From: a virus | Lineage: Duplodnaviria > Caudoviricetes | Strand: one strand, 5' to 3' | IMG/VR virus record: IMGVR_UViG_3300037424_002033 | Coordinates: 1-56,226 of that record | Length of the DNA stretch: 56,226 nt | Shown here: positions 1 to 56,226 of the stretch, in pieces | How positions within the stretch are numbered: position 1 is the stretch's first letter | How the letters are laid out: each line of letters starts with the position of its first letter | Made by a program: the position numbers and the translations under genes | Notes under the pieces: generated by a model | What the model was told of the DNA's origin: nothing | Database searches by the model: none | Seen by the model: only the letters and a program-made list of their open reading frames with translations

Positions 1-198
1 TCGAGTGCCCCGCCTGTTTAGGATTCTGGACTGGCGCGATCATCGGCGGCGCCATCGACGGCGGCTGGGGCATCGCGATCGGCGCGCTCTACACCGCTGG
101 CAGTAACTACATTCTCTCGAAGCTCACACGTCTGATCGACTAGTTCCCGGAGGAAGTCATGTCCGCAGCCGTCACCCCGATGTTCAAGTTGAAGATGT
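1..198 (+). repeat. Terminal direct repeat, copy 1 (circular overlap)
   Basis: Matches 56029-56226 except at positions 128, 134 and 145. Confidence 0.97.
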
Positions 199-437
199 GC
201 CCGATCAAGCCGAAGTCGGCGATCGTCGGTGGCAACTCGAACGCCTGCGACGGCGACGGGTGCGCGTGGTGGGTCTCATTCGCGGCGAACGGCAAGATCA
301 CCGGCGGGCATTGCGCGATCCCGCTCATCGCTACCGGGATGATGAACCTCGATCTCACCGCGCGCTCGCTCGCCGTGCAACTGGTACACGGACAGCCCAG
401 CGAAGAGACGCCGCCCGGCGCGGCACCGAAGGGCTAG
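159..437 (+). CDS. Small Cys-rich hypothetical protein
   Basis: GGAGG SD upstream; CP...C...CAWW...C pattern; GC3-rich codons. Confidence 0.75.
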   Translation: MSAAVTPMFKLKMCPIKPKSAIVGGNSNACDGDGCAWWVSFAANGKITGGHCAIPLIATGMMNLDLTARSLAVQLVHGQPSEETPPGAAPKG

Positions 438-447
438 GAGAACGACA

Positions 448-1845
448 ATGGCCGACACGATGCTGGCACCTCCGACGTTCGACATGCAGATCACGAAGAT
501 CCGCGAATGCGCCGCGGAGCACTCCGACGACTTCCGGATGCGGATCTCGCGCCGCGCTGAGAACATCGCCACGTTCAGCGGCGCCCGAGTCGAGCACTTC
601 GTGATGCCCGAGACGTGGCTCCCGATGCTGTGCGGCGGGGGGCAATTCATCCTCGCCGCGTTCCACGAGTCGGCGCCGAACGTGATCATCACCACCGTCG
701 TCCCCGGCGTGATCAGCGGTGAGGCGCGTGCGGTGGACATCGCCGCTCCCACCAAGGCCGGGTGGCAGGGGCCGTCTCAGCTTCTCTTTCCGAAGCCGGC
801 GCCGACGAACGGCACCACGAGCTTCTACGACAAGCCCGGGGGAGGGGGTTCGAGTGCGCCGCCGCGCGATCCGACGTCCACCGCTCCTTCCTCCGGGCCC
901 TCTGCCGACCTCATCGATCAGCGGTTCCGGCTGATCGAGGCGCAGCACGCGGCCGAGCGCGCTGATCTTCAGCGGATGCTCGACGCGAACGCCAAGTCGG
1001 TCGAGCGGCAAATGCAGGGCATGACCGAGATCATCAAGGCAATCGCCACGCGCCCCGTCGAGCCGGCGAAGCCGATGTTCGATCCGGCACTCCTCGCCAC
1101 GCTCACCACGGCAGCGACGGGGATCGTGGGCGCGCTCATCGCTCGGTCCGGTGAGGATCGCAAGGCTGACCTCGCCGAGCAGGCCCGGCGCGACGAGCGT
1201 GACTCTCGCGCTCGCGACGAGCAGATCAAGATGATCGTCGGCATGAACGAGCAGAACATGAAGGCGCTCGAACGCAACGCCGACGCTTCCTCGAACGCGA
1301 TGAAGATGGTCTCGCCGATGGTGGAAGCCGTCTCGCTCATGGGCCGGACCGTCGTGCAGCAAATCGCCACCGTGCAGGAGATGGCGCAGCCGGCCGACGA
1401 GGGGGCCGGCTGGGCCGGCTTCGCCCGCGACGCGGCCCGCGCGCTCGCGGAATACCTCGCCACGCGCCCGGCGCCGGCTGGCTCGCCGCAGCGGCAGCTT
1501 CCCCCTGGCGCGGCTCCGCCTCCGGCGGCTCCGGCAGCCGGCCCCGCTCCGGCTGCGCCCGCAGAAGAGGTGACCCCTGCCACCCCGGAGCAGATCGCGG
1601 CCGATCCCCCCGAGGCGCTCGCCGGCTTCTTGGAGCAGGCGATCCGCGCGAAGGCGGATCCCGAGGAGGTCGCCGACGGCTACATGCAAATGCAGGTGAA
1701 CAAGGGCTTCGTCGAGATGGTCGCGGCGGCCGGCGGCCCGCTCAAGTTCTTCCAGGCGCGGCTCGGGGAGTGGGTGTCGCAGAACGCCGACTACGTCCGC
1801 GCCCTGGTGAGCCACCTTTCGACTCGCGGAGTCAAGGTCGTCTGA
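448..1845 (+). CDS. Hypothetical protein with coiled-coil and Pro/Ala-rich linkers (possible scaffold or assembly protein)
   Basis: 465 aa, AGGAG SD, GC3-biased codons; no enzymatic motif seen. Confidence 0.8.
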   Translation: MADTMLAPPTFDMQITKIRECAAEHSDDFRMRISRRAENIATFSGARVEHFVMPETWLPMLCGGGQFILAAFHESAPNVIITTVVPGVISGEARAVDIAAPTKAGWQGPSQLLFPKPAPTNGTTSFYDKPGGGGSSAPPRDPTSTAPSSGPSADLIDQRFRLIEAQHAAERADLQRMLDANAKSVERQMQGMTEIIKAIATRPVEPAKPMFDPALLATLTTAATGIVGALIARSGEDRKADLAEQARRDERDSRARDEQIKMIVGMNEQNMKALERNADASSNAMKMVSPMVEAVSLMGRTVVQQIATVQEMAQPADEGAGWAGFARDAARALAEYLATRPAPAGSPQRQLPPGAAPPPAAPAAGPAPAAPAEEVTPATPEQIAADPPEALAGFLEQAIRAKADPEEVADGYMQMQVNKGFVEMVAAAGGPLKFFQARLGEWVSQNADYVRALVSHLSTRGVKVV

Positions 1846-1884
1846 GCCACGTAGCAGCACAACCCGGAGTGAAAGGATCGCGCG

Positions 1885-2187
1885 ATGGAAAAGCTCCTCG
1901 AAATGTTCAAGGCGGAGATGACGATGCGGAAAATCCCCGAGCCCATGATCGATCTCGTGGTGAACCTCGTCGCCGGAGTGGCAGACGGAATCCGCGACCT
2001 CGTCGAATCGACGGTGGAGGCGAACCGGGCTGCCACCCTCATGCACTACGCGCAGGCGGCGGTGCTCTTCAACGATTTGGAGTTCACGACTGACCTCGCG
2101 GCCGAGTGCCTCGAATCGGCGCGCGAGATCAGCGGCGCACAGAAGGCCGAGGATGGGCCGGCGGCGGAGCCGCCGGCTTCCGCCTGA
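1885..2187 (+). CDS. Acidic helical hypothetical protein
   Basis: 100 aa ORF, AAGGA SD, typical codon usage. Confidence 0.7.
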   Translation: MEKLLEMFKAEMTMRKIPEPMIDLVVNLVAGVADGIRDLVESTVEANRAATLMHYAQAAVLFNDLEFTTDLAAECLESAREISGAQKAEDGPAAEPPASA

Positions 2188-2198
2188 GAAGTCAACCG

Positions 2199-2232
2199 GC
2201 GCGATCTACTGAGAATTCTCAGTAGATCGCGC
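2199..2232. repeat. Perfect 34-bp palindrome GCGCGATCTACTGAGAATTCTCAGTAGATCGCGC
   Basis: Checked base by base around the centre 2215/2216; no spacer. Confidence 0.95.
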
Positions 2233-2263
2233 GCTTCTCTGCGATCACCCCGGAGACGGCAGC

Positions 2264-2293
2264 TTGACAGCGCCGGCATCACCCTCCTAGTCT
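2264..2293 (+). promoter_or_regulatory. Sigma70-like promoter for the virion module
   Basis: TTGACA (2264-2269), 18 nt spacer, TAGTCT (2288-2293). Confidence 0.65.
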
Positions 2294-2338
2294 CCGCTCC
2301 ATCGCGCGGCGGTCACCCGAAGGTCTGGGGCCCGCGCT

Positions 2339-2908
2339 TTGGCGTTTCGACTCGAAGAGGTCGGGAACGACGAATCCTCACAGCGGCGGATGCTTCAGCG
2401 CCTCGCGGAGTTGATCGCGAAGGGGTCGCGAGATCCGTCGATCGTTCGAGCCGCCCGTGCCATCACCGCCGACTGCGACGCGCGAGACGATCGCTGCGAA
2501 CTCGAAGCCATCTATGACGCCGTGAAGAACGGCACCGACGCCGTGCCCGGGATGCAGAACGGGCTGCGCTACGTCGCGGATCCGAAGACCACCGACTACT
2601 ACATCGGCGCGGCCCGCATCCTTCAGGAGTGCAAGGCCGGCGCCTGCGCGGGCGACTGCGACGAGGCAACCATCCTCGTCGCCTCGCTGGCGAGCGCGAT
2701 CGGCTTCAAGGCCGGTGCGCGTGCCTACGGTCCGAACCCCCGCGTCAACGAGTTCGTCCACGTCTACCCGGTCGCTGCGCTCCCGAAGAAGGCGCCGTGG
2801 CCGAAGGGCTACGCCGGGCACGGGCTCGACATCACCGTCCCCGAAGCATACGTCGGCTGGGAGCCGCCGAAGGGCCGCGTGCTCACCTATTGGGTCACTG
2901 AGGGTTGA
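2339..2908 (+). CDS. Transglutaminase-like (papain-fold) cysteine protease or cross-linking enzyme
   Basis: Cys-His-Asp triad motifs GDCDE, FVHVYP, GLDIT; TTG start. Confidence 0.85.
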   Translation: MAFRLEEVGNDESSQRRMLQRLAELIAKGSRDPSIVRAARAITADCDARDDRCELEAIYDAVKNGTDAVPGMQNGLRYVADPKTTDYYIGAARILQECKAGACAGDCDEATILVASLASAIGFKAGARAYGPNPRVNEFVHVYPVAALPKKAPWPKGYAGHGLDITVPEAYVGWEPPKGRVLTYWVTEG

Positions 2909-2939
2909 CGTCGTCTCTACCGCTGAAAGGAATCGACCG

Positions 2940-3218
2940 ATGGCATACGTGACAACGAGGATGAGCGGTTACGATGTCGTCGGGCCCCAGACCTTCGGCG
3001 ACGTCTGGGATGACATCGCGAAGGGAATCCAAGTCGTCGGCGCCACCGTCGGAGCGATCCGTGGATCGCAGGTGAAGACGCCGGCCGTGGCGACGCCGCC
3101 GGTGACCGCGCCCGGCCTCTTCTCCCCCGGCGGCTTCATCGAGAAGAACCAGACCGTGCTCCTTCTCGCCGCCGCCGGCCTCGCCGCCTTCTTCGTGCTC
3201 GGCAAGCGGAGGGGGTAG
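2940..3218 (+). CDS. Small virion membrane protein with C-terminal TM helix
   Basis: MAYVTTRMSGY...TFGDVW; ends VLLLAAAGLAAFFVLGKRRG. Confidence 0.75.
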   Translation: MAYVTTRMSGYDVVGPQTFGDVWDDIAKGIQVVGATVGAIRGSQVKTPAVATPPVTAPGLFSPGGFIEKNQTVLLLAAAGLAAFFVLGKRRG

Positions 3219-3221
3219 GTC

Positions 3222-3428
3222 ATGGCGAAGCTCGATCTCGACGTGGACGCGCCCGACAAGGTGGCCCCAGTGCTCGCGAGCGCCGCGCAGCAATTCTACG
3301 ACTCCGCGAGCGAGCTTCAGTCCGCGTGGCAGGAGAAGGCAGCCGGGCGGCCGTGGGAGATCATCGCGAAGGAACTCGAAGCCGCCGCGTCGCGCATCAA
3401 GAAGAAGCTCGCAACGATCGGTTTCTAG
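3222..3428 (+). CDS. Small helical hypothetical protein
   Basis: Coupled to upstream stop; typical codon usage. Confidence 0.7.
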   Translation: MAKLDLDVDAPDKVAPVLASAAQQFYDSASELQSAWQEKAAGRPWEIIAKELEAAASRIKKKLATIGF

Positions 3429-3468
3429 CGCTCGGAAGAAGTCCCCGCGGTTCATGTAGGAGAAGATC

Positions 3469-3816
3469 ATGTTCCGAGGCTACTCGAAGAAGAACCGGAA
3501 GCTCCGCCGCAAGAAGCGGAGCGCGAAGCGGTTCGGCGGCTTCGCCGGCACGAAGGCGATGCACCGCGCCGATGCCGCGCAGTACGCAAAGGTGGCTCGG
3601 AAAGCGGCGCAGGACGCGCGGAGCGCTGCGCGGTCTGGTAACTGCGAGCGCGCCGTTCACTACTTCGGCGTCGCCGCGTTCTACGGGGGCTTCGCCACTG
3701 GCAACCGGCGGTGGGCAGTAGGTGGCCGGCGGGAAGGAACTCGCGGTGGAAGCCGGATGGGATCCCGCATCGCTGCGTTGCAACGCACCGTCTCGAAGGC
3801 GTGCAAGATCCGCTGA
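3469..3816 (+). CDS. Basic Arg/Lys-rich putative core protein (paralog of 11457-11798)
   Basis: KKNRKLRRKKRSAKRFGG leader; conserved Cys pair. Confidence 0.7.
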   Translation: MFRGYSKKNRKLRRKKRSAKRFGGFAGTKAMHRADAAQYAKVARKAAQDARSAARSGNCERAVHYFGVAAFYGGFATGNRRWAVGGRREGTRGGSRMGSRIAALQRTVSKACKIR

Positions 3817-3875
3817 CAAGTTACGGCTCGCGGTGAGCCGACGATCGCCGTGAAGGGAAACGAGAGGAGTTCACA

Positions 3876-4076
3876 ATGCAGATCGCGGTGCTCGAAGGAT
3901 ACCGCGTCCCTGGAAGGAGCACGAAGATGGCACGTCGTCGTCGCCGCCGCAGCACTCGCAGGGTCGGTGGGAAGCGCGCTCTCCGCAAGCGCATGAAGGT
4001 GTGCGCGCGGAAGCACAAGGTCACGTCCAAGGGCTTCTGGGCGTGCGTCCGCAAGGGCCGCAGCCGCCGCCGGTAG
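3876..4076 (+). CDS. Protamine-like Arg-rich DNA-condensing protein
   Basis: MARRRRRRSTRR...C...C...RSRRR; AGGAG SD; alternative start at 3927. Confidence 0.7.
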   Translation: MQIAVLEGYRVPGRSTKMARRRRRRSTRRVGGKRALRKRMKVCARKHKVTSKGFWACVRKGRSRRR

Positions 4077-4091
4077 CACCTCGTCCGCATC

Positions 4092-4112
4092 GCCGGTAGC
4101 CGCCGCGCCGGT
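4092..4112 (+). promoter_or_regulatory. Conserved RNA hairpin motif, copy 1 (core GGTAGCCGCCGCGCC)
   Basis: CCGG-TAGCCGCCGCG-CCGG, upstream of 4155. Confidence 0.7.
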
Positions 4113-4154
4113 TCCACGCTGAGAGCGCCGTGAAGGCGCAAAGGAGTCGATCAA

Positions 4155-4685
4155 ATGGCAAGGCACCGCCGCCGCCGCCGGCACCGCCGTTTCGGAAGCT
4201 ACGTCACGACGTCGCTCGGCAGCCTCAAGCAGTTCAACCCCATGGGCCGTACGGTCCGCTCGACCGACGTGCTTGTCGGCGCCGGTCTCGGCGTCGCCGC
4301 TTCCACCTTCGTCAAGATGGGCATCGAGAAGGTCAACGAGATGCTCGGTGGGAAGATCCCGCTCTTCGTCATGCAGCAAGCGGGGCCGCTCTCCACCTTC
4401 CTCGCTGGCGTTCTGCTCTACCTCGGGCAGAAGAAGAGCGCTCGGGGCACCGGGCACTTCGTCGGCGCCTCCGCCGTCGCCGCCTCCGCCGTCTTCTGGG
4501 GCCTCCTGAAGCAGTACGGGCCCACGAAGTCGGACGGGACGCCGATGTTCTCGGACTACGTCCGGGTCCCGTCGCTCGGTCTGCTCACCGCCGATGCCGG
4601 CGGCCGGTCGCCGTTCGGTCTGCTCACCGCCGATGCCCCGATGTCGGGCTTCGGCGACGAGTTAGACATCTTCAACGCTGCCTGA
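4155..4685 (+). CDS. Putative major membrane/core protein: Arg-rich N-terminus, about 3 Gly/Ala TM helices, repeated C-terminal GLLTADA
   Basis: MARHRRRRRHRRFGS; hydrophobic helices; 23-bp internal repeat at 4576-4598 and 4615-4637; directly upstream of the putative MCP. Confidence 0.75.
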   Translation: MARHRRRRRHRRFGSYVTTSLGSLKQFNPMGRTVRSTDVLVGAGLGVAASTFVKMGIEKVNEMLGGKIPLFVMQQAGPLSTFLAGVLLYLGQKKSARGTGHFVGASAVAASAVFWGLLKQYGPTKSDGTPMFSDYVRVPSLGLLTADAGGRSPFGLLTADAPMSGFGDELDIFNAA

Positions 4686-4714
4686 CCGGCTTCGCCGGCC
4701 AGGAGCGGGCCTTA

Positions 4715-4737
4715 GCTCGGTAGCCGCCGCGCCGAGT
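4715..4737 (+). promoter_or_regulatory. Conserved RNA hairpin motif, copy 2
   Basis: CTCGG-TAGCCGCCGCG-CCGAG, upstream of 4796. Confidence 0.7.
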
Positions 4738-4795
4738 GCAGTTGCAGGAAACGCAGTTCACAGCGCGTAACGCGCGAACGAAAGAGGAGCACCAA

Positions 4796-5503
4796 ATGCC
4801 GAGCTTCATCTACCCCGCAGCGCAGCGCCCGAGCACGGCCGTGGCCGGTCTCGGCGATCAGCACGATGACAACGTCTACTCCGCGATCGTGGTCGCCCAC
4901 GGCGGAGTGGGCACGCAGAAGGCGTTCGTCGCCGGCCAGGGCTCGCCGATCCCGGCCCTCACCGGCACCGCCATCCCCGTCGCGAACGTGCCCAACACGT
5001 ACGTGAACTACACCCCGCTGACCACGGTCATCGAGCAGTCCGGCCAGTTGGGCAACTCGATCGGCGATGCGGAGATCCGCGCCATCGGCGTGACCTTCGA
5101 CCTCGCCGCGTACTCCTACGCGGCGGCGACGCCGCGCGTGTTCGGCGCGACGCCGTTCGAGATCGCCGACGTGCTCGGCAAGTGCCGCATGGAGGTGAAG
5201 GTCTCGAACAAGCGCCGGATCCAGGGTCCGGTGTGGTCGTACCCGAACCTCGGCGGCATGGCCGGCGGGCTCGCGACGACCGCGAACGCCGCGACGATCG
5301 GCGCCGTGAACAACGGCCCGTTTCCCACGGGTCGCCGGCTGAAGAGCCCGATCCTCATCGCTCGCAACGACGTGCTCGTCGCCGAGTTCACCGCGGACGC
5401 CGCCCTGGCGTTCTCGGACACCTCGTTCGCGACCACGCACGCCGGGCAGGCCACCCTCGTGTGGATCAACCTGATCGGCACGCTCCGCAGCGACGTGAGA
5501 TGA
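4796..5503 (+). CDS. Putative major capsid protein, single jelly-roll type (235 aa)
   Basis: Beta-strand-rich; very strong codon bias; GAGGAG SD; flanked by RNA structures; shares L.SPI.I and terminal I.L.G..R patterns with the downstream paralogs; fold is inferred. Confidence 0.6.
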   Translation: MPSFIYPAAQRPSTAVAGLGDQHDDNVYSAIVVAHGGVGTQKAFVAGQGSPIPALTGTAIPVANVPNTYVNYTPLTTVIEQSGQLGNSIGDAEIRAIGVTFDLAAYSYAAATPRVFGATPFEIADVLGKCRMEVKVSNKRRIQGPVWSYPNLGGMAGGLATTANAATIGAVNNGPFPTGRRLKSPILIARNDVLVAEFTADAALAFSDTSFATTHAGQATLVWINLIGTLRSDVR

Positions 5504-5506
5504 CAA

Positions 5507-5575
5507 GCCCGTAGAACGGGCCTCGTATTACCGTACTCCGTGGTAGGGTGTCCCATTCAGGCCCCTACCACGGAG
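5507..5575 (+). other. Structured intergenic RNA after the putative MCP (two hairpins)
   Basis: GCCCGT/ACGGGC (5507-5521) and a 13-bp perfect stem CTCCGTGGTAGGG/CCCTACCACGGAG (5536-5575); no U tail. Confidence 0.7.
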
Positions 5576-5598
5576 AACAGGATGAAAGAAGCAGACAA

Positions 5599-5617
5599 GA
5601 GGTAGCCGCCGCGCCTC
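5599..5617 (+). promoter_or_regulatory. Conserved RNA hairpin motif, copy 3, abutting the SD of 5629
   Basis: GAGG-TAGCCGCCGCG-CCTC followed by GGAGGTAGG. Confidence 0.7.
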
Positions 5618-5628
5618 GGAGGTAGGAA

Positions 5629-6642
5629 ATGAAGATCGTTCCGTCGCACTACGTTCCTGCGATCCCGGCGAGGTTCGCGCCGGCTCCGCCCCCTACCAAG
5701 CGCGCCGTGTTTCCTCCATCGCCAGTGTGGGGCGGCGGGCCCGGCCGTCCCGTGCTGCTTTACGACTCGGTGACGTTGCAGGCCGGTGCAGAGCAGCCGC
5801 TGAAGAACCGCGCCTTTCAGAACACGTTCAACGGATTCGTCGAGCTTCACTCGGCGATCTTCGCGGCCGAGCAGTTGACCGCTAACGTCTCCACGGCGCG
5901 TGCAACCTCCATCGCGACGACGGCCGTTCAGATCGGAGTGCGTCGCGCGGCGTCGAACAAGGTGCTCCGCATCACTGACGGCTTCATCCCGATGTGGATG
6001 CTCGCGCCGTCGGACAACCGACTTGCCTCCGCTGCCGGAGCGAATGGGCTCACGGCGCTGATCGACTGGAAGTTCGCGTCGCCGATCGTTCTCGGACCGA
6101 AGGATCAGATCGAAGTCTCAGTGCGCCACCTCTCGTACTTCACGAATAACACGCTGGCGCATGTTGCCTTCGGCGGAGAGGTCGTACCGAGATCCACGGC
6201 TGCTAGGCGGCTGCCGTACGCAACGGTATGGTCTGGGCACAACTTCGCGTATGCCGAGGATGGCTCCGACACGTCCGGTCCTGCCGCGCTATCGAACGAT
6301 CTGGAAAACAGGAAGTTGCACGTTGAGCGCATCATCGGGCGCTTCGTGACAGCGGCGCTTCAAGGAGCGAACACAATCGTCAACGACCTCGTCGATGGCT
6401 CGAATCAAATGGATCGGGCCACGCTTCGGATGCACCTTCAGCAAACCCCGATCATTCGGAGCTTCGCGAAGTGGATCACCGTGTTCGGAGCCAACGCGGC
6501 CCTCGAATGTGACTTCGACATGCTCGTGAACGACTTCATCACCGTCACCGTGGCGCATCCGCCGGGGCCGACACTCGCGACGCCGTTCACGTCGTTCACG
6601 GGGCAGCCCTTCGTTTCCATCGTCGGTTCCCGGGAGGAGTGA
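5629..6642 (+). CDS. Putative minor capsid protein, two tandem beta-sandwich domains (paralog 1)
   Basis: FQNTFN...ITDGFIP...FASPIVL...RRLPY...LSNDL...VSIVGSRE. Confidence 0.65.
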   Translation: MKIVPSHYVPAIPARFAPAPPPTKRAVFPPSPVWGGGPGRPVLLYDSVTLQAGAEQPLKNRAFQNTFNGFVELHSAIFAAEQLTANVSTARATSIATTAVQIGVRRAASNKVLRITDGFIPMWMLAPSDNRLASAAGANGLTALIDWKFASPIVLGPKDQIEVSVRHLSYFTNNTLAHVAFGGEVVPRSTAARRLPYATVWSGHNFAYAEDGSDTSGPAALSNDLENRKLHVERIIGRFVTAALQGANTIVNDLVDGSNQMDRATLRMHLQQTPIIRSFAKWITVFGANAALECDFDMLVNDFITVTVAHPPGPTLATPFTSFTGQPFVSIVGSREE

Positions 6643-6648
6643 AAAGCT

Positions 6649-7536
6649 ATGGGCTCCGAAGTCATCCTGTTTGGAACCACACCGCAACTGACGATCACGG
6701 CCGGCGTGCCCGGCCCCGATCAGCGGTTTCCCACCGAGGAACTCGTCAATCGCTTCAATAACGAGGCGATCGAGATCACCGAGTTGATCTTCGAGCTTCA
6801 CTCTTCGATCACCTCTTCCGGCAACGTCGGCGCCGCCGACTCTGTTAGGTCGGCACAGATTTCCCTTTCGATCGGGCGCTACTTGATCACTGACCGCAGC
6901 CCATTCGATACGATCGCGATCATTCGCGAGGCTACGGTCGGGAACGTCGTGGCGCTCGCCGCCGCAGCGTTGGACACCTTGCAGGTTCGTCGGTGGATCC
7001 TCGCTCGGCCCCTCATGGTTCACCCGCTCGAATCCTTCTCCGGCCTGTTGTCGTACGATGGCGCTGCCATCGCAGGCATCGCTACTGGTACCGTCGATCT
7101 TACCGTGGTGGCCCGCGGTCGGCGCGGCGGAAAGATCGATCGGACGCGATGCGTTCCCTACGCCTCCGGTTATCTTTTCAGAACGCCAACCGCGCCGGCT
7201 CCGAACCTCGTCTTTCAGAACACGTTCAACTCTCCACTCTTCATCCGGTCGATCAACACGACGCTCGGCTCGTCCATTCAGACGGCTCCCGGGCAGACTC
7301 CGCCGGTGATCACAGCACCGGGCGGGCTGGCGAACGTGGTGCGCCGGGACATGGTCCCCCAACTCACGACTCCGTGGGGACTCGCCGGGCAAAGAAAGTC
7401 GTTGGAGGTCGCGCATCAACTGAACCCGCGGGAGTTCTACCAGATCACTACGGCGCTCCGCCTCGACGATGCCATTCCATCGGCGCTCGTTGCCCCCGCG
7501 ATCACCATCTCCGGTTACCGTGAGGAGTCGCGATGA
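6649..7536 (+). CDS. Putative minor capsid protein, two tandem beta-sandwich domains (paralog 2)
   Basis: LVNRFN...ITDRSP...LARPLMV...RCVPY...FQNTFNSP...ITISGYRE. Confidence 0.65.
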   Translation: MGSEVILFGTTPQLTITAGVPGPDQRFPTEELVNRFNNEAIEITELIFELHSSITSSGNVGAADSVRSAQISLSIGRYLITDRSPFDTIAIIREATVGNVVALAAAALDTLQVRRWILARPLMVHPLESFSGLLSYDGAAIAGIATGTVDLTVVARGRRGGKIDRTRCVPYASGYLFRTPTAPAPNLVFQNTFNSPLFIRSINTTLGSSIQTAPGQTPPVITAPGGLANVVRRDMVPQLTTPWGLAGQRKSLEVAHQLNPREFYQITTALRLDDAIPSALVAPAITISGYREESR

Positions 7537-8450
7537 TCGCCACGCTGTCACCTCAACCGATCGTCCTGTCTGCCGCTCCGGTGCCGTACCTGACCACCGA
7601 CGCGGTGGGCACGGAGAAGAGCGCAAACCAGGGGGTTTGGAACTCGGAACCCACCGGGGTTCTCATTTCCGACATCTTCATCCAAGGGAACGCCGCGCTC
7701 GCTGAAGCGGGGGGCGGGAACGCGAACACCGGCGTCGGAATCCTCCTTCGATACCGTGGCGAGCCGATCACGAACGGCTACCTGCCGTTTTCGTCCGTGT
7801 GCTCGGTGCTGAACGCTGCCTTCGAGGATCCGGGTGGAGTCGTGGGTGGCATCACGATCCTTCGACTCGCAAAGCCGTTCTACTTGGAACCTGGCGGGAT
7901 CATCGACGTTGCGTACAGTAGCATCATGTTCCAGGCGAACGTCACGCTGCGCGCGTTCGCCGTCGGGATCCAGGCGTTGACCCCACCGAAGGAGCGATGG
8001 CTTCCGTACCTGACGTCGTACCTCGGTCCGACCTACATCGGAACTTCCAACGCAGTGATCGAGAATCAGTCGGTTCCGACCGATCTCGGTAATCCGTTCG
8101 GTGATCCGATCTTCGTCGATCAGTTGATCGGACGGGTTTACGTTGGCATCGATCCAAACAATGGAGTGGCCCCGACCAATTTCCGCGACACCGGCTCCCC
8201 GAGCGCGGCGTACGCATTCAGAACTCGACTGACCGACCACAAGGGCGCCGCGTGGATCCCCGTTCCCACGCCGATCCCGCTGGCGTTCGATACCGTGACC
8301 CGTGCGTGGCCGGTGAAAACGAACATGGACGCCAAGGGATTCCTCACGGCCGATCTCTCCGGTGTAGCGACGTTCACGAGCGTCACACCCGGATTCGTTC
8401 TGTACGCTCGGGCTGGCATCGGTCTCGTCGGCTATCGGAGGATCGGATGA
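7533..8450 (+). CDS. Putative minor capsid protein, two tandem beta-sandwich domains (paralog 3)
   Basis: VWNSEP...ITNGYLP...LAKPFYL...RWLPY...LGNPFGDP...IGLVGYRR. Confidence 0.65.
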   Translation: MIATLSPQPIVLSAAPVPYLTTDAVGTEKSANQGVWNSEPTGVLISDIFIQGNAALAEAGGGNANTGVGILLRYRGEPITNGYLPFSSVCSVLNAAFEDPGGVVGGITILRLAKPFYLEPGGIIDVAYSSIMFQANVTLRAFAVGIQALTPPKERWLPYLTSYLGPTYIGTSNAVIENQSVPTDLGNPFGDPIFVDQLIGRVYVGIDPNNGVAPTNFRDTGSPSAAYAFRTRLTDHKGAAWIPVPTPIPLAFDTVTRAWPVKTNMDAKGFLTADLSGVATFTSVTPGFVLYARAGIGLVGYRRIG

Positions 8451-9271
8451 ATATCGCCACCCAACTCGTCGAGACGTTCACGTATCAGAGCTATTTCGAC
8501 GACGTGCTTCTTCAGACGGCGATCCTCGCACAGCCCCCTGGAAGTGCGATCGTCGAGAGCACGTTGAAGCGCCCGCAAATCCCCGGGGTGGGTGTCGCGC
8601 TCCACCCGTCGTCGGAGTGCCCGATCGCGATTCGCTTCTTCGGAAAGCACGACTCCGGAACGATCATTCTCACCCCCGGCATGAAGGTCATGACGGGAGC
8701 GTTCGATCGCTTCGAGTGGGGACTGCCCTACGGGTGGCTCGGCGGCGGTACGGCTGTGCTCTACGCGCTGCATGACGACGCGGAGCTTTCCTTCCAGACC
8801 TCGTCACCGGACGTGCTCTTTCACAGGACGCGGATTCAGATCGTGATCGGCGCGGCGCCGGACCTCGCGACGGCTCCGGTCAACTGGCCGGTTGCCTTTC
8901 CATGGGCGAATGCCTTCTCGGGCGTGGCCCCACAGTCGGGCAACGACGTGCTCGTGGTGCAACCGACGCACACTCTCTTCCGACTGAGGGTGTCGCAAGC
9001 GGCTCCTGTGTCTCTCATGCTTGCCTGGCGTGGCACGCAGGACTTCGACACCGACCTCGCTGGGGTTCCGGCGCTGGTAGACTACACCGTCACGGAGCTT
9101 TCATTCCCGGGAGTTCCGGCGACGAGCCCGACGGTGGCGTTCCCCGTCGCGTGGATGGACGATCCTCTCGTTCGCCTCGGTGGTCGAGCTTCGATCGTGA
9201 ACATCTACGATCCGGCTGGAACGCTCGCCGAAGACTTCGTCGATGTCCTGCGCTACGGCAGGTTCGCGTAG
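8447..9271 (+). CDS. Beta-rich virion protein (penton or vertex candidate)
   Basis: ATGA overlap with the upstream gene; beta-rich, 274 aa. Confidence 0.65.
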   Translation: MNIATQLVETFTYQSYFDDVLLQTAILAQPPGSAIVESTLKRPQIPGVGVALHPSSECPIAIRFFGKHDSGTIILTPGMKVMTGAFDRFEWGLPYGWLGGGTAVLYALHDDAELSFQTSSPDVLFHRTRIQIVIGAAPDLATAPVNWPVAFPWANAFSGVAPQSGNDVLVVQPTHTLFRLRVSQAAPVSLMLAWRGTQDFDTDLAGVPALVDYTVTELSFPGVPATSPTVAFPVAWMDDPLVRLGGRASIVNIYDPAGTLAEDFVDVLRYGRFA

Positions 9272-9280
9272 GAGGGTACC

Positions 9281-9739
9281 ATGATCATCCGCGAACCAGC
9301 CTTCGGCGAGATCCTCACCCCAGGGACGATCCTTGGGCACGCGAACGTCGTCGATTCCGATGTTCTGCGCGTCAGCACAGCGATCATGGGATCGAGCGTG
9401 GACGACGGGTTCAAGTCGGGGTGGATGAGCTTCGCCGAGGCGTGGGGGCAGTTCTACGACTCGCTTCAGGGAGTGACCGGCTGGGCGCAACGCCTCTGGG
9501 CTGGCACCGACGATCAGATCGACGACTACCAGACCCGGCTCGTTTCCTGGGAGCAGTCGTTCCGAGCGGCCGGCGGGCAGGTGCCAGGCGGCCCCGTGGC
9601 GCCACCTTCCCCTGCCTTCTCGCTCGAAGGCATCCTCGGGCAAGCAAAGTGGATCGTGATCGGCGGCGCCGCGCTCTACGCGCTCGTCACCTTCGGCCCG
9701 GCGCTCTCACGGGCTTTCTCGTCGTCGCGGAGGAAGTGA
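9281..9739 (+). CDS. Virion membrane protein (helical ectodomain plus C-terminal TM)
   Basis: MIIREPAFGE leader; WIVIGGAALYALVTFG TM segment. Confidence 0.75.
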   Translation: MIIREPAFGEILTPGTILGHANVVDSDVLRVSTAIMGSSVDDGFKSGWMSFAEAWGQFYDSLQGVTGWAQRLWAGTDDQIDDYQTRLVSWEQSFRAAGGQVPGGPVAPPSPAFSLEGILGQAKWIVIGGAALYALVTFGPALSRAFSSSRRK

Positions 9740-9741
9740 TC

Positions 9742-10080
9742 ATGGCCCGTCGTCGCCGTCGTAGGTTCGGAGAGGTGAAGCTGAAGAAGCGCGGCGGGAA
9801 GATCAGCCGCCTCGTCTACCATCACAACCTCCCGTCGCGGCGCGTCGGGATCAAGGTCTTCGTCTCGCGGTACGCTGCGGACACGGCCGGATATCAGGCG
9901 TGGGCGTGCCCGGCGTCTTCGGGAAACCGCGCGATCCGGGCGTCCGGCGAATCGAACGCCTACCAGCGGATCGGCGGCAGGTGCGGCCCGTACGGCTACG
10001 GCCGGACGCCGACGCGGGCGATCGAGAAGGCACTCATCGCGCTCGGCAAGTCCGGCGCTCTTCGGAAGGGCGGGAGGTAG
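9742..10080 (+). CDS. Arg-rich basic protein, GRTPT family paralog 1
   Basis: MARRRRRRFGE...YQAWAC...RCG...GRTPTRAI. Confidence 0.7.
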   Translation: MARRRRRRFGEVKLKKRGGKISRLVYHHNLPSRRVGIKVFVSRYAADTAGYQAWACPASSGNRAIRASGESNAYQRIGGRCGPYGYGRTPTRAIEKALIALGKSGALRKGGR

Positions 10081-10083
10081 GTC

Positions 10084-10386
10084 ATGGCGAGACGACGCAA
10101 GCGGAGCCGGTTCGCGGAGCTTCCCCACCGGAAGTGGTACCGCGGAGCAGTCTCTTCGGCTGCACACTGGAAGAAGATGTCAGCACAGATCCGCGTGGCC
10201 CGCGTCGGCGACACTGGCGAGCGGAAGACACAGCCGTACCGCGCGATCGTGTGCGTCGGCGGATCGCGGATGAAGGGCTTCTTCTACCCACGTCTCGCGG
10301 CGAACCGCTGCGGCGAGGCCCGCGGCCGGACCCCGACGAAGGCGATCCGCGGCGCGTTCCGCGATCTCGGCAAGTCGTTCAAGTAG
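10084..10386 (+). CDS. Arg-rich basic protein, GRTPT family paralog 2
   Basis: MARRRKRSRFAE...YRAIVC...RCG...GRTPTKAI. Confidence 0.7.
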   Translation: MARRRKRSRFAELPHRKWYRGAVSSAAHWKKMSAQIRVARVGDTGERKTQPYRAIVCVGGSRMKGFFYPRLAANRCGEARGRTPTKAIRGAFRDLGKSFK

Positions 10387-10395
10387 GAGGCGATC

Positions 10396-10635
10396 ATGGC
10401 ACGTCACAGGAAGAGCCGGCACAGGCGGAGCGGACGCGGAGGCAAGGGCTTCCGGCTGCCCCTCATCGGCAAGCTCACGCTCGGCAAGCTCGGCGTCGGC
10501 ATCGCCGCATGGTGGTTCCTCGTCCGGCCGGCGATGGCGTCGGCGCCCGAGTCGGAGGCGATCCCGTCGAACTTCGTCTCCATCGAGCCGGTAGGCCCGT
10601 CGGTGCAGTCCGAGCCGATCACCCCGAGCATGTGA
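10396..10635 (+). CDS. Small membrane protein with Arg-rich N-terminus
   Basis: RLPLIGKLT...IAAWWFLVRP, similar to 11282-11452. Confidence 0.7.
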   Translation: MARHRKSRHRRSGRGGKGFRLPLIGKLTLGKLGVGIAAWWFLVRPAMASAPESEAIPSNFVSIEPVGPSVQSEPITPSM

Positions 10636-10645
10636 GGGCTTGGCC

Positions 10646-10948
10646 ATGGCACGTCGCAAGCGATTTGGCGAAGGAGATTGGCTCTCCGAAGATGATGCGA
10701 TCGACGAGGAGTCGAACGAGCCGACGGAAGACGATCTCATCACCGACGATCATATCCACTTCTATTCGAGCGGAAAGCGGGCCCTGACGCTTTCCGAGAC
10801 GACGACCGGAGTGGACACGGCTTCGATGTGGAAGGCGATCGACGCATGGATGGAGAAGTCGAACTACTACCCGAACGTCTGGTTCATCTCGGACCACGGG
10901 AACGCACATCTCATGGAGCGGCCGAAGCGCCGCCGGAGGCGGCGGTGA
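10646..10948 (+). CDS. Protein with basic termini and an acidic core
   Basis: MARRKRFGE...DDAIDEE...YYPNVWFISDHGN...KRRRRRR. Confidence 0.75.
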   Translation: MARRKRFGEGDWLSEDDAIDEESNEPTEDDLITDDHIHFYSSGKRALTLSETTTGVDTASMWKAIDAWMEKSNYYPNVWFISDHGNAHLMERPKRRRRRR

Positions 10949-11157
10949 GTGGCCCGACGTTCCTCGAAATCCTCGGCAAGCGGCTCGCCGAGCAAGGGGC
11001 CGGTGATCGACGCGGAGTGGACGGAGGTTCCGGGCACCGCATCGTCGCCTCCGGTCCCCGGCGCCTCGCTTCGCCTGCATCGGGTCGCCGTGATCCCGCG
11101 GCGCCGTGCAACTGCGACGGAAAGCGGAAGGTGCCCGGGGTGCGGAAGGTCGGGTGA
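10945..11157 (+). CDS. Small basic protein overlapping 10949-11260 in another frame
   Basis: GTGA-coupled start; good codon usage; PCNCDGKRK near the end. Confidence 0.45.
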   Translation: MSGPTFLEILGKRLAEQGAGDRRGVDGGSGHRIVASGPRRLASPASGRRDPAAPCNCDGKRKVPGVRKVG

Positions 11158-11260
11158 GCTAGTGGCCGTCAAGATTTCGTTCGTGACCGCTCACGTCTGC
11201 CCCAGGTGCGCGGTGTTCGGAAAGCTGGGGGCACACGCCCTCGGCGCACTTCTCCGCTAG
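10949..11260 (+). CDS. Zn-finger-like protein (CxxC...CxxC)
   Basis: MARR start (GTG); CPGC and CPRC motifs. Confidence 0.5.
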   Translation: MARRSSKSSASGSPSKGPVIDAEWTEVPGTASSPPVPGASLRLHRVAVIPRRRATATESGRCPGCGRSGELVAVKISFVTAHVCPRCAVFGKLGAHALGALLR

Positions 11261-11281
11261 CGCGGAGAGAAGGAGCACAAG

Positions 11282-11452
11282 ATGAAGATGGGATTCCTCT
11301 CGAAGCCGCTCGTGAAGCTGCCGATCGTCGGCAAGGTGACGCCGCTCCTCCTCGGCGTGGCGTTCGCCGGCTGGTACTTCTTCATCAAGAAGCCGGCGGC
11401 GGCGGCGCCGACGGTGGCCGGCTTCGGCTTCTCGAACTACTTCCGGGGGTGA
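11282..11452 (+). CDS. Small membrane protein (56 aa, not in the ORF track)
   Basis: MKMGFLSKPLVKLPIVGKVTPLLLGVAFAGWYFFIKK...AGFGF; AAGGAG SD. Confidence 0.7.
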   Translation: MKMGFLSKPLVKLPIVGKVTPLLLGVAFAGWYFFIKKPAAAAPTVAGFGFSNYFRG

Positions 11453-11456
11453 CGTC

Positions 11457-11798
11457 ATGGCCCGTCGTCGGCACAAGCGTTTCGGTGATCCCACTGCGGT
11501 CCACGCGGAACGGGCGAAGTTTCACCTCCGTGAGATCAAGCGGCTCACCAGAACGGCGCGCAGTTACCTCGCCTCGCCCCCCGACTGCGAGAGTGCGGGC
11601 GGCTTGATCGTCGCGCTCGCGCAGATGCAGGGGTCGTACTTGATCGACCGCACGGCCGGAGGGTTTCGCCGCGCTGGGGGGTACGGCGGCGCTGGCCCCC
11701 GTGGCGTCATTCGCAAGTTCCTCGCGCTTTGCACGGTGAAGCCGCGGAGCGCGTCGGCGGCTCGCAAGATGCGCGCTGTGTGGCGCCGTGGGGGATGA
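11457..11798 (+). CDS. Basic putative core protein (paralog of 3469-3816)
   Basis: MARRRHKRFGD; H...AR...C..A...C pattern. Confidence 0.7.
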   Translation: MARRRHKRFGDPTAVHAERAKFHLREIKRLTRTARSYLASPPDCESAGGLIVALAQMQGSYLIDRTAGGFRRAGGYGGAGPRGVIRKFLALCTVKPRSASAARKMRAVWRRGG

Positions 11799-11801
11799 GC
11801 C

Positions 11802-11990
11802 ATGTTCGTCCGCGAGCCCACCTTCGGGAAGCATGATCCGCGCTACGGTCAGATCGACGCCGGCACCTCGACGGCGATCGTGGCCGCGGGCGACGCTGAG
11901 AGCATCTCGCCGCTCACCTACTTCTTCACCGCCGTCGCGGCGGGCGTGACCGTCTTCTTCATCACGAAGTGGCTCGGCGGGAGGAAGTGA
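11802..11990 (+). CDS. Small membrane protein
   Basis: MFVREPTFGK leader; C-terminal TM segment. Confidence 0.7.
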   Translation: MFVREPTFGKHDPRYGQIDAGTSTAIVAAGDAESISPLTYFFTAVAAGVTVFFITKWLGGRK

Positions 11991-12217
11991 TGAGTCGGTA
12001 CGCCTACAGCGTCGCGACGAGCCGTTCGCCGACGGCGTTCAAGTTCCGGCTGCGCACCGATGCGTGTCGCTTCGCGAAGTCGTGGGGCAAGCTCCGTGGC
12101 AACGGCCACGCGCAGGTGTTCAAGCTCGACGCGCACGGCAAGCCGCTCCGCGAGGAGCATTGCACCGGCGGCGTCTTCGGTGGCTACAAGCGGCGCTCGC
12201 GTCGCAGGAGGAAGTGA
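11990..12217 (+). CDS. Small basic protein
   Basis: TGATG coupling; two Cys; ends FGGYKRRSRRRRK. Confidence 0.65.
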   Translation: MSRYAYSVATSRSPTAFKFRLRTDACRFAKSWGKLRGNGHAQVFKLDAHGKPLREEHCTGGVFGGYKRRSRRRRK

Positions 12218-12219
12218 TC

Positions 12220-12702
12220 ATGGGCAAGCTGATTCGCTACTCGAAGCTCGCGGCGCTCATCGCCGCTTTCGTCGTTGCGTTCATGGGGCCGCCGAAGGCG
12301 GCGGCGCAGACCACGGTCAAGGAGGGCAACGGTTCACAACTCGTGATCCCCTGGACTGTGCAAGGCTCCTCGGTGCCCGGCTCCCTGCCGGTGCCGGTGA
12401 ACCCGGCCGCGCTCACGGCCGGCGAGACCACCGAGGTCGCGGTCACGAACGCAGCCGGCGGCACCACTGTGCCGGCCGTCGCCTTCGCCACTCGCCGGGA
12501 GGTCCGGCTTCAGAACCTCGGACCCAATCCGATCTACTGCACCGTGGACGGCTCCGCCCCGGTCGTGCTCTCGAACGGGGATCGCATCCTCCCCGGCGAT
12601 CGGGTCCCGTACGCGATCGGCCCCCTCATCATCCTCCGCTGCATCTCGGCCACGGCGGCGCAGGTGACGACCGCCGCGACGATGGTCACCGAGTTGCGCT
12701 AA
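12220..12702 (+). CDS. Small beta-sandwich spike or vertex protein with N-terminal signal/TM
   Basis: Signal-like N-terminus; RREVRLQNLGPNPIYC beta pattern. Confidence 0.7.
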   Translation: MGKLIRYSKLAALIAAFVVAFMGPPKAAAQTTVKEGNGSQLVIPWTVQGSSVPGSLPVPVNPAALTAGETTEVAVTNAAGGTTVPAVAFATRREVRLQNLGPNPIYCTVDGSAPVVLSNGDRILPGDRVPYAIGPLIILRCISATAAQVTTAATMVTELR

Positions 12703-12725
12703 CGCGCACCTCTTCGGAGACGGCA

Positions 12726-12980
12726 ATGCGCGCACTCGTTCTCATATTCCTCGTGGCAAGCGCAGCGTGCGCCGAGACGCGCGTCATGTGGAAGAACGAG
12801 CGGGCTGCTTACATCGAGCACGACGTCGCGGCCGAGGCGTGCGAGATCGAGTGGATCATGGCGCCGCAGATCCGACTCGCACGGAAGAGCTACCGAGGCA
12901 TCTTCATCGAGTGCATGGCGAGCTACGGCTGGCGTGCTGAAGTCTGGGAGATCGCTGTGACCACCCCGGAGAACCCATGA
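12726..12980 (+). CDS. Putative lipoprotein or secreted protein
   Basis: MRALVLIFLVASAAC; Cys pair. Confidence 0.55.
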   Translation: MRALVLIFLVASAACAETRVMWKNERAAYIEHDVAAEACEIEWIMAPQIRLARKSYRGIFIECMASYGWRAEVWEIAVTTPENP

Positions 12981-14980
12981 TCTCGCTCCTCGTCGCTCTC
13001 CTCGTCGCGCAGACCTCGCTCGAAACGACGGGACCGATCGGTGCCACGAAGGCGCCGGTGCTCTACGCGCCGTTCGACGTCATCGGCACCTTCGCCTCGG
13101 GCTTCGCACTGCCGACCGGGCAGGTGGTCACGGTCGTTCGGGCAGGCACCGCGACAGCCACGTACATCGACGCGAACGGGCTCGTGGCGAACGCCGCCGC
13201 GAACACGGCACGAGTCGAGAAGGCCGGGCTCCTCGTCGAGCAGGCCCGCACGAACTCGGCGCTTCAGTCGGAGACGACGTGCGTCGCGAACGCGGTGCAG
13301 GCGCCATGGACCCTCGTGGGCGCTCCGACGTGCGTCACGAACGCGGCGGTTGCACCGGATGCGGCCGGTTCGACGACGGCCGATCGCTGGACGTCGGCGG
13401 TGAACACGAACCTCATCACGCAGACGGCCACGACTGCTTCCACTTCCGTGTTCGCGGTTTCACAATGGTTCAACCGAGCCGTGACCGGAATCGTGACGCT
13501 GCAAGGCACCTGCGGAGCGGCAACGGCTACGGCTTGCACTTGCTGGACAAGCGACGGGCGAGCTTGCACCGCCGCTGCCGCGACCACCACCTGCACGGTC
13601 AAGATGACGGCAAACACGACGTGGTCGCGGCTCATCGGCAACTACACCTGCAACGCCGCGACCACCGCTCCGGTGATCGCATTCGCGCCGGGCGAGCTTG
13701 CCGTTTCGACCGGCACCGCCGACGTGTGGGGAGCGCAGCTTGAAGGCGGCAATTCTAGCAAGCCGTCCGTGTTCGCTACGAGCTATATGGCGACCGTTGC
13801 AGCAAGCGTGACACGCAACGGCGACACGTACACTACGACATATCCGATCGCCGCTGCGAACAATGCCGCGTGGTGCGCAACTGGCGTGTGGACACCTGAA
13901 TCCGGCCGCGCGTGGAATCAAGGTGTGAACGTCGAACGGCTCATGTCCGCGTATGTTACAAACGACGGAGCGGCAAACTCGTGGCGAACGTACATCGTGT
14001 CTTCGACTGCTCTTCAGTTCGACACGATCGACGGAACGACTACCACGAGATCCCGCGTGTCTTCGCTTCATGCACTCCCGAACGGATCCCCCGGATCTTG
14101 GACGTTCACGAACTCGTCCGGGGTGCCTGGGACGCCTTCGTTCCTACTCAACGGACAAACTGCTAACGGGGCTCTTTCGGGTGCGGGCACCGGATCCGTA
14201 GCTCCGACCACGCTCGCGTTTGGGATGACCGGAGCCGCCACAGAGCAGTTCGGTGGGAACATCCGCGACTTCCGCATGTATGCGAACACGACGCTCTGCG
14301 GTGAGGGATCGATCTTCCCAGCGCTCTTCGACGACGACGTGAACACTGTCGCGCACGTCGTCTTCCGGCACGGCGCTCTCGTCGATCTGAAGTCAAATGC
14401 GTGGGTGATGCCAGTCAACCCGGTTCCGCAGGTCACATCGGGCGCGTTCTCGATTCCTCCGAGCGGAAATCTATCCAATCCAACGACGTACTACACACTC
14501 GGGTCCGGCGCGGATGTGCTCGATTTCCCCGGTGGCGTGTTCACGATCGCGATCGTTGCCACCCCGGCGAACTACGCGGCTCCGACGAGTGTGCTCCTCG
14601 CGAATTCGAACAATTCTACGGACGGCTGGTTCACGTCCATGACTGTCACAGGCAACGGACGGTTCGTGACTCGCCAGCCGGCTGCGTCGGATCTCAGCAC
14701 TGCCAACATCGCTGCGCTGAACGTTCCCTTCGTGCTGTGCGCTGGCCGCGACGGAACCAACTCGATGGTGAAGCTGAACTTCGGGACGATCGTCTCGGCG
14801 GCAACGACATACGTGGCGCCGGTCACCAGAGTCGTATTTCTCGGCAACCTCAATGGTAGTTTCCCCTTCCCTGGCGTAGTCCACGAAATATTAGCCACGA
14901 CGACTGCGCCGTCGGATGCGGCGTGCATTGCGCTCGCCAACACCGCTTTCGCCCGCATGGGCATCACGGTCCCGCCGTGA
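12977..14980 (+). CDS. Large spike / receptor-binding protein with lectin (LamG/ConA-like) domains
   Basis: Signal-like N-terminus; LLVEQARTN, WGAQLE..ATSY..TR motifs typical of phage spike and fibre proteins; Thr/Ala/Cys-rich. Confidence 0.75.
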   Translation: MISLLVALLVAQTSLETTGPIGATKAPVLYAPFDVIGTFASGFALPTGQVVTVVRAGTATATYIDANGLVANAAANTARVEKAGLLVEQARTNSALQSETTCVANAVQAPWTLVGAPTCVTNAAVAPDAAGSTTADRWTSAVNTNLITQTATTASTSVFAVSQWFNRAVTGIVTLQGTCGAATATACTCWTSDGRACTAAAATTTCTVKMTANTTWSRLIGNYTCNAATTAPVIAFAPGELAVSTGTADVWGAQLEGGNSSKPSVFATSYMATVAASVTRNGDTYTTTYPIAAANNAAWCATGVWTPESGRAWNQGVNVERLMSAYVTNDGAANSWRTYIVSSTALQFDTIDGTTTTRSRVSSLHALPNGSPGSWTFTNSSGVPGTPSFLLNGQTANGALSGAGTGSVAPTTLAFGMTGAATEQFGGNIRDFRMYANTTLCGEGSIFPALFDDDVNTVAHVVFRHGALVDLKSNAWVMPVNPVPQVTSGAFSIPPSGNLSNPTTYYTLGSGADVLDFPGGVFTIAIVATPANYAAPTSVLLANSNNSTDGWFTSMTVTGNGRFVTRQPAASDLSTANIAALNVPFVLCAGRDGTNSMVKLNFGTIVSAATTYVAPVTRVVFLGNLNGSFPFPGVVHEILATTTAPSDAACIALANTAFARMGITVPP

Positions 14981-14990
14981 GGCATGACAG

Positions 14991-15476
14991 TTGACCACCG
15001 ATCACAAGCCGGGCGACGAGGCCCCGAAGGAGAAGCCGAAGAAGAAGATCAGCGCGAAGCGTGTGCTGATCGCGCTCGGCTGGGAGAAGCGGCCAGACAA
15101 CTCTGAGACTCCGCAAGGTCGCGGCGAGGATCTTCTCGCCCGGCTCGGTGTGAGAGGCGGCGCGCTGGGCGGAGTCGTGATCGTGCTCATGAAGGTCGTC
15201 GCGGCGATCGATCGGCAGTCCGTCGCGTTGGAGGATCTAGGGAAGGGTGTAGCAGCCCAGGTGAAGCAGGCGACGGAAGGAACAGAGACGCTCAAGGGTC
15301 TAGTTCAGTCGAGCGATCTCAACCGACGTGAGCAAGAACTCACCACACGGGAGACGAAAGCAGTCGGCGAGAAGGTAGACAAGCTGGCCGACGCGATCGG
15401 CGTGCGAAAAGGCGAGACCACCCCGGTTGCGCCTGCGAATGTGCGCGCTACCCCGGTGGGAAGAGGGAAGCCATGA
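14991..15476 (+). CDS. Membrane-anchored coiled-coil protein
   Basis: TTG start; GGALGGVVIVLM TM segment followed by a coiled coil. Confidence 0.6.
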   Translation: MTTDHKPGDEAPKEKPKKKISAKRVLIALGWEKRPDNSETPQGRGEDLLARLGVRGGALGGVVIVLMKVVAAIDRQSVALEDLGKGVAAQVKQATEGTETLKGLVQSSDLNRREQELTTRETKAVGEKVDKLADAIGVRKGETTPVAPANVRATPVGRGKP

Positions 15477-15790
15477 CGGCGAAGAAGCGCCTGGTGGAAA
15501 CGCGGATGGAGACGCTCGACGCCGAGTCGATCGCGCTCATCGTGTCCCAGCTTTCGGCGCTCATGCACCACCGAGAGGATCGCATCATCATCGCCGTGGA
15601 GAAGATGCTGAAGCCGATCACCGACACCTTCAAGTCAAATGGCGGCACGCTCGATCGGCTCGTGGAGATGATGGACGGGATCGATGAGAAGATCACCGCG
15701 TTCGAGGCCCGGATGAATTCGTACGAGAAGAAGACGGATGCCAGGATCGAGCGCATCGAGCGCGAGATCACGGAGAGGAAGAAGTCATGA
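15473..15790 (+). CDS. Coiled-coil hypothetical protein
   Basis: ATGA-coupled; heptad pattern. Confidence 0.7.
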   Translation: MTAKKRLVETRMETLDAESIALIVSQLSALMHHREDRIIIAVEKMLKPITDTFKSNGGTLDRLVEMMDGIDEKITAFEARMNSYEKKTDARIERIEREITERKKS

Positions 15791-16263
15791 TCGTACGCGA
15801 TGACCGTGGAGTGCCGAGTGGCTACGGCGAGGTCCAATTCGAGGGCCTCTTCGACTCGATCAAGCGGGCGGCTCGCGCCGTAGGCAATGCTGTGTCGGCG
15901 GTGATCCCTGACAAGGTGGAAGGCATCCTCAAGGCTGGCGCGGCCACCGCAGCCGTGGGGCTCACCGGCGGCGCCGCCCTGCTCATCCCGGGCGTTCGCC
16001 AGCCAGCGATCCAGGGGTACAAGATGGGGGCCGCCATCGGCGCCGGCATCGTGGGCTCTCAGGCGCTCGCGAAGGGGGTCAGCGCCATCGGGACGACCAC
16101 GACCGGCCCCGCCTCGGGGGACCCCGCGGCTGGGGGAGCCGCGCCGGCCAGCCGGAGTGCCGCGCCCATCGTGGCCGGCGCAGGGGCCGGATTCCTCGCG
16201 CTCGGGCCCCTGGGGGCTGTCATCGGCGGTGTGGCAGGGTACGCTCTGAGTCGGAGGGCATGA
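15787..16263 (+). CDS. Gly/Ala-rich virion membrane protein with C-terminal glycine zipper
   Basis: SGYGE...FEGLF; ends GAGFLALGPLGAVIGGVAGY. Confidence 0.75.
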   Translation: MIVRDDRGVPSGYGEVQFEGLFDSIKRAARAVGNAVSAVIPDKVEGILKAGAATAAVGLTGGAALLIPGVRQPAIQGYKMGAAIGAGIVGSQALAKGVSAIGTTTTGPASGDPAAGGAAPASRSAAPIVAGAGAGFLALGPLGAVIGGVAGYALSRRA

Positions 16264-16266
16264 CCC

Positions 16267-17823
16267 GTGGCGATGATCGGTGGCGGCGGTTGGGGACTGA
16301 AGATAACGGCGCCCGTCGTGGCGGTGCCCGTGGTCACCGTCCCGACTCCACCGGTGAGCACCGCGCCTACGAAGGGCATCGCCCCTGGTATTACTCCGCC
16401 GATCATGGCGGCTCCGGCTCCGATCGTTTCGGAGCCACCGAAGCAGATCGCGCCGGTGATCGTCGTCCCGACTCCGACCGTTCCAACGCCTCCGGCCGCC
16501 CCGGAGCCGCCTCCGCCGGTGGCATGGCCGTCTCCGATCGTTCAGCCGCCGAAGCAGATCGCGCCGGTGATCCCCGTTCCGCCTCCGCCGGCAGCGCCGG
16601 CCCCGCCGCCGGTTGCCATCCCCAGCCCGCCGATTGCGACCCCGCCGGTCGTGATCCCGCCGGTGATCTGGCCCCCGCCTCCCGCGCCGGAGCCGGAGCC
16701 GCCAAAGCAGATCGCTCCGGTGATCCCGATTCCTACCCCTACCGTTCCCACGCCGCCCATCATCATCGAGCCGCCACCCGTGGCATGGCCGTCTCCGATG
16801 CTGCCAGCGCCGGAGCCTCCCAAGCAGATCGCGCCGATCGTCACCCTGCCAGTGATCACCGTGCCGACTCCGCCCGTCGTGGATCCTGTGCCGCCGCCCG
16901 TAGCGTGGCCCTCTCCTCCCATGATCACGATTCCGGTTCAGCCGCCGGTCACGATCCCGGTTCAGCCGCCGGTGGCCATCGTGACCCCTCCGGTGGCAAC
17001 GCAGCCGATCATGCCGTCGCCGAAGGAGCCGGAGCCGGAGCCGATCTCGAAGATCAACCCGGTGATCCCGATTCCAGCGCCGCCACCGATCTTCGCGCCT
17101 CCTCCGGAACTCATCCCCACGCCGACGGTTCCGACGCCGCCCTCGTTCCCGGTCATCGTGACGCAACCTCTCCCGATCATCGTAGCGCCGTCGCCTCCGC
17201 CGTTCGTGCCTGCCCCTCCGATGCCGCTTCCTCCGGCGATCGTCGAGTCGCCAGTAGTTGCCACGCCGCCGATTTCACTTTCGCCGATCGAGACAGCAAT
17301 GAAGGAGTCTGTGATGCGTCAAGAACTGCCCGTCGAGATGCCGCAGGCGCCGACTCCGGAAAAGCTTCTCACGATCATGCCGATCCAGCAGGCGCCGTCT
17401 CCGTTCAAGACGTCGATCTCCTCGAACGACGTGATCCCGTCGTCGCCGGTTGCAACCCAGCCCGCGACTCCGGCCCCAGAGGTCGTCGCCACGCCGATCA
17501 CGATCATGCCGGTGAACCCGCCCGGCGGCCAACCCTTCGCGCCCAAGGCGCCCATTTACGGCACGCCGGAGTGGTGGGCGGCTAGCGGCTCCGGCTCGGC
17601 CACGATCCCCACCTCGACCGTGCCCACGCCTCCGGCGACCCAGCCGAACGTGACCGTCTCGCCGGTGGAGATGGCCGGCGGGCAAGCGGTGGCGGCCCCG
17701 GCCGCGGGCGGCATGGGTGCTGTGCTCGCGCTCGGCGCTGGCGGCTTCCTCGTTGGGGGCCCCGTCGGAGCGATGGTCGGGCTCGCCACCGGGTTCTTCC
17801 TCGGAAAGAAGGCGGCGCCATGA
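16267..17823 (+). CDS. Very Pro-rich, extensin-like repetitive protein with C-terminal glycine-zipper anchor
   Basis: Repeats PPKQIAP (x4) and PPPVAWPSP (x3); C-terminal GAGGFLVGGPVGAMVG. Confidence 0.8.
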   Translation: MAMIGGGGWGLKITAPVVAVPVVTVPTPPVSTAPTKGIAPGITPPIMAAPAPIVSEPPKQIAPVIVVPTPTVPTPPAAPEPPPPVAWPSPIVQPPKQIAPVIPVPPPPAAPAPPPVAIPSPPIATPPVVIPPVIWPPPPAPEPEPPKQIAPVIPIPTPTVPTPPIIIEPPPVAWPSPMLPAPEPPKQIAPIVTLPVITVPTPPVVDPVPPPVAWPSPPMITIPVQPPVTIPVQPPVAIVTPPVATQPIMPSPKEPEPEPISKINPVIPIPAPPPIFAPPPELIPTPTVPTPPSFPVIVTQPLPIIVAPSPPPFVPAPPMPLPPAIVESPVVATPPISLSPIETAMKESVMRQELPVEMPQAPTPEKLLTIMPIQQAPSPFKTSISSNDVIPSSPVATQPATPAPEVVATPITIMPVNPPGGQPFAPKAPIYGTPEWWAASGSGSATIPTSTVPTPPATQPNVTVSPVEMAGGQAVAAPAAGGMGAVLALGAGGFLVGGPVGAMVGLATGFFLGKKAAP

Positions 17824-18221
17824 TCATCCACTACAACTTCGGCGCCCTCTCCCCGGGGGTCTCCGTGCCCAAGGAGTTCATCCCCGTCACGCTGCCCGAC
17901 GGGCGCGTGCTCCGCTCGCCGACGATCACCTCGGGGCTCGAAGTCATGGCGCGGGGTCTCGAAGCACAGGGGAAGACGGCCGAGGCGGCGGCTGTGCGAG
18001 CGATGGACGCGCAGGGCGGGCTCGCCAAGATCCCCACCGCAACCGTGGCGGCTCCGGCCGTTGGCTGGGGCATCGGAGCCGGTGCCGGCGTCGGAGCCGG
18101 TGCGCCCGCAGCCGGCGGGATCATGACGCCGCTCGCCCTCGCGGCCGGCGGGTTCTTCGTCGGCGGCCCCATCGGTGCCGCTGCCGGCGCCGCGGTCGGA
18201 TTTTTCCTCGGCAGAAAGTAG
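17820..18221 (+). CDS. Glycine-zipper virion membrane protein
   Basis: MIIHYNFGA; ends AGGFFVGGPIGAAAGAAVGFFLGRK. Confidence 0.75.
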   Translation: MIIHYNFGALSPGVSVPKEFIPVTLPDGRVLRSPTITSGLEVMARGLEAQGKTAEAAAVRAMDAQGGLAKIPTATVAAPAVGWGIGAGAGVGAGAPAAGGIMTPLALAAGGFFVGGPIGAAAGAAVGFFLGRK

Positions 18222-18227
18222 GAGGAA

Positions 18228-18620
18228 GTGATGGCATACGGATCGTGGAACCTCGGTGATCTCTACGCGGGCGTCTACAACTCCGCGGAGGTCACCCGGC
18301 TGCAAAAGATGCTCGTTTCTTTAGGCTACCGGATCGCCGTCGATGGTGACTTCGGTTCCGAGACGGACACGGCGGTGCGGCAGTTTCAGACCATGGCCGG
18401 GCTGCGCGCGTCCGGCGTGGTGGACAACCTCACCGCGCAGGCGATCGAGGCGTCGGTCGATCAGGGGCTCACCCCCGGCGCCTCCTCCTACGGGCCACCG
18501 CAGGCTGGCGCCCCGGCCATCCCGCCAGTCAAGGCTGGCGGCGTCTCGCCGCTCCTCATCGCTGCCGGCGTCGGCGTCGGCATCCTGCTCCTCTCTTCAA
18601 GCGGCAAGCGTCGGAGGTAG
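18228..18620 (+). CDS. Peptidoglycan-binding domain protein with C-terminal TM
   Basis: V..LQ..L...GY....DGDFG..T..AV..FQ...GL...GVV (PG_binding_1 pattern). Confidence 0.85.
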   Translation: MMAYGSWNLGDLYAGVYNSAEVTRLQKMLVSLGYRIAVDGDFGSETDTAVRQFQTMAGLRASGVVDNLTAQAIEASVDQGLTPGASSYGPPQAGAPAIPPVKAGGVSPLLIAAGVGVGILLLSSSGKRRR

Positions 18621-18622
18621 TC

Positions 18623-18943
18623 ATGGCCTACGGAGCGGTTCAGCACTCGGCGGCAAGGATCAAGGCGGCATTCTGGCGTGGAGCGCCGAAGGGCATGAAC
18701 AAGCGCGTTTCGATCCGCGTGGAGATCGGCCGTTCGATGCGCCAGCGTCTTCCGTGGTGGGCGGGCCCCAAGGATGCCAAGGGGCCTGTTTGGAAGTCGC
18801 GTGTGAAGTCACTCGGACCCGGCTATTCGGCCCGCGCGTGCATCGTCGGCGGCCGTGAGCGCCGCTGTACCTACGCGGAGGGAAGGTCCCCGACCCTCGC
18901 GTTCAAGTCGGCAGTTCGGAAGCTCTTGAAGAAGACGAGGTGA
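18623..18943 (+). CDS. Basic protein, GRTPT family paralog 3
   Basis: YSARAC...RC...GRSPTLAF. Confidence 0.7.
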   Translation: MAYGAVQHSAARIKAAFWRGAPKGMNKRVSIRVEIGRSMRQRLPWWAGPKDAKGPVWKSRVKSLGPGYSARACIVGGRERRCTYAEGRSPTLAFKSAVRKLLKKTR

Positions 18944-18946
18944 GCC

Positions 18947-19237
18947 GTGGCGTTCATCACCGACGTGATGCGTGAAGCGGTCGGCCGGGTCGAGGTCAGG
19001 ACGACCCTCGGCCCGCCGATCGTCATCGACGATCCCTTCGCGCCGGCCGGTGGTGAGCCCTCGTTCGCGGTGAGGCTCTTGAAGCCGTCGATCACCCTCT
19101 TCGACAAGGGCGGAGTCGAGCTTCACTCGATCGCACCGGAGGGTGATCCCGGCACCTCGAAGTGGCCCCTCGTCGTGTTCTCGGTCGGAATCCTGCTCGC
19201 GCTCAACCTGCGCGGCTTGCTGCGGAAGCGAGGCTAG
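18947..19237 (+). CDS. Small protein with C-terminal TM
   Basis: WPLVVFSVGILLAL. Confidence 0.7.
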   Translation: MAFITDVMREAVGRVEVRTTLGPPIVIDDPFAPAGGEPSFAVRLLKPSITLFDKGGVELHSIAPEGDPGTSKWPLVVFSVGILLALNLRGLLRKRG

Positions 19238-19266
19238 CTCGAATGCCGCGGATCCCTGAAGAGGCG

Positions 19267-19431
19267 ATGAAGCGCCCGCTGACGTGGATCGCGGTGACGC
19301 TCGTGCTTGCCCTGACGGGGCTCACCGGCTACGTGATGACGAAGCAAGCGGAGAAGCTCGAATCGCTCTCACGCGAGGTCGATCACCTCGCCACTCTCGT
19401 CGATCTCACCTGCCGCCCGGCGAAGGAGTAG
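19267..19431 (+). CDS. Small single-pass membrane protein
   Basis: MKRPLTWIAVTLVLALTGLTGY; start uncertain. Confidence 0.55.
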   Translation: MKRPLTWIAVTLVLALTGLTGYVMTKQAEKLESLSREVDHLATLVDLTCRPAKE

Positions 19432-19434
19432 CTC

Positions 19435-20664
19435 GTGGCAATCTATCCGTTCTCGCCGACTGACATGCGGTACCCGATCAAGGCATACATCGACGATGTC
19501 TCCGCTGGGGGTCCGGTCGGCGCGTTCGGGATCCCGCTCGTCGCCACCGAGTCTCCGATCCCGCGGATGCAGCTTTCGTTTCCGTACAATATCAACACCG
19601 CCAACGTCACGGCGATCAACGCCAACGGCGGCACCGTCACGCAGGCGAACGGGAAGGCTATCCTTCAGACCTCGGCCGCGAACAATGGCTCGTCGATCCT
19701 GCGCAGCCGCTTCGCCGCGCGCTACACACCCGGCCAGGGGCAAGCGATCAAGTTCACCGCCATCTTCACGCCCGGAGTGGCGAACTCGCGGCAAGAGATC
19801 GGCGTAGGCGACGCCACCGACGGCTTCTTCTTCGGCTACGTCGGCGCCGTCTTCGGCATCATCCGCCGCCGCGGAGGAGTGGACGACTTCATCCCGCAAT
19901 CGACGTGGAACGGCACCTTCAACGGGGCGTCGAGCACGCCCGTCAACTTCAACCCGGCCGATGGCTTCGGCAACGTCTACACGATCCGATATCAATGGCT
20001 TGGGTTCGGTGACATCTACTTCTTCATCGAAGATCAAGAGACGGGCTTCTCGTTCCTCGTTCACACGATCCGGTATGCCAGCACGCAGGCGATCCCGTCG
20101 ATCCTGAATCCGTCGCTGCCGCTGTGGGCCCGCGCGGTGAACAGCGGCAACGCGACGAACATCACGCTTCAGACGCCGTCGATGGGTGCCTACTGTGAAG
20201 GCCCGTACAACCCTTACGGCCCCAACTTCGCGGTTGGCAACCGGAAGACGGCGATCACCACCGAGACGAGCATCTTCACCATTCGGAACAATCTCACCGT
20301 CTTCGGTGGCCCGGCGAATAATAACCGATCGAACCTGCGCATCGACACGATCTCAGGATCGCTCTCCGGTGCCGCCGACTCGCAGGTCCGCGCGGTGCTG
20401 AACGCAACGCTCGGCGGAGCCCCCGTGTTCAACGACATCGACGTGAACACGTCGATCGTCGCGATCGACGTGGCCGGTACGACCGTGACCGGCGGGCGCG
20501 AGATCCCGATTCGCATCCCCTCCACCGGGAACGCGCAATTCGCGATCGATATCTCGGACATCGAGGAGCGGCTCGCGCCGGGTGACACGCTCACCTTTGC
20601 GGGATCGAGCTTCGCCGGGGCGGTGGTGGTCAACGGGGGTTTCGGTTGGACGGAAGAGGTGTGA
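19435..20664 (+). CDS. Beta-rich structural protein (lectin-like spike or vertex)
   Basis: RYTPGQG and NVYTIRYQWLGFG motifs; Thr/Asn/Gly-rich. Confidence 0.7.
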   Translation: MAIYPFSPTDMRYPIKAYIDDVSAGGPVGAFGIPLVATESPIPRMQLSFPYNINTANVTAINANGGTVTQANGKAILQTSAANNGSSILRSRFAARYTPGQGQAIKFTAIFTPGVANSRQEIGVGDATDGFFFGYVGAVFGIIRRRGGVDDFIPQSTWNGTFNGASSTPVNFNPADGFGNVYTIRYQWLGFGDIYFFIEDQETGFSFLVHTIRYASTQAIPSILNPSLPLWARAVNSGNATNITLQTPSMGAYCEGPYNPYGPNFAVGNRKTAITTETSIFTIRNNLTVFGGPANNNRSNLRIDTISGSLSGAADSQVRAVLNATLGGAPVFNDIDVNTSIVAIDVAGTTVTGGREIPIRIPSTGNAQFAIDISDIEERLAPGDTLTFAGSSFAGAVVVNGGFGWTEEV

Positions 20665-20834
20665 GCTACCTCGGTGTCAGACGGCGCAGGAAGTCTGAAG
20701 ACTTCGCCGTCTTCGTCCAGCTTCATTACTGCCAGTGTTCGCACCACTTCGACGTTCACAAGAACGGAACCCGTTGCACCGTGAAGAACTGCCCGTGCGA
20801 GTTCTTCCGGGTCTCCGCACGCGGGGGTAAGTGA
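20661..20834 (+). CDS. Small Cys/His zinc-finger protein
   Basis: CQCSH..H....C....CPC..F. Confidence 0.55.
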   Translation: MSYLGVRRRRKSEDFAVFVQLHYCQCSHHFDVHKNGTRCTVKNCPCEFFRVSARGGK

Positions 20835-21277
20835 TGCCGGCTCCCAGAGGCTACAAGAGGAAGAAGCTGAAGTCGTGGCGGAAGTTCTGCGCGCCGGGCT
20901 CGATCCGCACCATCCTCTCGGGCAAGGCCCGCGTGCTCGTGTGCTGCCCGCGCTCTCACTGGAAGCGTGGCCGGTGCAAGGTCGGGATGCGCGCCGTCTC
21001 GCTCGACGTGCCCCGCTCGTTCGGCGACGTCCGCGTGAGCTTGCCGAAGTCGGCGTACTATGCGCTCGAACTCGACAATAGCGGCCGGTGGCCGGGGTTG
21101 GAGCGGGTGAAGGGTCGGATCTACACGATGCCCGACGACACGGCGCACTCACTTCTCGGTGAGGCAAAGATCCGTGGCATGTCGAAGGAAGCGTCGGGCT
21201 ACGATCTCATGTCGGCGAAGGACCGGGCCGGCGCTCGGATCGCCGCGAAGAATCTCTCGAAGGCCCTGGGGAAGTGA
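20834..21277 (+). CDS. Basic Cys-containing protein with two parts separated by FGD
   Basis: SIRTI...VCCP...W...C.VG...PRSFGD. Confidence 0.7.
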   Translation: MPAPRGYKRKKLKSWRKFCAPGSIRTILSGKARVLVCCPRSHWKRGRCKVGMRAVSLDVPRSFGDVRVSLPKSAYYALELDNSGRWPGLERVKGRIYTMPDDTAHSLLGEAKIRGMSKEASGYDLMSAKDRAGARIAAKNLSKALGK

Positions 21278-21278
21278 G

Positions 21279-21974
21279 ATGAGGTTCACGCGGCAGCAAA
21301 TCCTTCTCGCGATCCTCGGCGGTGCCGCCGCGGTGCTCGCGTTCACGAAGCGGGAGTCGATCATGCTCTACGGTGCGAAGGCGCTCGAAGCCGGCAAGGA
21401 AGCGGCGTTCCGCGCGGCGCTATCTTCCCAGGCAAAGCCGTACTCCGCGGTGATCCTGCAAGCCGCGCGCGACACCGGCGTTGACCCGTTCATCATCTAC
21501 GCGCTCGGCCAGCGGGAATCGAGGTGGGGCGCGGCGCTCAACGCGAACGGCACCGGCGACGCCGGCCACGGCCACGGGCTCATGCAGATCGACGACCGGA
21601 GCTTCCTCTCGTGGCTCGAATCTCACGACTGGCGCGACCCGTACACGAACGTGCGGAAGGGAGCCGAGATCCTCCGCGACAAGATGCGGTTCTTCGAGGG
21701 CCGCTCCGCGGTGCAAGGCTACACCGACGGCGTGAACGTCTCGGTGGACAAGTCCGCCGAACGCTTCGGGGTGCAGCCGGGTCTCTACCCGGACCCCCGC
21801 CCGCTCATCGGATCGCGGCTCGTCGAGGCCGGCATCGCCTCCTACAACACCGGTGAGGGGAATGTGCTCATGGCGCTCGCCGTGGGAGCCGACGTCGATA
21901 CGACCACGGCCGGCGGCGACTACTACGCCGACGTTTGGAGCAAGATGCTCGACGCCGTCTCCCGATTCGCGTGA
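21279..21974 (+). CDS. Membrane-anchored lytic transglycosylase (SLT / goose lysozyme-like)
   Basis: N-terminal TM; RES, GLMQ and SYNTG motifs. Confidence 0.9.
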   Translation: MRFTRQQILLAILGGAAAVLAFTKRESIMLYGAKALEAGKEAAFRAALSSQAKPYSAVILQAARDTGVDPFIIYALGQRESRWGAALNANGTGDAGHGHGLMQIDDRSFLSWLESHDWRDPYTNVRKGAEILRDKMRFFEGRSAVQGYTDGVNVSVDKSAERFGVQPGLYPDPRPLIGSRLVEAGIASYNTGEGNVLMALAVGADVDTTTAGGDYYADVWSKMLDAVSRFA

Positions 21975-21977
21975 GGC

Positions 21978-22006
21978 TTGACGCCGCACGAGGAGCCGGC
22001 TAGGCT
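21978..22006 (+). promoter_or_regulatory. Sigma70-like promoter
   Basis: TTGACG, 17 nt spacer, TAGGCT. Confidence 0.65.
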
Positions 22007-22011
22007 CATCG

Positions 22012-22105
22012 TCAGGCGCCTCCCCAGGCGCCCCTCGATCGGAGCCTCCTCGCCCTGATCCTGCCCGTGGGGGGGCCCCGGACTTCGCGTCCGGGGCCCT
22101 CTTTT
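22012..22105 (+). ncRNA. Candidate small RNA of about 90-95 nt
   Basis: Lies between a promoter and an intrinsic terminator; no ORF; C-rich CCTCCC/CCTCCT motifs. Confidence 0.45.
22071..22105 (+). terminator. Intrinsic terminator between the convergent arms
   Basis: GGGCCCCGGAC-TTCGC-GTCCGGGGCCC stem followed by TCTTTT. Confidence 0.85.
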
Positions 22106-22931
22106 ACTTCAGGGCGGCGGCGAGGATCGCAGTCTCTGGCCTAGACTGCATCGCGGCGAGTCCGGCCGCACCGAGCGCCTCGCGCTGGGCTTCGTCTGCA
22201 AGGAGCCCAAGCGTGGCATCGACGAGCGCCGAATAGTCGGCCCAGGCGAGCGCGCCTTCGAGGCCCGGCTGCACCGGCCCTTCGGAGAGAACGCACTTCG
22301 AATTCGCGAGCAAGTAGCTCACGCGCACCATCTCGAAGACTTGCGCGTCGTAGTAATGCAGGTTGAGCACGATTTTCGAGCGCGCGATCAGGAAGTCGCG
22401 CTCGTTCCCGTAGTAGCCGAAGATCCGGTGAACCTTCACGCCACGGTTAGCTAGTGCGTCGATGACGTGTCCACGGCGCGCGTTTATCGATCCGTAGAAG
22501 AGAACGTCGATGTCCTGCCGCGCTGGCGGCAGGTTGCTTATGCGCGTGAGACATGGCATGTGGCCGATCGGCACGACCTTCGGAGTCGGTAGGCCGAGCG
22601 ACGAGAAGCGGGCGGCGTTCGCCGCGTCGTAATCCCACGTCTCGTGTTTCGCGAGTAGCTCGCGGTAGCCCGCGTCGAACCACGCCGATCCGACTTGCTC
22701 TAGGTTGTAGATGATCGCGTCGGGCGGAAGCTCATAGCACAAGTGTGCGCCGAGCACGATCAACCGCGACGTGATGCGGCCGACGTAGCGCGGAAGCTCG
22801 ATGATGCCTCCGCCAAAATTGAGCGCGCGTAGCGCGTCGGAGAGCGTCTCGGCGACTTCGCGGAGTGCTTCGACGTGCGGGTATCCTGGCGGCTTCACGA
22901 TCGCGACTTGCATGGCTCCCGCGACTTGCAT
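22104..22931 (-). CDS. Glycosyltransferase (GT-B-like)
   Basis: IIYNLEQ, DIDVLFYGS..RR, SKIVLNLH, FE.VR..YLLAN; start at 22931 or 22913. Confidence 0.8.
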   Translation of the reverse strand: MQVAGAMQVAIVKPPGYPHVEALREVAETLSDALRALNFGGGIIELPRYVGRITSRLIVLGAHLCYELPPDAIIYNLEQVGSAWFDAGYRELLAKHETWDYDAANAARFSSLGLPTPKVVPIGHMPCLTRISNLPPARQDIDVLFYGSINARRGHVIDALANRGVKVHRIFGYYGNERDFLIARSKIVLNLHYYDAQVFEMVRVSYLLANSKCVLSEGPVQPGLEGALAWADYSALVDATLGLLADEAQREALGAAGLAAMQSRPETAILAAALK

Positions 22932-22933
22932 GG

Positions 22934-23647
22934 TTACCTCCGGGCGATGAGCGCGAGGGCCGCCGGCCACTCGAACGCGACGATCTCGACGGCGGAGAAA
23001 CCGGCCGCGATCGGCCACCGCCACGCATCGGCCCCGAACTCGGTGTGGACGCGGAGCCCTCGGTGTTCGGCCTCTGCCCCGCCGAGCCCGGGGTCGCCGT
23101 GATAGCTCGCCGGCATCCCGAGCCGGCTGGCCGTCATGCGATCGATGATGATCGGGACGGTGTAGATGCACGCGCCGCCGTAGCGGAGCACGCGGCGGCA
23201 CTCCGCCAGCCCAGCGACCGGATCGAAGACGTGTTCGAGCGTGTCGGAGTGAACGACGAGATCGAACGAGTGGTCGGCGATGCCCACCATGTTCGTCATG
23301 TCGATCTGGGGCCACTCGACGAGCCGGTGTCCCTTCGATAGCGCGAGGTGCGGCGTGAGAGATCCGGCACGGTTCACTTCGAGGATATCCCGGCCCGAAC
23401 CGTGAAGGTGAGTGCGAAGCGTGTCCCACGGCTCGAAGTTGCCACGGGAGAGCGGTGAGAGCCAACACCTGATCGCGTGCGCGAGCGCGATGGAGCGGAG
23501 GTTCGAGCCGCACTTCGTGCAGATCGTGCCTTGCTGCCGATCGATATACTTCACCTCGTGCGGCGCGAGCCCCCACGCCGAGATCAACTCGGGCCACAGG
23601 ATCTTCGAGTCGGAGAACTTGTCACCACCGCAGACGGCGCAGATCAC
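22934..23647 (-). CDS. Class I SAM-dependent methyltransferase with N-terminal Zn ribbon
   Basis: CAVC...CTKC; FDLVVHSDTLEHV...CRRVL..GG; GTG start coupled to the upstream stop. Confidence 0.8.
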   Translation of the reverse strand: MICAVCGGDKFSDSKILWPELISAWGLAPHEVKYIDRQQGTICTKCGSNLRSIALAHAIRCWLSPLSRGNFEPWDTLRTHLHGSGRDILEVNRAGSLTPHLALSKGHRLVEWPQIDMTNMVGIADHSFDLVVHSDTLEHVFDPVAGLAECRRVLRYGGACIYTVPIIIDRMTASRLGMPASYHGDPGLGGAEAEHRGLRVHTEFGADAWRWPIAAGFSAVEIVAFEWPAALALIARR

Positions 23648-24942
23648 TTGCGCCTCGCGATGAAGAGCATGATCGGCGTCGTCGCGCGATCGACGAGCGG
23701 CCCGATCTCGCCGCCCCACTTCTGGCCAAACACTGTGACGTCCGATGCGATCCCCAGAGACAGAGAATCGAGCATCGAGTGCTTGTGGTGCGGGTTGAAC
23801 CCGGCGGGCTCCAAGTACGGCACCGACCCGATCACGATCGGTGCCCTCTTCAGGAGCCTCGCGAGCGTCTCGGCGGGTGGCGCGTCGAGATGCTCGATCA
23901 CCTCGAAGGCGACGATCGCGTTGATCACGTCGGCGACGGCGAAGTCGATCACCTCGAACGGTGCATCGGTCGGAGTCTTTGGCGGCTGTGAGAGATCGAA
24001 CGTGGTTAGCCGACCGCGAAGATTGGAGTGCTCGCGGCCGTACGCGATGGCCTCGAGATCGGGGTCGCAGCCACAAGCGTCGAACCCGGTGGTCCGCAAG
24101 AGATCGGTGCCGTGGCCGGTGCCGCACCCGTAGTCGAGCACACGGAAGTCCGCGCGGTCGATCTGCTTTCCGCCAGCTTCGCGCTGCGCGGCAGCGAGCA
24201 CGTCGGAGGCCCAGCGGTAGCGTGCGCGGTGCATGTGACCATCGGGCGTGTCTTCGTCGCCGAGGATGCGAAGCCCGGCCTTGGTGACCGCGGCGGTCGG
24301 CGTCCACGGGTTGAAGGCGAAGGTGCGGGTCTTCGCGAACGCCTTGTTCACGATGACCTCGCCGATGTGGCCGATGTCGAGGGAGGTATCAACCTTGATC
24401 GAGTAGCCCGCCGCGCGGGCTCTCTCGCAGAAAGAGACGTCTTCGCCGCCGCCGGTGTTCCGGAACGGGTTCGGGCCGAGCTTCTCGAAGACCTCTCGCT
24501 TGACGAGGAGGAACGCGGCGCCGGTCGCATCGACCTCCATGATCGGTGAGCCACCCGCCTCGACCTCCGACTCCCAATCGTAGACGTAGCCGTAGCCGCG
24601 CGCCGGCACGCCCGGCGGCCACTTCCGCATGAGGATCGGCATGTACGGGTGGCGGCGGTTGTGGCAGAGCCCGCCGACGATCGGAAGGTCTCGATCGAGG
24701 AGCCGCTCGGCGGCATCTCTCTCGAAAACCATGTCGTCGTCGATCCAGAGGAGGTGCGTGACGTGGGGATCGAGCGTGAGCGCCCCCGCCACGATCATGT
24801 TCCGGGCATCCTCGACGGTGTAGCCGCGCGGGTCGAGGAGATGGTACGGGCGCGGCAGCGAGATGTCGCGGATGCTCTGCCACGTCGCGGCGTACAGCAT
24901 GTCACGGAGCGGAACGCAGATACAGACGCACGGCTGAGTCAT
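23644..24942 (-). CDS. Glycosyltransferase (GT-A / GT2-like) fused to a SAM methyltransferase
   Basis: LLWIDDDM, TGAAFLLV, GEDVSFC; then HRARY..A, LDYGCGTG, FEVIEH. Confidence 0.85.
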   Translation of the reverse strand: MTQPCVCICVPLRDMLYAATWQSIRDISLPRPYHLLDPRGYTVEDARNMIVAGALTLDPHVTHLLWIDDDMVFERDAAERLLDRDLPIVGGLCHNRRHPYMPILMRKWPPGVPARGYGYVYDWESEVEAGGSPIMEVDATGAAFLLVKREVFEKLGPNPFRNTGGGEDVSFCERARAAGYSIKVDTSLDIGHIGEVIVNKAFAKTRTFAFNPWTPTAAVTKAGLRILGDEDTPDGHMHRARYRWASDVLAAAQREAGGKQIDRADFRVLDYGCGTGHGTDLLRTTGFDACGCDPDLEAIAYGREHSNLRGRLTTFDLSQPPKTPTDAPFEVIDFAVADVINAIVAFEVIEHLDAPPAETLARLLKRAPIVIGSVPYLEPAGFNPHHKHSMLDSLSLGIASDVTVFGQKWGGEIGPLVDRATTPIMLFIARRK

Positions 24943-24976
24943 TGTGTTCTCCCCCTGGAAAAAGGCGCGCAGCGCC

Positions 24977-25231
24977 CTAGATCATCACGACGGCAACGAC
25001 GCCGGCCTTGATCGGTAGCTGGTACGTCTTCGCGATGGCGAGCCACCGCATGTCTTCACCGCAGCCGGCGGCATCCTCTTCGAGCAGATCGCGGGCCTCG
25101 ACGATGCTCTCGGCGATGACGACCGCCATGCACCCGCGATAGGTCAGGGCTTCGCCGTCGGTGGTGGTGAGGTGGTAGAAGCGATCGTTCGGGACGACGA
25201 ACTTGAACACCCGGCGCGCGTCAGGAATCAT
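24977..25231 (-). CDS. Hypothetical protein
   Basis: ATGA-coupled to the upstream RHH-like gene. Confidence 0.6.
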   Translation of the reverse strand: MIPDARRVFKFVVPNDRFYHLTTTDGEALTYRGCMAVVIAESIVEARDLLEEDAAGCGEDMRWLAIAKTYQLPIKAGVVAVVMI

Positions 25232-25410
25232 CGGAGCACCTTCTTCTCGCGGAGAGCTTCGTGAACGAGCCGGCGGAGTCGCGGCTGCCACTCGAACTCG
25301 CCAGCGTCGAGAGCGGCACGCTTCAGCGCCTCGACGTCTTCGGTGTAGAGCCGGAGGTTCACGCCCGTGAACTTCTCGGGCTCGACGGGGGGCTTCTTCG
25401 GACGGGCCAT
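25228..25410 (-). CDS. Ribbon-helix-helix-like small regulator
   Basis: MARPKK...VNLRL...VEALK..A...WQPRLRRLV..AL (BrnA/CopG-like pattern). Confidence 0.6.
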   Translation of the reverse strand: MARPKKPPVEPEKFTGVNLRLYTEDVEALKRAALDAGEFEWQPRLRRLVHEALREKKVLR

Positions 25411-25450
25411 TGCTCAGCAACTTCTCACAACTCAGCAACCCCGAGCAACC
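25411..25450 (-). repeat. Short direct repeats (GTTGCTGAG-like) in front of the RHH-like gene
   Basis: CTCAGCAAC x2, CCGAGCAAC and CTCACAAC on the + strand. Confidence 0.6.
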
Positions 25451-25530
25451 TCCCAGACGGGCCCGGCTGGGCTAGGCTCCTCCTCACCCCCAGGCGGCGC
25501 ACCGCCCTACGGCAGCACAGGAGAAAGACC

Positions 25531-25761
25531 ATGACCTACGCCACGCAGATCCGAGTCGCCGTCCCCATCGCCGGCACCGCCATCGCCCACGGGCTCGGGG
25601 CCACCCCGGCCATCTTCAACTGGGCCCCCGAGGATGCCGCCGCTGCGACGGCGATCTTCTTCTCGGCCGTCCCCGCAGACGTGACGAACCTCAACCTCAC
25701 CGCGTCGGTCACCGGCACCGGCACGGTCTCGGCGTCGCTGCCGCACTCCATCTTCCGGTAA
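25531..25761 (+). CDS. Small beta-rich structural-like protein (HGLG.TP motif)
   Basis: AGGAG SD; strong codon bias; followed by hairpin GCGCCGGC-TCT-GCCGGCGC. Confidence 0.75.
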   Translation: MTYATQIRVAVPIAGTAIAHGLGATPAIFNWAPEDAAAATAIFFSAVPADVTNLNLTASVTGTGTVSASLPHSIFR

Positions 25762-25853
25762 GCGCCGGCTCTGCCGGCGCCTTGCGGGGGCCCCAACGCT
25801 CCGGGCGTTCCAGGGGCCCCTGCTCTTTTTCTCCGCTAGCGCGGGCGCTCGTT

Positions 25854-26123
25854 TCAGCGCGTGAGCAGGATCGCGACCGTAGTCGCGAACGCTCCGCCGA
25901 CGAGGATCCCAACCGCGAATGCAGTCGAGACCACCGACGCCCGCTCACCCCGGGCGTCGTGGACGCCGGCCTTGTAGCCGTCGCTCCACACGTCGGTTGC
26001 CTCGTACCGCCGCGCAATCGCCGCCGTGTCGAGCATCGTGTTGCGGTCGAGGAGGAGTTGATCCTCGTACCCCGGCGAATCCACCCGGCGGCTATCAGCA
26101 TCCATCGCATCGCGGAAGCTCAT
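25854..26123 (-). CDS. Small membrane protein
   Basis: W..GY.AG motif plus C-terminal TM. Confidence 0.6.
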   Translation of the reverse strand: MSFRDAMDADSRRVDSPGYEDQLLLDRNTMLDTAAIARRYEATDVWSDGYKAGVHDARGERASVVSTAFAVGILVGGAFATTVAILLTR

Positions 26124-26308
26124 TAGATCCCCCAGCGGGCGAAGAGCACGCCAGCGATGAACGCGCCGATCGCCCACAGCATGTTCGAGTAGTACGCCCC
26201 GGCTCTCCGCCCCGCATCGTAGCCGCGTTGCCACGCGCCGGCTGCGCCAGCGATCAGCGTCACGTCGTGCTTCCCACCATCGTCATCGAACTCGTCACCC
26301 GTCTTCAT
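26123..26308 (-). CDS. Small membrane protein (similar to 25854-26123)
   Basis: WQRGYDAG plus C-terminal TM. Confidence 0.6.
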   Translation of the reverse strand: MKTGDEFDDDGGKHDVTLIAGAAGAWQRGYDAGRRAGAYYSNMLWAIGAFIAGVLFARWGI

Positions 26309-27288
26309 GGATCCCCCAAGGGGCCGAAGGCCCCAGCAAGCGCGTCCGCTGCCCGTTGCTTCCGTTCGTCTCCTCGCCGATCGTATCGCGCCGTGGTCGC
26401 CGGATCGGCGTGGCCCATGAGCCCCTGTACCGTGACCGGATCGATGCCGGCGTCGAAGAGAGTAGAGGCGAAGGTCCGCCGGAAGTCATGCGGCGTCACC
26501 TCGATGCCGGCCGCGTGTGCCGCCTCGGTGATCACCAGCCCCACCCCGGAGACGGAGAGCCTAGACCCGACCTTGGCGTGCCCACCCCGCCAGTGTCGGG
26601 GGAAGAGCGGTCCCGGAGCCCGGCCGCGCTCGTCGAGCCAAGTCTCGATGCGCGCGAGCGCGACGTCGGGCAGGAAGACCTCGCGGTACTTCCTCCCCTT
26701 GCCCTTGCGCACGATGACCTTCGCGCCGTAGAGGTCGGCGAGGTCGAGCCGGACAAGCTCGACGCGGCGCAGCCCAGCGTAGAGCGCGAGCGCGAGCAGG
26801 GCACCATCGCGCGTTCCAGAGGTCACGGCGATCGGCGAGCAGGTGGTGAAGAGCCGCGCGATCTCCTCGCGGCTCAGCATCCGGCCGGCGGGCACGCCGT
26901 CGCCAGCGATCGGGTCCACGTCCACCGCGCGCTCGAAGGCGTCGCGATCAATCCTGCCGAGCTTCCACGCCGTGCGCAGCACGCCGCGGACCGCGGTGAG
27001 GTAGAGCCGGGCGGTGGCCGGAGCGTACGTTGCCACGAGCTTCGCGCGGATCGCCTCGACGTGCTCGAAGTGAAGCCCCTCCCAGGGGAAGACGCGGACG
27101 GCAGCGGTCGCCGCGTCAGGGTTGTCGGCCGGCGCCGCCCCGAGGAGCACGACCACCGCGCGCAGCGCCGGCAGCATCGCCGCGTGGCCGAGCAAGTAGA
27201 CCTCGACGGCGGCCGGCGCCGGCCCCTCGCGGCGGAGGTCAAGCGCCGTGGTCGGCTGCGCCGGCCGCTTTGCAAGCAGCTTGCTCAA
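26305..27288 (-). CDS. Tyrosine recombinase (integrase or Xer-like resolvase)
   Basis: GLRR, KGKG, HDFRR, MGH, TARYD catalytic motifs; probable TTG start overlapping the upstream stop. Confidence 0.93.
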   Translation of the reverse strand: MSKLLAKRPAQPTTALDLRREGPAPAAVEVYLLGHAAMLPALRAVVVLLGAAPADNPDAATAAVRVFPWEGLHFEHVEAIRAKLVATYAPATARLYLTAVRGVLRTAWKLGRIDRDAFERAVDVDPIAGDGVPAGRMLSREEIARLFTTCSPIAVTSGTRDGALLALALYAGLRRVELVRLDLADLYGAKVIVRKGKGRKYREVFLPDVALARIETWLDERGRAPGPLFPRHWRGGHAKVGSRLSVSGVGLVITEAAHAAGIEVTPHDFRRTFASTLFDAGIDPVTVQGLMGHADPATTARYDRRGDERKQRAADALAGAFGPLGDP

Positions 27289-27662
27289 AACTTGCCCCGC
27301 ATCGACCATCCCATCGTGCGAACGTTGCCCGTGGCGACGGCGACCTCGAACCCAATCGTCACTGTCTGGAAGATCCGCCGGTACGGGTTCGGGAGCAGCC
27401 GAGCCGTCACAGCGTGAGTGACGATGCAAGTGATCGCGTAGGTCGTCAGTCTCGCTGGGCTGGGATGCTCGCCGAGGATCACGTTCGTCTCTGAGAACCC
27501 TCGGTGGTAAAGCATCTCCCGGGTGGTGAAGTAGTCTGCTCCGATCGCCAGGATGAAAGCTCCTTCGACGGCCGTGTCGATCTTCGTCCACTCGTCTGCC
27601 TGCGCGGCGGCCGGCGCGAAGAGCGCGAGCACGAGGAGGATCTTCGTCGTCTTCATGGTCAT
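27285..27662 (-). CDS. Secreted or membrane protein
   Basis: Signal peptide; D..TT...GF.E.N..LG pattern. Confidence 0.7.
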   Translation of the reverse strand: MTMKTTKILLVLALFAPAAAQADEWTKIDTAVEGAFILAIGADYFTTREMLYHRGFSETNVILGEHPSPARLTTYAITCIVTHAVTARLLPNPYRRIFQTVTIGFEVAVATGNVRTMGWSMRGKF

Positions 27663-27803
27663 GCCCCCTTCTTCGAGTGGTCGGCGGCGCGTTCGAGCGC
27701 CGCGAGTGATCGCTGCGCGGTGCGCAGCCGGGTGGTGAGCTTCTTCTCTCGCACCATTACAGGCGCGGATCGCCGCCTCGATTCGCGTGATCTAGGTGGA
27801 GCG

Positions 27804-27832
27804 AGTATGCCCGAACACTCGACACAAGGCAA
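27804..27832 (-). promoter_or_regulatory. Sigma70-like promoter for the recombinase operon
   Basis: TTGCCT, 17 nt spacer, CATACT. Confidence 0.5.
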
Positions 27833-27836
27833 GTTA

Positions 27837-27877
27837 AAGTCAGTGATATTGGAGTTTCCTAGTAATATCAACGACTT
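27837..27877. repeat. AT-rich inverted repeat; candidate recombinase binding or resolution site
   Basis: AAGTCAGTGATATT, 13 bp spacer, AATATCAACGACTT (12/14 complementary). Confidence 0.6.
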
Positions 27878-27880
27878 AGG

Positions 27881-28180
27881 TCACTTCCGGGCCTTGGAGC
27901 CCTTTCGGCCCCCTGGCGAGCCCCTCCGCGGCCGGCGCCGAGCCGCCGCCTCCGCCCGAGACCGGCACCACCGGCACCCCCGCGCTCCGCAGAACGTCGA
28001 GGTCACGTCGGCCCGCTCGGCGTCGCTGAGAGCCCAGGCGGCTTGCAGGAGCGCGAGCCGGGCCTGCCCTACCCAGCCGCGCCGGTGTGGCCCGCCGGCT
28101 CGCTGGAAGGCGCCGCCCGGCTTCGAGGCGTAGGCGTAGGCCCTGGCCGCGTCGAGCACCGCCTTCTCTGCGGGGGTCAT
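27881..28180 (-). CDS. Basic hypothetical protein with Cys cluster
   Basis: C...GC.WC. Confidence 0.55.
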   Translation of the reverse strand: MTPAEKAVLDAARAYAYASKPGGAFQRAGGPHRRGWVGQARLALLQAAWALSDAERADVTSTFCGARGCRWCRSRAEAAARRRPRRGSPGGRKGSKARK

Positions 28181-28705
28181 CTAGTCTACCCCCGAGGCGG
28201 CGAGGGTGACCGGCACCTCTTCGACGGTCAGGCCCAGCCGTCGAGCCCGCTCCACCGTGGCCCGGGTGCCCCCGGCCACGCCCGGTGCGAGGAAGGCGAC
28301 CACGGCTGGATCCTCCACAGCATCGCGGCCGACCGCCTCGACGAGCATCCGGGCGTTGCGCGCGTGGAAGCTCGACGGCTGTGAAAGATCGCCGCGAAGC
28401 TCGATGACCTCGTCGGCGAAGGTCTCGATCGCATAGCATGCTGCCATCGGTTGCTCCACCGTGCGCCCGGGAACGATGACGACGCGCCGTGGCTTCAAGT
28501 CGTGGCGTGGTAGGACGCCCGCGGCGCAGAGCGCGATCGTGTCCACGCCCCGGGCGCCGCCGAAGATGATGCCGGCCGGCAGCGCCGCGACGATCTCCGC
28601 CAGCTTCTTGCGCACGGTGAGCCGCCCGGCGTCGTCGGGATCGCGTACGCCCGTCACGACGACCCACCGCTTCGCGTAGAACACCGCATCGACGATCTTG
28701 CTCAT
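28181..28705 (-). CDS. SLOG superfamily protein (YspA/DprA-like)
   Basis: VVTG.R, GGARGVD, RNARM, AF....GGT...V..A...G. Confidence 0.8.
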   Translation of the reverse strand: MSKIVDAVFYAKRWVVVTGVRDPDDAGRLTVRKKLAEIVAALPAGIIFGGARGVDTIALCAAGVLPRHDLKPRRVVIVPGRTVEQPMAACYAIETFADEVIELRGDLSQPSSFHARNARMLVEAVGRDAVEDPAVVAFLAPGVAGGTRATVERARRLGLTVEEVPVTLAASGVD

Positions 28706-28932
28706 GGCTTCCCCCTCGACTTCCGCCCTCGGACCCTAGGGTCCGAGGGGGTGATCCGCCCTTCGGCGAGCACCGCGTCCACGCAGGCGGCGCAGCGCGG
28801 GAAGTCCCCCACGATCTTCGCCCGGGGGGAGAGCACCACGCCGCAGAGCGCCCGGCCCCGCTTGAAGGCGAGCCGGGCGTGTGAGAGCGGGCGCCCCAGC
28901 GTCGCATCCCACCACCACCTGATCGGCTTCAT
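28702..28932 (-). CDS. Small Zn-finger-like protein
   Basis: H...ALCG...RCAAC. Confidence 0.55.
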   Translation of the reverse strand: MKPIRWWWDATLGRPLSHARLAFKRGRALCGVVLSPRAKIVGDFPRCAACVDAVLAEGRITPSDPRVRGRKSRGKP

Positions 28933-29168
28933 GGCTTCACCCCCCACATCGTAGTCCGCTCGTCGTCGGAGAGGTCGGGTAGGCTCGCGACGTAGGCGGC
29001 TTTCGTGCGCCACCGACGTCCGCAGACGAGGCAGACCACCGCGCTCCACCTCGACGCCGTGCGATGGTAGCCGTTGAAGGCTGAGTGATTGCACTCGCGC
29101 TGCGCCACGCGCCAGATCCCCGGAATGTTTCGGGGCGGCGAGCAGGTACACATCGTTCCCCCACTCAT
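28929..29168 (-). CDS. Small Cys-rich protein
   Basis: CNHSAFNGY...S.V.C..CG..WRTKA.YV. Confidence 0.65.
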   Translation of the reverse strand: MSGGTMCTCSPPRNIPGIWRVAQRECNHSAFNGYHRTASRWSAVVCLVCGRRWRTKAAYVASLPDLSDDERTTMWGVKP

Positions 29169-29299
29169 CGCCGCCTCCTTCGCCGCTGCCTGCGCTTGCC
29201 GCGCCCGACGTCTTCGAGCCCTTCGTTGTCGTCGTCGCCGTCGGGGATCTGGTAGTCCCAGACGGCGGCTCCGCAGTCACCCCGCGCGCTCGTCTTCAC
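29165..29299 (-). CDS. 44-aa peptide, acidic with an Arg tail (not in the ORF track)
   Basis: GTG start coupled on both sides; VKTSARGDCGAAVWDYQIPDGDDDNEGLEDVGRGKRRQRRRRRR. Confidence 0.5.
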   Translation of the reverse strand: MKTSARGDCGAAVWDYQIPDGDDDNEGLEDVGRGKRRQRRRRRR

Positions 29300-29793
29300 G
29301 CTGCCCTCCTCGCCGCTTCGGCATCAGCGTAGGAGATCGCAGCACTGATCCTCCCGTGAGAGAGCCCGGAATCGGTCCGCCACCACGCGAGGTCGGCGAT
29401 CACCGCCGCCTCGTCGGCGAAGTGCGTCACGCGCCAACGATCCTCGAAGCTCACCGCATCGAGGTCGAAGAACACGCCGTGCTCCTCCGGCACGCCGACG
29501 CAGACGAGCGGGATCCCGGCGCCGATCGCGGCCCCGGCCTCGATCAGCCCCCCCTGTAGCTTCGGGTGCCAGAGGAGGATCACGGCATCGGCGCGCAGCA
29601 CGCCGCCTACGTCGTCCATCGCGGAGGTGGCTCGGTACAGCATCCGCTCGTCGCCCTCGATCCCGGTGTCGTCGCAGGCGGTCCAGTCGAAGGTGATCCG
29701 GCCACCGATCTTGCGAAGCTCGCGCATGAGTGCGCGCACCCGTTCCTTCTCCTCGAACTTTGCGGCGACGTAGAACTCGAACGTGGCGATCAC
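29296..29793 (-). CDS. Nucleoside 2-deoxyribosyltransferase-like protein
   Basis: FYVAA...D..GV..ADAVI...GG.IE.G.A...GIP. Confidence 0.8.
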   Translation of the reverse strand: MIATFEFYVAAKFEEKERVRALMRELRKIGGRITFDWTACDDTGIEGDERMLYRATSAMDDVGGVLRADAVILLWHPKLQGGLIEAGAAIGAGIPLVCVGVPEEHGVFFDLDAVSFEDRWRVTHFADEAAVIADLAWWRTDSGLSHGRISAAISYADAEAARRAA

Positions 29794-30005
29794 GGCTTGC
29801 TCCTCTCGAAGAGCCTGGCAGGTGGGACTTCGAGGGCCATGGCGAGCGCCTCGATCACTTCCAGCGACGGGTTGCGCCGGGCTCCTTCGAGCGAGGCGAT
29901 GTAGCCCACGGAGAGGCCCGCCGACTCGGCAAGCTCCGCCTGGGTCGCCTTCAAGCGGAGCCGCTCTCGGGTGAGGGCGATGGAGAACACTTCACGGAGC
30001 GTCAT
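29790..30005 (-). CDS. XRE-family HTH regulator
   Basis: TQAELAESAGLS..YIA.LE...RNPSL...LA.AL.V. Confidence 0.9.
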   Translation of the reverse strand: MTLREVFSIALTRERLRLKATQAELAESAGLSVGYIASLEGARRNPSLEVIEALAMALEVPPARLFERSKP

Positions 30006-30418
30006 GACTTCTTCTCTTCGGCTTTGATCTCCGCGTCGCACTCGGTGAACCCAGCGGCGACGAAGTCGATCGCGGCGTGGAAGTCGGAGACGAACTGTGC
30101 CCGGTGTGGCTCCGCGACGTCCGTCATCATCGCGTCGTTGACGCTCTTCAGGTAGCCGGCGAGCATCACCGAGGTGAGTGCCTTGCCCAGCTTCTTCGAC
30201 TCTTCCGCAGCGAGGTCGCCGAACCGCTCGACGGCCGCCGTGCAGTCCGAGATGATCGACTCGGGTGAGACGCCGCGCTTCTCAGCGATCGCATCCACGG
30301 CCGTGCGCCAGAAGTTCAGGCCGGCGTCGTAGCCCGTGCTCTTCTCGTGGCCGCGGAAGACGAGCCGGCCGTTGCGGGTGGTCCGCGCTCGCCGCTCCGG
30401 GAATCGCTTGACGGTCAC
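30002..30418 (-). CDS. Hypothetical protein
   Basis: GTGA-coupled start. Confidence 0.6.
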   Translation of the reverse strand: MTVKRFPERRARTTRNGRLVFRGHEKSTGYDAGLNFWRTAVDAIAEKRGVSPESIISDCTAAVERFGDLAAEESKKLGKALTSVMLAGYLKSVNDAMMTDVAEPHRAQFVSDFHAAIDFVAAGFTECDAEIKAEEKKS

Positions 30419-30664
30419 GACTCCTCCTGCACGATTTTCTTCAAGGCTTCGATGTCGATCGTTTCGCCGTAGCCGCCCGGCATGTATTTGAGCAACACGC
30501 CCTCTCTGCGAAGCCGCGAGGCCCTTGAGGATGCCGATGAGGGAAAAACGCCCATTCTTGCCGCCACCACTCCAAGACTCTCGGCCCTCTGCCAAAGCCG
30601 CACGAACTCTTCCGCCGAGAGCCGATCTTTCACCCTTCGCAAGGTCACGACTCCTCCTGCACGA
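30413..30664. repeat. 22-bp direct repeat GGTCACGACTCCTCCTGCACGA at 30413-30434 and 30643-30664
   Basis: Exact match; flanks one gene. Confidence 0.9.
30415..30648 (-). CDS. Small HTH-like protein (paralog of 43758-44015)
   Basis: LS.E.FV...A...G...S.RA.R.R..GV.L...PG. Confidence 0.65.
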   Translation of the reverse strand: MTLRRVKDRLSAEEFVRLWQRAESLGVVAARMGVFPSSASSRASRLRREGVLLKYMPGGYGETIDIEALKKIVQEES

Positions 30665-31622
30665 GTTCTTCGACGGCAGCGGTCAACCGCTCCTTGTCGC
30701 TCTCTTCCTGCGACTTCACCGCGTCCATCTTCTCGTCGTCGATGATCGACCGGAAGCTCGACGTGACGATCTGTGACAGCACGTTCGGCGGAAGCGCGTC
30801 CACCTCCCACGAGGAGTTACCGAACTTCGCGATGTAGCCGGCGGCGCGCGAGTCGGTGACCTTGGCCGGGTTGGGCGGCGGGTTGTACTTCTGCACCTGC
30901 GCCATCGTCAGCGCGATCTTCTGCACGTCCACGTCGATGCCGAACATCGAGAGCCGGTCGCGCACGTCGCGCACCATGTCTTCGCCGGACGGGTCGTGGT
31001 CCCCGAGGTAGAAGAGCACCGGCCGCCGGGCAAGCTCGATCTCGTTGCCGCCGGTCGCGGCGTTGCCGTCTTCGTACGCTGTGCCGGCAAGAGTCTCGAT
31101 CTCCTTCTCATCCTCCCGAGTCATGCGGCACCGCGCGATGAACCGCTGCGACGCCTCGAACATTGCGCTCTGCGACGAGTAGCCGCGATTCACCATGAGC
31201 GTCACGTGGAACTGCCGCGCGATCGGTTCGAGCACGCCGGCAAGAGCGTCCTTCTCCACCCAAAGCTCGGCGTAGCACTCTTGCCCCTTCCACCTGGGCA
31301 GCCGGTAGGAAGCAAGCGCGGCGTCGGTCAACTCCTTCAGGTTCTCGTATTCGTTCGCCGCGCGGGGCCGCCGCACGCGATCCTCGATCGCATCCCAATC
31401 GATGAGCCCGGCGAGCCGCGCGTCGGAGATGAGCGTGCCGAGATTCTTGTACGACTTCTCCTCGTTCGTGATCGTGTTTCGCGTGACGTGCTGGTAGTAA
31501 AGCTGCCGCAGCGTCAGGCGCAGGCCCTGCGACTCGTAGTCGGCGATGATCTCGTTCGAGGCGCCGATCAGCACGCGCGCCGAGGGGCCGAAGCGCTTCT
31601 CTCGATATGCGATCTTGCTCAT
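30645..31622 (-). CDS. TOPRIM protein, Topo VI-A/Spo11-like
   Basis: TLRQLYY winged helix; LWVEKD; RGYSS; YLGDHDPSG; EVDAL. Confidence 0.85.
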   Translation of the reverse strand: MSKIAYREKRFGPSARVLIGASNEIIADYESQGLRLTLRQLYYQHVTRNTITNEEKSYKNLGTLISDARLAGLIDWDAIEDRVRRPRAANEYENLKELTDAALASYRLPRWKGQECYAELWVEKDALAGVLEPIARQFHVTLMVNRGYSSQSAMFEASQRFIARCRMTREDEKEIETLAGTAYEDGNAATGGNEIELARRPVLFYLGDHDPSGEDMVRDVRDRLSMFGIDVDVQKIALTMAQVQKYNPPPNPAKVTDSRAAGYIAKFGNSSWEVDALPPNVLSQIVTSSFRSIIDDEKMDAVKSQEESDKERLTAAVEELVQEES

Positions 31623-31834
31623 GGCGTCACGCAGGCGGCGCGGAGCCGGGCTTCGAGGTCGTCGTCACCGATGGCGATGGCGGCGCGGAGCGCCACCTTT
31701 GCGACGTGAACGGGGATCGCGAACTCGCCCTCGGCCACCCGCGCGATGTCAGAGTCGGGAACGAGCGTGGAGATCGTCGCTGCCTGGAACGGAGTGAGGT
31801 AGACGAGGAAGGGGAGGTGATCGGTGATGGTCAC
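31619..31834 (-). CDS. Hypothetical protein
   Basis: Probable GTG start after GGAG; coupled to the downstream gene. Confidence 0.5.
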   Translation of the reverse strand: MTITDHLPFLVYLTPFQAATISTLVPDSDIARVAEGEFAIPVHVAKVALRAAIAIGDDDLEARLRAACVTP

Positions 31835-31898
31835 GGTGATCTCCGGGTAGGAAGGGAGGAAGAGGGCCTCGCTGGGCCCCCTTCCCCCCAAGGGTGAG

Positions 31899-33017
31899 CT
31901 ACGCCGCCTTGCCGACGAGCCACGAGCCACCGATCTCGCGGAGGTCGTGCGCCTCGTCGCCCGGCAGCGCGGTGTCGTTGGCGAGGAGCGAGAGCACGTT
32001 CGCGAACCGCCACGCGCCGGGCATCTCGGGGAGGCTCTCGACCGGCTGCGCCGTCTCGTAGAGCGCCTTGACCTTCTCGACCGTCGCCTTGCGCAGCCCG
32101 GCCTTCGAGAGCTTGGCGAGCGCGGAGGTGAGGTTGACCTCTTTGCCGGCGATCTCGCGCAGCGTCGAGGTGGTCGCCTCGATGTGCGCCGGGAGGGCCT
32201 TCATGACGTCGGTCATCGACGAGCGGAGCGTCGCGGAGTCGAGCGCCAGCGTCTTCGCGGAGAGCTTCACGACCTCGCCGCCCTCGAACGAGTCGAACCG
32301 CTTGCCGAGATGGATCTTGCGGAACATCGACTGCCCGATCATCCCGTTCTGACAGAGGAGCCGCCAGACGCCGAGCGCCATGTCGAGCGCGCCGTTGCCG
32401 TAGTCGGAGTTCCGCAGTTCGAGCGCGAAGACGACGTGCTCGTTCGGGAGAAGCTCGACGACGGCGGGCTGAAGGAAGGAGACGAACGCGCGGGTCTCGG
32501 TGACGAGCCCATCGTGCGGCACGAGGCCCTGGCGGAGCGCCGTCCCGACGAACTGCTCGAACATCGGCGAGGCGTCCATCCGACGGTAGGCCGGCGAGAG
32601 GATGCCCTTCGCGGTGCCATCGACCTCACGAACGAGGATCCCGCCCGGCGAGGTCCGCGCGAGGAGCGTGCGCAGATTCGAGCGGAGGAGATCGGTGAGG
32701 TTGTGCTCGCCGAGCGTGTCGGCGAAGGCGGTCGGGATCTTCGCCATCGAGAGCAGTTGCCCACGGGCGTGGTGGGTGAGGTCGTAGCTGCCGGAGCCGT
32801 CCACGGCGAGGCGCATCGCGCCGGTGTACGGCGCGCCATCCTCGCCGGTGATCTGCCGGAACTCCACGTCGATCGCGGCCGGCTTCGCCATGAAGTCGTG
32901 GCGGAGCCTCCACTCCCGGGCGAGCGACTCCATCCCGCGCGTCGCCCGATCCTTGCCAGCCGCCACCATCATCTCGAACTTCGCCTGCGCCGTCGCTGCC
33001 GTCGTGGTCATCGTCAT
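31899..33017 (-). CDS. DUF932-like phage/plasmid protein
   Basis: GILS..Y..MD; NSDYG.GAL...RL.C.NG...RK.H.G. Confidence 0.75.
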   Translation of the reverse strand: MTMTTTAATAQAKFEMMVAAGKDRATRGMESLAREWRLRHDFMAKPAAIDVEFRQITGEDGAPYTGAMRLAVDGSGSYDLTHHARGQLLSMAKIPTAFADTLGEHNLTDLLRSNLRTLLARTSPGGILVREVDGTAKGILSPAYRRMDASPMFEQFVGTALRQGLVPHDGLVTETRAFVSFLQPAVVELLPNEHVVFALELRNSDYGNGALDMALGVWRLLCQNGMIGQSMFRKIHLGKRFDSFEGGEVVKLSAKTLALDSATLRSSMTDVMKALPAHIEATTSTLREIAGKEVNLTSALAKLSKAGLRKATVEKVKALYETAQPVESLPEMPGAWRFANVLSLLANDTALPGDEAHDLREIGGSWLVGKAA

Positions 33018-33150
33018 GTGGTGCCATCCTTTCGTTCCGGCGGGCCCCGTCGCCCGCCGTCCCCTTCCGAGGTAAAGGCACCCTACTACTACAGCCCGCG
33101 CTAGCGCAAGGGGTAACAGTAGCCCCCGATTTGCTAGGGCTTTTCGGCGA

Positions 33151-35037
33151 TCAGTCGTCCCACAACGACGGATCGAACCCCGGGGGATGAACCGGCCTCG
33201 CCGGCTCGGGCTGCGCCACGGGCGCCTCCATGAGCGCCGCCACGCTCAACGCCGGCTGAGTGATCGAGTCGCCGCGAAGCTCGGGATCGTCCGTCTCCTC
33301 GGCAGCGATCACCTCATTCAGCCTCGCCACCTCGGCCGCGCGGCGCTCGGCTTCTTCTTGCGCGCGCGCCGGATTCCTAGGGCGGCCCGGCCGGCGCTTC
33401 ACCGGCACCTCCGGCGGCGCGGCCGGCGCGGCGGTGCCGACCGTAGCCCCCACCCCCGAGGTGCGAATCACCGTCCAGCCCGAGGGGATCTCGGCGGGAT
33501 CGATCGGCGAGGTCACGATCACCTGCCCGTCGAAGCGGCTGAAGGCGTGCAGCGCCGCGGAGAGCGTGACGGGATCGAAGGCGCGCTCCTCCGGCACGAT
33601 GATCGACGGCACGTCGCCCACGACCGCGCTCGCGATGGCGCACGTCACCATCGCCCACTCGGCGCCGGAGAGCGCGGAGCGGAGCGTGGACACCAGCGCG
33701 CCGTCGGCGCCGGAGGGAACGTTGACGCGAAGCCCGAAGCGGGCCACCTCGCGATCCCCATCGGTGAGGTCGAGCCCGAAGACGAGCCCGACGGGGAGAC
33801 CGAGGGTGACGAGCTTCTCGAACTCGACGCGGGCACGCTCGACGAGCACGCCGATCGCATGTGAAACTTCGTCGGCGATCTTCGCCCACGTCGCGGCTGT
33901 CTTCTCTGCCTCGTCGGCTTCGCCGGTCATCCGCTTCACGTCGTCCCACCGGGTGTCGGGCTCGACGGTGGCGGCGACCGTCCGCATCCCCATGATCGCC
34001 TGCAAGCGGATGGCGATCTCGCGCTCGACCTCGCGGTGCGTGGAGATGGCCACGGCCATCGCCGACTCCGCCTTCGTCCTGGCCGCTACGGCTTGCATCG
34101 TCACCGTCATGTGCCGCTCGATGGCGGTGAGCCGATCCGTGTACGTGTCGGCCGGGTTCTCCCGGGAGCACATGACGCACCGTACAGCCTTGGCGGCGAT
34201 CTGCCCGCGGAGCACGGTGAGGAGCGCGGCGCCAGTAGCAGAGAAGTCCGCCGCGGGCGGGGGCGGCAGGGCGGTCACGACCACCTGCGCGGCCACCACG
34301 GCAGCCTTGGCGGTGACGAGGCGGGCCTTCGCGGCGGCGAGGGCCTCCTCCTGCTCGGCGAGCTTCAGAGCGACCTCGTCCACGACCTCCGCGGCAGCCG
34401 GCGGCGGCAGCGCAGCGGCGGCTCCGCGGGCTCGCTCGCGGAGCATCTCGGCGTTCCGGGTAGCCTCGCGGCCCTGCGCCTTGGCGACTTCGAGCGCCTT
34501 GGGCAGCCCAGCGATCGAGCCGCTGGCGAGCGCCTTCACCTGAGCGATCACGGCCACGGCGATGAGGGCCTCGGCCGCGGACCACTCCGCCGTCACGATC
34601 GTGTCGAGGAGCCACTTGCGGGCCTTCTCCGGCCCAGCGGCGAGGTTCTCGCGCACGGCGCGCAGCGGAAAGGCGATCCCCGCGATGCTGCCGTCCACTA
34701 GGGCGCCTGCGTAGCCCGAGCCGTCCGCCCGGTGGATCGCCCGCTGAGCACGCTTGCCCTTTGCCAGCATCCATTGCGCTTTCACCCCATCAGAGAGCGT
34801 CACCTGCGCGAACGCTGACTCGCACAGCGGCGGCGCCAGCGTCCACAACTCGTGGTCGGCGGCGAGCGTGGCCCTGCCGGCGACGTCGGAGACGCGCCCG
34901 GAGAGCGCCGCCTCGATGGCGTTCACGATCGTGCTCTTGCCGGATCGGTTCACGCCGACGATCAGGGTCTTCAGCCCGATCTCGACGTTGCACCCGGACT
35001 TCAGATTCGTCTCCACCTTCTTCACGTAGATGCTCAT
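33151..35037 (-). CDS. Rad50/SbcC-like ATPase
   Basis: Walker A GVNRSGKS; central coiled coil with CVMC hook; signature LSGAE; degenerate Walker B (IIVPEE). Confidence 0.8.
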   Translation of the reverse strand: MSIYVKKVETNLKSGCNVEIGLKTLIVGVNRSGKSTIVNAIEAALSGRVSDVAGRATLAADHELWTLAPPLCESAFAQVTLSDGVKAQWMLAKGKRAQRAIHRADGSGYAGALVDGSIAGIAFPLRAVRENLAAGPEKARKWLLDTIVTAEWSAAEALIAVAVIAQVKALASGSIAGLPKALEVAKAQGREATRNAEMLRERARGAAAALPPPAAAEVVDEVALKLAEQEEALAAAKARLVTAKAAVVAAQVVVTALPPPPAADFSATGAALLTVLRGQIAAKAVRCVMCSRENPADTYTDRLTAIERHMTVTMQAVAARTKAESAMAVAISTHREVEREIAIRLQAIMGMRTVAATVEPDTRWDDVKRMTGEADEAEKTAATWAKIADEVSHAIGVLVERARVEFEKLVTLGLPVGLVFGLDLTDGDREVARFGLRVNVPSGADGALVSTLRSALSGAEWAMVTCAIASAVVGDVPSIIVPEERAFDPVTLSAALHAFSRFDGQVIVTSPIDPAEIPSGWTVIRTSGVGATVGTAAPAAPPEVPVKRRPGRPRNPARAQEEAERRAAEVARLNEVIAAEETDDPELRGDSITQPALSVAALMEAPVAQPEPARPVHPPGFDPSLWDD

Positions 35038-35219
35038 TCGCCGTTCTCCCGCTTGACGTCGTCTTTCGCGGCGTCGATCGATGCCTCGAACCATGCTTCA
35101 ACTTCTTCCTGAATCTCTTCGAGCGCCGCTAGATATTCGGAAGCCGGTGCCTTCACCTTGGCGATCCCCTCGATCGCCACCATGATCTCTTTCTTCGCCC
35201 GATTGTACGCCGCGTTCAT
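35034..35219 (-). CDS. Small acidic helical protein
   Basis: Coupled ORF. Confidence 0.55.
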   Translation of the reverse strand: MNAAYNRAKKEIMVAIEGIAKVKAPASEYLAALEEIQEEVEAWFEASIDAAKDDVKRENGE

Positions 35220-35237
35220 GTGCTCCCCCTTGGAAGA

Positions 35238-35441
35238 CTAGTCACGCCAACCGTAACGCTTCGCGAACTTCTGAAGATGCCCCAGCTTCGCGGGCTGCGG
35301 AACGAGCCCGTCGAGCCACCTGTAGATCGACCGCTCGACGATCCCGCTCCGGATTGCGATCTTTCGGATCGTGAGCCCACGCACGCCAATCAAGTACGTG
35401 AGGATCTCAACGGCCACCCGCTTCCGCTCCCTGCGATTCAT
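35238..35441 (-). CDS. HTH DNA-binding protein
   Basis: GLTIRKIA..SGI..RSIYRWL.G..P. Confidence 0.7.
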   Translation of the reverse strand: MNRRERKRVAVEILTYLIGVRGLTIRKIAIRSGIVERSIYRWLDGLVPQPAKLGHLQKFAKRYGWRD

Positions 35442-35452
35442 CACCGCCCCCG

Positions 35453-35854
35453 CTAGGACACTCGCCATCCGGTCTGAACGCTCGTCGTCACCTTCGTCAC
35501 CGTGGTGATCTTGGTGAACTTGCCGGTGATGCTTCGCCAGCGGAGCACCGGCTTGCCACTCCGAAGCGCCATCACCACCATGTCGGCGGTCGCCTTGCCG
35601 ACGAACTCGGTCGGCACGACGAGGTGCGTATACCGCGGCTCCCTCGTCACCGGATGGAAGCCGGAGACGACGTCGGCGCACCACGCCTGCCATGAGCTTC
35701 CGAGCCGCGGGAAGTGCGCCTCGAAGTCGTCGCGGCCGAGCGTGAGAGTGGCGGCGATGTGACCCGCTTCGAGCGCGGCGGCGATCTCGCCGCGCAACTT
35801 CGCGAGGTACTCGTCGCCGTCGGCTTTCGCGTGCGCGATGAATACCCGGATCAT
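35453..35854 (-). CDS. TIR/NDT-like Rossmannoid protein
   Basis: RVFIAHA..D start; G.AT...V..AL..GKPV end. Confidence 0.55.
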   Translation of the reverse strand: MIRVFIAHAKADGDEYLAKLRGEIAAALEAGHIAATLTLGRDDFEAHFPRLGSSWQAWCADVVSGFHPVTREPRYTHLVVPTEFVGKATADMVVMALRSGKPVLRWRSITGKFTKITTVTKVTTSVQTGWRVS

Positions 35855-36537
35855 GACAGCTTCCCGCCGTGGCGGTGAGGGCGCGTGCGGTTGAACTCCA
35901 TCTTTCGCCGGACAGCGGCGCCGAGATCGACGTCGCAGGCGCGGGCGAGATCGAAGACGCGGATCACGATGTCCGCAAGCTCGATCGGGAAGCCGAGCGG
36001 CTTCGTTGTCGGCACTCCGTGAACCTCGTAGTAGACCGACGTGAACTCGTGGCCGTCGCGGATCTCCTCCATCGCCTCGGCGACCTCGGTGACGATGAGC
36101 ATGAGCTTCTCTTCGGCGAGGAGCCGCTCCCGCTCGACCGTGACGGTGAGCGGCAACGACACGCCGTCCCACCACCCCTTCTCCCTGGCGTCGCCGTGCG
36201 CCGTCGCGGCGAGCGCGTTCATGATCTCGTGGGGGTCGAGCGTCTTCGCCGACGCGGCGTCCAGGGCTTCGCGCAGCGTCGCTGGGCCCTCCGCGAACGT
36301 GGTCGGCTTCGACGCCGTCGTGGTAGGCGCGAAGCTGGCAACCGTCTCGTCGAACTCCGCGCGCGCGATCTCCGCGGCGGCGGCGCGGTTGCTCACCTCG
36401 AACCCCTGCGTGTCGCACCACACGAGGGCTGCGCTCCACGAGTCGAATCCCTGCCCGTGGGCGGGCGCCCCGATCCCCACGCCGATCACCACGCACATCT
36501 TACCACGCGCACCGAGAGTCACCGTCACCTTCGCCAT
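35851..36537 (-). CDS. MazG-like NTP pyrophosphohydrolase
   Basis: LIVTEVAEAMEE...ELADIVIR..D...KM..N..R..RHGGK. Confidence 0.85.
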   Translation of the reverse strand: MAKVTVTLGARGKMCVVIGVGIGAPAHGQGFDSWSAALVWCDTQGFEVSNRAAAAEIARAEFDETVASFAPTTTASKPTTFAEGPATLREALDAASAKTLDPHEIMNALAATAHGDAREKGWWDGVSLPLTVTVERERLLAEEKLMLIVTEVAEAMEEIRDGHEFTSVYYEVHGVPTTKPLGFPIELADIVIRVFDLARACDVDLGAAVRRKMEFNRTRPHRHGGKLS

Positions 36538-36539
36538 GG

Positions 36540-39500
36540 TTACACCTCTTTCCAGTTCGTGCCGATCTTCGACTCGCCTGCGAAGCGCACCGGCAGACCC
36601 CACTTCGCCCCGTCCACCGTCATCGCTTCCTCTTTCATCCGTGCAACCTTGTTCGCTCGGCAGCCGCAGCCGGGCGGGCAGTATCCGAACTCGGCGCCGT
36701 CGCCGATGTACCGCGCGTGATCCGCCGGCACCTCGCTCACCAGCGAGTCGTGCCCTTGCTGCACGAGGCGCGCGCCGTACTTCGGAAGCTCGCGCATGAT
36801 GATCTCGGTGGCGAGGTGGACAAGCGCAGAGCCGCCCGACTGCGCCTTGTAGTTGGCAATCTCGTTCGGCTCCTCGCCGTCGAGGAAGTCGCGGCGCAGC
36901 CCGAAGATCGGCTCGGCGAGGTAGTGCTGCCGGCGGAACTCGACGAGGTCAGCTTCCCACCATCGTTCGATCTCCGGGTTTCTAGCGAGCCACTTCGTGT
37001 GGAAAGCGATCGTCTCGCGCAGCGCGAGATCGGGGTAGAGCAACCTTCCCGTCTTCTTGTCTTCCGACGAGGTCAGCACCGCGTGGACCGTCTCCGCTCC
37101 GGCGCGGTACGCGGAGGCGTAAGTGAATTCCTTCACGAACCGGCGCAGATCCTTCCGTCCATCCTTGCTTGCCTGCTCGAACTCGTTGCCGAAGAAGTCG
37201 TGGCAGAGAACGAGATGCGGATCGGTGCCGGCGTTGAAGGCGTCGAGGTAGACGCGCGCGCCAGAAAGCGCGGCGACCATGCGAAGCTCTAGCTGTGCCT
37301 CGTCACAGCCGACGAAGACGTATCCCTCTTCAGGGATGATCATGTCGCGGAGGTCGTCGGGGAAGTTCTGACACTGGCCGGTGACGTGGATTTCGCCACC
37401 ACGCCGCACAAGCAGGTAAGACGACGGCACCGAAATGCAGTAAACAGGCTCGTCGGCTTCCGCGATCTTCTTCTCAACGTTCGTCGTCAGCGAGTAGTCG
37501 CGATCCGTCACGTCGATCTGATAGTTCGGTCGCCCTGACTTCGGCACGTAGACTCGGAAGTGGGCACGCTGTCCGGTGAGTGCAACCGCCGCTTGGAACA
37601 CCTCGGCGTTGCGCTCGATCGACGACGAGTAGCAGTTACGCCGCGTCTCCGATCCGTCCCAGAGGTAGCACTCTGCCACGAACTCGCGGATCTGCATGCT
37701 TGTCATCGCGAAGAGCATCGGCCAGCGGAACACCTTCTCCACTCCGATCAGCACACGGATCTTCTCCGTTAACCAGCAATCACCGATGCGAATTCGAGTA
37801 GTCTCGGCTCCTCGCTTGAACGGTGTGTCTCGAATCGTCTTTGCACCACGAGAAAATGGAACGCCTAGCCGCGTGAGAGCCCCGACGAGACGGTCGATCT
37901 TTCGCGGCCGAGCGAACCCGAAGGTGATGCCACCACGATCCCACGATCCATCCGCTTGCGTGGCACACAGCACGATCATCTCGTCAGAGTCGATGCCTAG
38001 GCCCCGCCCTTCGATGTAGCGGCCAGCGTGGATCTGCTCCCAATCCGACGGGTACTCTCGGGCGGTGAATACGTGAAGCTGCCCGGTCTTCCGATGGCGA
38101 AGCACGCAGCGATGATCCGGCGTGAGTCGTAGATCGATGTGCTGATTCCGCATCGTCACCATCGCCGCCGCTGTCTCAGTGTAGTACGCAGTCGGATCCA
38201 CGAAGTGGATGGTTCCGGCACTCCACTCCGCAACCTTCACGCCGCGCTTCAACTCCCCGATCAGAACCCAGCCATCCGGCGTGAGCACCGACGTGGCCGC
38301 ATCGAAACAATTTGGCTTCGACGACGACAAGCGCCACCCGACGGTTCCGTGCGGCAAATAATCTCCATGCACGCGCCCGTCGGGGAGCACGAGCCCCGGC
38401 TTCGAGCTAGACTTCAGCCGCTTCGTGCGCTCCTCGTCGCCCTCCTCTGCATCGAACGCCATCTCGGCGTCGGTGAGCGGAGCGCCCCACGGCCGGAGCT
38501 TCACCACGTAGGTGCCGCGCTTCTTGGTGAAGACCCGGAAGCGGCGGATCGCGCGAACGATTTCTTTCTTAGGAGCGTCGAGATCGTAGCTAGGCGAGAG
38601 GAACGCGCGCAGCGTGTCGTCGCCGGTGGAGGGATCGCCCCCCTCGGTGGGATCGCCCCAGGGTTGGAGGCCCCACGTATCGAAGAAGAGATCGCGGAGT
38701 TGCAGCGGCGAGTTGGGATTCAAGGTCCGAAGCCCGGTGAGATCGCGGATCACCTTCAGCTTCTCGCGGGCGTCGCGGCGAAGCTGCACGTCCCACTCCT
38801 CGCGGCGCCGCTGATCGACGCGCATCCCGTTCGTATGAAGGTCTACGCAGACGGACTGCACGAACGGCCAGAAGTGCGCGGCTCGCTCCTGCCCCCGCGC
38901 GACGACGGCACGGGCGAGTTGCGGAACGGTGATCGCGGTGATCGCGCAGTCGCGAGCGTTATAGACTTTCATCGAGGCGTCGTCGGTGGGAGCGGCGGCG
39001 AACTCGTCTTTCCACGAGGGGGCGTCGGTGTAGATCGAGCCGGCGTAACCAAGCCGGTGCGGAAGCTCCGGCTCCGCCATCTTGTGAAGCCCGATGCCGT
39101 CGCGGTGCGGTGCCACCATGACCTTGAACCAGTGACGGATCACTTGCACGTCGTAATAACCTTCGTTCCACCCCGTCTTCAGCCACCGTGGCGATACGAA
39201 GAACGCTTTCAACACCTCGATCACCGGCTTCAGGTGGCTCGGCGGCGAGAAGATCGCGTTCCGATCGAACGAGTAGAAGGGGATCCCGACGGCGCGCTTG
39301 CCGTCCGCCGAGGCGAGCCCGACGTAGGTCAGCCGATCGTACAGCGGATCGAAATGCTCGTTGCCGGCGGCGTCGGAGAAGCCGGGGAGCGTCTCGACGT
39401 CATAGGTGATCGGCGACCGCTCCGCTTCGAGCCACGCGGTGAGTTCCGCGGCGGTCGGGTTGTAGAGAATTTCGGGCTCCGTCCAGGCGAGGCCGGAGCC

Positions 39501-40097
39501 GAACCAGCGGAAGGCCCGACCGAGGTCAGAGGTGAAGGCCCGGGTCCACCTCCGGGCGCGCAGCACGAAGGCAGGGTGCAGCGTGGGCAGCACGCGCAAG
39601 CTCCGCGCGTCTCCGAAGGGGACCTCGCGGGGACCGCCGCGGAGTTCGAGCACGGAGCCGGAGACGCCCACGGCGCCGAGCGCGGTGCCGCCCAGCGTGA
39701 TCACGTTGCCGTTGCTCTCACTCAAATCCCGGCGCAGCCGGGGCGCGCAGCACTCGACGGCCGCCTTCTGCGCCGGCTCACCGCGCTTCACCCTGGCGCG
39801 GTTCTCCTTCGCGTGCTCGGCGCGCGCCTGGGTCATGGAGAAGCCCGGCAGCGGGCACAGCACAGAGTTCGTGATCGAGACGTCGCGGCGCCGGATGCCG
39901 ACGGCGGCGAGGGCCCGCTCTAGCTCGATGCCAGAGGGGCCAACGAAGGGCACGCCGGCCTTGACCTCACCCTCGCCGGGGCCCTCGCCGACGAGGATCG
40001 CGCGAGCGCCCGGCCGAAGCTCGGGAGGAACGGGCACGCGCCCAGCGAGCGGGCACTCGGCGCAGCGCGCGCCACGCTCTCTGGGATCGTAGCTCAC
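36540..40097 (-). CDS. polA: DNA polymerase family A with N-terminal family-4 uracil-DNA glycosylase domain, 3'-5' exonuclease and an intein
   Basis: C..C.L, GEGPG..E...PFVG.SG, HPAF (UDG); DVET, YNARD (exo); DEAQLELR, K...Y...Y, HDS (polymerase motifs A, B, C). Confidence 0.93.
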   Translation of the reverse strand: MSYDPRERGARCAECPLAGRVPVPPELRPGARAILVGEGPGEGEVKAGVPFVGPSGIELERALAAVGIRRRDVSITNSVLCPLPGFSMTQARAEHAKENRARVKRGEPAQKAAVECCAPRLRRDLSESNGNVITLGGTALGAVGVSGSVLELRGGPREVPFGDARSLRVLPTLHPAFVLRARRWTRAFTSDLGRAFRWFGSGLAWTEPEILYNPTAAELTAWLEAERSPITYDVETLPGFSDAAGNEHFDPLYDRLTYVGLASADGKRAVGIPFYSFDRNAIFSPPSHLKPVIEVLKAFFVSPRWLKTGWNEGYYDVQVIRHWFKVMVAPHRDGIGLHKMAEPELPHRLGYAGSIYTDAPSWKDEFAAAPTDDASMKVYNARDCAITAITVPQLARAVVARGQERAAHFWPFVQSVCVDLHTNGMRVDQRRREEWDVQLRRDAREKLKVIRDLTGLRTLNPNSPLQLRDLFFDTWGLQPWGDPTEGGDPSTGDDTLRAFLSPSYDLDAPKKEIVRAIRRFRVFTKKRGTYVVKLRPWGAPLTDAEMAFDAEEGDEERTKRLKSSSKPGLVLPDGRVHGDYLPHGTVGWRLSSSKPNCFDAATSVLTPDGWVLIGELKRGVKVAEWSAGTIHFVDPTAYYTETAAAMVTMRNQHIDLRLTPDHRCVLRHRKTGQLHVFTAREYPSDWEQIHAGRYIEGRGLGIDSDEMIVLCATQADGSWDRGGITFGFARPRKIDRLVGALTRLGVPFSRGAKTIRDTPFKRGAETTRIRIGDCWLTEKIRVLIGVEKVFRWPMLFAMTSMQIREFVAECYLWDGSETRRNCYSSSIERNAEVFQAAVALTGQRAHFRVYVPKSGRPNYQIDVTDRDYSLTTNVEKKIAEADEPVYCISVPSSYLLVRRGGEIHVTGQCQNFPDDLRDMIIPEEGYVFVGCDEAQLELRMVAALSGARVYLDAFNAGTDPHLVLCHDFFGNEFEQASKDGRKDLRRFVKEFTYASAYRAGAETVHAVLTSSEDKKTGRLLYPDLALRETIAFHTKWLARNPEIERWWEADLVEFRRQHYLAEPIFGLRRDFLDGEEPNEIANYKAQSGGSALVHLATEIIMRELPKYGARLVQQGHDSLVSEVPADHARYIGDGAEFGYCPPGCGCRANKVARMKEEAMTVDGAKWGLPVRFAGESKIGTNWKEV
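37374..38309 (-). mobile_element. Intein (312 aa) with LAGLIDADG-like endonuclease region, inside PolA
   Basis: RLSSSKPN/CFDAATSVLT...TPDH...QADGS...WDGS...VYCISVP...HVTGQ/CQNFP; removing it restores the PN.QN motif. Confidence 0.9.
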
Positions 40098-40354
40098 TGG
40101 AACTTCTCGGGGTAGCGGCGCCGCGCGAAGGCGATCAAAATCCGCTCGATGTGGTCGGTGACGAACTCCATCGTGTCCATGATCGCGTCGCTGTCGGGCG
40201 AAGTGTCGAAATCGTGCTTCAGCTTCGCGAGCATGTCGCGGGCCCGCGCGAACTCCGCCGCGAGATCCTTCCGATCACCCTCGACTGCCTGCCCCATTTC
40301 ATAGAGTGCGTCGAGCCGCTCGATGATCTTTGCCTTGCGCTCCGCGATGGTCAT
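40094..40354 (-). CDS. Helical hypothetical protein
   Basis: Coupled ORF. Confidence 0.6.
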   Translation of the reverse strand: MTIAERKAKIIERLDALYEMGQAVEGDRKDLAAEFARARDMLAKLKHDFDTSPDSDAIMDTMEFVTDHIERILIAFARRRYPEKFQ

Positions 40355-40569
40355 GGTCTTCGCCCCCTGACGACGAACGGCTTCGCCTCCTTGCAGCCCT
40401 GTGCCCACCATTGGCGAAGGAGCCGCTCGACGTACGCTTCGGCACGTTCAACCCCCGCCGCGCAGGCATGACACGGAATTGTCGGTGCCGCTCCGTCGCA
40501 CGTCCGGCGGCTCTCGATCCACCCGTCGGCGTTCGCGCGTGCCGCATCGATCTCTGCCATCGTGATCAT
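40351..40569 (-). CDS. Small Cys-containing protein
   Basis: Coupled ORF; C...CHAC. Confidence 0.5.
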   Translation of the reverse strand: MITMAEIDAARANADGWIESRRTCDGAAPTIPCHACAAGVERAEAYVERLLRQWWAQGCKEAKPFVVRGRRP

Positions 40570-40790
40570 CGCACCCCCTTCTTCGCCCTGCGCCGCAGGA
40601 ACCGCTCGCGCCACGACACCGGCCGATCACTCCGCCCGTAAATCTGATTCTTCCGACGCCGCCCGCACTTCCGGCAGAACCCCGTCACGTTGTGGATCGA
40701 GAGCGGGTACTTGCCGCACGCCTGACAAGGATCTCCCGCCCAATTCATGCAGGCGGCCGTGGCCGCTTTCGTCTGCTCCTTCCCGTTCAT
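40566..40790 (-). CDS. Zn-ribbon protein
   Basis: CQACG...N.TG.C.KC. Confidence 0.55.
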   Translation of the reverse strand: MNGKEQTKAATAACMNWAGDPCQACGKYPLSIHNVTGFCRKCGRRRKNQIYGRSDRPVSWRERFLRRRAKKGVR

Positions 40791-41008
40791 TCGACGATCA
40801 ACCGCGCGCGGATCTCGGCGGCATTCTGCGCGCCCTCCATCGAGGCGTAGCCGACATCGGAGACTCCATTGGCGCCGATCATAAATGCCCACTTCCAAGC
40901 GGTGCCGCTCCCGACGGGATAGCGAAGCACGCGCAGACGAAGCCCGAGGAAGGTGCGGCTCCACTCCTTCAACCCGCGCGCCTTCCGCCACTTCGTTCGC
41001 CGCGTCAT
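40787..41008 (-). CDS. Hypothetical protein
   Basis: Coupled ORF. Confidence 0.5.
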   Translation of the reverse strand: MTRRTKWRKARGLKEWSRTFLGLRLRVLRYPVGSGTAWKWAFMIGANGVSDVGYASMEGAQNAAEIRARLIVE

Positions 41009-41274
41009 CGCTTGACTCCGACGTTCGGTGGACGGCCGCAGTTGCAGCGGACGCGCTGCGGCTCGACCTCGACGTCGAATGGCACCGCGGTGCCGCATTG
41101 ACTCACGCAGGCGTCGAGCCCGCGGTAGAGCCACACTTGCGCATCGATCGGCGCCGGCTCGACGAGCGCGCACGGCTCGGCTGCGAACGCGGTCTTCGTT
41201 CCACCGACGAATCCAGCGAAGAACGCGCCGGCACATCCGACCAAGATCGCGATGGTCACACCCAGCCTTGTCAT
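41005..41274 (-). CDS. Secreted Cys-rich protein
   Basis: Signal/TM segment; C...C...CNC. Confidence 0.55.
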   Translation of the reverse strand: MTRLGVTIAILVGCAGAFFAGFVGGTKTAFAAEPCALVEPAPIDAQVWLYRGLDACVSQCGTAVPFDVEVEPQRVRCNCGRPPNVGVKR

Positions 41275-41468
41275 GGCGTCTCCTTCGTGTCCGATCCGGC
41301 CGCTGCCCCAGGGGGAGACGCGCGCCCGGTGCCGTGGCAGGCGCCGCAGGTGCCGTCTGCTTCCCGGGACCCCACCCCAGCGCGGTGGAGCCAGCCCTTC
41401 CCGCCGCACGTCGGGCACCGCTCCTTCTCCGTGGGGGGCTCGGCGCTCACCGGGGGCAGCGGCGTCAC
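41271..41468 (-). CDS. DnaJ-type CxxCxGxG zinc-finger peptide
   Basis: CPTCGGKG...CGACHGTG. Confidence 0.65.
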   Translation of the reverse strand: MTPLPPVSAEPPTEKERCPTCGGKGWLHRAGVGSREADGTCGACHGTGRASPPGAAAGSDTKETP

Positions 41469-41526
41469 GGGAACCTCCGCAGGAAGCCGGCGGCGACGTA
41501 GATCGACAGCACGACGATGAACCAGA

Positions 41527-42834
41527 TCATGGCTCCTCCGACGGCGCCGCTGGCGCCGCAGCGGCGATGCGCCGCCGCGCGATCTCGACGTACTCCGCTT
41601 CCCGCTCGATGCCGATGAACTTCATCCCCTCGGCGAGCGCGGCGACGCCCGTCGAGCCGCTCCCCATGAACGGGTCGAGCACGATGCCGCCGGGCGGGGT
41701 GACGAGTCGGATCAGCCATCGCATGAGCGCGACGCTCTTCACAGTCGGATGGTGATTCCTGGCGCCGCCGGTGCGGCCGGCGCCGGCCCGGGGGGACTTC
41801 AACCCGTCGGTGCCGTCCACCCGGCCGGTCGCCTCACCCGCCGTCTTCGCCGGAAGGTCGTCGAGCCCGGCCTCGCGCTCGGCGCGGCTCGCCTTCGCCA
41901 CGTAGAAGAACCGCGACGCGCTCGATTGCGCGTCGAGCACCGCGGCGGCTTCCTCGTCGAGCGTGAGATGCGCGGGCCACCGCCCCAATGGCATCGAGCG
42001 GTCTATTGTCGTCTCCCTGTTTGCGTGCGCGTTCCATCCCGACCCTTGCCCCAGAGCGGTCAAGCCGGACGTGGAACCTCCTGCACTCGGGCCGGACTGG
42101 ATTCGGCACCCGTCGATGTTCAGCGCGCCGGTGCCGTGCGCGAGCACGTTCGCGGCGACGGTGCCGATAAGCGGCTTGCGGATCAGGATCCAATGCTCGG
42201 CGGCAGGCTTCAGCGCGGTGCCCCAGCCCGAGAAGCGTTCCGCCTCGGGGGAGCCGGGCACAGTGATGGGTGTTTCTACGGCATCGGGATTCAACTGCCG
42301 GATCTTGTCGCTGTGCGCACCTCCACCGTGGCGGGTTCTCACCTCTCCGGTCGGTTCTCTGGCGGCGCCGAGCTTCTCGTCGATCGCCTTCGACACGTCG
42401 AGCGACTTGGGGAAGCCGGTGCCGAAGAGGTGCATCACGATGTCGCGGATCTCGAAGCCGGCATCTTCGAGCGCCGTCGCTGTCCAGTGAGACGTACGCG
42501 GCAGCGCCCAGACGAGCCCGTGCGCGCCGGGCTTCATCGCCGCCATCGCGAGCGTGAAGATCGGAGTGATGCCAGCAACGAAAAGTGAACGCGCGTATGA
42601 TGCCCCGAACTTGTCAAGTACGCCCTGAGTCCCATGTGAGTGTGCTCGGCCGATCGGTCTATCCTTTCGCATTCCGGAAAGACCCGAAGCTGTCCCAGAC
42701 GCATCGTAATGATCCCACTCCTTGCCCATGAAGGAGATGCCAGCCGGCGGATCGCACACGAGCGCGTCGATCGACTCGGCGCGCAGCTTCGCGAGCCACT
42801 CGCGGGCGTCGCCGACTTGGATCAGGTAGCGCAT
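41527..42834 (-). CDS. DNA N6-adenine / N4-cytosine methyltransferase (beta class), orphan
   Basis: DPPA (motif IV variant), HPTVK, LDPFMGSGSTG. Confidence 0.9.
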   Translation of the reverse strand: MRYLIQVGDAREWLAKLRAESIDALVCDPPAGISFMGKEWDHYDASGTASGLSGMRKDRPIGRAHSHGTQGVLDKFGASYARSLFVAGITPIFTLAMAAMKPGAHGLVWALPRTSHWTATALEDAGFEIRDIVMHLFGTGFPKSLDVSKAIDEKLGAAREPTGEVRTRHGGGAHSDKIRQLNPDAVETPITVPGSPEAERFSGWGTALKPAAEHWILIRKPLIGTVAANVLAHGTGALNIDGCRIQSGPSAGGSTSGLTALGQGSGWNAHANRETTIDRSMPLGRWPAHLTLDEEAAAVLDAQSSASRFFYVAKASRAEREAGLDDLPAKTAGEATGRVDGTDGLKSPRAGAGRTGGARNHHPTVKSVALMRWLIRLVTPPGGIVLDPFMGSGSTGVAALAEGMKFIGIEREAEYVEIARRRIAAAAPAAPSEEP

Positions 42835-43076
42835 CCGTTCCTCCGCTCGGCGACGCGACGACGGATGAAGTCTTCGAGTGCGACGGCGCCGATGATGATG
42901 GGGTTCAGTGGCGCATCCGTCGCGAGTGCCGCCCTGCGATACTCCCCTGACGTCTGCCACTCTGCGCGGCACGCAACGCAGAGGTAGAAGAGGGCGACGG
43001 CGTACGCCGTCCGAGACGGGCGATCCCCACCTTCGTGGGCCGCCTCGAACTCTGAGTCACAGATTGTGCAGCGCAC
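42822..43076 (-). CDS. Small Zn-finger protein
   Basis: CTIC...CVAC. Confidence 0.55.
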   Translation of the reverse strand: MRCTICDSEFEAAHEGGDRPSRTAYAVALFYLCVACRAEWQTSGEYRRAALATDAPLNPIIIGAVALEDFIRRRVAERRNGCAT

Positions 43077-43092
43077 GCCGCCTCCCCCTGTG

Positions 43093-43668
43093 CTACTGGC
43101 CGAAGAGCGAGGCGAGGCCGGGATCGGCCGCGCCAGGGGCCGCCGGAGCGGCCGTGGTCGGCTTCGCGGCGCCGTTTCCCACCGCGTTCGCCTTCATCCA
43201 CTCGGCGTACTGCTCGGGGGTGAGGAACTCCCGATCTGCGAGCTTCGGCTTGCCGGCGTACTGCCCTTCAGTCTGCACGCCCTCGACGCTCTTCACGAGG
43301 ATGAAGCAGTCGGCGCCCTTCCCGTCCCGGCCCATGAAGAGCGCGGGCGAGATCGCCTTCACCCCGGAGAGCTTCGCCTCGGCGATGCCGATCGAGCGGA
43401 GTACCGTCTTCATCTTCCGCTGGTTCGCCGCCTTCGAGAAGTCGATACCGGGGTACAGCGTCACGTTGCCGACCTCGGTCGCGACCTCGATCGCGTACGA
43501 GTTCGCCACGGTCGAGCCGGCCGCCTTCGCCTCCTTCGAGACGTGCGGCTGCGCCGACACGACCTTGCCCTTGTACGCGCCCGGCGGGATCTGCTCCCCG
43601 CCGCCCTTCGTTCCGTCCCATGCTTCGATCGCGCCGAGATCGAAATCGAGGTTGATCACGTCTGCCAT
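43093..43668 (-). CDS. Putative ssDNA-binding protein (DUF669-like)
   Basis: IPPG.Y...V start; flexible tail ending LFGQ; near the Sak4-like gene. Confidence 0.65.
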   Translation of the reverse strand: MADVINLDFDLGAIEAWDGTKGGGEQIPPGAYKGKVVSAQPHVSKEAKAAGSTVANSYAIEVATEVGNVTLYPGIDFSKAANQRKMKTVLRSIGIAEAKLSGVKAISPALFMGRDGKGADCFILVKSVEGVQTEGQYAGKPKLADREFLTPEQYAEWMKANAVGNGAAKPTTAAPAAPGAADPGLASLFGQ

Positions 43669-43757
43669 TGTTCTCTCCTTCGCTACTAGTGATGTTTCGC
43701 TTCGCTCGCTACCGGTTCACTCACTACCGGCTACTAGAGGAGCCCCGCGCAGCGGGG

Positions 43758-44015
43758 CTACTTCGAGGCCGGGATCAGCGCGTTGAGCGCCGCCACGGCC
43801 GCCTTGTCGCCGGCCAGCGCCACGCGCGAGCCGGGCAGCTTGGGCAGCTTCACGCCCGCGTCGCGCATCCGCTTCGCGCGCGCCGAGTAGCTGGGGCCGA
43901 TCTTCTCCGCCGCCTCGCCGGTGTTCTTGCACGCGATGTACGCCTTCACGAAGTCCTCGTTCGAGAGCTTCGGGTACGCTGCGCCGTCCGGCTTCGTCCG
44001 CTTCGTCTTCGCCAT
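43758..44015 (-). CDS. Small basic HTH-like protein (paralog of 30415-30648)
   Basis: LSNEDFV...ARAKRMR..GV.LP. Confidence 0.65.
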   Translation of the reverse strand: MAKTKRTKPDGAAYPKLSNEDFVKAYIACKNTGEAAEKIGPSYSARAKRMRDAGVKLPKLPGSRVALAGDKAAVAALNALIPASK

Positions 44016-44080
44016 TGGGTGCTACCTTTCTGGCCCCTCGCGGAGCCGTTGCGATCGGCGAGGTGCCGATCAGTCCTTTG

Positions 44081-44326
44081 TCACGCGAAGAGGTCGGGGC
44101 CGTACGGATCCGACGGCCGCCCCGCCGTGATCGCCAGCGACTCTGCCACCGCTTGCGCGCCGGTGAGCCTCGCCGGCAACCGGATCTTGTGCCCCTTCTG
44201 CCGCAACTCCCGGTCGCGCTCGATCTTGTCGAGCACCGACGGCGCCGGAACTTCGCCGTACCGCCGACGCTGGCGCAGCACGAACCGCTCGATCTTGATC
44301 ACTGACTTCGGAAGGTCAGCGTACAT
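44081..44326 (-). CDS. Hypothetical basic protein
   Basis: Coupled ORF. Confidence 0.5.
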   Translation of the reverse strand: MYADLPKSVIKIERFVLRQRRRYGEVPAPSVLDKIERDRELRQKGHKIRLPARLTGAQAVAESLAITAGRPSDPYGPDLFA

Positions 44327-45291
44327 CACTTGTCCCCCAGGTAGAGCTTCAGCCGATCGGCGCGCATCGCGTGCGTCAGCACCGCGCGGTCCCACGCATC
44401 GCGCAGCGTCCACATGACGTGCCGCTCGTCGGTGTCGCGCAGCCGGACGCCGACGGCTAGAGCACGGAGCACCTCGCGGCAGTCGGCGACGTTCTCGACA
44501 CCGCGCGCAAGGATCACCTCGCTTGCCTTCGCGACGAGGTCTTCCTGCCACGCGAAGAGCCGGCGCGGCGCGAAGGTCGGCACGTTATTCTCCCGAGCGT
44601 ACAGCCGAAGGATCTCCCCGATGTTCATCGGGCTCATGTCCGGCGTGACGTTGTGCCGATCGCCGGTGCGCCACTCCGGGTCGGAGGCGTTGCAGCGGTA
44701 GACCACCGGCCAGCCCACGGGGTTGCCGTAGCCCGTGGTCATCGGCTGGGCGCGCAGGACCATGTCCGCGGCGGCCGGCACGTCGAACGGCAGCTTGTTC
44801 CCGGGGAGCATGACCGTGCCCGGCACCGTGCGGCCGTCCACCTTGTGCGGCGGGCTCTCGTGCATGGTGACGACGACGTGCATCCCGCAGCGGCGGGCCT
44901 CGTCGCGCATGTCCACGATCATCTTGTAGATGGCGCCCCAGAGGTCGAAGCCGCCCAGCGTCGAGCGGCTCACCTGCCGCTGCACGTAGAGGGTGAGGTC
45001 GTCGATCACCATCGCGTCGGGGCGCGTCGCCGGGTTGGCGTTCGCCGCCATCCGCAGCGCGTCCACCACCTGTGGAAGCGAGGCGACGTCGCGGACGCGG
45101 TTGTCAGGAGGAGAGAAGCCGGCGACGCCGAGCGCCGCCTTCAGCGCGCCCGGCGCGGCGATGAACGCGGCGTGGGGAAAGGACATGAGCGCGTCACAGG
45201 TTTTCCCGAGCTTGATCGCGCCGTAGATGATGATGAAGGCAGGCTGCCGCGCGAGCGCCGTAGCTAACGCCTGGATCGTTGGATGCGCCAC
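44326..45291 (-). CDS. AAA_24 / Sak4-like recombination ATPase
   Basis: IYG..KLGKT, VIDDLT, W..I, VVTMHE, D.V.R. Confidence 0.8.
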   Translation of the reverse strand: MAHPTIQALATALARQPAFIIIYGAIKLGKTCDALMSFPHAAFIAAPGALKAALGVAGFSPPDNRVRDVASLPQVVDALRMAANANPATRPDAMVIDDLTLYVQRQVSRSTLGGFDLWGAIYKMIVDMRDEARRCGMHVVVTMHESPPHKVDGRTVPGTVMLPGNKLPFDVPAAADMVLRAQPMTTGYGNPVGWPVVYRCNASDPEWRTGDRHNVTPDMSPMNIGEILRLYARENNVPTFAPRRLFAWQEDLVAKASEVILARGVENVADCREVLRALAVGVRLRDTDERHVMWTLRDAWDRAVLTHAMRADRLKLYLGDK

Positions 45292-45319
45292 TAAAACCCC
45301 CTGGGGTGCCCGTTGGAGT

Positions 45320-45348
45320 GTTCTACGTCTACGAACGTGATCTGTCAA
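45320..45348 (-). promoter_or_regulatory. Sigma70-like promoter
   Basis: TTGACA, 17 nt spacer, TAGAAC; shares TTGACAGATC with the promoter at 51628-51656. Confidence 0.55.
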
Positions 45349-45554
45349 CCGCCCAAAATGTGCCGGCTGGGGTCCATCGGCAGATCGCGCTCTGCGACCG
45401 AGCGGACGAACGCGGCGGTCAGCCACGCGACGGCCCGGCTACGGTCGGCCCAATTCTCCGCCTGCGCGATGCTCACCAGGGCGATGCGAAGCGCCTCGAT
45501 CCGTTCGAGCGCGGCATCAGTCTCCTTGGCGACGGTGTCGAGGTCGTAGCTCAT
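45345..45554 (-). CDS. Hypothetical protein
   Basis: Coupled ORF. Confidence 0.5.
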   Translation of the reverse strand: MSYDLDTVAKETDAALERIEALRIALVSIAQAENWADRSRAVAWLTAAFVRSVAERDLPMDPSRHILGG

Positions 45555-45793
45555 CGCTTCACTCCCTCGGTGATGATCGCGATCGGCGTCATGTCGATGA
45601 TCGTCGCCCTGACCGGCTCTCCACGTGCGTCGCCAGGGGCATGTAAGCTCACGCCAAAGCGACGCGCGATGATCTCTTGCGCCTCTTTCACCGCTTGCTT
45701 GTAGATTTCGCCGACGGGGCACTCAGCGCCCCACGCGCCGCCGTTGATCTCGATCTCCAGTGTGACCCGAACCCGCGCTCTCGCGTCGCTCAT
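45551..45793 (-). CDS. Hypothetical protein
   Basis: V.V.LEI....WG.EC....IYKQA..EA. Confidence 0.6.
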   Translation of the reverse strand: MSDARARVRVTLEIEINGGAWGAECPVGEIYKQAVKEAQEIIARRFGVSLHAPGDARGEPVRATIIDMTPIAIITEGVKR

Positions 45794-46611
45794 GGTACCC
45801 CCCAGCGGCAGCGATCGGTGTGCTGGCACCGACCGTAAGGTGTAACGCACGTCATTTCAGAGTCGCTCATCGACCACTCCGACGACGGCTTGGTGCGCAG
45901 CAACGCGATCCTCTGCTCCGCGAGCGCCACGTTGTGCGGGTAGCGCTGCAACGCCCACGGCGCCGGCTCCGGCTCGCGGCGCTCGACGTCGAGCTTGTTA
46001 CAGCCGATCACGTTGACGCGCACGCCACCGAAGTCGTTGCCCCACTGCCGGCGTCCGAGGTGCCACAGCCCGAGGAACTGACCGGAGAGTTCGTAGCGCT
46101 GGAACGTGCGATCCTCGATCCGCCCGACGAACTTGTGATCCCAGATGTAGATTTTCCCGGTGTCCCGAGGATAGCGAACGACGAGGTCGGCGCGAGCGGT
46201 GTAGCGCCATCCCTCGAACTCCGTCTCCATGTGCCGCTCGATGCCGATCACCTCGTGATCCTCGGCGACGTACTGCGCTTGATAGTAGCGCACTGCCTTG
46301 GCAGCTTCCGGCAGCGTGGCGCGACCGACGTCGCCGAACGTCTCGGATACGAGCGACATGGCATCGTCCACCGAAAAGAAGGTGTCGGGATCCTTGCCGC
46401 GCTCGGCGGCGACCTTGCGAGCGTAGTAGTGGGCGAGGCCGGCGTGGCCGATCGAACCGCGGGCGAGCGGCGGATCGACGTCGAGCATCACACCGTTGAC
46501 GACGCGGCGCGGGGCCGCCTCGCTCCAAAAGAACTTCATCTCACAGTTCCAGAAGGCTTCGAGGCGGTGGAAACCGCGCTCCGACGGCCCGGTGTTGATC
46601 AAGATGGTCAC
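45790..46611 (-). CDS. PD-(D/E)xK nuclease, Cas4/RecB-like
   Basis: C..K, GS..H, E...ARADLV...IWDHK, Q, terminal C...C....C. Confidence 0.85.
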   Translation of the reverse strand: MTILINTGPSERGFHRLEAFWNCEMKFFWSEAAPRRVVNGVMLDVDPPLARGSIGHAGLAHYYARKVAAERGKDPDTFFSVDDAMSLVSETFGDVGRATLPEAAKAVRYYQAQYVAEDHEVIGIERHMETEFEGWRYTARADLVVRYPRDTGKIYIWDHKFVGRIEDRTFQRYELSGQFLGLWHLGRRQWGNDFGGVRVNVIGCNKLDVERREPEPAPWALQRYPHNVALAEQRIALLRTKPSSEWSMSDSEMTCVTPYGRCQHTDRCRWGVP

Positions 46612-46871
46612 GAACGCACCTTGCCGCCGAACTTCTTCGCGGCGCCCACCGACGGGACGATGATCTCGGTGCAGTACCAGCACTGCCGCACCGGGATCGC
46701 GGGGAACCCCTTCTTCGTGAACGTGCCGATGTCGTGCTCGTCGAGGTGCTTCTGCCGGATGATGCAGCGGGTTCGCCGGAGGTGAACGCGCAGCGACGAG
46801 CGGAGCGTCTTCGGCGCCGCGATCAGTAGCCCAGCGACGGCGAGCCCGATGGCGATGGTGGTGAGGATCAT
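46608..46871 (-). CDS. Small membrane-anchored Cys protein
   Basis: N-terminal TM; CWYC. Confidence 0.5.
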   Translation of the reverse strand: MILTTIAIGLAVAGLLIAAPKTLRSSLRVHLRRTRCIIRQKHLDEHDIGTFTKKGFPAIPVRQCWYCTEIIVPSVGAAKKFGGKVRS

Positions 46872-47539
46872 TTCTCGACCTCGATGATGGAAGGCGGGCC
46901 GGACACGTCTTCGGGAAGCACAGCGTAGAGGGTCCCGACGGCGACCGCAACGACGACGGTGATCACTCCAACGATCACGCCGCGGCGTATAGTTCGACGA
47001 CGGCGCGAACGAGCAATCGCGCGCTCCTCCTCCAAGGTGGCTTCGCGCGCCGCTCGCCACTTCATGTCATCGCGCTCGGCATCCTCTTCGAGTGCCACGT
47101 TCCACAATGAGTCGTATTCCCACGAGGAAAGCGGGCGCTGGCGACTTATCGCCGTCGAAGTGCCGACCGCCGCCACCGTCGCCTCGAACTCCTGCGCGCG
47201 GCGCTCCGCTTCGATCTGAGCCGCCGTGCGCTGCCGCTCCTGATCCGCCCACCACGCTTCTTTCTCGCGGGCGATCCGCTCGGCCTCGGCCGGGTCTGTG
47301 ATCCGTTCGGCGATCCCGCAGGGCAGCCGAGAGGCGAGGGTGTGGTGGACGCGGTGCGCGCGGCACACGAGGCAGTAGCCATCCTCATCGCACTCCGGCT
47401 CCTTCGAGAGCTTCTCTTCGAGGAAGGCCCCGCAGGAGGGGCAGAACGTGGCGTGTGCGTACAGCGAATCGTACCGGAGCATCATCCGGTGCCCGATCTT
47501 GCACAGACGGACGATCGCCGTCGAGGTGTTCTCGCTCAC
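46868..47539 (-). CDS. Zn-ribbon / coiled-coil protein with C-terminal TM
   Basis: C..GH...FCPSCG; TM segment near the C-terminus. Confidence 0.65.
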   Translation of the reverse strand: MSENTSTAIVRLCKIGHRMMLRYDSLYAHATFCPSCGAFLEEKLSKEPECDEDGYCLVCRAHRVHHTLASRLPCGIAERITDPAEAERIAREKEAWWADQERQRTAAQIEAERRAQEFEATVAAVGTSTAISRQRPLSSWEYDSLWNVALEEDAERDDMKWRAAREATLEEERAIARSRRRRTIRRGVIVGVITVVVAVAVGTLYAVLPEDVSGPPSIIEVEK

Positions 47540-47543
47540 GGCG

Positions 47544-47894
47544 TCACTCCACCGGGAGCAGGAAGAAGAGCGCGCGGTACTTGCCGGCCGGAACCTTCAT
47601 CGGATTCCCGCCGCGGTCGCCGATGTAGACTTCTCCTACCGTCGTGCCCAACGAGAGGCGATACACCGCGAACTCCGGGCGGTGCTGCAAATCGATCATC
47701 TCGATGAACACGGCCGTCGCCTTCTCGTAAAGCGCCAACGGCGATCCGAGCGTGTCGATCGTTGCCGCCTCGGCGTCGAGCCGATTGATTGCCGCGTTCG
47801 CTTCGCGCTCGATGATAAACTTCGAGCGTTCCATCTCGTTCACGGCAACCGTTCGAATCACCGTCTTCGCCTCTTCGAGATCGTATCGCTTCAT
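47544..47894 (-). CDS. Hypothetical protein
   Basis: Coupled ORF. Confidence 0.55.
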   Translation of the reverse strand: MKRYDLEEAKTVIRTVAVNEMERSKFIIEREANAAINRLDAEAATIDTLGSPLALYEKATAVFIEMIDLQHRPEFAVYRLSLGTTVGEVYIGDRGGNPMKVPAGKYRALFFLLPVE

Positions 47895-48097
47895 TTTCTC
47901 TCCTTCGTCAACGCCGCGCACGAATCGGTGAGGTAGTAGCGCACGGTGCGATCCCCCTCCGGCACGAGCTTCGTCTTCAGCCTGCGCGGATCGATGTCTC
48001 GCGGATCGAACTTGAATCGCGCGATCACTTCATCCTTGGTGAGCCACTCGACTTCGTACGGCGCCGCACCTTCTTGCTCCACCTTCCGCTTGATCAC
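47891..48097 (-). CDS. Hypothetical protein
   Basis: Coupled ORF, GTG start. Confidence 0.5.
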   Translation of the reverse strand: MIKRKVEQEGAAPYEVEWLTKDEVIARFKFDPRDIDPRRLKTKLVPEGDRTVRYYLTDSCAALTKERK

Positions 48098-48245
48098 GGC
48101 CGCTCCTTCCCCGAACATTCCTGACAGACGTAGCGGACGAACACGACTCCGACCCGCTCACAGAAGTAACACCGAAGTTCCGCATTCTCTCCGCGGAGCA
48201 CGCGGTAGGCGAAGCGTAGCCGCCGAATCAATTCGACGAGCGTCA

Positions 48246-48434
48246 TCACAGCGGGCGCTCCTTCCATGGCAGGTGCTTCGCTTCCTTCCACCACCCCCGG
48301 CACGCCCACCGCACGGAGCCGATCATCGTCTCATCACCGACGATCCAGTAAGCTACGATTATCATCGGGGAGACTACGGCGCCAAAGATGACGAAGAAGA
48401 TCCACCCGAGCCACCGCTTCGTCGGCGCTGTCAT
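48246..48434 (-). CDS. Small membrane protein
   Basis: Hydrophobic segment. Confidence 0.5.
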   Translation of the reverse strand: MTAPTKRWLGWIFFVIFGAVVSPMIIVAYWIVGDETMIGSVRWACRGWWKEAKHLPWKERPL

Positions 48435-48579
48435 GGCTTCTCCTTGGATGCGCGATCCGGCCGATCCTCTTCCCTAGGAGGGAAGACGTACGTCCGACCC
48501 CACATGCCCCACAACTCACGCACGCAGTAGACGGCGACGGTCATCGCGCCGATTAACAACGCAACCAGCACCACGATCT

Positions 48580-48960
48580 TCATGACCGTCTCCGCTTCTC
48601 CCGACGAGGAACTGGCTTCCGTTGCAGAATGATCTCCAATCGACGGAGATCCTGCATCGTGAACGGGATCCGCTTCACGATCTGCGCGACCGCTTCTCGC
48701 GGCGTTCGTCCACTCCCTTCAATCAACGAAGCGAGAAACGTACCGACGTACGCATTGAATCGTGGGTTCTTACCGCACTGAAAAGAATCCCGCTCCACCG
48801 TGACCGATAGCGCATGATTCGCCGTGTCGTCGATGCGGAGATATGCCGAGAACGAACGATCTTCACGAAGACGTCCATTCTGATCATGATACGTGACGCC
48901 TGATCCAGCGTGGCGTCGATAACGTGGATCACCGCGAACCTCCCACGTTCCACGCTTCAT
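48580..48960 (-). CDS. Hypothetical protein with HicB-like G.T..EA motif
   Basis: FNAYV...GSGRTPREAV. Confidence 0.55.
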   Translation of the reverse strand: MKRGTWEVRGDPRYRRHAGSGVTYHDQNGRLREDRSFSAYLRIDDTANHALSVTVERDSFQCGKNPRFNAYVGTFLASLIEGSGRTPREAVAQIVKRIPFTMQDLRRLEIILQRKPVPRREKRRRS

Positions 48961-49580
48961 GGCAGCTTCTCCCCGAGCGCACGAAGGTTCGACGAGAGAT
49001 TCTCCTTCCACGCCCAGGTGGAAGCCGGGCGCGTCGAACGATCGCCGCCCACGACGTTGTCGTGGACCTGGCAGATCAGCGATGAGAGAGCGCCACCGGT
49101 GAGCGCATCGATGGTGAGCCGCGCGAGCATGACCGGATCGGGCGGGTTGCCGACGATCTCGTTGAACGAAGGATGCGCGGCGCGCGTCGAGCGATACTCG
49201 TCGAGTGCTGCGCGCATCACAGCCTCGTCCGCGTCATCGTCTTCTGGCTTGTTCCCCCCCGGCAATTGTGCAAAATACAGCGCCATGGCGTCGGCCAGCC
49301 GATCGGCGGGCGTCTTCTTCCGCTCCGCCCGCCTCGCTGCGATCTCCGCGTTGATCTCGGCGTCGGTGAGTTTATCGGTGCCAGCGCGCTTCGCCTCGGC
49401 CTGAATCTCCGCGACTGCTCTGACGGTCGTGTCGAGCCCGGGGCGCGACTTCAGCGCGAGGCGCGAGGCGATCTTCGTGCCGGCGTCGCAGTAGCAGATC
49501 GCCCACTGTCCCGGCGATCCTGGCGGATTTGGGATCACGGCCACGGTGAGACCCGAGTCGTAGCAGTAAGTGCAGTTCAT
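48957..49580 (-). CDS. Hypothetical protein with N-terminal C..C.D.G...C.C..G zinc motif
   Basis: Coupled ORF. Confidence 0.6.
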   Translation of the reverse strand: MNCTYCYDSGLTVAVIPNPPGSPGQWAICYCDAGTKIASRLALKSRPGLDTTVRAVAEIQAEAKRAGTDKLTDAEINAEIAARRAERKKTPADRLADAMALYFAQLPGGNKPEDDDADEAVMRAALDEYRSTRAAHPSFNEIVGNPPDPVMLARLTIDALTGGALSSLICQVHDNVVGGDRSTRPASTWAWKENLSSNLRALGEKLP

Positions 49581-49762
49581 TCGATCTTCTCCGTCTTCGA
49601 GCACACGCACCGGACTTCGGTGTTCGGATGCGACGGCGTTTCCGGCTGGCCGCGCTCGTACGTCTCGACTCGGTACGGAAGGCACATGCGCCGGCAGGCG
49701 TGCATCTCCTCGGCTACGGTGCAGCCGGCGAGCCCGAGCACTGCGATCACGATCAGTCTCAT
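49577..49762 (-). CDS. Putative lipoprotein
   Basis: Lipobox LAGC; Cys pairs. Confidence 0.6.
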   Translation of the reverse strand: MRLIVIAVLGLAGCTVAEEMHACRRMCLPYRVETYERGQPETPSHPNTEVRCVCSKTEKIE

Positions 49763-51597
49763 AGTTCCCTCCCACCGCCGATGATCTTCGCCGCCATCGT
49801 CTTCACGAGGTCGGCATCGTCAACGCCGGAGAGATCCGCCGCGAAGCCTGAAACTTCATCCTGGCCGATCACCTTCTCCACGGCCGGCATCTTGCTAAGT
49901 AGCAAGCTCGCGATCCGCTCGTCGATGGTGCCCTCGGCGATGAGGTACTCGATCAAGACAGCGCGGGTCTGCCCAAGCCGTGCGACACGGCCTTCTAGCT
50001 GAACGATCGAGCCCGGGGTCCACGGCAGCAACGCCACGAGGAGGTGATCGGTGTCCTGAAGGTTGAGCCCCTCGCCCCAGGCGTCGGTGGTGCCGACGAG
50101 GATGGCGGGGCCGGGCGCCGCCATGTACGCGATGCGCATCGCCTCGCGCTCGTCAGTCGAGTGGGCGCCGTGACCGCCGGTGATGAATGCTGTCTTCCCG
50201 TGCCGCTTCGTTACTGCCTCCAAGATCGCGTCCACGTCTCTTCTTCTTCCAGTGAAGACCACGGTCTTCAAGCCACCCTCGACGTCGGCGTCGATCTTCT
50301 CGAAGAGCCGGCGCCGCTTGCGCGCCGCTGCCTCGAAAAACAGGACCTCCCTCAGAGCCTCGTTGCCGCGCTTCGCGGCGGCGCGGACCTCGGCCACCAT
50401 GCCCGACTTCACCTGATCCTTCGCGGCGACGTAGGTGACGATCCGGCGCTTGGGCGGGAGGTAGCGGTTCGCCTCCGCGTGGAAGACACGGTGAGTCATC
50501 GTGTCGATGCGTGCTTTCAACTCGACGAGGTTCGAGTAGCCGTCGTCGGTCATGCCGAACGCAGCCTCGACGGCTCCGGCGTACCGCCGCGCCCACGTCC
50601 AGTAATTCCCCCACTCGTACGGCTGGCAGAGGTCGAGTTGCGCCCAGAGGTTGCGGACGCGGTCGCGGATCGGCGTCGCCGTCGTCAGGAGCCGGCGCGA
50701 TGCGAGGCGCGTCAGCCTCATCGCGGCAGCAGCGATGTTATCAGCGAGGGTGAACTTCACCTTCGGCTCGGGGATGGCAATCGGCTCCGGCGGGATCCCA
50801 CTCGCTCCGCCTGCGCCATCCATGTCGAAGACGGTGAGATCGACGGGGGCCGCCGCAGGCGGCTCGGTGAAGAGGAAGCCGAGGTCGATGCCGCGATCTA
50901 GCTCCTCGACCGTCTCCTCCTCCTCCTCCTTCACCGTCTCGACCGCCCACCGCTTCTTGCTGCTCACCTTCTGACTCTCGTCGAAGATGAGCGAGATGCC
51001 TTTGCCGCGGAAGCTCCGCTCGAAGACGGGGATCCACGCTGGGAGGATCTCATAGGAGATGATGACGAGCACCGGCGCGGTGCCGCGCTCCGTCGCCATC
51101 GTGGACACGATCGCGTTCGCGTTCGGCGTCTCGCCTTCCAAGATCACGGGCCGGACGAAGGTGTACCGCTCGACCTCGCCGGCCACCTGTAGCTTCACCG
51201 CCGCCTTGGTGACGATGACGACGGGCTTGCCGCCAGCGAGCGCCCAGATGATCGCCGCCAGAGTTTTCCCGCTGCCGGCTGACCACACGAAGGCACCGGA
51301 GTTGTCGGGCCACTCGCACGACGCGGCGAGGCCCCGCCGCTGGTAGGGCGTGAGAAACTCCGGCACCCACTCGCGGATCAGCGGTGTGGCAAGTCGCAGA
51401 TCACGGACGCCGCGATCGTCGCCGGTGCGGTACGCCTGGGGAGCGAGACCACGATCGCGGCCCCACCGCAGCACGATCTCGCGCGCGTTCTCGGGAACGA
51501 AGCACCGTTTCCGGAAGCTCACGCCGGGAACGTCGGCGAGGAGTTCCGCGACCTCTTCCTCTGACAGTGATCGGTTGAAGGTGAAAACCCAGCGCAT
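49759..51597 (-). CDS. SNF2-family helicase
   Basis: LTPYQ, GSGKT, DESQ, TATP, EGLNLQ, Q.EGR..RLGQ. Confidence 0.9.
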   Translation of the reverse strand: MRWVFTFNRSLSEEEVAELLADVPGVSFRKRCFVPENAREIVLRWGRDRGLAPQAYRTGDDRGVRDLRLATPLIREWVPEFLTPYQRRGLAASCEWPDNSGAFVWSAGSGKTLAAIIWALAGGKPVVIVTKAAVKLQVAGEVERYTFVRPVILEGETPNANAIVSTMATERGTAPVLVIISYEILPAWIPVFERSFRGKGISLIFDESQKVSSKKRWAVETVKEEEEETVEELDRGIDLGFLFTEPPAAAPVDLTVFDMDGAGGASGIPPEPIAIPEPKVKFTLADNIAAAAMRLTRLASRRLLTTATPIRDRVRNLWAQLDLCQPYEWGNYWTWARRYAGAVEAAFGMTDDGYSNLVELKARIDTMTHRVFHAEANRYLPPKRRIVTYVAAKDQVKSGMVAEVRAAAKRGNEALREVLFFEAAARKRRRLFEKIDADVEGGLKTVVFTGRRRDVDAILEAVTKRHGKTAFITGGHGAHSTDEREAMRIAYMAAPGPAILVGTTDAWGEGLNLQDTDHLLVALLPWTPGSIVQLEGRVARLGQTRAVLIEYLIAEGTIDERIASLLLSKMPAVEKVIGQDEVSGFAADLSGVDDADLVKTMAAKIIGGGREL

Positions 51598-51627
51598 CGT
51601 GCTCCCCCCGCCTACCCGTGCTCGGGG

Positions 51628-51656
51628 ACGCTACCGCCCCGGGTCGGATCTGTCAA
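51628..51656 (-). promoter_or_regulatory. Sigma70-like promoter for the leftward arm
   Basis: TTGACA, 17 nt spacer, TAGCGT. Confidence 0.65.
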
Positions 51657-51662
51657 CACGCC

Positions 51663-51691
51663 TTGCCGGGCGGGCCCCGCGGGGCTAGACT
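51663..51691 (+). promoter_or_regulatory. Sigma70-like promoter for the rightward arm (back-to-back with the above)
   Basis: TTGCCG, 17 nt spacer, TAGACT. Confidence 0.55.
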
Positions 51692-51756
51692 CGCCGGCCG
51701 CGGGTAGGTCAGGGGGTCGTAAGGGTGGCAAATCTGATGAAGGTCGAGGCGAAACC

Positions 51757-53106
51757 GTGAGCGAGATCCCCATCACGGATCTGCTCCTCGACGCCCTCGA
51801 CACCGGCTCGACCGTTCTGACCCAGCGGGTTCTCAACGAGCCCACGCAACCCCCGCGGTTCCTCTGGGATCGGCTCATGCTAGCCGGCGAGGTGGGGACC
51901 TTCGTGGGGGGCAGCGGCGCCGGGAAGTCCCGGCTCCTCTGCGGGCTCGCCGTCGCGATCGCCTCGGGCCGGGGGGAATTCCTTGGCTACGCCTGCCAGA
52001 GTGGCACGGTCGCGGTGATCTCCTCAGAAGACGGGGTCGAGTTCTACCGCCGGCAGGTGAAGGCGTGGTGCGTTCACTTCGACGTCCCCTTCCAACTCAT
52101 CGGGTCGAAGATCAGAATTTACGATCTCCCCGAAATCATCCCCGCCGGATATCCCGCGTCGCTCACCGTTCATGATCGCGGCGGCGTCGTCGTCAACGTT
52201 CCGCTCGTCTCGGCGATCACCCGCAGCCTGAATCAATCCGGGCTGCACTACTCTCAGCACGTTGAAGCCGTTGCAGACGATGAACCGATCCCGAGCGGCG
52301 CCGGAGCGAATGCGCTTCGTCTCGTCATCGCCGAGACGGCGAGCACTCTGAGCGTCGGCGACGAATCGAATGAAGCGATGCGCGAATTAATTCGGGCCCT
52401 AGCTTCGATCGCCCATACGGGGCTGTCCGCGCCGGCTGTCGCGGTCACCCACCACGCGACGAAGGCTGAGATGGAGAAGCAGGAGCCCTTGACGGTAGGC
52501 TCCGGCCGGGGTGGGTACGCTTTCACCGCGAACGCTCGGGGTGCGCTCACTCTCGGCAAGGAACGGCTTTCCCAGGCCGATGCGGTGCTCCGGTGCCAGA
52601 AGGTCCGCGACGGCCGGGTAGACGACCTCCCGCCGATCTTCCTCGACTTCGAGGAGGTCGAGGTGGACGGGCACGAGGAGGCTGTGCTGGTGCCGGCCTC
52701 GAACACCCCCGCGGCGTACGTGCCAGCGGGGCAGGCGAGCCCGCTAGAGGGCGCGAACGGTGGGGGGAGGGCGAAGGTAGGGCGACCGTCCACCGATTCG
52801 CCAGCGGCCCGTGCTGCCGCCATGCTTGCCATCGCGCAGGTGGTGACGAGCTACGCGGATCGGGAAGGGCCCCCTACGCGATGGGAGGTGCTCTCGGAGT
52901 CGCTCGTCGTCGAGGCTGGACTTGGCCGGGGGCCGCTGCGCACACTTCTCGACGCACTCATCACGGCCGGGTGCCTTGCCGTGGGGCCTTCTCGCCAGGG
53001 GGCCAAGTTCACCCTCGTGCCGGGGAAGCGGTTCGCCGAAATGAAGTTCGCCGCCGAAACTAAGCTCGCCGAAACCTCTGGGCAGGGAGGTGGAGAGAAC
53101 CACTGA
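51757..53106 (+). CDS. RecA-family (AAA_25, RepA-like SF4) replicative helicase
   Basis: GGSGAGKS, SSED, HHATK, GRGG; C-terminal winged-helix-like part. Confidence 0.8.
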   Translation: MSEIPITDLLLDALDTGSTVLTQRVLNEPTQPPRFLWDRLMLAGEVGTFVGGSGAGKSRLLCGLAVAIASGRGEFLGYACQSGTVAVISSEDGVEFYRRQVKAWCVHFDVPFQLIGSKIRIYDLPEIIPAGYPASLTVHDRGGVVVNVPLVSAITRSLNQSGLHYSQHVEAVADDEPIPSGAGANALRLVIAETASTLSVGDESNEAMRELIRALASIAHTGLSAPAVAVTHHATKAEMEKQEPLTVGSGRGGYAFTANARGALTLGKERLSQADAVLRCQKVRDGRVDDLPPIFLDFEEVEVDGHEEAVLVPASNTPAAYVPAGQASPLEGANGGGRAKVGRPSTDSPAARAAAMLAIAQVVTSYADREGPPTRWEVLSESLVVEAGLGRGPLRTLLDALITAGCLAVGPSRQGAKFTLVPGKRFAEMKFAAETKLAETSGQGGGENH

Positions 53107-53400
53107 AGGTGGTTTCTCTCCCTAGCCCCCGGGAGTATCCGTGAAGGTCCGAAAACCTCAGTTAGAAATCTGAAATTATTAGGGAAAGGCCCGCGCCAAT
53201 ACTGCCGTGAACTACTCATGTAGTCCAGCGGGTTTTCGGCGAGGTCTTAGAAATCTGAAACGACTAGAGAAACCCGCCGCCGGAAGTACCGCGAGTGAAA
53301 TAGCCCCGGCGAACCTTCCGGCGAACCGCGAACGGGCGAAAATAAACCCATCCGGTATTAAGTGCCGCGTTCGGCGAGCCGGAAATTAATTCCTCGCCGG
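53107..53400. other. Candidate replication origin
   Basis: Non-coding and visibly AT-richer; TTAGAAATCTGAAA at 53162-53175 and 53247-53260; GCGAA cluster at 53309-53340. Confidence 0.55.
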
Positions 53401-53476
53401 CCGGCGGCACCGCTCTGACCATCACGTGTGTGACACGGCTTGCGTTCTCGCGCGCCGGCTGTACCGTGCTCGAACG

Positions 53477-53833
53477 ATGGCACGCCCGAAAGATCGCCGG
53501 GTGGCGCAACTTCTGACCACGGACCCGGATCTCTGCGCAGCAGGGGTGTTCGAGTTCTGCGCTGCCGCCTACCCAAATGCAGCCCTGAATTCAGGGATCA
53601 AGGAATTAGTGCTGCGCGGCATGACGACCGATCCGATGGAAGCAACGATCATCGGCGCGCGTCGTGCGGCGTTCCTCGTCGTCATCGCTGCGATGCGCGA
53701 CGTGATCGCTGACGCATTCACTATGGCGGCCGATCAGTTCCGCGCGGAAGCGATGATCGCACGCGCGAACTATCAGGCGGCGATCGACGAAGCGGTCGCC
53801 GTCGAGCTTCGGAAGCGGGGGATCGAGCCATGA
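53477..53833 (+). CDS. Hypothetical protein
   Basis: MARPK start. Confidence 0.6.
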   Translation: MARPKDRRVAQLLTTDPDLCAAGVFEFCAAAYPNAALNSGIKELVLRGMTTDPMEATIIGARRAAFLVVIAAMRDVIADAFTMAADQFRAEAMIARANYQAAIDEAVAVELRKRGIEP

Positions 53834-53846
53834 GCGGGGGAACGGC

Positions 53847-54440
53847 ATGATCAATAAGGGGGAGAAGGTTGAGATCGGGTCGGGGTTCCGGGAGGAAGAC
53901 GGCACGAAGTTGGAGCCGGAGCTTCAGCCGGTGAAGCACACGATCGCGAGCGAGGCGACGGTTGACGTAGGAGTCGGCCCCGACGGTGGTCAGCAAGTCG
54001 GCGCGCTACCGCTCGCGATCTCGACCGAGATGCCGGCCATCGAAGCGGCCGACGCCCTCACCTCTCTCTGTCACCTCTGCATCTACTGGCGGCCGGAGGA
54101 GTGGCCCCGCGTTCGCGCGAAGCTGACGCCGCAAGAGATGGGCGCGCTGCGCGCGACACTCCTCGCGAAGACCTCCGACGAGATCCCGCAGTTGGAGAAC
54201 GGTGACGACTACTTCGACGTGGATCACGCGATGGGCAACGGCACCCACGGCGTCTGCAAGGCCCTCTCTGAGATGGCCGGCGACGACGTGGTCACCTTCT
54301 ACACCGCGACGTGCCCGGACACGGCGCCCAACGGGGCACCTCTGGGCTTGCTCTTCAAGCCGAAGAGCGAAGCGCGTCGCGGAGTAGCGCGGGCTCGCGA
54401 TGCGATCTTGCTCACCGCAGCCGGGCGAAAGCCCGAGTAG
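53847..54440 (+). CDS. Cys-motif protein (C..C.YW...C...CP)
   Basis: 197 aa, typical codon usage. Confidence 0.7.
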   Translation: MINKGEKVEIGSGFREEDGTKLEPELQPVKHTIASEATVDVGVGPDGGQQVGALPLAISTEMPAIEAADALTSLCHLCIYWRPEEWPRVRAKLTPQEMGALRATLLAKTSDEIPQLENGDDYFDVDHAMGNGTHGVCKALSEMAGDDVVTFYTATCPDTAPNGAPLGLLFKPKSEARRGVARARDAILLTAAGRKPE

Positions 54441-54449
54441 GAGACACCG

Positions 54450-54812
54450 ATGCCGATGGCAATCGCAACGACGACGGAAGACAAGACGCATCCGATGGAC
54501 GCGGGCATCACCACGACGGAGTGGTTCGGGAACAAGGTCATGCTGTGGATCTCGGGCGGGATCGCCGCGCTCGGCACCGGGCTCACGCTCGTCGAGGGCA
54601 TCACGCAGGTGCTTCCCCCCGACTTCGGCCGGATCGGGGTTTGGCTCGCCATCGCGGGCGCGGCCGTGGGCGGGCTGAAGCAAGTCGCCTACGAGGTGCA
54701 GCGGGTGCTCCTGAAGATCAGCGCGATCAAGTACGGCACCGCGGCGCCGGCCCCCACGGATCCCGTCCCGGTGAAGGCGCCGGACGCCGCCGCCGCGAAC
54801 CTGGGAGCCTGA
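54450..54812 (+). CDS. Two-TM holin-like membrane protein
   Basis: GI.TTEW followed by two hydrophobic helices. Confidence 0.6.
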   Translation: MPMAIATTTEDKTHPMDAGITTTEWFGNKVMLWISGGIAALGTGLTLVEGITQVLPPDFGRIGVWLAIAGAAVGGLKQVAYEVQRVLLKISAIKYGTAAPAPTDPVPVKAPDAAAANLGA

Positions 54813-54813
54813 C

Positions 54814-55191
54814 ATGCTTCGGCGCGCGCTCGCCTTCACGCTGGCACTAGGTATCCTGGCCGTGTTTCCTCCCCCAACGGTCAGGGCCGAACCCGGCGTG
54901 GAGGCGGGCGCCGCCGTTCCTGAGTACCTCGCGCCGGCTCCGCCCCCTGCGAAGTACGCGAAGCTGACGTGGGTGTTCGAGACGACGCGCAGCCCTGGCT
55001 ACTGGTACACCGCGACGCAAGTAGTCGCGATCGATCGGCGCATCGACTTCCTCGAACGCGCGTGTTCGCAGGCGCAGGTGGACGCGAAGATCGCGACGGC
55101 GAAGGCGACGATGCCGGCGTGGGTGTGGATCGTGAGCGGCGCCGTTGTCGGAGCCGGGGCAACGTGGGCAACGATGCGCGTGGTGAAGTGA
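54814..55191 (+). CDS. Protein with signal peptide and C-terminal TM (spanin-like candidate)
   Basis: N-terminal signal; WVWIVSGAVVGAG. Confidence 0.6.
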   Translation: MLRRALAFTLALGILAVFPPPTVRAEPGVEAGAAVPEYLAPAPPPAKYAKLTWVFETTRSPGYWYTATQVVAIDRRIDFLERACSQAQVDAKIATAKATMPAWVWIVSGAVVGAGATWATMRVVK

Positions 55192-55481
55192 TGGCCGACA
55201 GCTTCCTAGCCGATCGCCAGGTGCTCTACTTCATCCGCTCCTCGACGTGCGAAGCGTGCAAGGTCGCCGAGCCGGAGTTCGTGGCGTTCGAGCGGAAGCA
55301 CCCGACCGTGATGACGCTGAAGCTCGACGCGGAGGGTCCGCTCCCCGAGCGGCTCGGGCTGAAGGTCAAGGCGACGCCGACGTACGCCTACCGGCGCGGC
55401 AACGAAGCCGTGATGATCGCCGGCGCGATGAAGGTCCGCGACATCGAGTCGTGGCTCAAGAAGCTCGGGGCGACGTTGTGA
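55191..55481 (+). CDS. Thioredoxin-like protein
   Basis: YF....CEAC....P, LD, GL.V.ATPT, G. Confidence 0.85.
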   Translation: MADSFLADRQVLYFIRSSTCEACKVAEPEFVAFERKHPTVMTLKLDAEGPLPERLGLKVKATPTYAYRRGNEAVMIAGAMKVRDIESWLKKLGATL

Positions 55482-55648
55482 GAAAGATCGAGGAGAGTGG
55501 GAAGATCGCCGATACGATCGCTGTGACTACGGTGCTCGCGTTCATCGCCGGAGTGACCTCGCCGCGCTGGGAGGTGGGATTCATCACGGGCTTCGTTCAG
55601 TTCATGTTCGGGATGTTCGTTTTCAGCCTCTTCGAGGCGGGCAAGTGA
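55478..55648 (+). CDS. Small two-TM protein
   Basis: GTGA-coupled; hydrophobic. Confidence 0.5.
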   Translation: MRKIEESGKIADTIAVTTVLAFIAGVTSPRWEVGFITGFVQFMFGMFVFSLFEAGK

Positions 55649-55893
55649 CGACACTTTCGAAAGAGGCAGCGATTAAGATCGCGCGGGAATTCGAACGCAT
55701 GGCGCGTGCTATGCGGCGGGGAACGTCGATCGAAGACCTCATGAAGATGTTAGCGAACGTGTATCTAAGAATGGGCGTCGATGAGTACGGCGCTCGGGCG
55801 TCTACAATGCGCAGTCTCGACTTGATAGTCGCCGAGATGCGGCCGTCGGCTCCGGTGGTTCATCTTCGCGCGATCAAGGGAAAGAAGAAGTGA
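55645..55893 (+). CDS. Hypothetical protein
   Basis: Coupled ORF. Confidence 0.55.
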   Translation: MTTLSKEAAIKIAREFERMARAMRRGTSIEDLMKMLANVYLRMGVDEYGARASTMRSLDLIVAEMRPSAPVVHLRAIKGKKK

Positions 55894-56171
55894 TCGAACT
55901 CTTCATCTACTCGATCGCCGCGTTCGGCTTCGCCTACTGTGCCGGTCACAGCGTCATCTCGCGTGGGCTTCGCTCGTGGATCATCGGCAAGTATGACTAC
56001 GGGCTGCGCTTCTGGTTCGTCACCCTCATCGAGTGCCCCGCCTGTTTAGGATTCTGGACTGGCGCGATCATCGGCGGCGCCATCGACGGCGGCTGGGGCA
56101 TCGCGATCGGCGCGCTCTACACCGCTGGCAGTAACTACATTCTCTCGAAGCTCACCCGTCTCATCGACTAG
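55890..56171 (+). CDS. Membrane protein with CxxC (DUF1360-like)
   Basis: I...LR...LIECPACLGFW.G followed by TM helices. Confidence 0.75.
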   Translation: MIELFIYSIAAFGFAYCAGHSVISRGLRSWIIGKYDYGLRFWFVTLIECPACLGFWTGAIIGGAIDGGWGIAIGALYTAGSNYILSKLTRLID

Positions 56172-56226
56172 TCCCCGGAGGAAGTCATGTCCGCAGCCGT
56201 CACCCCGATGTTCAAGTTGAAGATGT
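56029..56226 (+). repeat. Terminal direct repeat, copy 2
   Basis: Matches 1-198 with 3 mismatches. Confidence 0.97.

What the first reader, a model, noticed from the sequence alone, without database searches (positions are those of the whole stretch)
4092..5617. Three copies of a covarying bulged-A RNA hairpin upstream of the core structural genes
Seen: the invariant GGTAGCCGCCGCGCC occurs at 4095, 4719 and 5601, each intergenic and 5' of genes 4155, 4796 and 5629. The flanks differ but stay complementary (CC/GG, CTC/GAG, GA/TC). It folds as stem, U.G pair, bulged A, two GC pairs and a CGCC loop. Copy 3 abuts the SD. Known: compensatory changes indicate RNA structure, and bulged-A hairpins act as protein-binding operators (MS2 coat operator). 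Inference: a translational operator, processing site or antitermination signal that tunes capsid and membrane protein stoichiometry.
Basis: partly seen in the sequence, partly recalled or inferred. Interest (0 to 1): 0.75.

Follow-up and report, generated by a model that had tools for sequence, protein, structure and literature searches.

The report
Conserved mRNA hairpin before phage capsid genes
A small, strictly conserved RNA hairpin with a bulged A sits in front of the capsid and membrane-protein genes of an uncultured membrane-type phage and its relatives, right against the ribosome-binding site of the major capsid gene, so it most likely controls how much of these proteins is made.

Summary
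GGTAGCCGCCGCGCC occurs exactly three times (4095, 4719, 5601), only on the + strand and only between genes. No exact match appeared in 100 shuffles.

The window is a 56-kb high-GC virus record. Gene 5629-6642 encodes a double jelly-roll major capsid protein with a PRD1 P3-like fold.

The same hairpin is present in nine related metagenomic viruses, giving 14 copies in 10 genomes. All lie on the sense strand at the same three intergenic positions.
- The lower stem covaries: 7 of 9 pairs show double changes, and 0 of 500 shuffles reach the observed score.
- The U·G pair, the bulged A and the first top G-C pair are invariant; the second top pair flips once, with compensation, and the loop is mostly YGCC.
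- A model built from the window's three copies alone ranks nine relatives' copies as its top nine hits.
- The capsid-gene copy ends 6-12 nt before the start codon in 7 of 7 genomes and abuts or contains the Shine-Dalgarno.

Rfam has no match. My best reading is a protein-recognised translational operator on late mRNA. That function is inferred, because no RNA data exist. Rivals are a processing or stability site, structure-only tuning, and antitermination.

This is a new RNA motif of a known kind.

The parts
4092..4112 (+). Hairpin copy a. Lower stem G4092.U4112, C-G, C-G, G-C, G-C; U4097.G4107; bulged A4098; G4099-C4106 and C4100-G4105; loop CGCC 4101-4104. It starts 16 nt after the stop of the small Arg-rich gene and ends 42 nt before the ATG at 4155.
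   Evidence: -10.6 kcal/mol; 34 bits, E 4.8e-8
4715..4737 (+). Hairpin copy b. It has the same 15-nt core with the lower stem GCUCGG/CCGAGU, and ends 58 nt before the ATG at 4796.
   Evidence: -11.2 kcal/mol; 32.5 bits
5599..5617 (+). Hairpin copy c. It has the same core with the lower stem GAGG/CCUC. Its 3' end touches the Shine-Dalgarno of the capsid gene.
   Evidence: -8.2 kcal/mol; 30.2 bits
5618..5622 (+). Shine-Dalgarno GGAGG of the major capsid gene. It lies immediately 3' of hairpin c, with a 6-nt spacer to the ATG at 5629.
3876..4076 (+). Small 66-aa Arg-rich protein (MQIAVLEGY...MARRRRRRR...), conserved in relatives. It is one candidate hairpin-binding protein; this is inference only.
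   Evidence: tblastn hits in L120, L123, L127, L129; no Pfam or PHROG family (the 49-aa form was scanned)
4155..4685 (+). 176-aa protein with an Arg-rich N-terminus (MARHRRRRRHRR) followed by hydrophobic segments. It is a putative virion membrane protein and lies downstream of hairpin a.
   Evidence: homologues in 12 of 13 loci; no Pfam or PHROG family
4796..5503 (+). 235-aa protein, the most conserved of the cluster (56-77% identity in close relatives), downstream of hairpin b. Its fold is unresolved. Weak resemblance to single jelly-roll capsid proteins is a hint only.
   Evidence: 64 clusters; pLDDT 60; best E 5e-3
5629..6642 (+). Double jelly-roll major capsid protein (337 aa), downstream of hairpin c.
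   Evidence: 74 relatives; pLDDT 83.6, pTM 0.82; PRD1/PR772 P3 at E about 1e-9; also STIV, PM2, FLiP, PBCV-1
5507..5575 (+). Two further hairpins between the 235-aa gene and hairpin c: GCCCG-UAGAA-CGGGC (5507-5521) and a 13-bp stem (5536-5548 with 5563-5575). They could protect a 3' end or act as a partial terminator; this is inferred.

Best explanation
The element is a cis-acting hairpin on the sense (mRNA) strand of the late structural operon of an uncultured double jelly-roll-capsid phage.

Architecture. A 4-6 bp lower stem of free sequence carries an almost fixed top: a U.G pair, one bulged A, two G-C pairs (the second reversed in one copy) and, in 12 of 14 copies, a YGCC tetraloop.

Proposed mechanism. 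I read it as a recognition site for a sequence-specific RNA-binding factor, most likely virus-encoded. Its main job would be translational control of the major capsid gene. There the hairpin ends 6-12 nt before the start codon and abuts or contains the Shine-Dalgarno, so a folded or protein-clamped hairpin competes with the 30S subunit. The extra copies, before the Arg-rich membrane protein gene and in some genomes before the 235-aa gene, would place those genes under the same factor and so couple the amounts of virion components.

Shown: the hairpin exists, it is conserved with covariation in relatives, it is strand- and position-specific, and it is tied to the capsid gene's ribosome-binding site.

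Inferred: that a protein binds it, which protein, and whether binding represses or activates translation.

Confidence split: about 0.9 that it is a selected sense-strand RNA hairpin, and about 0.45 that it acts as a protein-bound translational operator.
For: 1. Real and non-random. There are three exact copies against 0 of 100 shuffles with any exact match. With a covariance model and filters off, the window holds only these three strong hits on either strand; the next best is 14.9 bits.

2. Conserved in relatives. A sequence-only pattern (GTAGC, N4-5, GCG) gave 25 matches in the window plus 13 related loci. Eleven have >=4 consecutive flanking pairs, and all 11 are on the + strand at the three syntenic intergenic positions. 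The other 14 have <=2 pairs. A structure-aware scan added L125_c, L127_a and L127_c, for 14 copies in 10 genomes.

3. Covariation. In total, 86.5% of cells are paired, 7 of 9 pairs have changes on both sides, and the covariation score is 0.538 against 0.122 for shuffles (0 of 500 reach it). Sliding the 3' partner by 1-3 columns gives only 0.089-0.151.

4. Independent detection. A model built from the window's three copies alone placed nine relatives' copies as its top nine hits in 49,131 nt searched on both strands (E 4e-5 to 0.028).

5. RNA rather than DNA. All 14 of 14 copies lie on the gene strand. The U.G pair is invariant (14 of 14), and further G.U pairs occur in the lower stem. These would be A.C mismatches on the other strand.

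6. Tie to translation. In 7 of 7 copies upstream of the capsid gene, the 3' end of the stem is 6-12 nt from the start codon. In L125 and L127 the 3' arm is GGAGG itself. In L131 a 361-aa ORF is inserted upstream, yet the hairpin stays beside the capsid SD. This copy is present in 7 of 8 loci that include the region, against 5 of 9 for position a and 2 of 13 for position b.

7. Sequence-specific recognition. Columns T11, A12, G13, C17, C20 and G21 are invariant and four more are >=90% conserved, while the flanks diverge. Proteins of the same genomes are only 35-77% identical.

8. Copies within a genome share their variant. The window's three cores are identical, L120's two share the UGGCC loop, and L124's two share the flipped C-G closing pair. 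This is expected if all copies answer to one genome-encoded factor, although gene conversion would give the same pattern.

9. Precedent. The T4/RB69 gp43 operators are hairpins with identical tops plus sequence overlapping the RBS (PMC3014915, passages read).
Against: - No transcript, binding or reporter data exist, and no RNA-binding domain was found. Forty window ORFs were scanned in Pfam.
- Copies a and b end 27-59 nt upstream of their start codons, outside a simple SD-occlusion geometry.
- The capsid protein should be the most abundant product, so a repressing hairpin at its SD is not obviously advantageous.
- More distant relatives (L134, L130) carry different, unbulged hairpins at the same positions. 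A generic hairpin function could therefore be ancestral, with the specific top a lineage feature.
- Three of the 14 copies were found with a scan that required lower-stem pairing. The covariation count is partly circular for those rows; address this.
- Related sequences can exceed shuffles without any structure, as the tool itself cautions.
- Thermodynamic z-scores are ordinary.
Confidence: 0.45

Rival explanations
1. RNA processing or stability site. The hairpins would mark where the polycistronic late mRNA is cut by a host or phage endoribonuclease, or where exonucleases stop. That would give gene segments with different half-lives and so different protein yields.
For: - All copies are intergenic within one co-oriented gene block.
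- Position-a copies start 14-24 nt after the upstream stop codon in 5 of 5 genomes.
- The c intergenic region also carries large hairpins that look like 3'-end protectors.
- Distant relatives keep some hairpin at the same places even without the motif.
- An invariant top could equally be a nuclease recognition site.
- Phage mRNA processing at intergenic sites near SDs is known, for example T4 RegB (PMC3014915, passages read). T7 RNase III sites are a further example (recalled).
Against: - The hairpin has 7-9 bp with a bulge, too short for classical RNase III substrates (recalled).
- The constant 6-12 nt distance to the capsid start, and the SD lying inside the stem in L125 and L127, are not required for a processing site.
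- No RNA ends could be examined.
Confidence: 0.25
2. Structure-only tuning of translation. The hairpin would lower or set ribosome access to the SD by itself, with no trans-acting factor.
For: The c copies abut or sequester the SD in 7 of 7 genomes. Stability is moderate, -6.7 to -11.2 kcal/mol, a range that can modulate initiation. L134 has an unrelated perfect hairpin abutting the SD at the same place.
Against: - It does not explain the near-invariance of the U.G pair, the bulged A, the top pairs and the loop across 10 genomes while the lower stem changes freely.
- It does not explain why the same top is used at positions a and b, which are 27-59 nt from their starts.
Confidence: 0.12
3. A nut-like processive antitermination site. 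An Arg-rich phage protein would bind the nascent hairpin and modify RNA polymerase so that it reads through the hairpin terminators inside the structural operon.
For: - There are several small hairpins on one transcript.
- An Arg-rich small protein gene lies directly upstream of copy a.
- Strong terminator-like hairpins lie between the 235-aa and capsid genes.
Against: - No boxA-like companion sequence was looked for or seen.
- The best-conserved copy (c) lies downstream of the terminator-like hairpins, against the SD, rather than promoter-proximal.
- The loop is not GNRA-like (the boxB comparison is recalled).
- The pattern scan found no canonical intrinsic terminator on the + strand in 3300-6000.
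Confidence: 0.08
4. A DNA-level element, such as a late promoter or operator, a packaging or replication signal, or a REP-like mobile palindrome.
For: There is a conserved 15-nt core upstream of three genes. Copies within a genome are identical, as in repeated DNA elements.
Against: - Lower-stem positions change freely but stay complementary, which a dimer-binding operator or promoter does not require.
- G.U pairs, including one that is invariant, are mismatches in DNA.
- Occurrence is strictly on one strand.
- The SD directly after or inside the element means the transcript must start upstream of it.
- No sigma-70-like promoter match was found in 3300-6000.
- Of 227 other IMG/VR contigs carrying the core, all have a single copy and none encodes relatives of the four window proteins. 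It is therefore not a widespread repeat in that collection.
Confidence: 0.05

Closest known systems
MS2/R17 coat-protein translational operator (ssRNA phages)
   Same: Both are hairpins of about 19-23 nt with a single bulged A two base pairs below a tetraloop. Both sit at the ribosome-binding site of the regulated gene and act within a virus that must balance structural against other products. (The MS2 features are recalled, not tested here.)
   Different: - The loop here is YGCC (also UACU and UGGCC), not the A-containing MS2 loop.
- A conserved U.G pair lies under the bulge.
- The virus is dsDNA with a double jelly-roll capsid.
- There are two or three copies per genome.
- No Levivirus-type coat protein was found among 40 ORFs scanned.
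- The binding partner is unknown.
T4/RB69 gp43 (DNA polymerase) translational operator
   Same: Both belong to dsDNA phages. In both, the top of the hairpin is identical between related phages while the base differs, and the operator includes sequence overlapping the RBS (PMC3014915, passages read).
   Different: - The T4 operator is single-copy and autoregulates a replication enzyme.
- Its loop is UAAC.
- No bulged A is described in the passages read.
- Its hairpin lies about 40 nt upstream of the start codon.
- Here the targets are virion genes, and the regulator is unidentified.
Lambda N / boxB (nut) antitermination hairpins
   Same: Both are small hairpins present in more than one copy on phage transcripts. 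An Arg-rich peptide is encoded next to one copy. (The lambda details are recalled.)
   Different: - boxB has a 5-bp stem with a GNRA-like pentaloop and no bulge.
- It has a boxA partner.
- It is promoter-proximal and not joined to an SD.
T7 RNase III and T4 RegB intergenic mRNA processing sites
   Same: Both are intergenic cis elements in phage polycistronic mRNAs, some at translation initiation regions (RegB: PMC3014915; T7: recalled).
   Different: RegB targets unstructured GGAG, and T7 sites are much longer irregular duplexes. Here the element is a 7-9 bp bulged hairpin with a fixed top.
Rfam families
   Same: None.
   Different: There were 0 matches at gathering score over the whole window. 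Only chance-level matches (E 2.5-9.4) to unrelated families appeared in 3800-5700, and none represents the hairpins: two (H19_3 at 4023-4118 and the antisense Rev44 at 4048-4128) merely span copy a.

Membership tests
MS2-type coat protein operator hairpin | Single bulged purine two base pairs below a four-base loop | tested here: met
   A bulged A, then two G-C pairs, then a 4-nt loop in 12 of 14 copies; the two L120 copies have a 5-nt loop.
MS2-type coat protein operator hairpin | Loop with conserved adenines (the ANYA-type consensus is recalled, not from a call) | tested here: not met
   The loops are CGCC, UGCC, UGGCC and UACU. None has the recalled A positions.
MS2-type coat protein operator hairpin | Cognate Levivirus-type coat protein encoded by the same genome | tested here: not met
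   No such Pfam family was found in 40 window ORFs scanned. The capsid protein is a double jelly-roll. The ORF set was not exhaustive.
Lambda-type nut site (boxB) | Short unbulged stem with a GNRA-like pentaloop (recalled) | tested here: not met
   The stem is bulged and the loops are YGCC or UACU tetraloops.
Lambda-type nut site (boxB) | Location between a promoter and the terminators to be overridden, with a boxA element | not tested
   Promoters are unknown: there were 0 sigma-70-like matches in 3300-6000. boxA was not searched for.
Translational operator (functional class) | cis RNA element overlapping or adjoining the ribosome-binding site of the regulated gene | tested here: met
   Copy c ends 6-12 nt before the start codon in 7 of 7 genomes. 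The SD abuts the 3' arm or lies inside it.
Translational operator (functional class) | Specific binding of a repressor or activator protein, with an effect on translation | not testable with these tools
   No RNA-protein prediction or experimental data are available. No RNA runs were listed.
Structured RNA supported by covariation | Compensatory base changes in homologous sequences above controls | tested here: met
   7 of 9 pairs have double changes, and 0 of 500 shuffles reach the score. Slid registers give 0.089-0.151 against 0.538.
Any Rfam 15 family | Score at or above the family's gathering threshold | tested here: not met
   There were 0 matches over the whole window.

The most novel reading that the evidence does not exclude
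A dsDNA, membrane-containing, double jelly-roll-capsid phage lineage uses an MS2-like logic. An Arg-rich virion protein would bind a bulged-A hairpin repeated on the late mRNA, feeding back on translation of the capsid, membrane and 235-aa proteins to set virion stoichiometry. The candidate proteins are the 66-aa protein at 3876-4076 and the Arg-rich N-terminus of the membrane protein at 4155-4685. The RNA top and the peptide would co-evolve genome by genome.
Probability: 0.2. Interest if true: 0.75.

Novelty: new member of a known kind. Interest (0 to 1): 0.6.

Why it matters
Regulation of late gene expression in tailless, membrane-containing double jelly-roll phages is barely known, and this lineage has no cultured member and no annotated proteins. 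None of the 10 structural-cluster ORFs tested has a Pfam family, and only one has a marginal PHROG match.

A short RNA element that is conserved, covarying and welded to the capsid gene's ribosome-binding site gives a concrete, testable handle on how such viruses balance virion components. It is also a compact sequence signature: a covariance model of it picked out nine of the eleven copies in related contigs without using any protein information.

If a small Arg-rich peptide proves to be the partner, the pair would be a new, very small RNA-peptide recognition module. If not, it is one more regulatory or processing hairpin of a familiar type.

Tried and rejected
- Rfam, at gathering score and at E<=10: nothing relevant.
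- Pfam and PHROGs on the neighbouring genes: no family, apart from one marginal PHROG match of unknown function (phrog_38412, E 0.0049) for ORF 448-1845.
- Protein-pattern scans with the capsid protein alone or with close alignments: IMG/VR, metagenomes, GenBank phages by tblastn and prokaryote genomes. None found relatives. A 22-sequence alignment was too diverse for the tool.
- Relatives came only from alignments A3, A4 and A5.
- Exact-core scans of IMG/VR gave 116 and 111 single-copy contigs. None of the 227 encodes relatives, so I used them as chance controls.
- The genome search 'relatives' is not available for a virus record. Whole records could be searched only for L120 and L134; L123 and L129 are not held. 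The weak hits there are not copies: G002 at 16.2 bits on the opposite strand, read, and the coding-region hit at L120 2965, read.
- Weak covariance-model hits were read and rejected: window 2158-2189(-) at 14.9 bits is a different, unbulged hairpin.
- Sequencing runs: no RNA holder was listed. This is no evidence on expression.
- Laying DNA contigs of four runs gave only short, low-depth fragments. One variant contig (X3) covers most of hairpin b, starting one base inside it (from 4716), with no listed change in the hairpin and several changes downstream. This is too thin to use.
- Structure of the 235-aa protein: pLDDT 60 and the best Foldseek E is 5e-3. I make no fold assignment.
- Terminator and promoter pattern scan of 3300-6000: nothing on the + strand.
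- Literature: three searches returned no paper on an RNA hairpin of this kind in double jelly-roll phages, judged from listings and abstracts only. Supplements were not consulted, as they are closed.
- Complex prediction was not used, because it takes no RNA.
Full report
**1. The observation**

The 15-mer GGTAGCCGCCGCGCC is present exactly at 4095, 4719 and 5601. All three copies are on the + strand, and no further copy appears at up to two mismatches on either strand. No exact match occurred in any of 100 dinucleotide-preserving shuffles. The mismatch-tolerant count is not unusual on its own: 10 of 100 shuffles reached three matches.

The flanks differ between copies but pair in each:

| Copy | Lower stem |
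|---|---|
| a | GCCGG / CCGGU |
| b | GCUCGG / CCGAGU |
| c | GAGG / CCUC |

I used chance occurrences of the same core in unrelated IMG/VR contigs as a control. Only 16 of 116 have two or more Watson-Crick flank pairs, and 6 of 111 do for the TGCC-loop variant.

In arbitrary 56-nt windows, copy b takes another fold and the z-scores are ordinary. Thermodynamics is therefore not the argument.

**2. Context**

The window is an IMG/VR virus record of 56,226 nt at about 67% GC. It has a 198-nt direct repeat at its two ends, 98% identical.

The hairpins occupy three consecutive intergenic regions of a co-oriented gene block:

| Gene | Product | Hairpin that follows |
|---|---|---|
| 3876-4076 | 66-aa Arg-rich protein; the start was corrected from the reading | a |
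| 4155-4685 | Protein with an Arg-rich N-terminus and hydrophobic segments | b |
| 4796-5503 | 235-aa protein | c (after two larger hairpins) |
| 5629-6642 | 337-aa protein | none |

None of these four proteins has a Pfam or PHROG family.

The 337-aa protein has 74 relatives in the representative library. Folded with 22 of them, it gives a confident all-beta model (pLDDT 83.6, pTM 0.82). The best PDB matches are the double jelly-roll major capsid proteins of PRD1/PR772 (E about 1e-9), followed by STIV, PM2, FLiP and PBCV-1. "Core structural gene" is therefore right for this gene.

The 235-aa protein is the most conserved of the cluster, with 64 clusters, most at 56-77% identity. Its model is poor (pLDDT 60), and its Foldseek matches are only weak hints of single jelly-roll capsid proteins.

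Elsewhere the record encodes:
- a family A DNA polymerase fused to a UDG domain, an SNF2 helicase, an AAA_25 ATPase and a SAM-dependent methyltransferase domain
- an SLT transglycosylase
- a DNA methylase (N6_N4_Mtase) and a PD-(D/E)XK nuclease

**3. Relatives**

Protein-based scans found one syntenic IMG/VR relative (L120), a distant one (L134) and eleven metagenome contigs (L122-L132). None was found in GenBank phages or prokaryote genomes.

A pattern that constrains only the top of the hairpin (GTAGC, 4-5 nt, GCG) gave 25 matches in the window plus 13 loci, counting both strands.
- Eleven have at least four consecutive flanking pairs. All eleven are on the gene strand at the same three intergenic positions.
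- The other 14 have at most two flanking pairs.

A scan that required pairing but freed the closing pairs added L125_c, L127_a and L127_c. The total is 14 copies in 10 genomes.

**4. Structure evidence**

On the 14-sequence alignment, the proposed helix gives these figures:
- It has 86.5% of cells paired.
- Seven of nine pairs show changes on both sides.
- The covariation score is 0.538 against 0.122 for shuffles, and 0 of 500 shuffles reach it.
- Registers slid by 1-3 columns score only 0.089-0.151.

The changes include flips of the two closing pairs (G-C to C-G in both L124 copies; GG/CC to UC/GA in L125 and L127) and of one top pair (C-G to G-C in L127_a).

The U.G pair, the bulged A and the first top G-C pair never vary. 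The loop is CGCC, UGCC, UGGCC or UACU.

Three rows were selected with a pairing requirement, so I checked the result in two non-circular ways.
- The bimodal outcome, described in section 3.
- A covariance model built from the window's three copies only. It ranked nine relatives' copies as its nine best hits in 49,131 nt, both strands, filters off (E 4e-5 to 0.028). L127_c came 11th and L125_c 31st. The 10th hit is a coding-region chance match.

The 14-sequence model finds only the three known copies in the whole window; the next best hit is 14.9 bits and is a different hairpin.

**5. RNA or DNA?**

All 14 copies lie on the coding strand. One G.U pair is invariant and others occur in the lower stem; on the opposite strand these would be A.C mismatches. 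The lower stem changes freely while staying complementary, which a promoter or a dimer-binding operator does not demand. The SD follows or lies within the element, so the transcript must begin upstream of it. I take a sense-strand RNA hairpin as established on comparative grounds (about 0.9).

**6. Position and function**

| Position | Genes flanked | Loci with the motif, of those that include the region |
|---|---|---|
| c | upstream of the capsid gene | 7 of 8 (absent in distant L134) |
| a | Arg-rich gene to membrane protein gene | 5 of 9 |
| b | membrane protein gene to 235-aa gene | 2 of 13 |

In all seven c copies, the 3' end of the stem lies 6-12 nt before the start codon.
- The SD follows at once in the window and L131.
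- The SD overlaps the last stem bases in L120, L123 and L124.
- The SD is the 3' arm itself (GGAGG) in L125 and L127.

In L131 a 361-aa ORF is inserted between the 235-aa gene and the capsid gene, yet the hairpin stays with the capsid SD. This geometry places the hairpin inside the region a 30S subunit must occupy (general knowledge). The hairpin therefore very probably affects initiation.

The fixed top argues for sequence-specific recognition by a factor. It is shared by copies at positions that have nothing to do with an SD, and it is shared in the same variant by the copies of one genome: three of three in the window, two of two in L120, and two of two in L124 including the flipped closing pair. 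Gene conversion could also homogenise copies within a genome.

The T4/RB69 gp43 operators are a precedent for "identical top, variable base, RBS overlap" in dsDNA phages (PMC3014915, passages read). The MS2 operator (recalled) shares the bulged-A, two-pair, tetraloop architecture but not the loop sequence.

The candidate partners are the two Arg-rich proteins encoded beside copy a. The membrane protein's N-terminus is strongly Arg-rich in the motif-bearing genomes, and weaker in L129 and L134, which lack the motif. That correlation is small and confounded by phylogeny, so it is a lead only.

**7. What speaks against the operator reading**

- There is no expression, binding or reporter evidence.
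- No RNA-binding domain was detected.
- Copies a and b are 27-59 nt from their starts.
- The capsid protein needs high output.
- The distant relatives L130 and L134 have other, unbulged hairpins at the same places. A generic hairpin role (stability, processing or access tuning) may therefore be ancestral.

My weights are:

| Reading | Weight |
|---|---|
| Protein-recognised translational operator | 0.45 |
| Processing or stability site | 0.25 |
| Structure-only tuning | 0.12 |
| Antitermination | 0.08 |
| DNA-level element | 0.05 |

**8. Novelty**

Rfam 15 has no match. Three full-text searches returned no description of such an element in double jelly-roll phages, judged from listings and abstracts only. 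The lineage itself is unannotated.

The element is a new RNA motif of a familiar class: a cis-regulatory mRNA hairpin at an RBS. The comparative support is unusually clean for so short a structure, but the mechanism is still open.

Noticed in passing
window 1-198 and 56029-56226: The two ends of the record share a 198-nt direct repeat at 98% identity. The contig may therefore be a complete or nearly complete genome with terminal redundancy, although IMG/VR classes it as linear and CheckV estimates 75% completeness.
   Followed up: no
window 5629-6642 and 7533-8450; L120 8015-8398: The double jelly-roll capsid protein has a weak paralogue two genes downstream: 26% identity over 220 aa, E 1e-5. 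The same arrangement is seen in L120. A 56-kb double jelly-roll phage carrying family A DNA polymerase fused to UDG (36540-40097) appears to belong to an undescribed lineage.
   Followed up: partly
L120 5811-5865; L122 about 1438-1493; L123 about 4218-4262; L124 about 1196-1256; L126 about 1222-1270; L127 about 2350-2408: A second conserved structure lies between the 235-aa gene and hairpin c in relatives. It is a long GC-rich hairpin framed by GYUGACAG ... GAUCAGCGG. The window lacks this frame and instead has a 13-bp stem at 5536-5575.
   Followed up: no
window 4738-4790; L130 2424-2475; L132 about 870-905: The intergenic region before the 235-aa gene contains repeated (C)GCAGU words, about seven in L130. 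It also has a small conserved hairpin, GCGCG-UAA-CGCGC in the window and in L132. This could be another protein-binding or promoter-related signal.
   Followed up: no
window 2199-2232: A perfect 15-bp inverted repeat (GCGCGATCTACTGAG aat/att CTCAGTAGATCGCGC) lies in the gap between the left-end genes and the start of the + strand block. A GC-rich hairpin follows it at 2158-2189. It might be a bidirectional terminator or an operator.
   Followed up: no
window 16394-17075: Four to five diverged tandem copies of a 76-85-nt, proline-rich coding repeat lie inside ORF 16260-17585 (families D2 and D3). The ORF has no Pfam family.
   Followed up: no
window 3876-4076 and 4155-4200; L120, L122, L123, L127, L130, L132: Two adjacent genes begin with, or contain, runs of 7-9 arginines (MARRRRRRR, MARHRRRRRHRR), and this is conserved across relatives. 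They may be DNA-condensing or membrane-anchored core proteins of the virion, independent of any RNA role.
   Followed up: partly
L129 4257-4285 and 4458-4583: In L129 the gene order differs. A homologue of the small Arg-rich protein follows the 235-aa gene, and no capsid homologue lies within the locus. A degenerate hairpin (CAGG-UA-G-CGAG-C-G-CCUG, with only one top pair) sits in between.
   Followed up: no

What the first reader, a model, noticed from the sequence alone, without database searches (positions are those of the whole stretch)
4796..9271. One single-domain and three double-domain paralogs of the same beta-sandwich: a mixed single/double jelly-roll capsid set
Seen: 5629, 6649 and 7533 align by eye (F.N.F..., ITD/NG..P, [F/L]A.P..[L/V].P, linker R.[L/V]PY, second-domain N....[I/V]..I, terminal I..VG.RE/R). 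Each is an internal duplication; for example FQNTFN occurs in domain 1 of 5629 and domain 2 of 6649. The highly codon-biased 4796 gene carries a single copy (RLKSPILI...INLIGTLR). Known: Varidnaviria use either single vertical jelly-roll MCPs (sphaerolipoviruses, portogloboviruses) or double jelly-roll MCPs (PRD1, PM2). Inference: a single-jelly-roll major capsid protein alongside several fused double-domain paralogs, which could be an intermediate state or a new capsid architecture.
Basis: partly seen in the sequence, partly recalled or inferred. Interest (0 to 1): 0.85.

Follow-up and report, generated by a model that had tools for sequence, protein, structure and literature searches.

The report
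Triple double-jelly-roll capsid gene cassette
A 56-kb virus genome from a metagenome encodes three old copies of the double-barrel coat protein known from tailless viruses such as PRD1, next to a single-barrel protein, and has no recognisable tailed-phage or DNA-packaging-motor genes, which points to an undescribed lineage of large tailless viruses.

Summary
Genes 5629, 6649 and 7533 are full-length paralogs (E 5e-81, 1e-20 and 2e-52 against a profile that excludes the latter two). Each is an internal duplication (HHalign of the halves: 95 %, E 2.7e-8). The AlphaFold model of 5629 (pLDDT 86) matches double jelly-roll (DJR) capsid proteins such as PRD1 P3, STIV and PM2 P2 (Foldseek E about 4e-9). 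Gene 4796 is a single domain with only weak single jelly-roll (SJR) matches. Its homology to the DJR halves is not shown.

The SJR-DJR-DJR-DJR order is present in all 13 intact related loci examined, and the triplication predates their divergence. A three-chain model supports co-assembly (0.62 against 0.04 for the best control). Five related records, two of them closed genomes of 58 and 75 kb, gave no match above cut-off for terminase, portal, HK97 capsid, FtsK or A32 ATPase families.

An SJR protein beside DJR proteins is normal for DJR viruses, so no "intermediate state" is needed. The new features are three conserved DJR paralogs, genomes of 56-75 kb, no packaging ATPase, and DJR halves still alike in sequence. 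The SJR gene appears to be the most highly expressed, so which protein builds the facets remains open.

The parts
4155..4685 (+). Conserved upstream gene with an arginine-rich N-terminus (MARHRRRRRHRRFG) followed by a predicted membrane helix. Likely an internal or membrane virion protein.
   Evidence: ORF and hydropathy scan. Homologs lie just upstream of the SJR gene in G004 and L020. No Pfam, PHROG or NCBIfam family.
4796..5503 (+). Single jelly-roll-like capsid protein, 235 aa. The best conserved and most codon-biased gene of the cassette.
   Evidence: 60 homologs at 36-100 % identity, 215-243 aa. AF2 pLDDT 76.8 with about 11 strands. Weak Foldseek matches to SJR capsid proteins. GC3 0.95. 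No internal repeat. No longer fused forms found.
5507..5575 (+). Two GC-rich hairpins directly after the SJR gene. Putative terminator or attenuator, or mRNA stabiliser.
   Evidence: MFE -54.1 kcal/mol, z -3.70, 1 of 200 shuffles as stable. The matching position in 18 records has z <= -3 in 13, several with U-tracts. The consensus terminator scan did not list it, because there is no T-run.
5629..6642 (+). DJR paralog 1, 337 aa. Residues 1-38 are proline-rich with low model confidence (pLDDT 54-70), followed by two 8-9-stranded jelly rolls joined at RRLPY (193-197).
   Evidence: AF2 pLDDT 86.3, pTM 0.83. Foldseek to DJR MCPs at E 3.8e-9. Halves homologous.
6649..7536 (+). DJR paralog 2, 295 aa, the most divergent of the three.
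   Evidence: Full-length match to the family profile at E 1.3e-20. Groups with the position-2 genes of three other genomes.
7533..8450 (+). DJR paralog 3, 305 aa. Its start overlaps the stop of paralog 2.
   Evidence: E 2.3e-52 to the family profile. The position-3 clade has support 98/99. In the three-chain model its C-domain (223-263) contacts the N-domain of paralog 1.
8447..9271 (+). Fifth cassette gene, 274 aa, fold unknown. GGAGGA lies upstream and its ATG overlaps the stop of paralog 3.
   Evidence: 38-43 % identical homologs at the same position in G001, G002 and G004, and in 8 of 9 intact metagenome loci. No HHalign link to the SJR or DJR families. No family hits.
9281..9739 (+). Small protein with a C-terminal membrane helix that closes the coupled gene run.
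   Evidence: Hydropathy scan. Weak homolog in G002.
12977..14980 (+). Spike or fibre protein, the probable host-recognition appendage.
   Evidence: NCBIfam NF048003 GTA head spike fibre domain, 48.7 bits against a cut-off of 36. PHROG 5939 'tail protein' at 1.5e-17.

Best explanation
Genes 4796-9271 are the capsid-shell cassette of a tailless, probably membrane-containing, temperate dsDNA virus from a lineage not found in the literature and databases searched here. The host is probably bacterial (inferred).

The three tandem genes encode anciently separated double jelly-roll (DJR) proteins. They most likely assemble into pseudo-hexagonal trimers, plausibly one chain of each paralog, that tile the facets as PRD1 P3 or PM2 P2 do. 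Gene 4796 encodes the single jelly-roll (SJR) partner. By analogy with other DJR viruses it would sit at the fivefold vertices. Gene 8447 is a further conserved shell or vertex component.

DNA would be enclosed without a terminase or FtsK-type motor, perhaps condensed by the many arginine-rich small proteins encoded nearby.

Shown: paralogy, internal duplication, DJR fold, conserved gene order, and no match to the tailed-phage and packaging-ATPase families tested. Inferred: capsomer composition, the position of each protein in the shell, the internal membrane, and the packaging mode.
For: - DJR fold. The AF2 model of 5629 has pLDDT 86.3. Its best Foldseek matches are PR772/PRD1 P3, STIV MCP, phiCjT23, PBCV-1 Vp54, SGIV and PM2 P2 at E 4e-9 to 4e-7, probability 1.00.
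- One family. All three genes match one profile over their full length, and the halves are homologous.
- Conserved set. G000, G001, G002 and G004 each carry exactly three DJR genes directly after the SJR gene. Of 10 metagenome loci with at least 3.4 kb downstream, 9 do the same. The tenth, L020, runs into cellular-type genes 0.4 kb after the SJR gene.
- Old triplication. Position-1, -2 and -3 genes each fall on one side of a branch (support 56/8, 89/95 and 98/99). The tree needs the minimum of 2 label changes, and 0 of 200 shuffles did as well.
- Coupled translation. The gaps between the genes are 6, -4 and -4 nt.
- Co-assembly model. For the three chains the score was 0.62, with the best of 3 controls at 0.04. 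That mark was reached by 58 of 80 solved complexes and 2 of 110 mismatched pairs. The runs agree in at least 45 % of contacts, and the partner's pLDDT is at least 82. The confident interface joins the N-domain of paralog 1 to the C-domain of paralog 3, as expected in a DJR ring. The pass may reflect likeness to solved DJR trimers, and homotrimers were not tested.
- Not a tailed phage. No match over cut-off to Terminase_6N, TerL_ATPase, Phage_capsid or Phage_portal in 5 records, two of them closed by terminal repeats. Pfam or PHROG scans of 40 ORFs of the window and 10 of G004, covering all window ORFs of 350 aa or more, show no terminase, portal or HK97 capsid. Only two fibre- or spike-type families shared with tailed phages were hit.
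- Virion context. At least 11 ORFs in 1-22 kb have a predicted membrane helix. There is also a head-spike-fibre domain protein, and an SLT lysin and a peptidoglycan-binding protein.
Against: - Expression signals do not fit a 60-copy vertex protein. The SJR gene has higher GC3 than all three DJR genes in 11 of 13 records. It is followed by strong hairpins in 13 of 18 records. It is also much better conserved (40-77 % against 22-44 % identity).
- No vertex protein appears among the 50 best PDB matches of 4796. The best by probability is SPV1 VP4, a facet protein.
- The DJR trio shares low GC3 and fast divergence with the fibre gene 12977. That pattern would suit surface or host-range proteins.
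- TM-scores to DJR MCPs are only 0.36-0.51.
- A GH172 enzyme (8ic8_H) matches nearly as well, at E 3.6e-8.
- No packaging ATPase was found, which is a hallmark of most DJR viruses.
- No virion, expression or proteome data exist. The run-search tool could not be reached.
Confidence: 0.5

Rival explanations
1. Mixed lattice. The SJR protein 4796 is the principal shell subunit, forming hexameric capsomers as SPV1 VP4 does. The DJR trimer, possibly together with 8447, occupies special positions such as peripentonal sites or the vertex and spike base.
For: - 4796 has the highest GC3 of the cassette in 11 of 13 records.
- Terminator-like hairpins follow it directly in 13 of 18 records, several with U-tracts. 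The reading of this as an abundant separate transcript is an inference.
- Its length is uniform (215-243 aa) and no fused forms were found.
- The highest Foldseek probabilities named here (0.97-0.99) are for the facet protein SPV1 VP4, and SH1 and P23-77 VP17 are also listed.
- The DJR genes evolve as fast as the fibre gene and share its low GC3.
Against: - I know of no virus that mixes SJR hexamers and DJR trimers in one lattice (recalled), and my four literature searches found none.
- The structural matches of 4796 are weak: 0 of the counted PDB matches and 1 of the BFVD matches at E <= 0.001.
- Codon bias and hairpins are indirect proxies for protein abundance.
Confidence: 0.3
2. The DJR trio is not part of the lattice. 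It would be a virion-surface or secreted trimer that binds or cleaves host glycans, like the cellular DJR family DUF2961/GH172. The shell would then be built by 4796 and other proteins.
For: - The GH172 arabinofuranosidase 8ic8_H is among the best Foldseek matches, at E 3.6e-8.
- The halves are still alike in sequence. For structure, PMC8812541 reports this as a trait of DUF2961 rather than of viral MCPs (passages read).
- The trio diverges fast and has low GC3, like the fibre gene.
Against: - No Pfam match to DUF2961 at E <= 1 for any of the three proteins. The six-frame search also found nothing, but its control genomes gave no match either, so that search is not informative.
- 18 of the 20 matches printed are DJR capsid proteins and a 19th is the PBCV-1 MCP fitted into the Sputnik capsid map, with better TM-scores (0.38-0.44 against 0.36).
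- The genes lie inside a translationally coupled run directly after the SJR capsid-like gene.
- Three conserved non-redundant paralogs fit a hetero-oligomeric structural unit.
- PMC8812541 found no DUF2961 members in viruses (passage read).
Confidence: 0.12
3. The element is a tailed phage whose HK97 capsid protein, portal and terminase are too divergent to detect. The jelly-roll proteins would then be tail, baseplate or decoration proteins.
For: - Automatic labels of related clusters say Uroviricota.
- 12977 matches PHROG 'tail protein' families.
- 19435 belongs to a 'virion structural protein' family that also occurs in cyanomyophages.
Against: - No match over cut-off to two TerL families, Phage_portal or Phage_capsid in 5 records, two of them closed genomes, while control genomes did match.
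- Every window ORF of 350 aa or more is assigned or unsuitable. 16267 is a proline-repeat membrane protein, 19435 is a beta-rich adhesin-like protein, and 448 is low-complexity and coiled-coil-like.
- The only P-loop proteins shared by the three full-length genomes are an SMC/ABC-like and a Sak4-like protein.
- Synteny shows that no large part of the genome is missing.
Confidence: 0.03

Closest known systems
Tectiviridae and Corticoviridae (PRD1 P3 with P31; PM2 P2 with P1)
   Same: DJR protein fold (Foldseek E 3.8e-9 for PR772/PRD1 P3 and 3.8e-7 for PM2 P2). An adjacent SJR-like gene. Many small membrane proteins and a lytic transglycosylase in the virion module.
   Different: These viruses have one MCP gene, not three. 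Their genomes are 10-15 kb (recalled), and Yutin 2018 gives 7-18 kb for prokaryotic DJR viruses (passage read), against 56-75 kb here. They have an FtsK-type packaging ATPase, which was not found here. There is no sequence-level membership. This virus has a family A polymerase fused to a UDG domain and an integrase.
FLiP/phiCjT23 and the metagenomic 'Odin group' of DJR viruses
   Same: DJR MCP without a detectable packaging ATPase (PMC5894146 and PMC8812541, passages read). phiCjT23 is among the best structural matches (E 8.4e-9, TMt 0.51).
   Different: Those have small genomes (the papers link ATPase-free encapsidation to small genomes) and a single MCP gene. Here there are three paralogs and 56-75 kb of dsDNA.
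Giant viruses with MCP paralogs (PBCV-1 capsomer variants)
   Same: Several DJR paralogs in one virion, including heterotrimeric capsomers (bioRxiv 10.1101/2025.01.23.634589, two passages read). PBCV-1 Vp54 is a structural match at E 2e-8.
   Different: Those are eukaryotic viruses of over 300 kb (recalled) in which one homotrimeric type dominates. Here all three paralogs are kept in every intact relative examined, and none is obviously the main one.
Vertical SJR capsid viruses (SPV1 of Portogloboviridae; SH1, P23-77 of Helvetiavirae)
   Same: The most probable structural matches of 4796 include SPV1 VP4, SH1 and P23-77 VP17. SPV1 also lacks a packaging ATPase (PMC8812541, passage read).
   Different: Those viruses have no DJR proteins. 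Helvetiaviruses have two SJR MCP genes. The matches here are weak (E >= 9e-4, TM <= 0.44).
Cellular DUF2961/GH172 DJR proteins
   Same: DJR fold and trimer. The two halves are still similar to each other. Foldseek E 3.6e-8 to 8ic8_H.
   Different: No Pfam DUF2961 match. The genes lie in a viral capsid-gene context.

Membership tests
[quoted passage not shown] | Two consecutive eight-stranded jelly rolls in one chain | tested here: met
   The AF2 model of 5629 has 8 and 9 strands on either side of residue 193. Foldseek probability is 1.00 to PRD1, STIV, PM2 and PBCV-1 MCPs. 6649 and 7533 align to the same profile over their full length but were not folded on their own.
[quoted passage not shown] | Trimer with pseudo-hexagonal shape | tested here: inconclusive
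   The three-chain model scored 0.62, best of 3 controls 0.04. That mark was reached by 58 of 80 solved complexes and 2 of 110 mismatched pairs. Runs agree in at least 45 % of contacts, and the partner's pLDDT is at least 82. The interface runs from an N-domain to a C-domain. This is a model only, and homotrimers were not tested.
[quoted passage not shown] | Barrels stand vertical in an icosahedral lattice | not testable with these tools
   Needs a virion structure.
[quoted passage not shown] | Sequence membership in a curated MCP family (Pfam P3, P2, Capsid_NCLDV and others) | tested here: not met
   No relevant Pfam, PHROG or NCBIfam match (6649 and 7533 were not scanned in NCBIfam). Profile search against PDB sequences gives E >= 0.19.
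DJR virus morphogenesis module | SJR vertex (penton) protein encoded with the MCP | tested here: inconclusive
   4796 is adjacent and SJR-like, but the matches are weak and no penton protein is among the 50 best matches. Its oligomeric state was not modelled.
DJR virus morphogenesis module | FtsK-HerA or A32-type packaging ATPase | tested here: not met
   PF01580 gives only P-loop-sized matches below cut-off, and PF04665 gives none, in 5 records. A Walker A scan finds only SMC/ABC-like and Sak4-like proteins shared by the three full-length genomes.
Caudoviricetes (tailed phages) | HK97-fold capsid protein, portal and large terminase | tested here: not met
   PF05065, PF04860, PF03237 and PF03354 give no match over cut-off in 5 records, while control genomes matched. 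Only four families were searched in six frames, so more distant forms are not excluded. Pfam or PHROG scans of the large ORFs were also negative.
Vertical SJR MCPs (Helvetiavirae, Portogloboviridae) | SJR fold like VP4/VP7, VP16/VP17 or SPV1 VP4 | tested here: inconclusive
   For the 4796 model: SPV1 6oj0_A probability 0.97, TMt 0.44, E 1.4e-2. BFVD SPV1 VP4 probability 0.99, E 2.7e-3. SH1 and P23-77 VP17 at E about 4e-2.
Vertical SJR MCPs (Helvetiavirae) | Two adjacent SJR MCP genes that form heterodimers | tested here: not met
   Only one homolog of 4796 per genome. The neighbouring genes are DJR proteins.
DUF2961 / GH172 | Match to PF11175 | tested here: not met
   hmmscan of the three proteins at E <= 1 lists no DUF2961. 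The six-frame search was silent, but so were its controls.

The most novel reading that the evidence does not exclude
This lineage may build its shell from both kinds of subunit. An abundant SJR protein would form the bulk capsomers, and an obligate heterotrimer of three DJR paralogs would fill defined lattice or vertex positions. The DJR genes may also have arisen within the lineage by duplication and fusion of an SJR gene: their halves are still 95 %-probability homologs, and the SJR family shows a marginal hit to the N-half. That would make it a living example of the SJR-to-DJR transition, in a virus that encloses 56-75 kb of DNA without any packaging motor.
Probability: 0.2. Interest if true: 0.92.

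Novelty: new variant of a known kind. Interest (0 to 1): 0.76.

Why it matters
Known prokaryotic DJR viruses are small (7-18 kb in the 2018 census, PMC5894146). They carry one MCP gene and usually an FtsK-type packaging ATPase. ATPase-free encapsidation has been linked to small genomes.

Here a widespread family (564 clusters at 50 % identity at E <= 1e-3) has three anciently fixed DJR paralogs in genomes of 56-75 kb, with no detectable motor.

If the paralogs form heterotrimers, this would be the first obligate heterotrimeric DJR capsomer I know of in a prokaryotic virus. That statement is from recall, and my four literature searches found none.

The detectable sequence similarity of the two barrels, and the highly expressed SJR neighbour, bear on a debated question. 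That question is whether DJR capsid proteins arose by fusion of SJR genes or from cellular DUF2961-like proteins (PMC8812541). The cassette makes it testable with structures and virion proteomics.

Tried and rejected
- Single-sequence searches of IMG/VR with 5629 and 4796 found no relatives. The profile of the 4796 family found 4.
- The genome collection scan with the 4796 profile found nothing, so no host genome was identified.
- Scans with the DJR alignments A3 and A5 were not possible because no stretch is conserved enough.
- tblastn of 4796 and 5629 against 50,697 GenBank phage records gave no match.
- Sequence searches against PDB chains found nothing significant: with profiles of both families E >= 0.19, and with 2339 alone E >= 0.22.
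- The idea that 4796 is a compact DJR like PM2 P2 came from Atlas leads to P2/P3 families at scores of 0.76-0.78. I rejected it: the model has about 11 strands and the halves show no self-similarity.
- 8447 as a fourth paralog: no HHalign signal (probability <= 0.3 %).
- 44326 as the packaging ATPase: rejected, it is Sak4-like. 16267 as terminase: rejected, it is a proline-repeat protein.
- CheckV's 75 % completeness suggested a missing capsid module. I rejected that. In both closed relatives the genes at the window's end (55890) and start (448) are neighbours, about 0.3 kb apart in G004 and 0.8 kb in G002.
- No longer fused forms of 4796 were found. The tool itself rates that as weak evidence.
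- No tRNA genes in the window.
- The expression test through public runs could not be made because the tool was unreachable five times.

Full report
**What the window is.**
- The window is a whole IMG/VR virus record of 56,226 bp with 66 % G+C.
- The + strand from 1 to about 22 kb holds virion and lysis genes.
- The rest holds an integrase, a family A DNA polymerase fused to a UDG domain, an SNF2 helicase, a DnaB-like ATPase, methyltransferases, a Sak4-like annealing protein, an exonuclease and a topoisomerase-like protein.
- CheckV rates the record 75 % complete.
- Two relatives are closed by terminal repeats: G004 (57,910 bp, 127-bp repeat) and G002 (75,450 bp, 123-bp repeat).
- In both, the homologs of the window's last genes (53847, 54814, 55890) are followed within 0.3-0.8 kb by the homolog of its first large gene, 448.
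- The window is therefore essentially full length and merely opened at another point. No capsid module is hidden in a missing part.

**The observation.**
- The genes at 5629, 6649 and 7533 are adjacent or overlap by four bases, as does the next gene at 8447.
- By BLASTP alone only 5629 against 7533 is convincing (E 2.8e-4 over 323 residues). 5629 against 6649 gives E 0.18.
- An exhaustive profile search found a large family: 564 cluster representatives at E <= 1e-3, 250 at <= 1e-10 and 23 at <= 1e-30.
- I aligned 75 of the 150 listed representatives with the three window proteins (A3). A profile without the window's 6649 and 7533 matched 5629, 7533 and 6649 over their full length at E 5e-81, 2e-52 and 1e-20.
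- I cut that alignment at the RRLPY linker and compared the halves. This gave 95.2 % probability, E 2.7e-8 and 112 columns. The score was 51.4, against at most 19.2 in 30 column shuffles and 9.8 for the reversed half.
- Paralogy and internal duplication are therefore real.

**The fold.**
- With A3 as input, AlphaFold2 gave a confident model of 5629 (pLDDT 86.3, pTM 0.83). Residues 1-38 have low confidence (pLDDT 54-70), and there are 8 plus 9 strands on either side of residue 193.
- Foldseek against PDB returned 300 matches at E <= 1e-3 of the best 500 counted.
- The list is led by PR772/PRD1 P3 (3.8e-9), STIV MCP, phiCjT23, PBCV-1 Vp54, SGIV MCP and PM2 P2, all at probability 1.00 with TM-scores of 0.36-0.51.
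- The cellular DJR enzyme 8ic8_H (GH172) also scored 3.6e-8.

**Gene 4796.**
- It has 60 homologs at 36-100 % identity and 215-243 aa. I used 31 of them for alignment A2.
- The model (pLDDT 76.8) is one beta-rich domain of about 11 strands.
- Its matches are weak: 0 at E <= 0.001 in PDB and 1 in BFVD.
- Nearly all of them are single jelly-roll capsid proteins. The highest probabilities are for SPV1 VP4 (0.97 and 0.99), and SH1 and P23-77 VP17 are also listed.
- It has no internal repeat and no longer fused relatives were found.
- Its family shows only a marginal HHalign hit to the N-half of the DJR family (probability 5 %, score 22.3 against at most 18.3 in 30 shuffles) and none to the C-half.
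- "Same fold class" is plausible. "Paralog" is not shown.

**Conservation of the set.**
- In G000, G001, G002 and G004 the homolog of 4796 is followed by exactly three DJR genes.
- A scan of metagenome contigs gave 32 loci. Ten of them have at least 3.4 kb downstream of the SJR gene.
- Nine of those ten have exactly three tandem DJR genes, and in eight a homolog of 8447 follows.
- The tenth, L020, has no DJR gene. After one further small gene it continues into a polytopic membrane protein, PPK2 and an oxidoreductase, so it looks like a prophage remnant.
- Shorter loci show as many DJR genes as fit, except the shortest.
- A tree of the 12 DJR proteins from the four records puts each gene position on one side of a branch (support 56/8, 89/95 and 98/99). 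It needs the minimum of two label changes, and 0 of 200 shuffles did as well.
- The triplication therefore predates genomes whose orthologs are now only 22-28 % identical, and none of the three has been lost.
- 8447 is conserved at 38-43 % identity, but no link to either jelly-roll family was detected.

**Co-assembly.**
- A model of the three chains together (5629 residues 39-337, 6649 and 7533, each with its own alignment) passed the tool's mark.
- The score was 0.62, with the best of 3 controls at 0.04. That mark was reached by 58 of 80 solved complexes and 2 of 110 mismatched pairs.
- The runs agree in at least 45 % of contacts, and the partner's pLDDT is at least 82.
- The confident contacts join the N-barrel of paralog 1 to the C-barrel of paralog 3, which is the geometry of a DJR ring.
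- The pass may come from likeness to solved homotrimers, and homotrimers were not tested. It supports "these chains can share a capsomer" and nothing more.

**Not a tailed phage, and no packaging motor.**
- Six-frame searches of five related records gave no match over cut-off for Terminase_6N, TerL_ATPase, Phage_capsid or Phage_portal, while control genomes matched.
- FtsK_SpoIIIE gave only short P-loop matches below cut-off, and Pox_A32 gave none.
- Pfam or PHROG scans of 40 ORFs of the window (every ORF of 350 aa or more among them) and of ten further ORFs of the closed genome G004 showed no terminase, portal or HK97 capsid. Only two fibre- or spike-type families shared with tailed phages were hit.
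- The remaining large conserved virion genes do not look like a terminase or portal. 16267 is a proline-repeat protein with a C-terminal membrane helix. 19435 is a beta-rich protein of a "virion structural protein" family shared with cyanomyophages. 448 is rich in low-complexity and coiled-coil-like sequence.
- The only Walker A proteins shared by the three full-length genomes are an SMC/ABC-like protein (33151) and the Sak4-like protein.
- 12977 carries a GTA head-spike-fibre domain above the curated cut-off.
- At least 11 ORFs in the virion module have a predicted membrane helix, and several small proteins begin with runs of arginine.
- Together this resembles membrane-containing tailless viruses, but that reading is an inference.

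**Which protein builds the facets?**
- By precedent, DJR trimers tile the facets and an SJR protein sits at the vertices.
- Two findings argue against a mere 60-copy role for 4796:
  - Its GC3 is 0.95 against 0.76-0.78 for the DJR genes and 8447. The SJR gene exceeds all three DJR genes in 11 of 13 records; the exceptions are L027 and L029.
  - Strong hairpins follow it directly (window 5507-5575, z -3.7). At the same place in 18 records z is <= -3 in 13 and weaker in 5 (L022, L023, L024, L027, L028). Several have U-tracts like intrinsic terminators (which used mononucleotide shuffles, 50 each).
- 4796 is also far better conserved than the DJR genes.
- I therefore put the classical assignment at about 0.5 and a mixed lattice with an abundant SJR subunit at about 0.3.

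**Comparison with what is known.**
- Yutin et al. 2018 (PMC5894146, passages read) found prokaryotic DJR viruses at 7-18 kb, most with a packaging ATPase. The "Odin group" and FLiP lack one, which the authors tie to small genomes.
- Krupovic et al. 2022 (PMC8812541, passages read) report that FLiP and SPV1 lack packaging ATPases. They also report that the two barrels stay similar in cellular DUF2961 but diverge in viral MCPs, and that independent duplication of an SJR remains possible.
- A PBCV-1 preprint (two passages read) states that heterotrimeric capsomers exist among six variants in that giant virus.
- Four full-text searches listed no paper on prokaryotic viruses with three DJR paralogs or with genomes of this size. 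I read only listings and the passages named, and supplements were closed.
- No GenBank phage record matched 4796 or 5629.

**Verdict.**
- "SJR plus DJR" is ordinary for this virus kingdom, so no intermediate state is needed.
- The new features are three anciently fixed DJR paralogs, a 56-75 kb temperate genome, no packaging ATPase, barrels still alike in sequence, and an SJR gene that appears to be the most highly expressed.
- This is a new variant of a known kind, with a real chance of an unusual capsid architecture.

Noticed in passing
window 3469-4685 and 9742-12217: A run of small proteins with very arginine-rich ends. Several start MARRR...RFG (4155, 9742, 10084, 11457) and others are basic at either end (3469, 3876, 10396, 10640, 11969). 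They may condense DNA or carry a shared targeting or processing signal. A strict pattern found 4 in G000, 1 in G002 and 0 in G004.
   Followed up: partly
window 16267-17823: A 518-aa protein made almost wholly of proline-rich repeats (PPKQIAPVI and similar) with a C-terminal membrane helix. Only its tail is conserved in G004.
   Followed up: partly
window 2339-2908: A 189-aa protein conserved at 45-53 % identity in G002 and G004, with no Pfam, PHROG, NCBIfam or PDB sequence match. It lies in the virion module and its function is open.
   Followed up: partly
window 36540-40097 (-): A family A DNA polymerase domain fused in one 1185-aa ORF to an N-terminal uracil-DNA glycosylase superfamily domain.
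   Followed up: no
L020 3797-12531: Homologs of 4155 and 4796 and one small basic gene are followed by a polytopic membrane protein, PPK2 and an oxidoreductase, with no DJR genes. This is probably a decayed prophage next to host genes, which fits the integrases in G000 and G004.
   Followed up: partly
window 19435-20664: A beta-rich 409-aa protein, among the best conserved virion genes (48-54 % identity). It has relatives annotated 'virion structural protein' in about 200-kb Synechococcus phages and in a 485-kb uncultured phage record. This is a module shared with tailed phages.
   Followed up: partly
G004 and G002 ends: The terminal repeats are 127 and 123 bp. 127 equals a common assembler word length (recalled), so at least G004 may be a circular or permuted genome rather than one with true terminal repeats.
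   Followed up: no
window 33151-35094 (-): An SMC/ABC-like P-loop protein of 647 aa (AAA_23; PHROG 1499, function unknown). It is one of only two ATPases shared by the three full-length genomes and would be worth testing as an unconventional packaging or condensation factor.
   Followed up: partly
L010 14-811 (G004): A classical AAA+ ATPase (Pfam AAA, 7.7e-32) at the start of G004, with no counterpart in the window.
   Followed up: no
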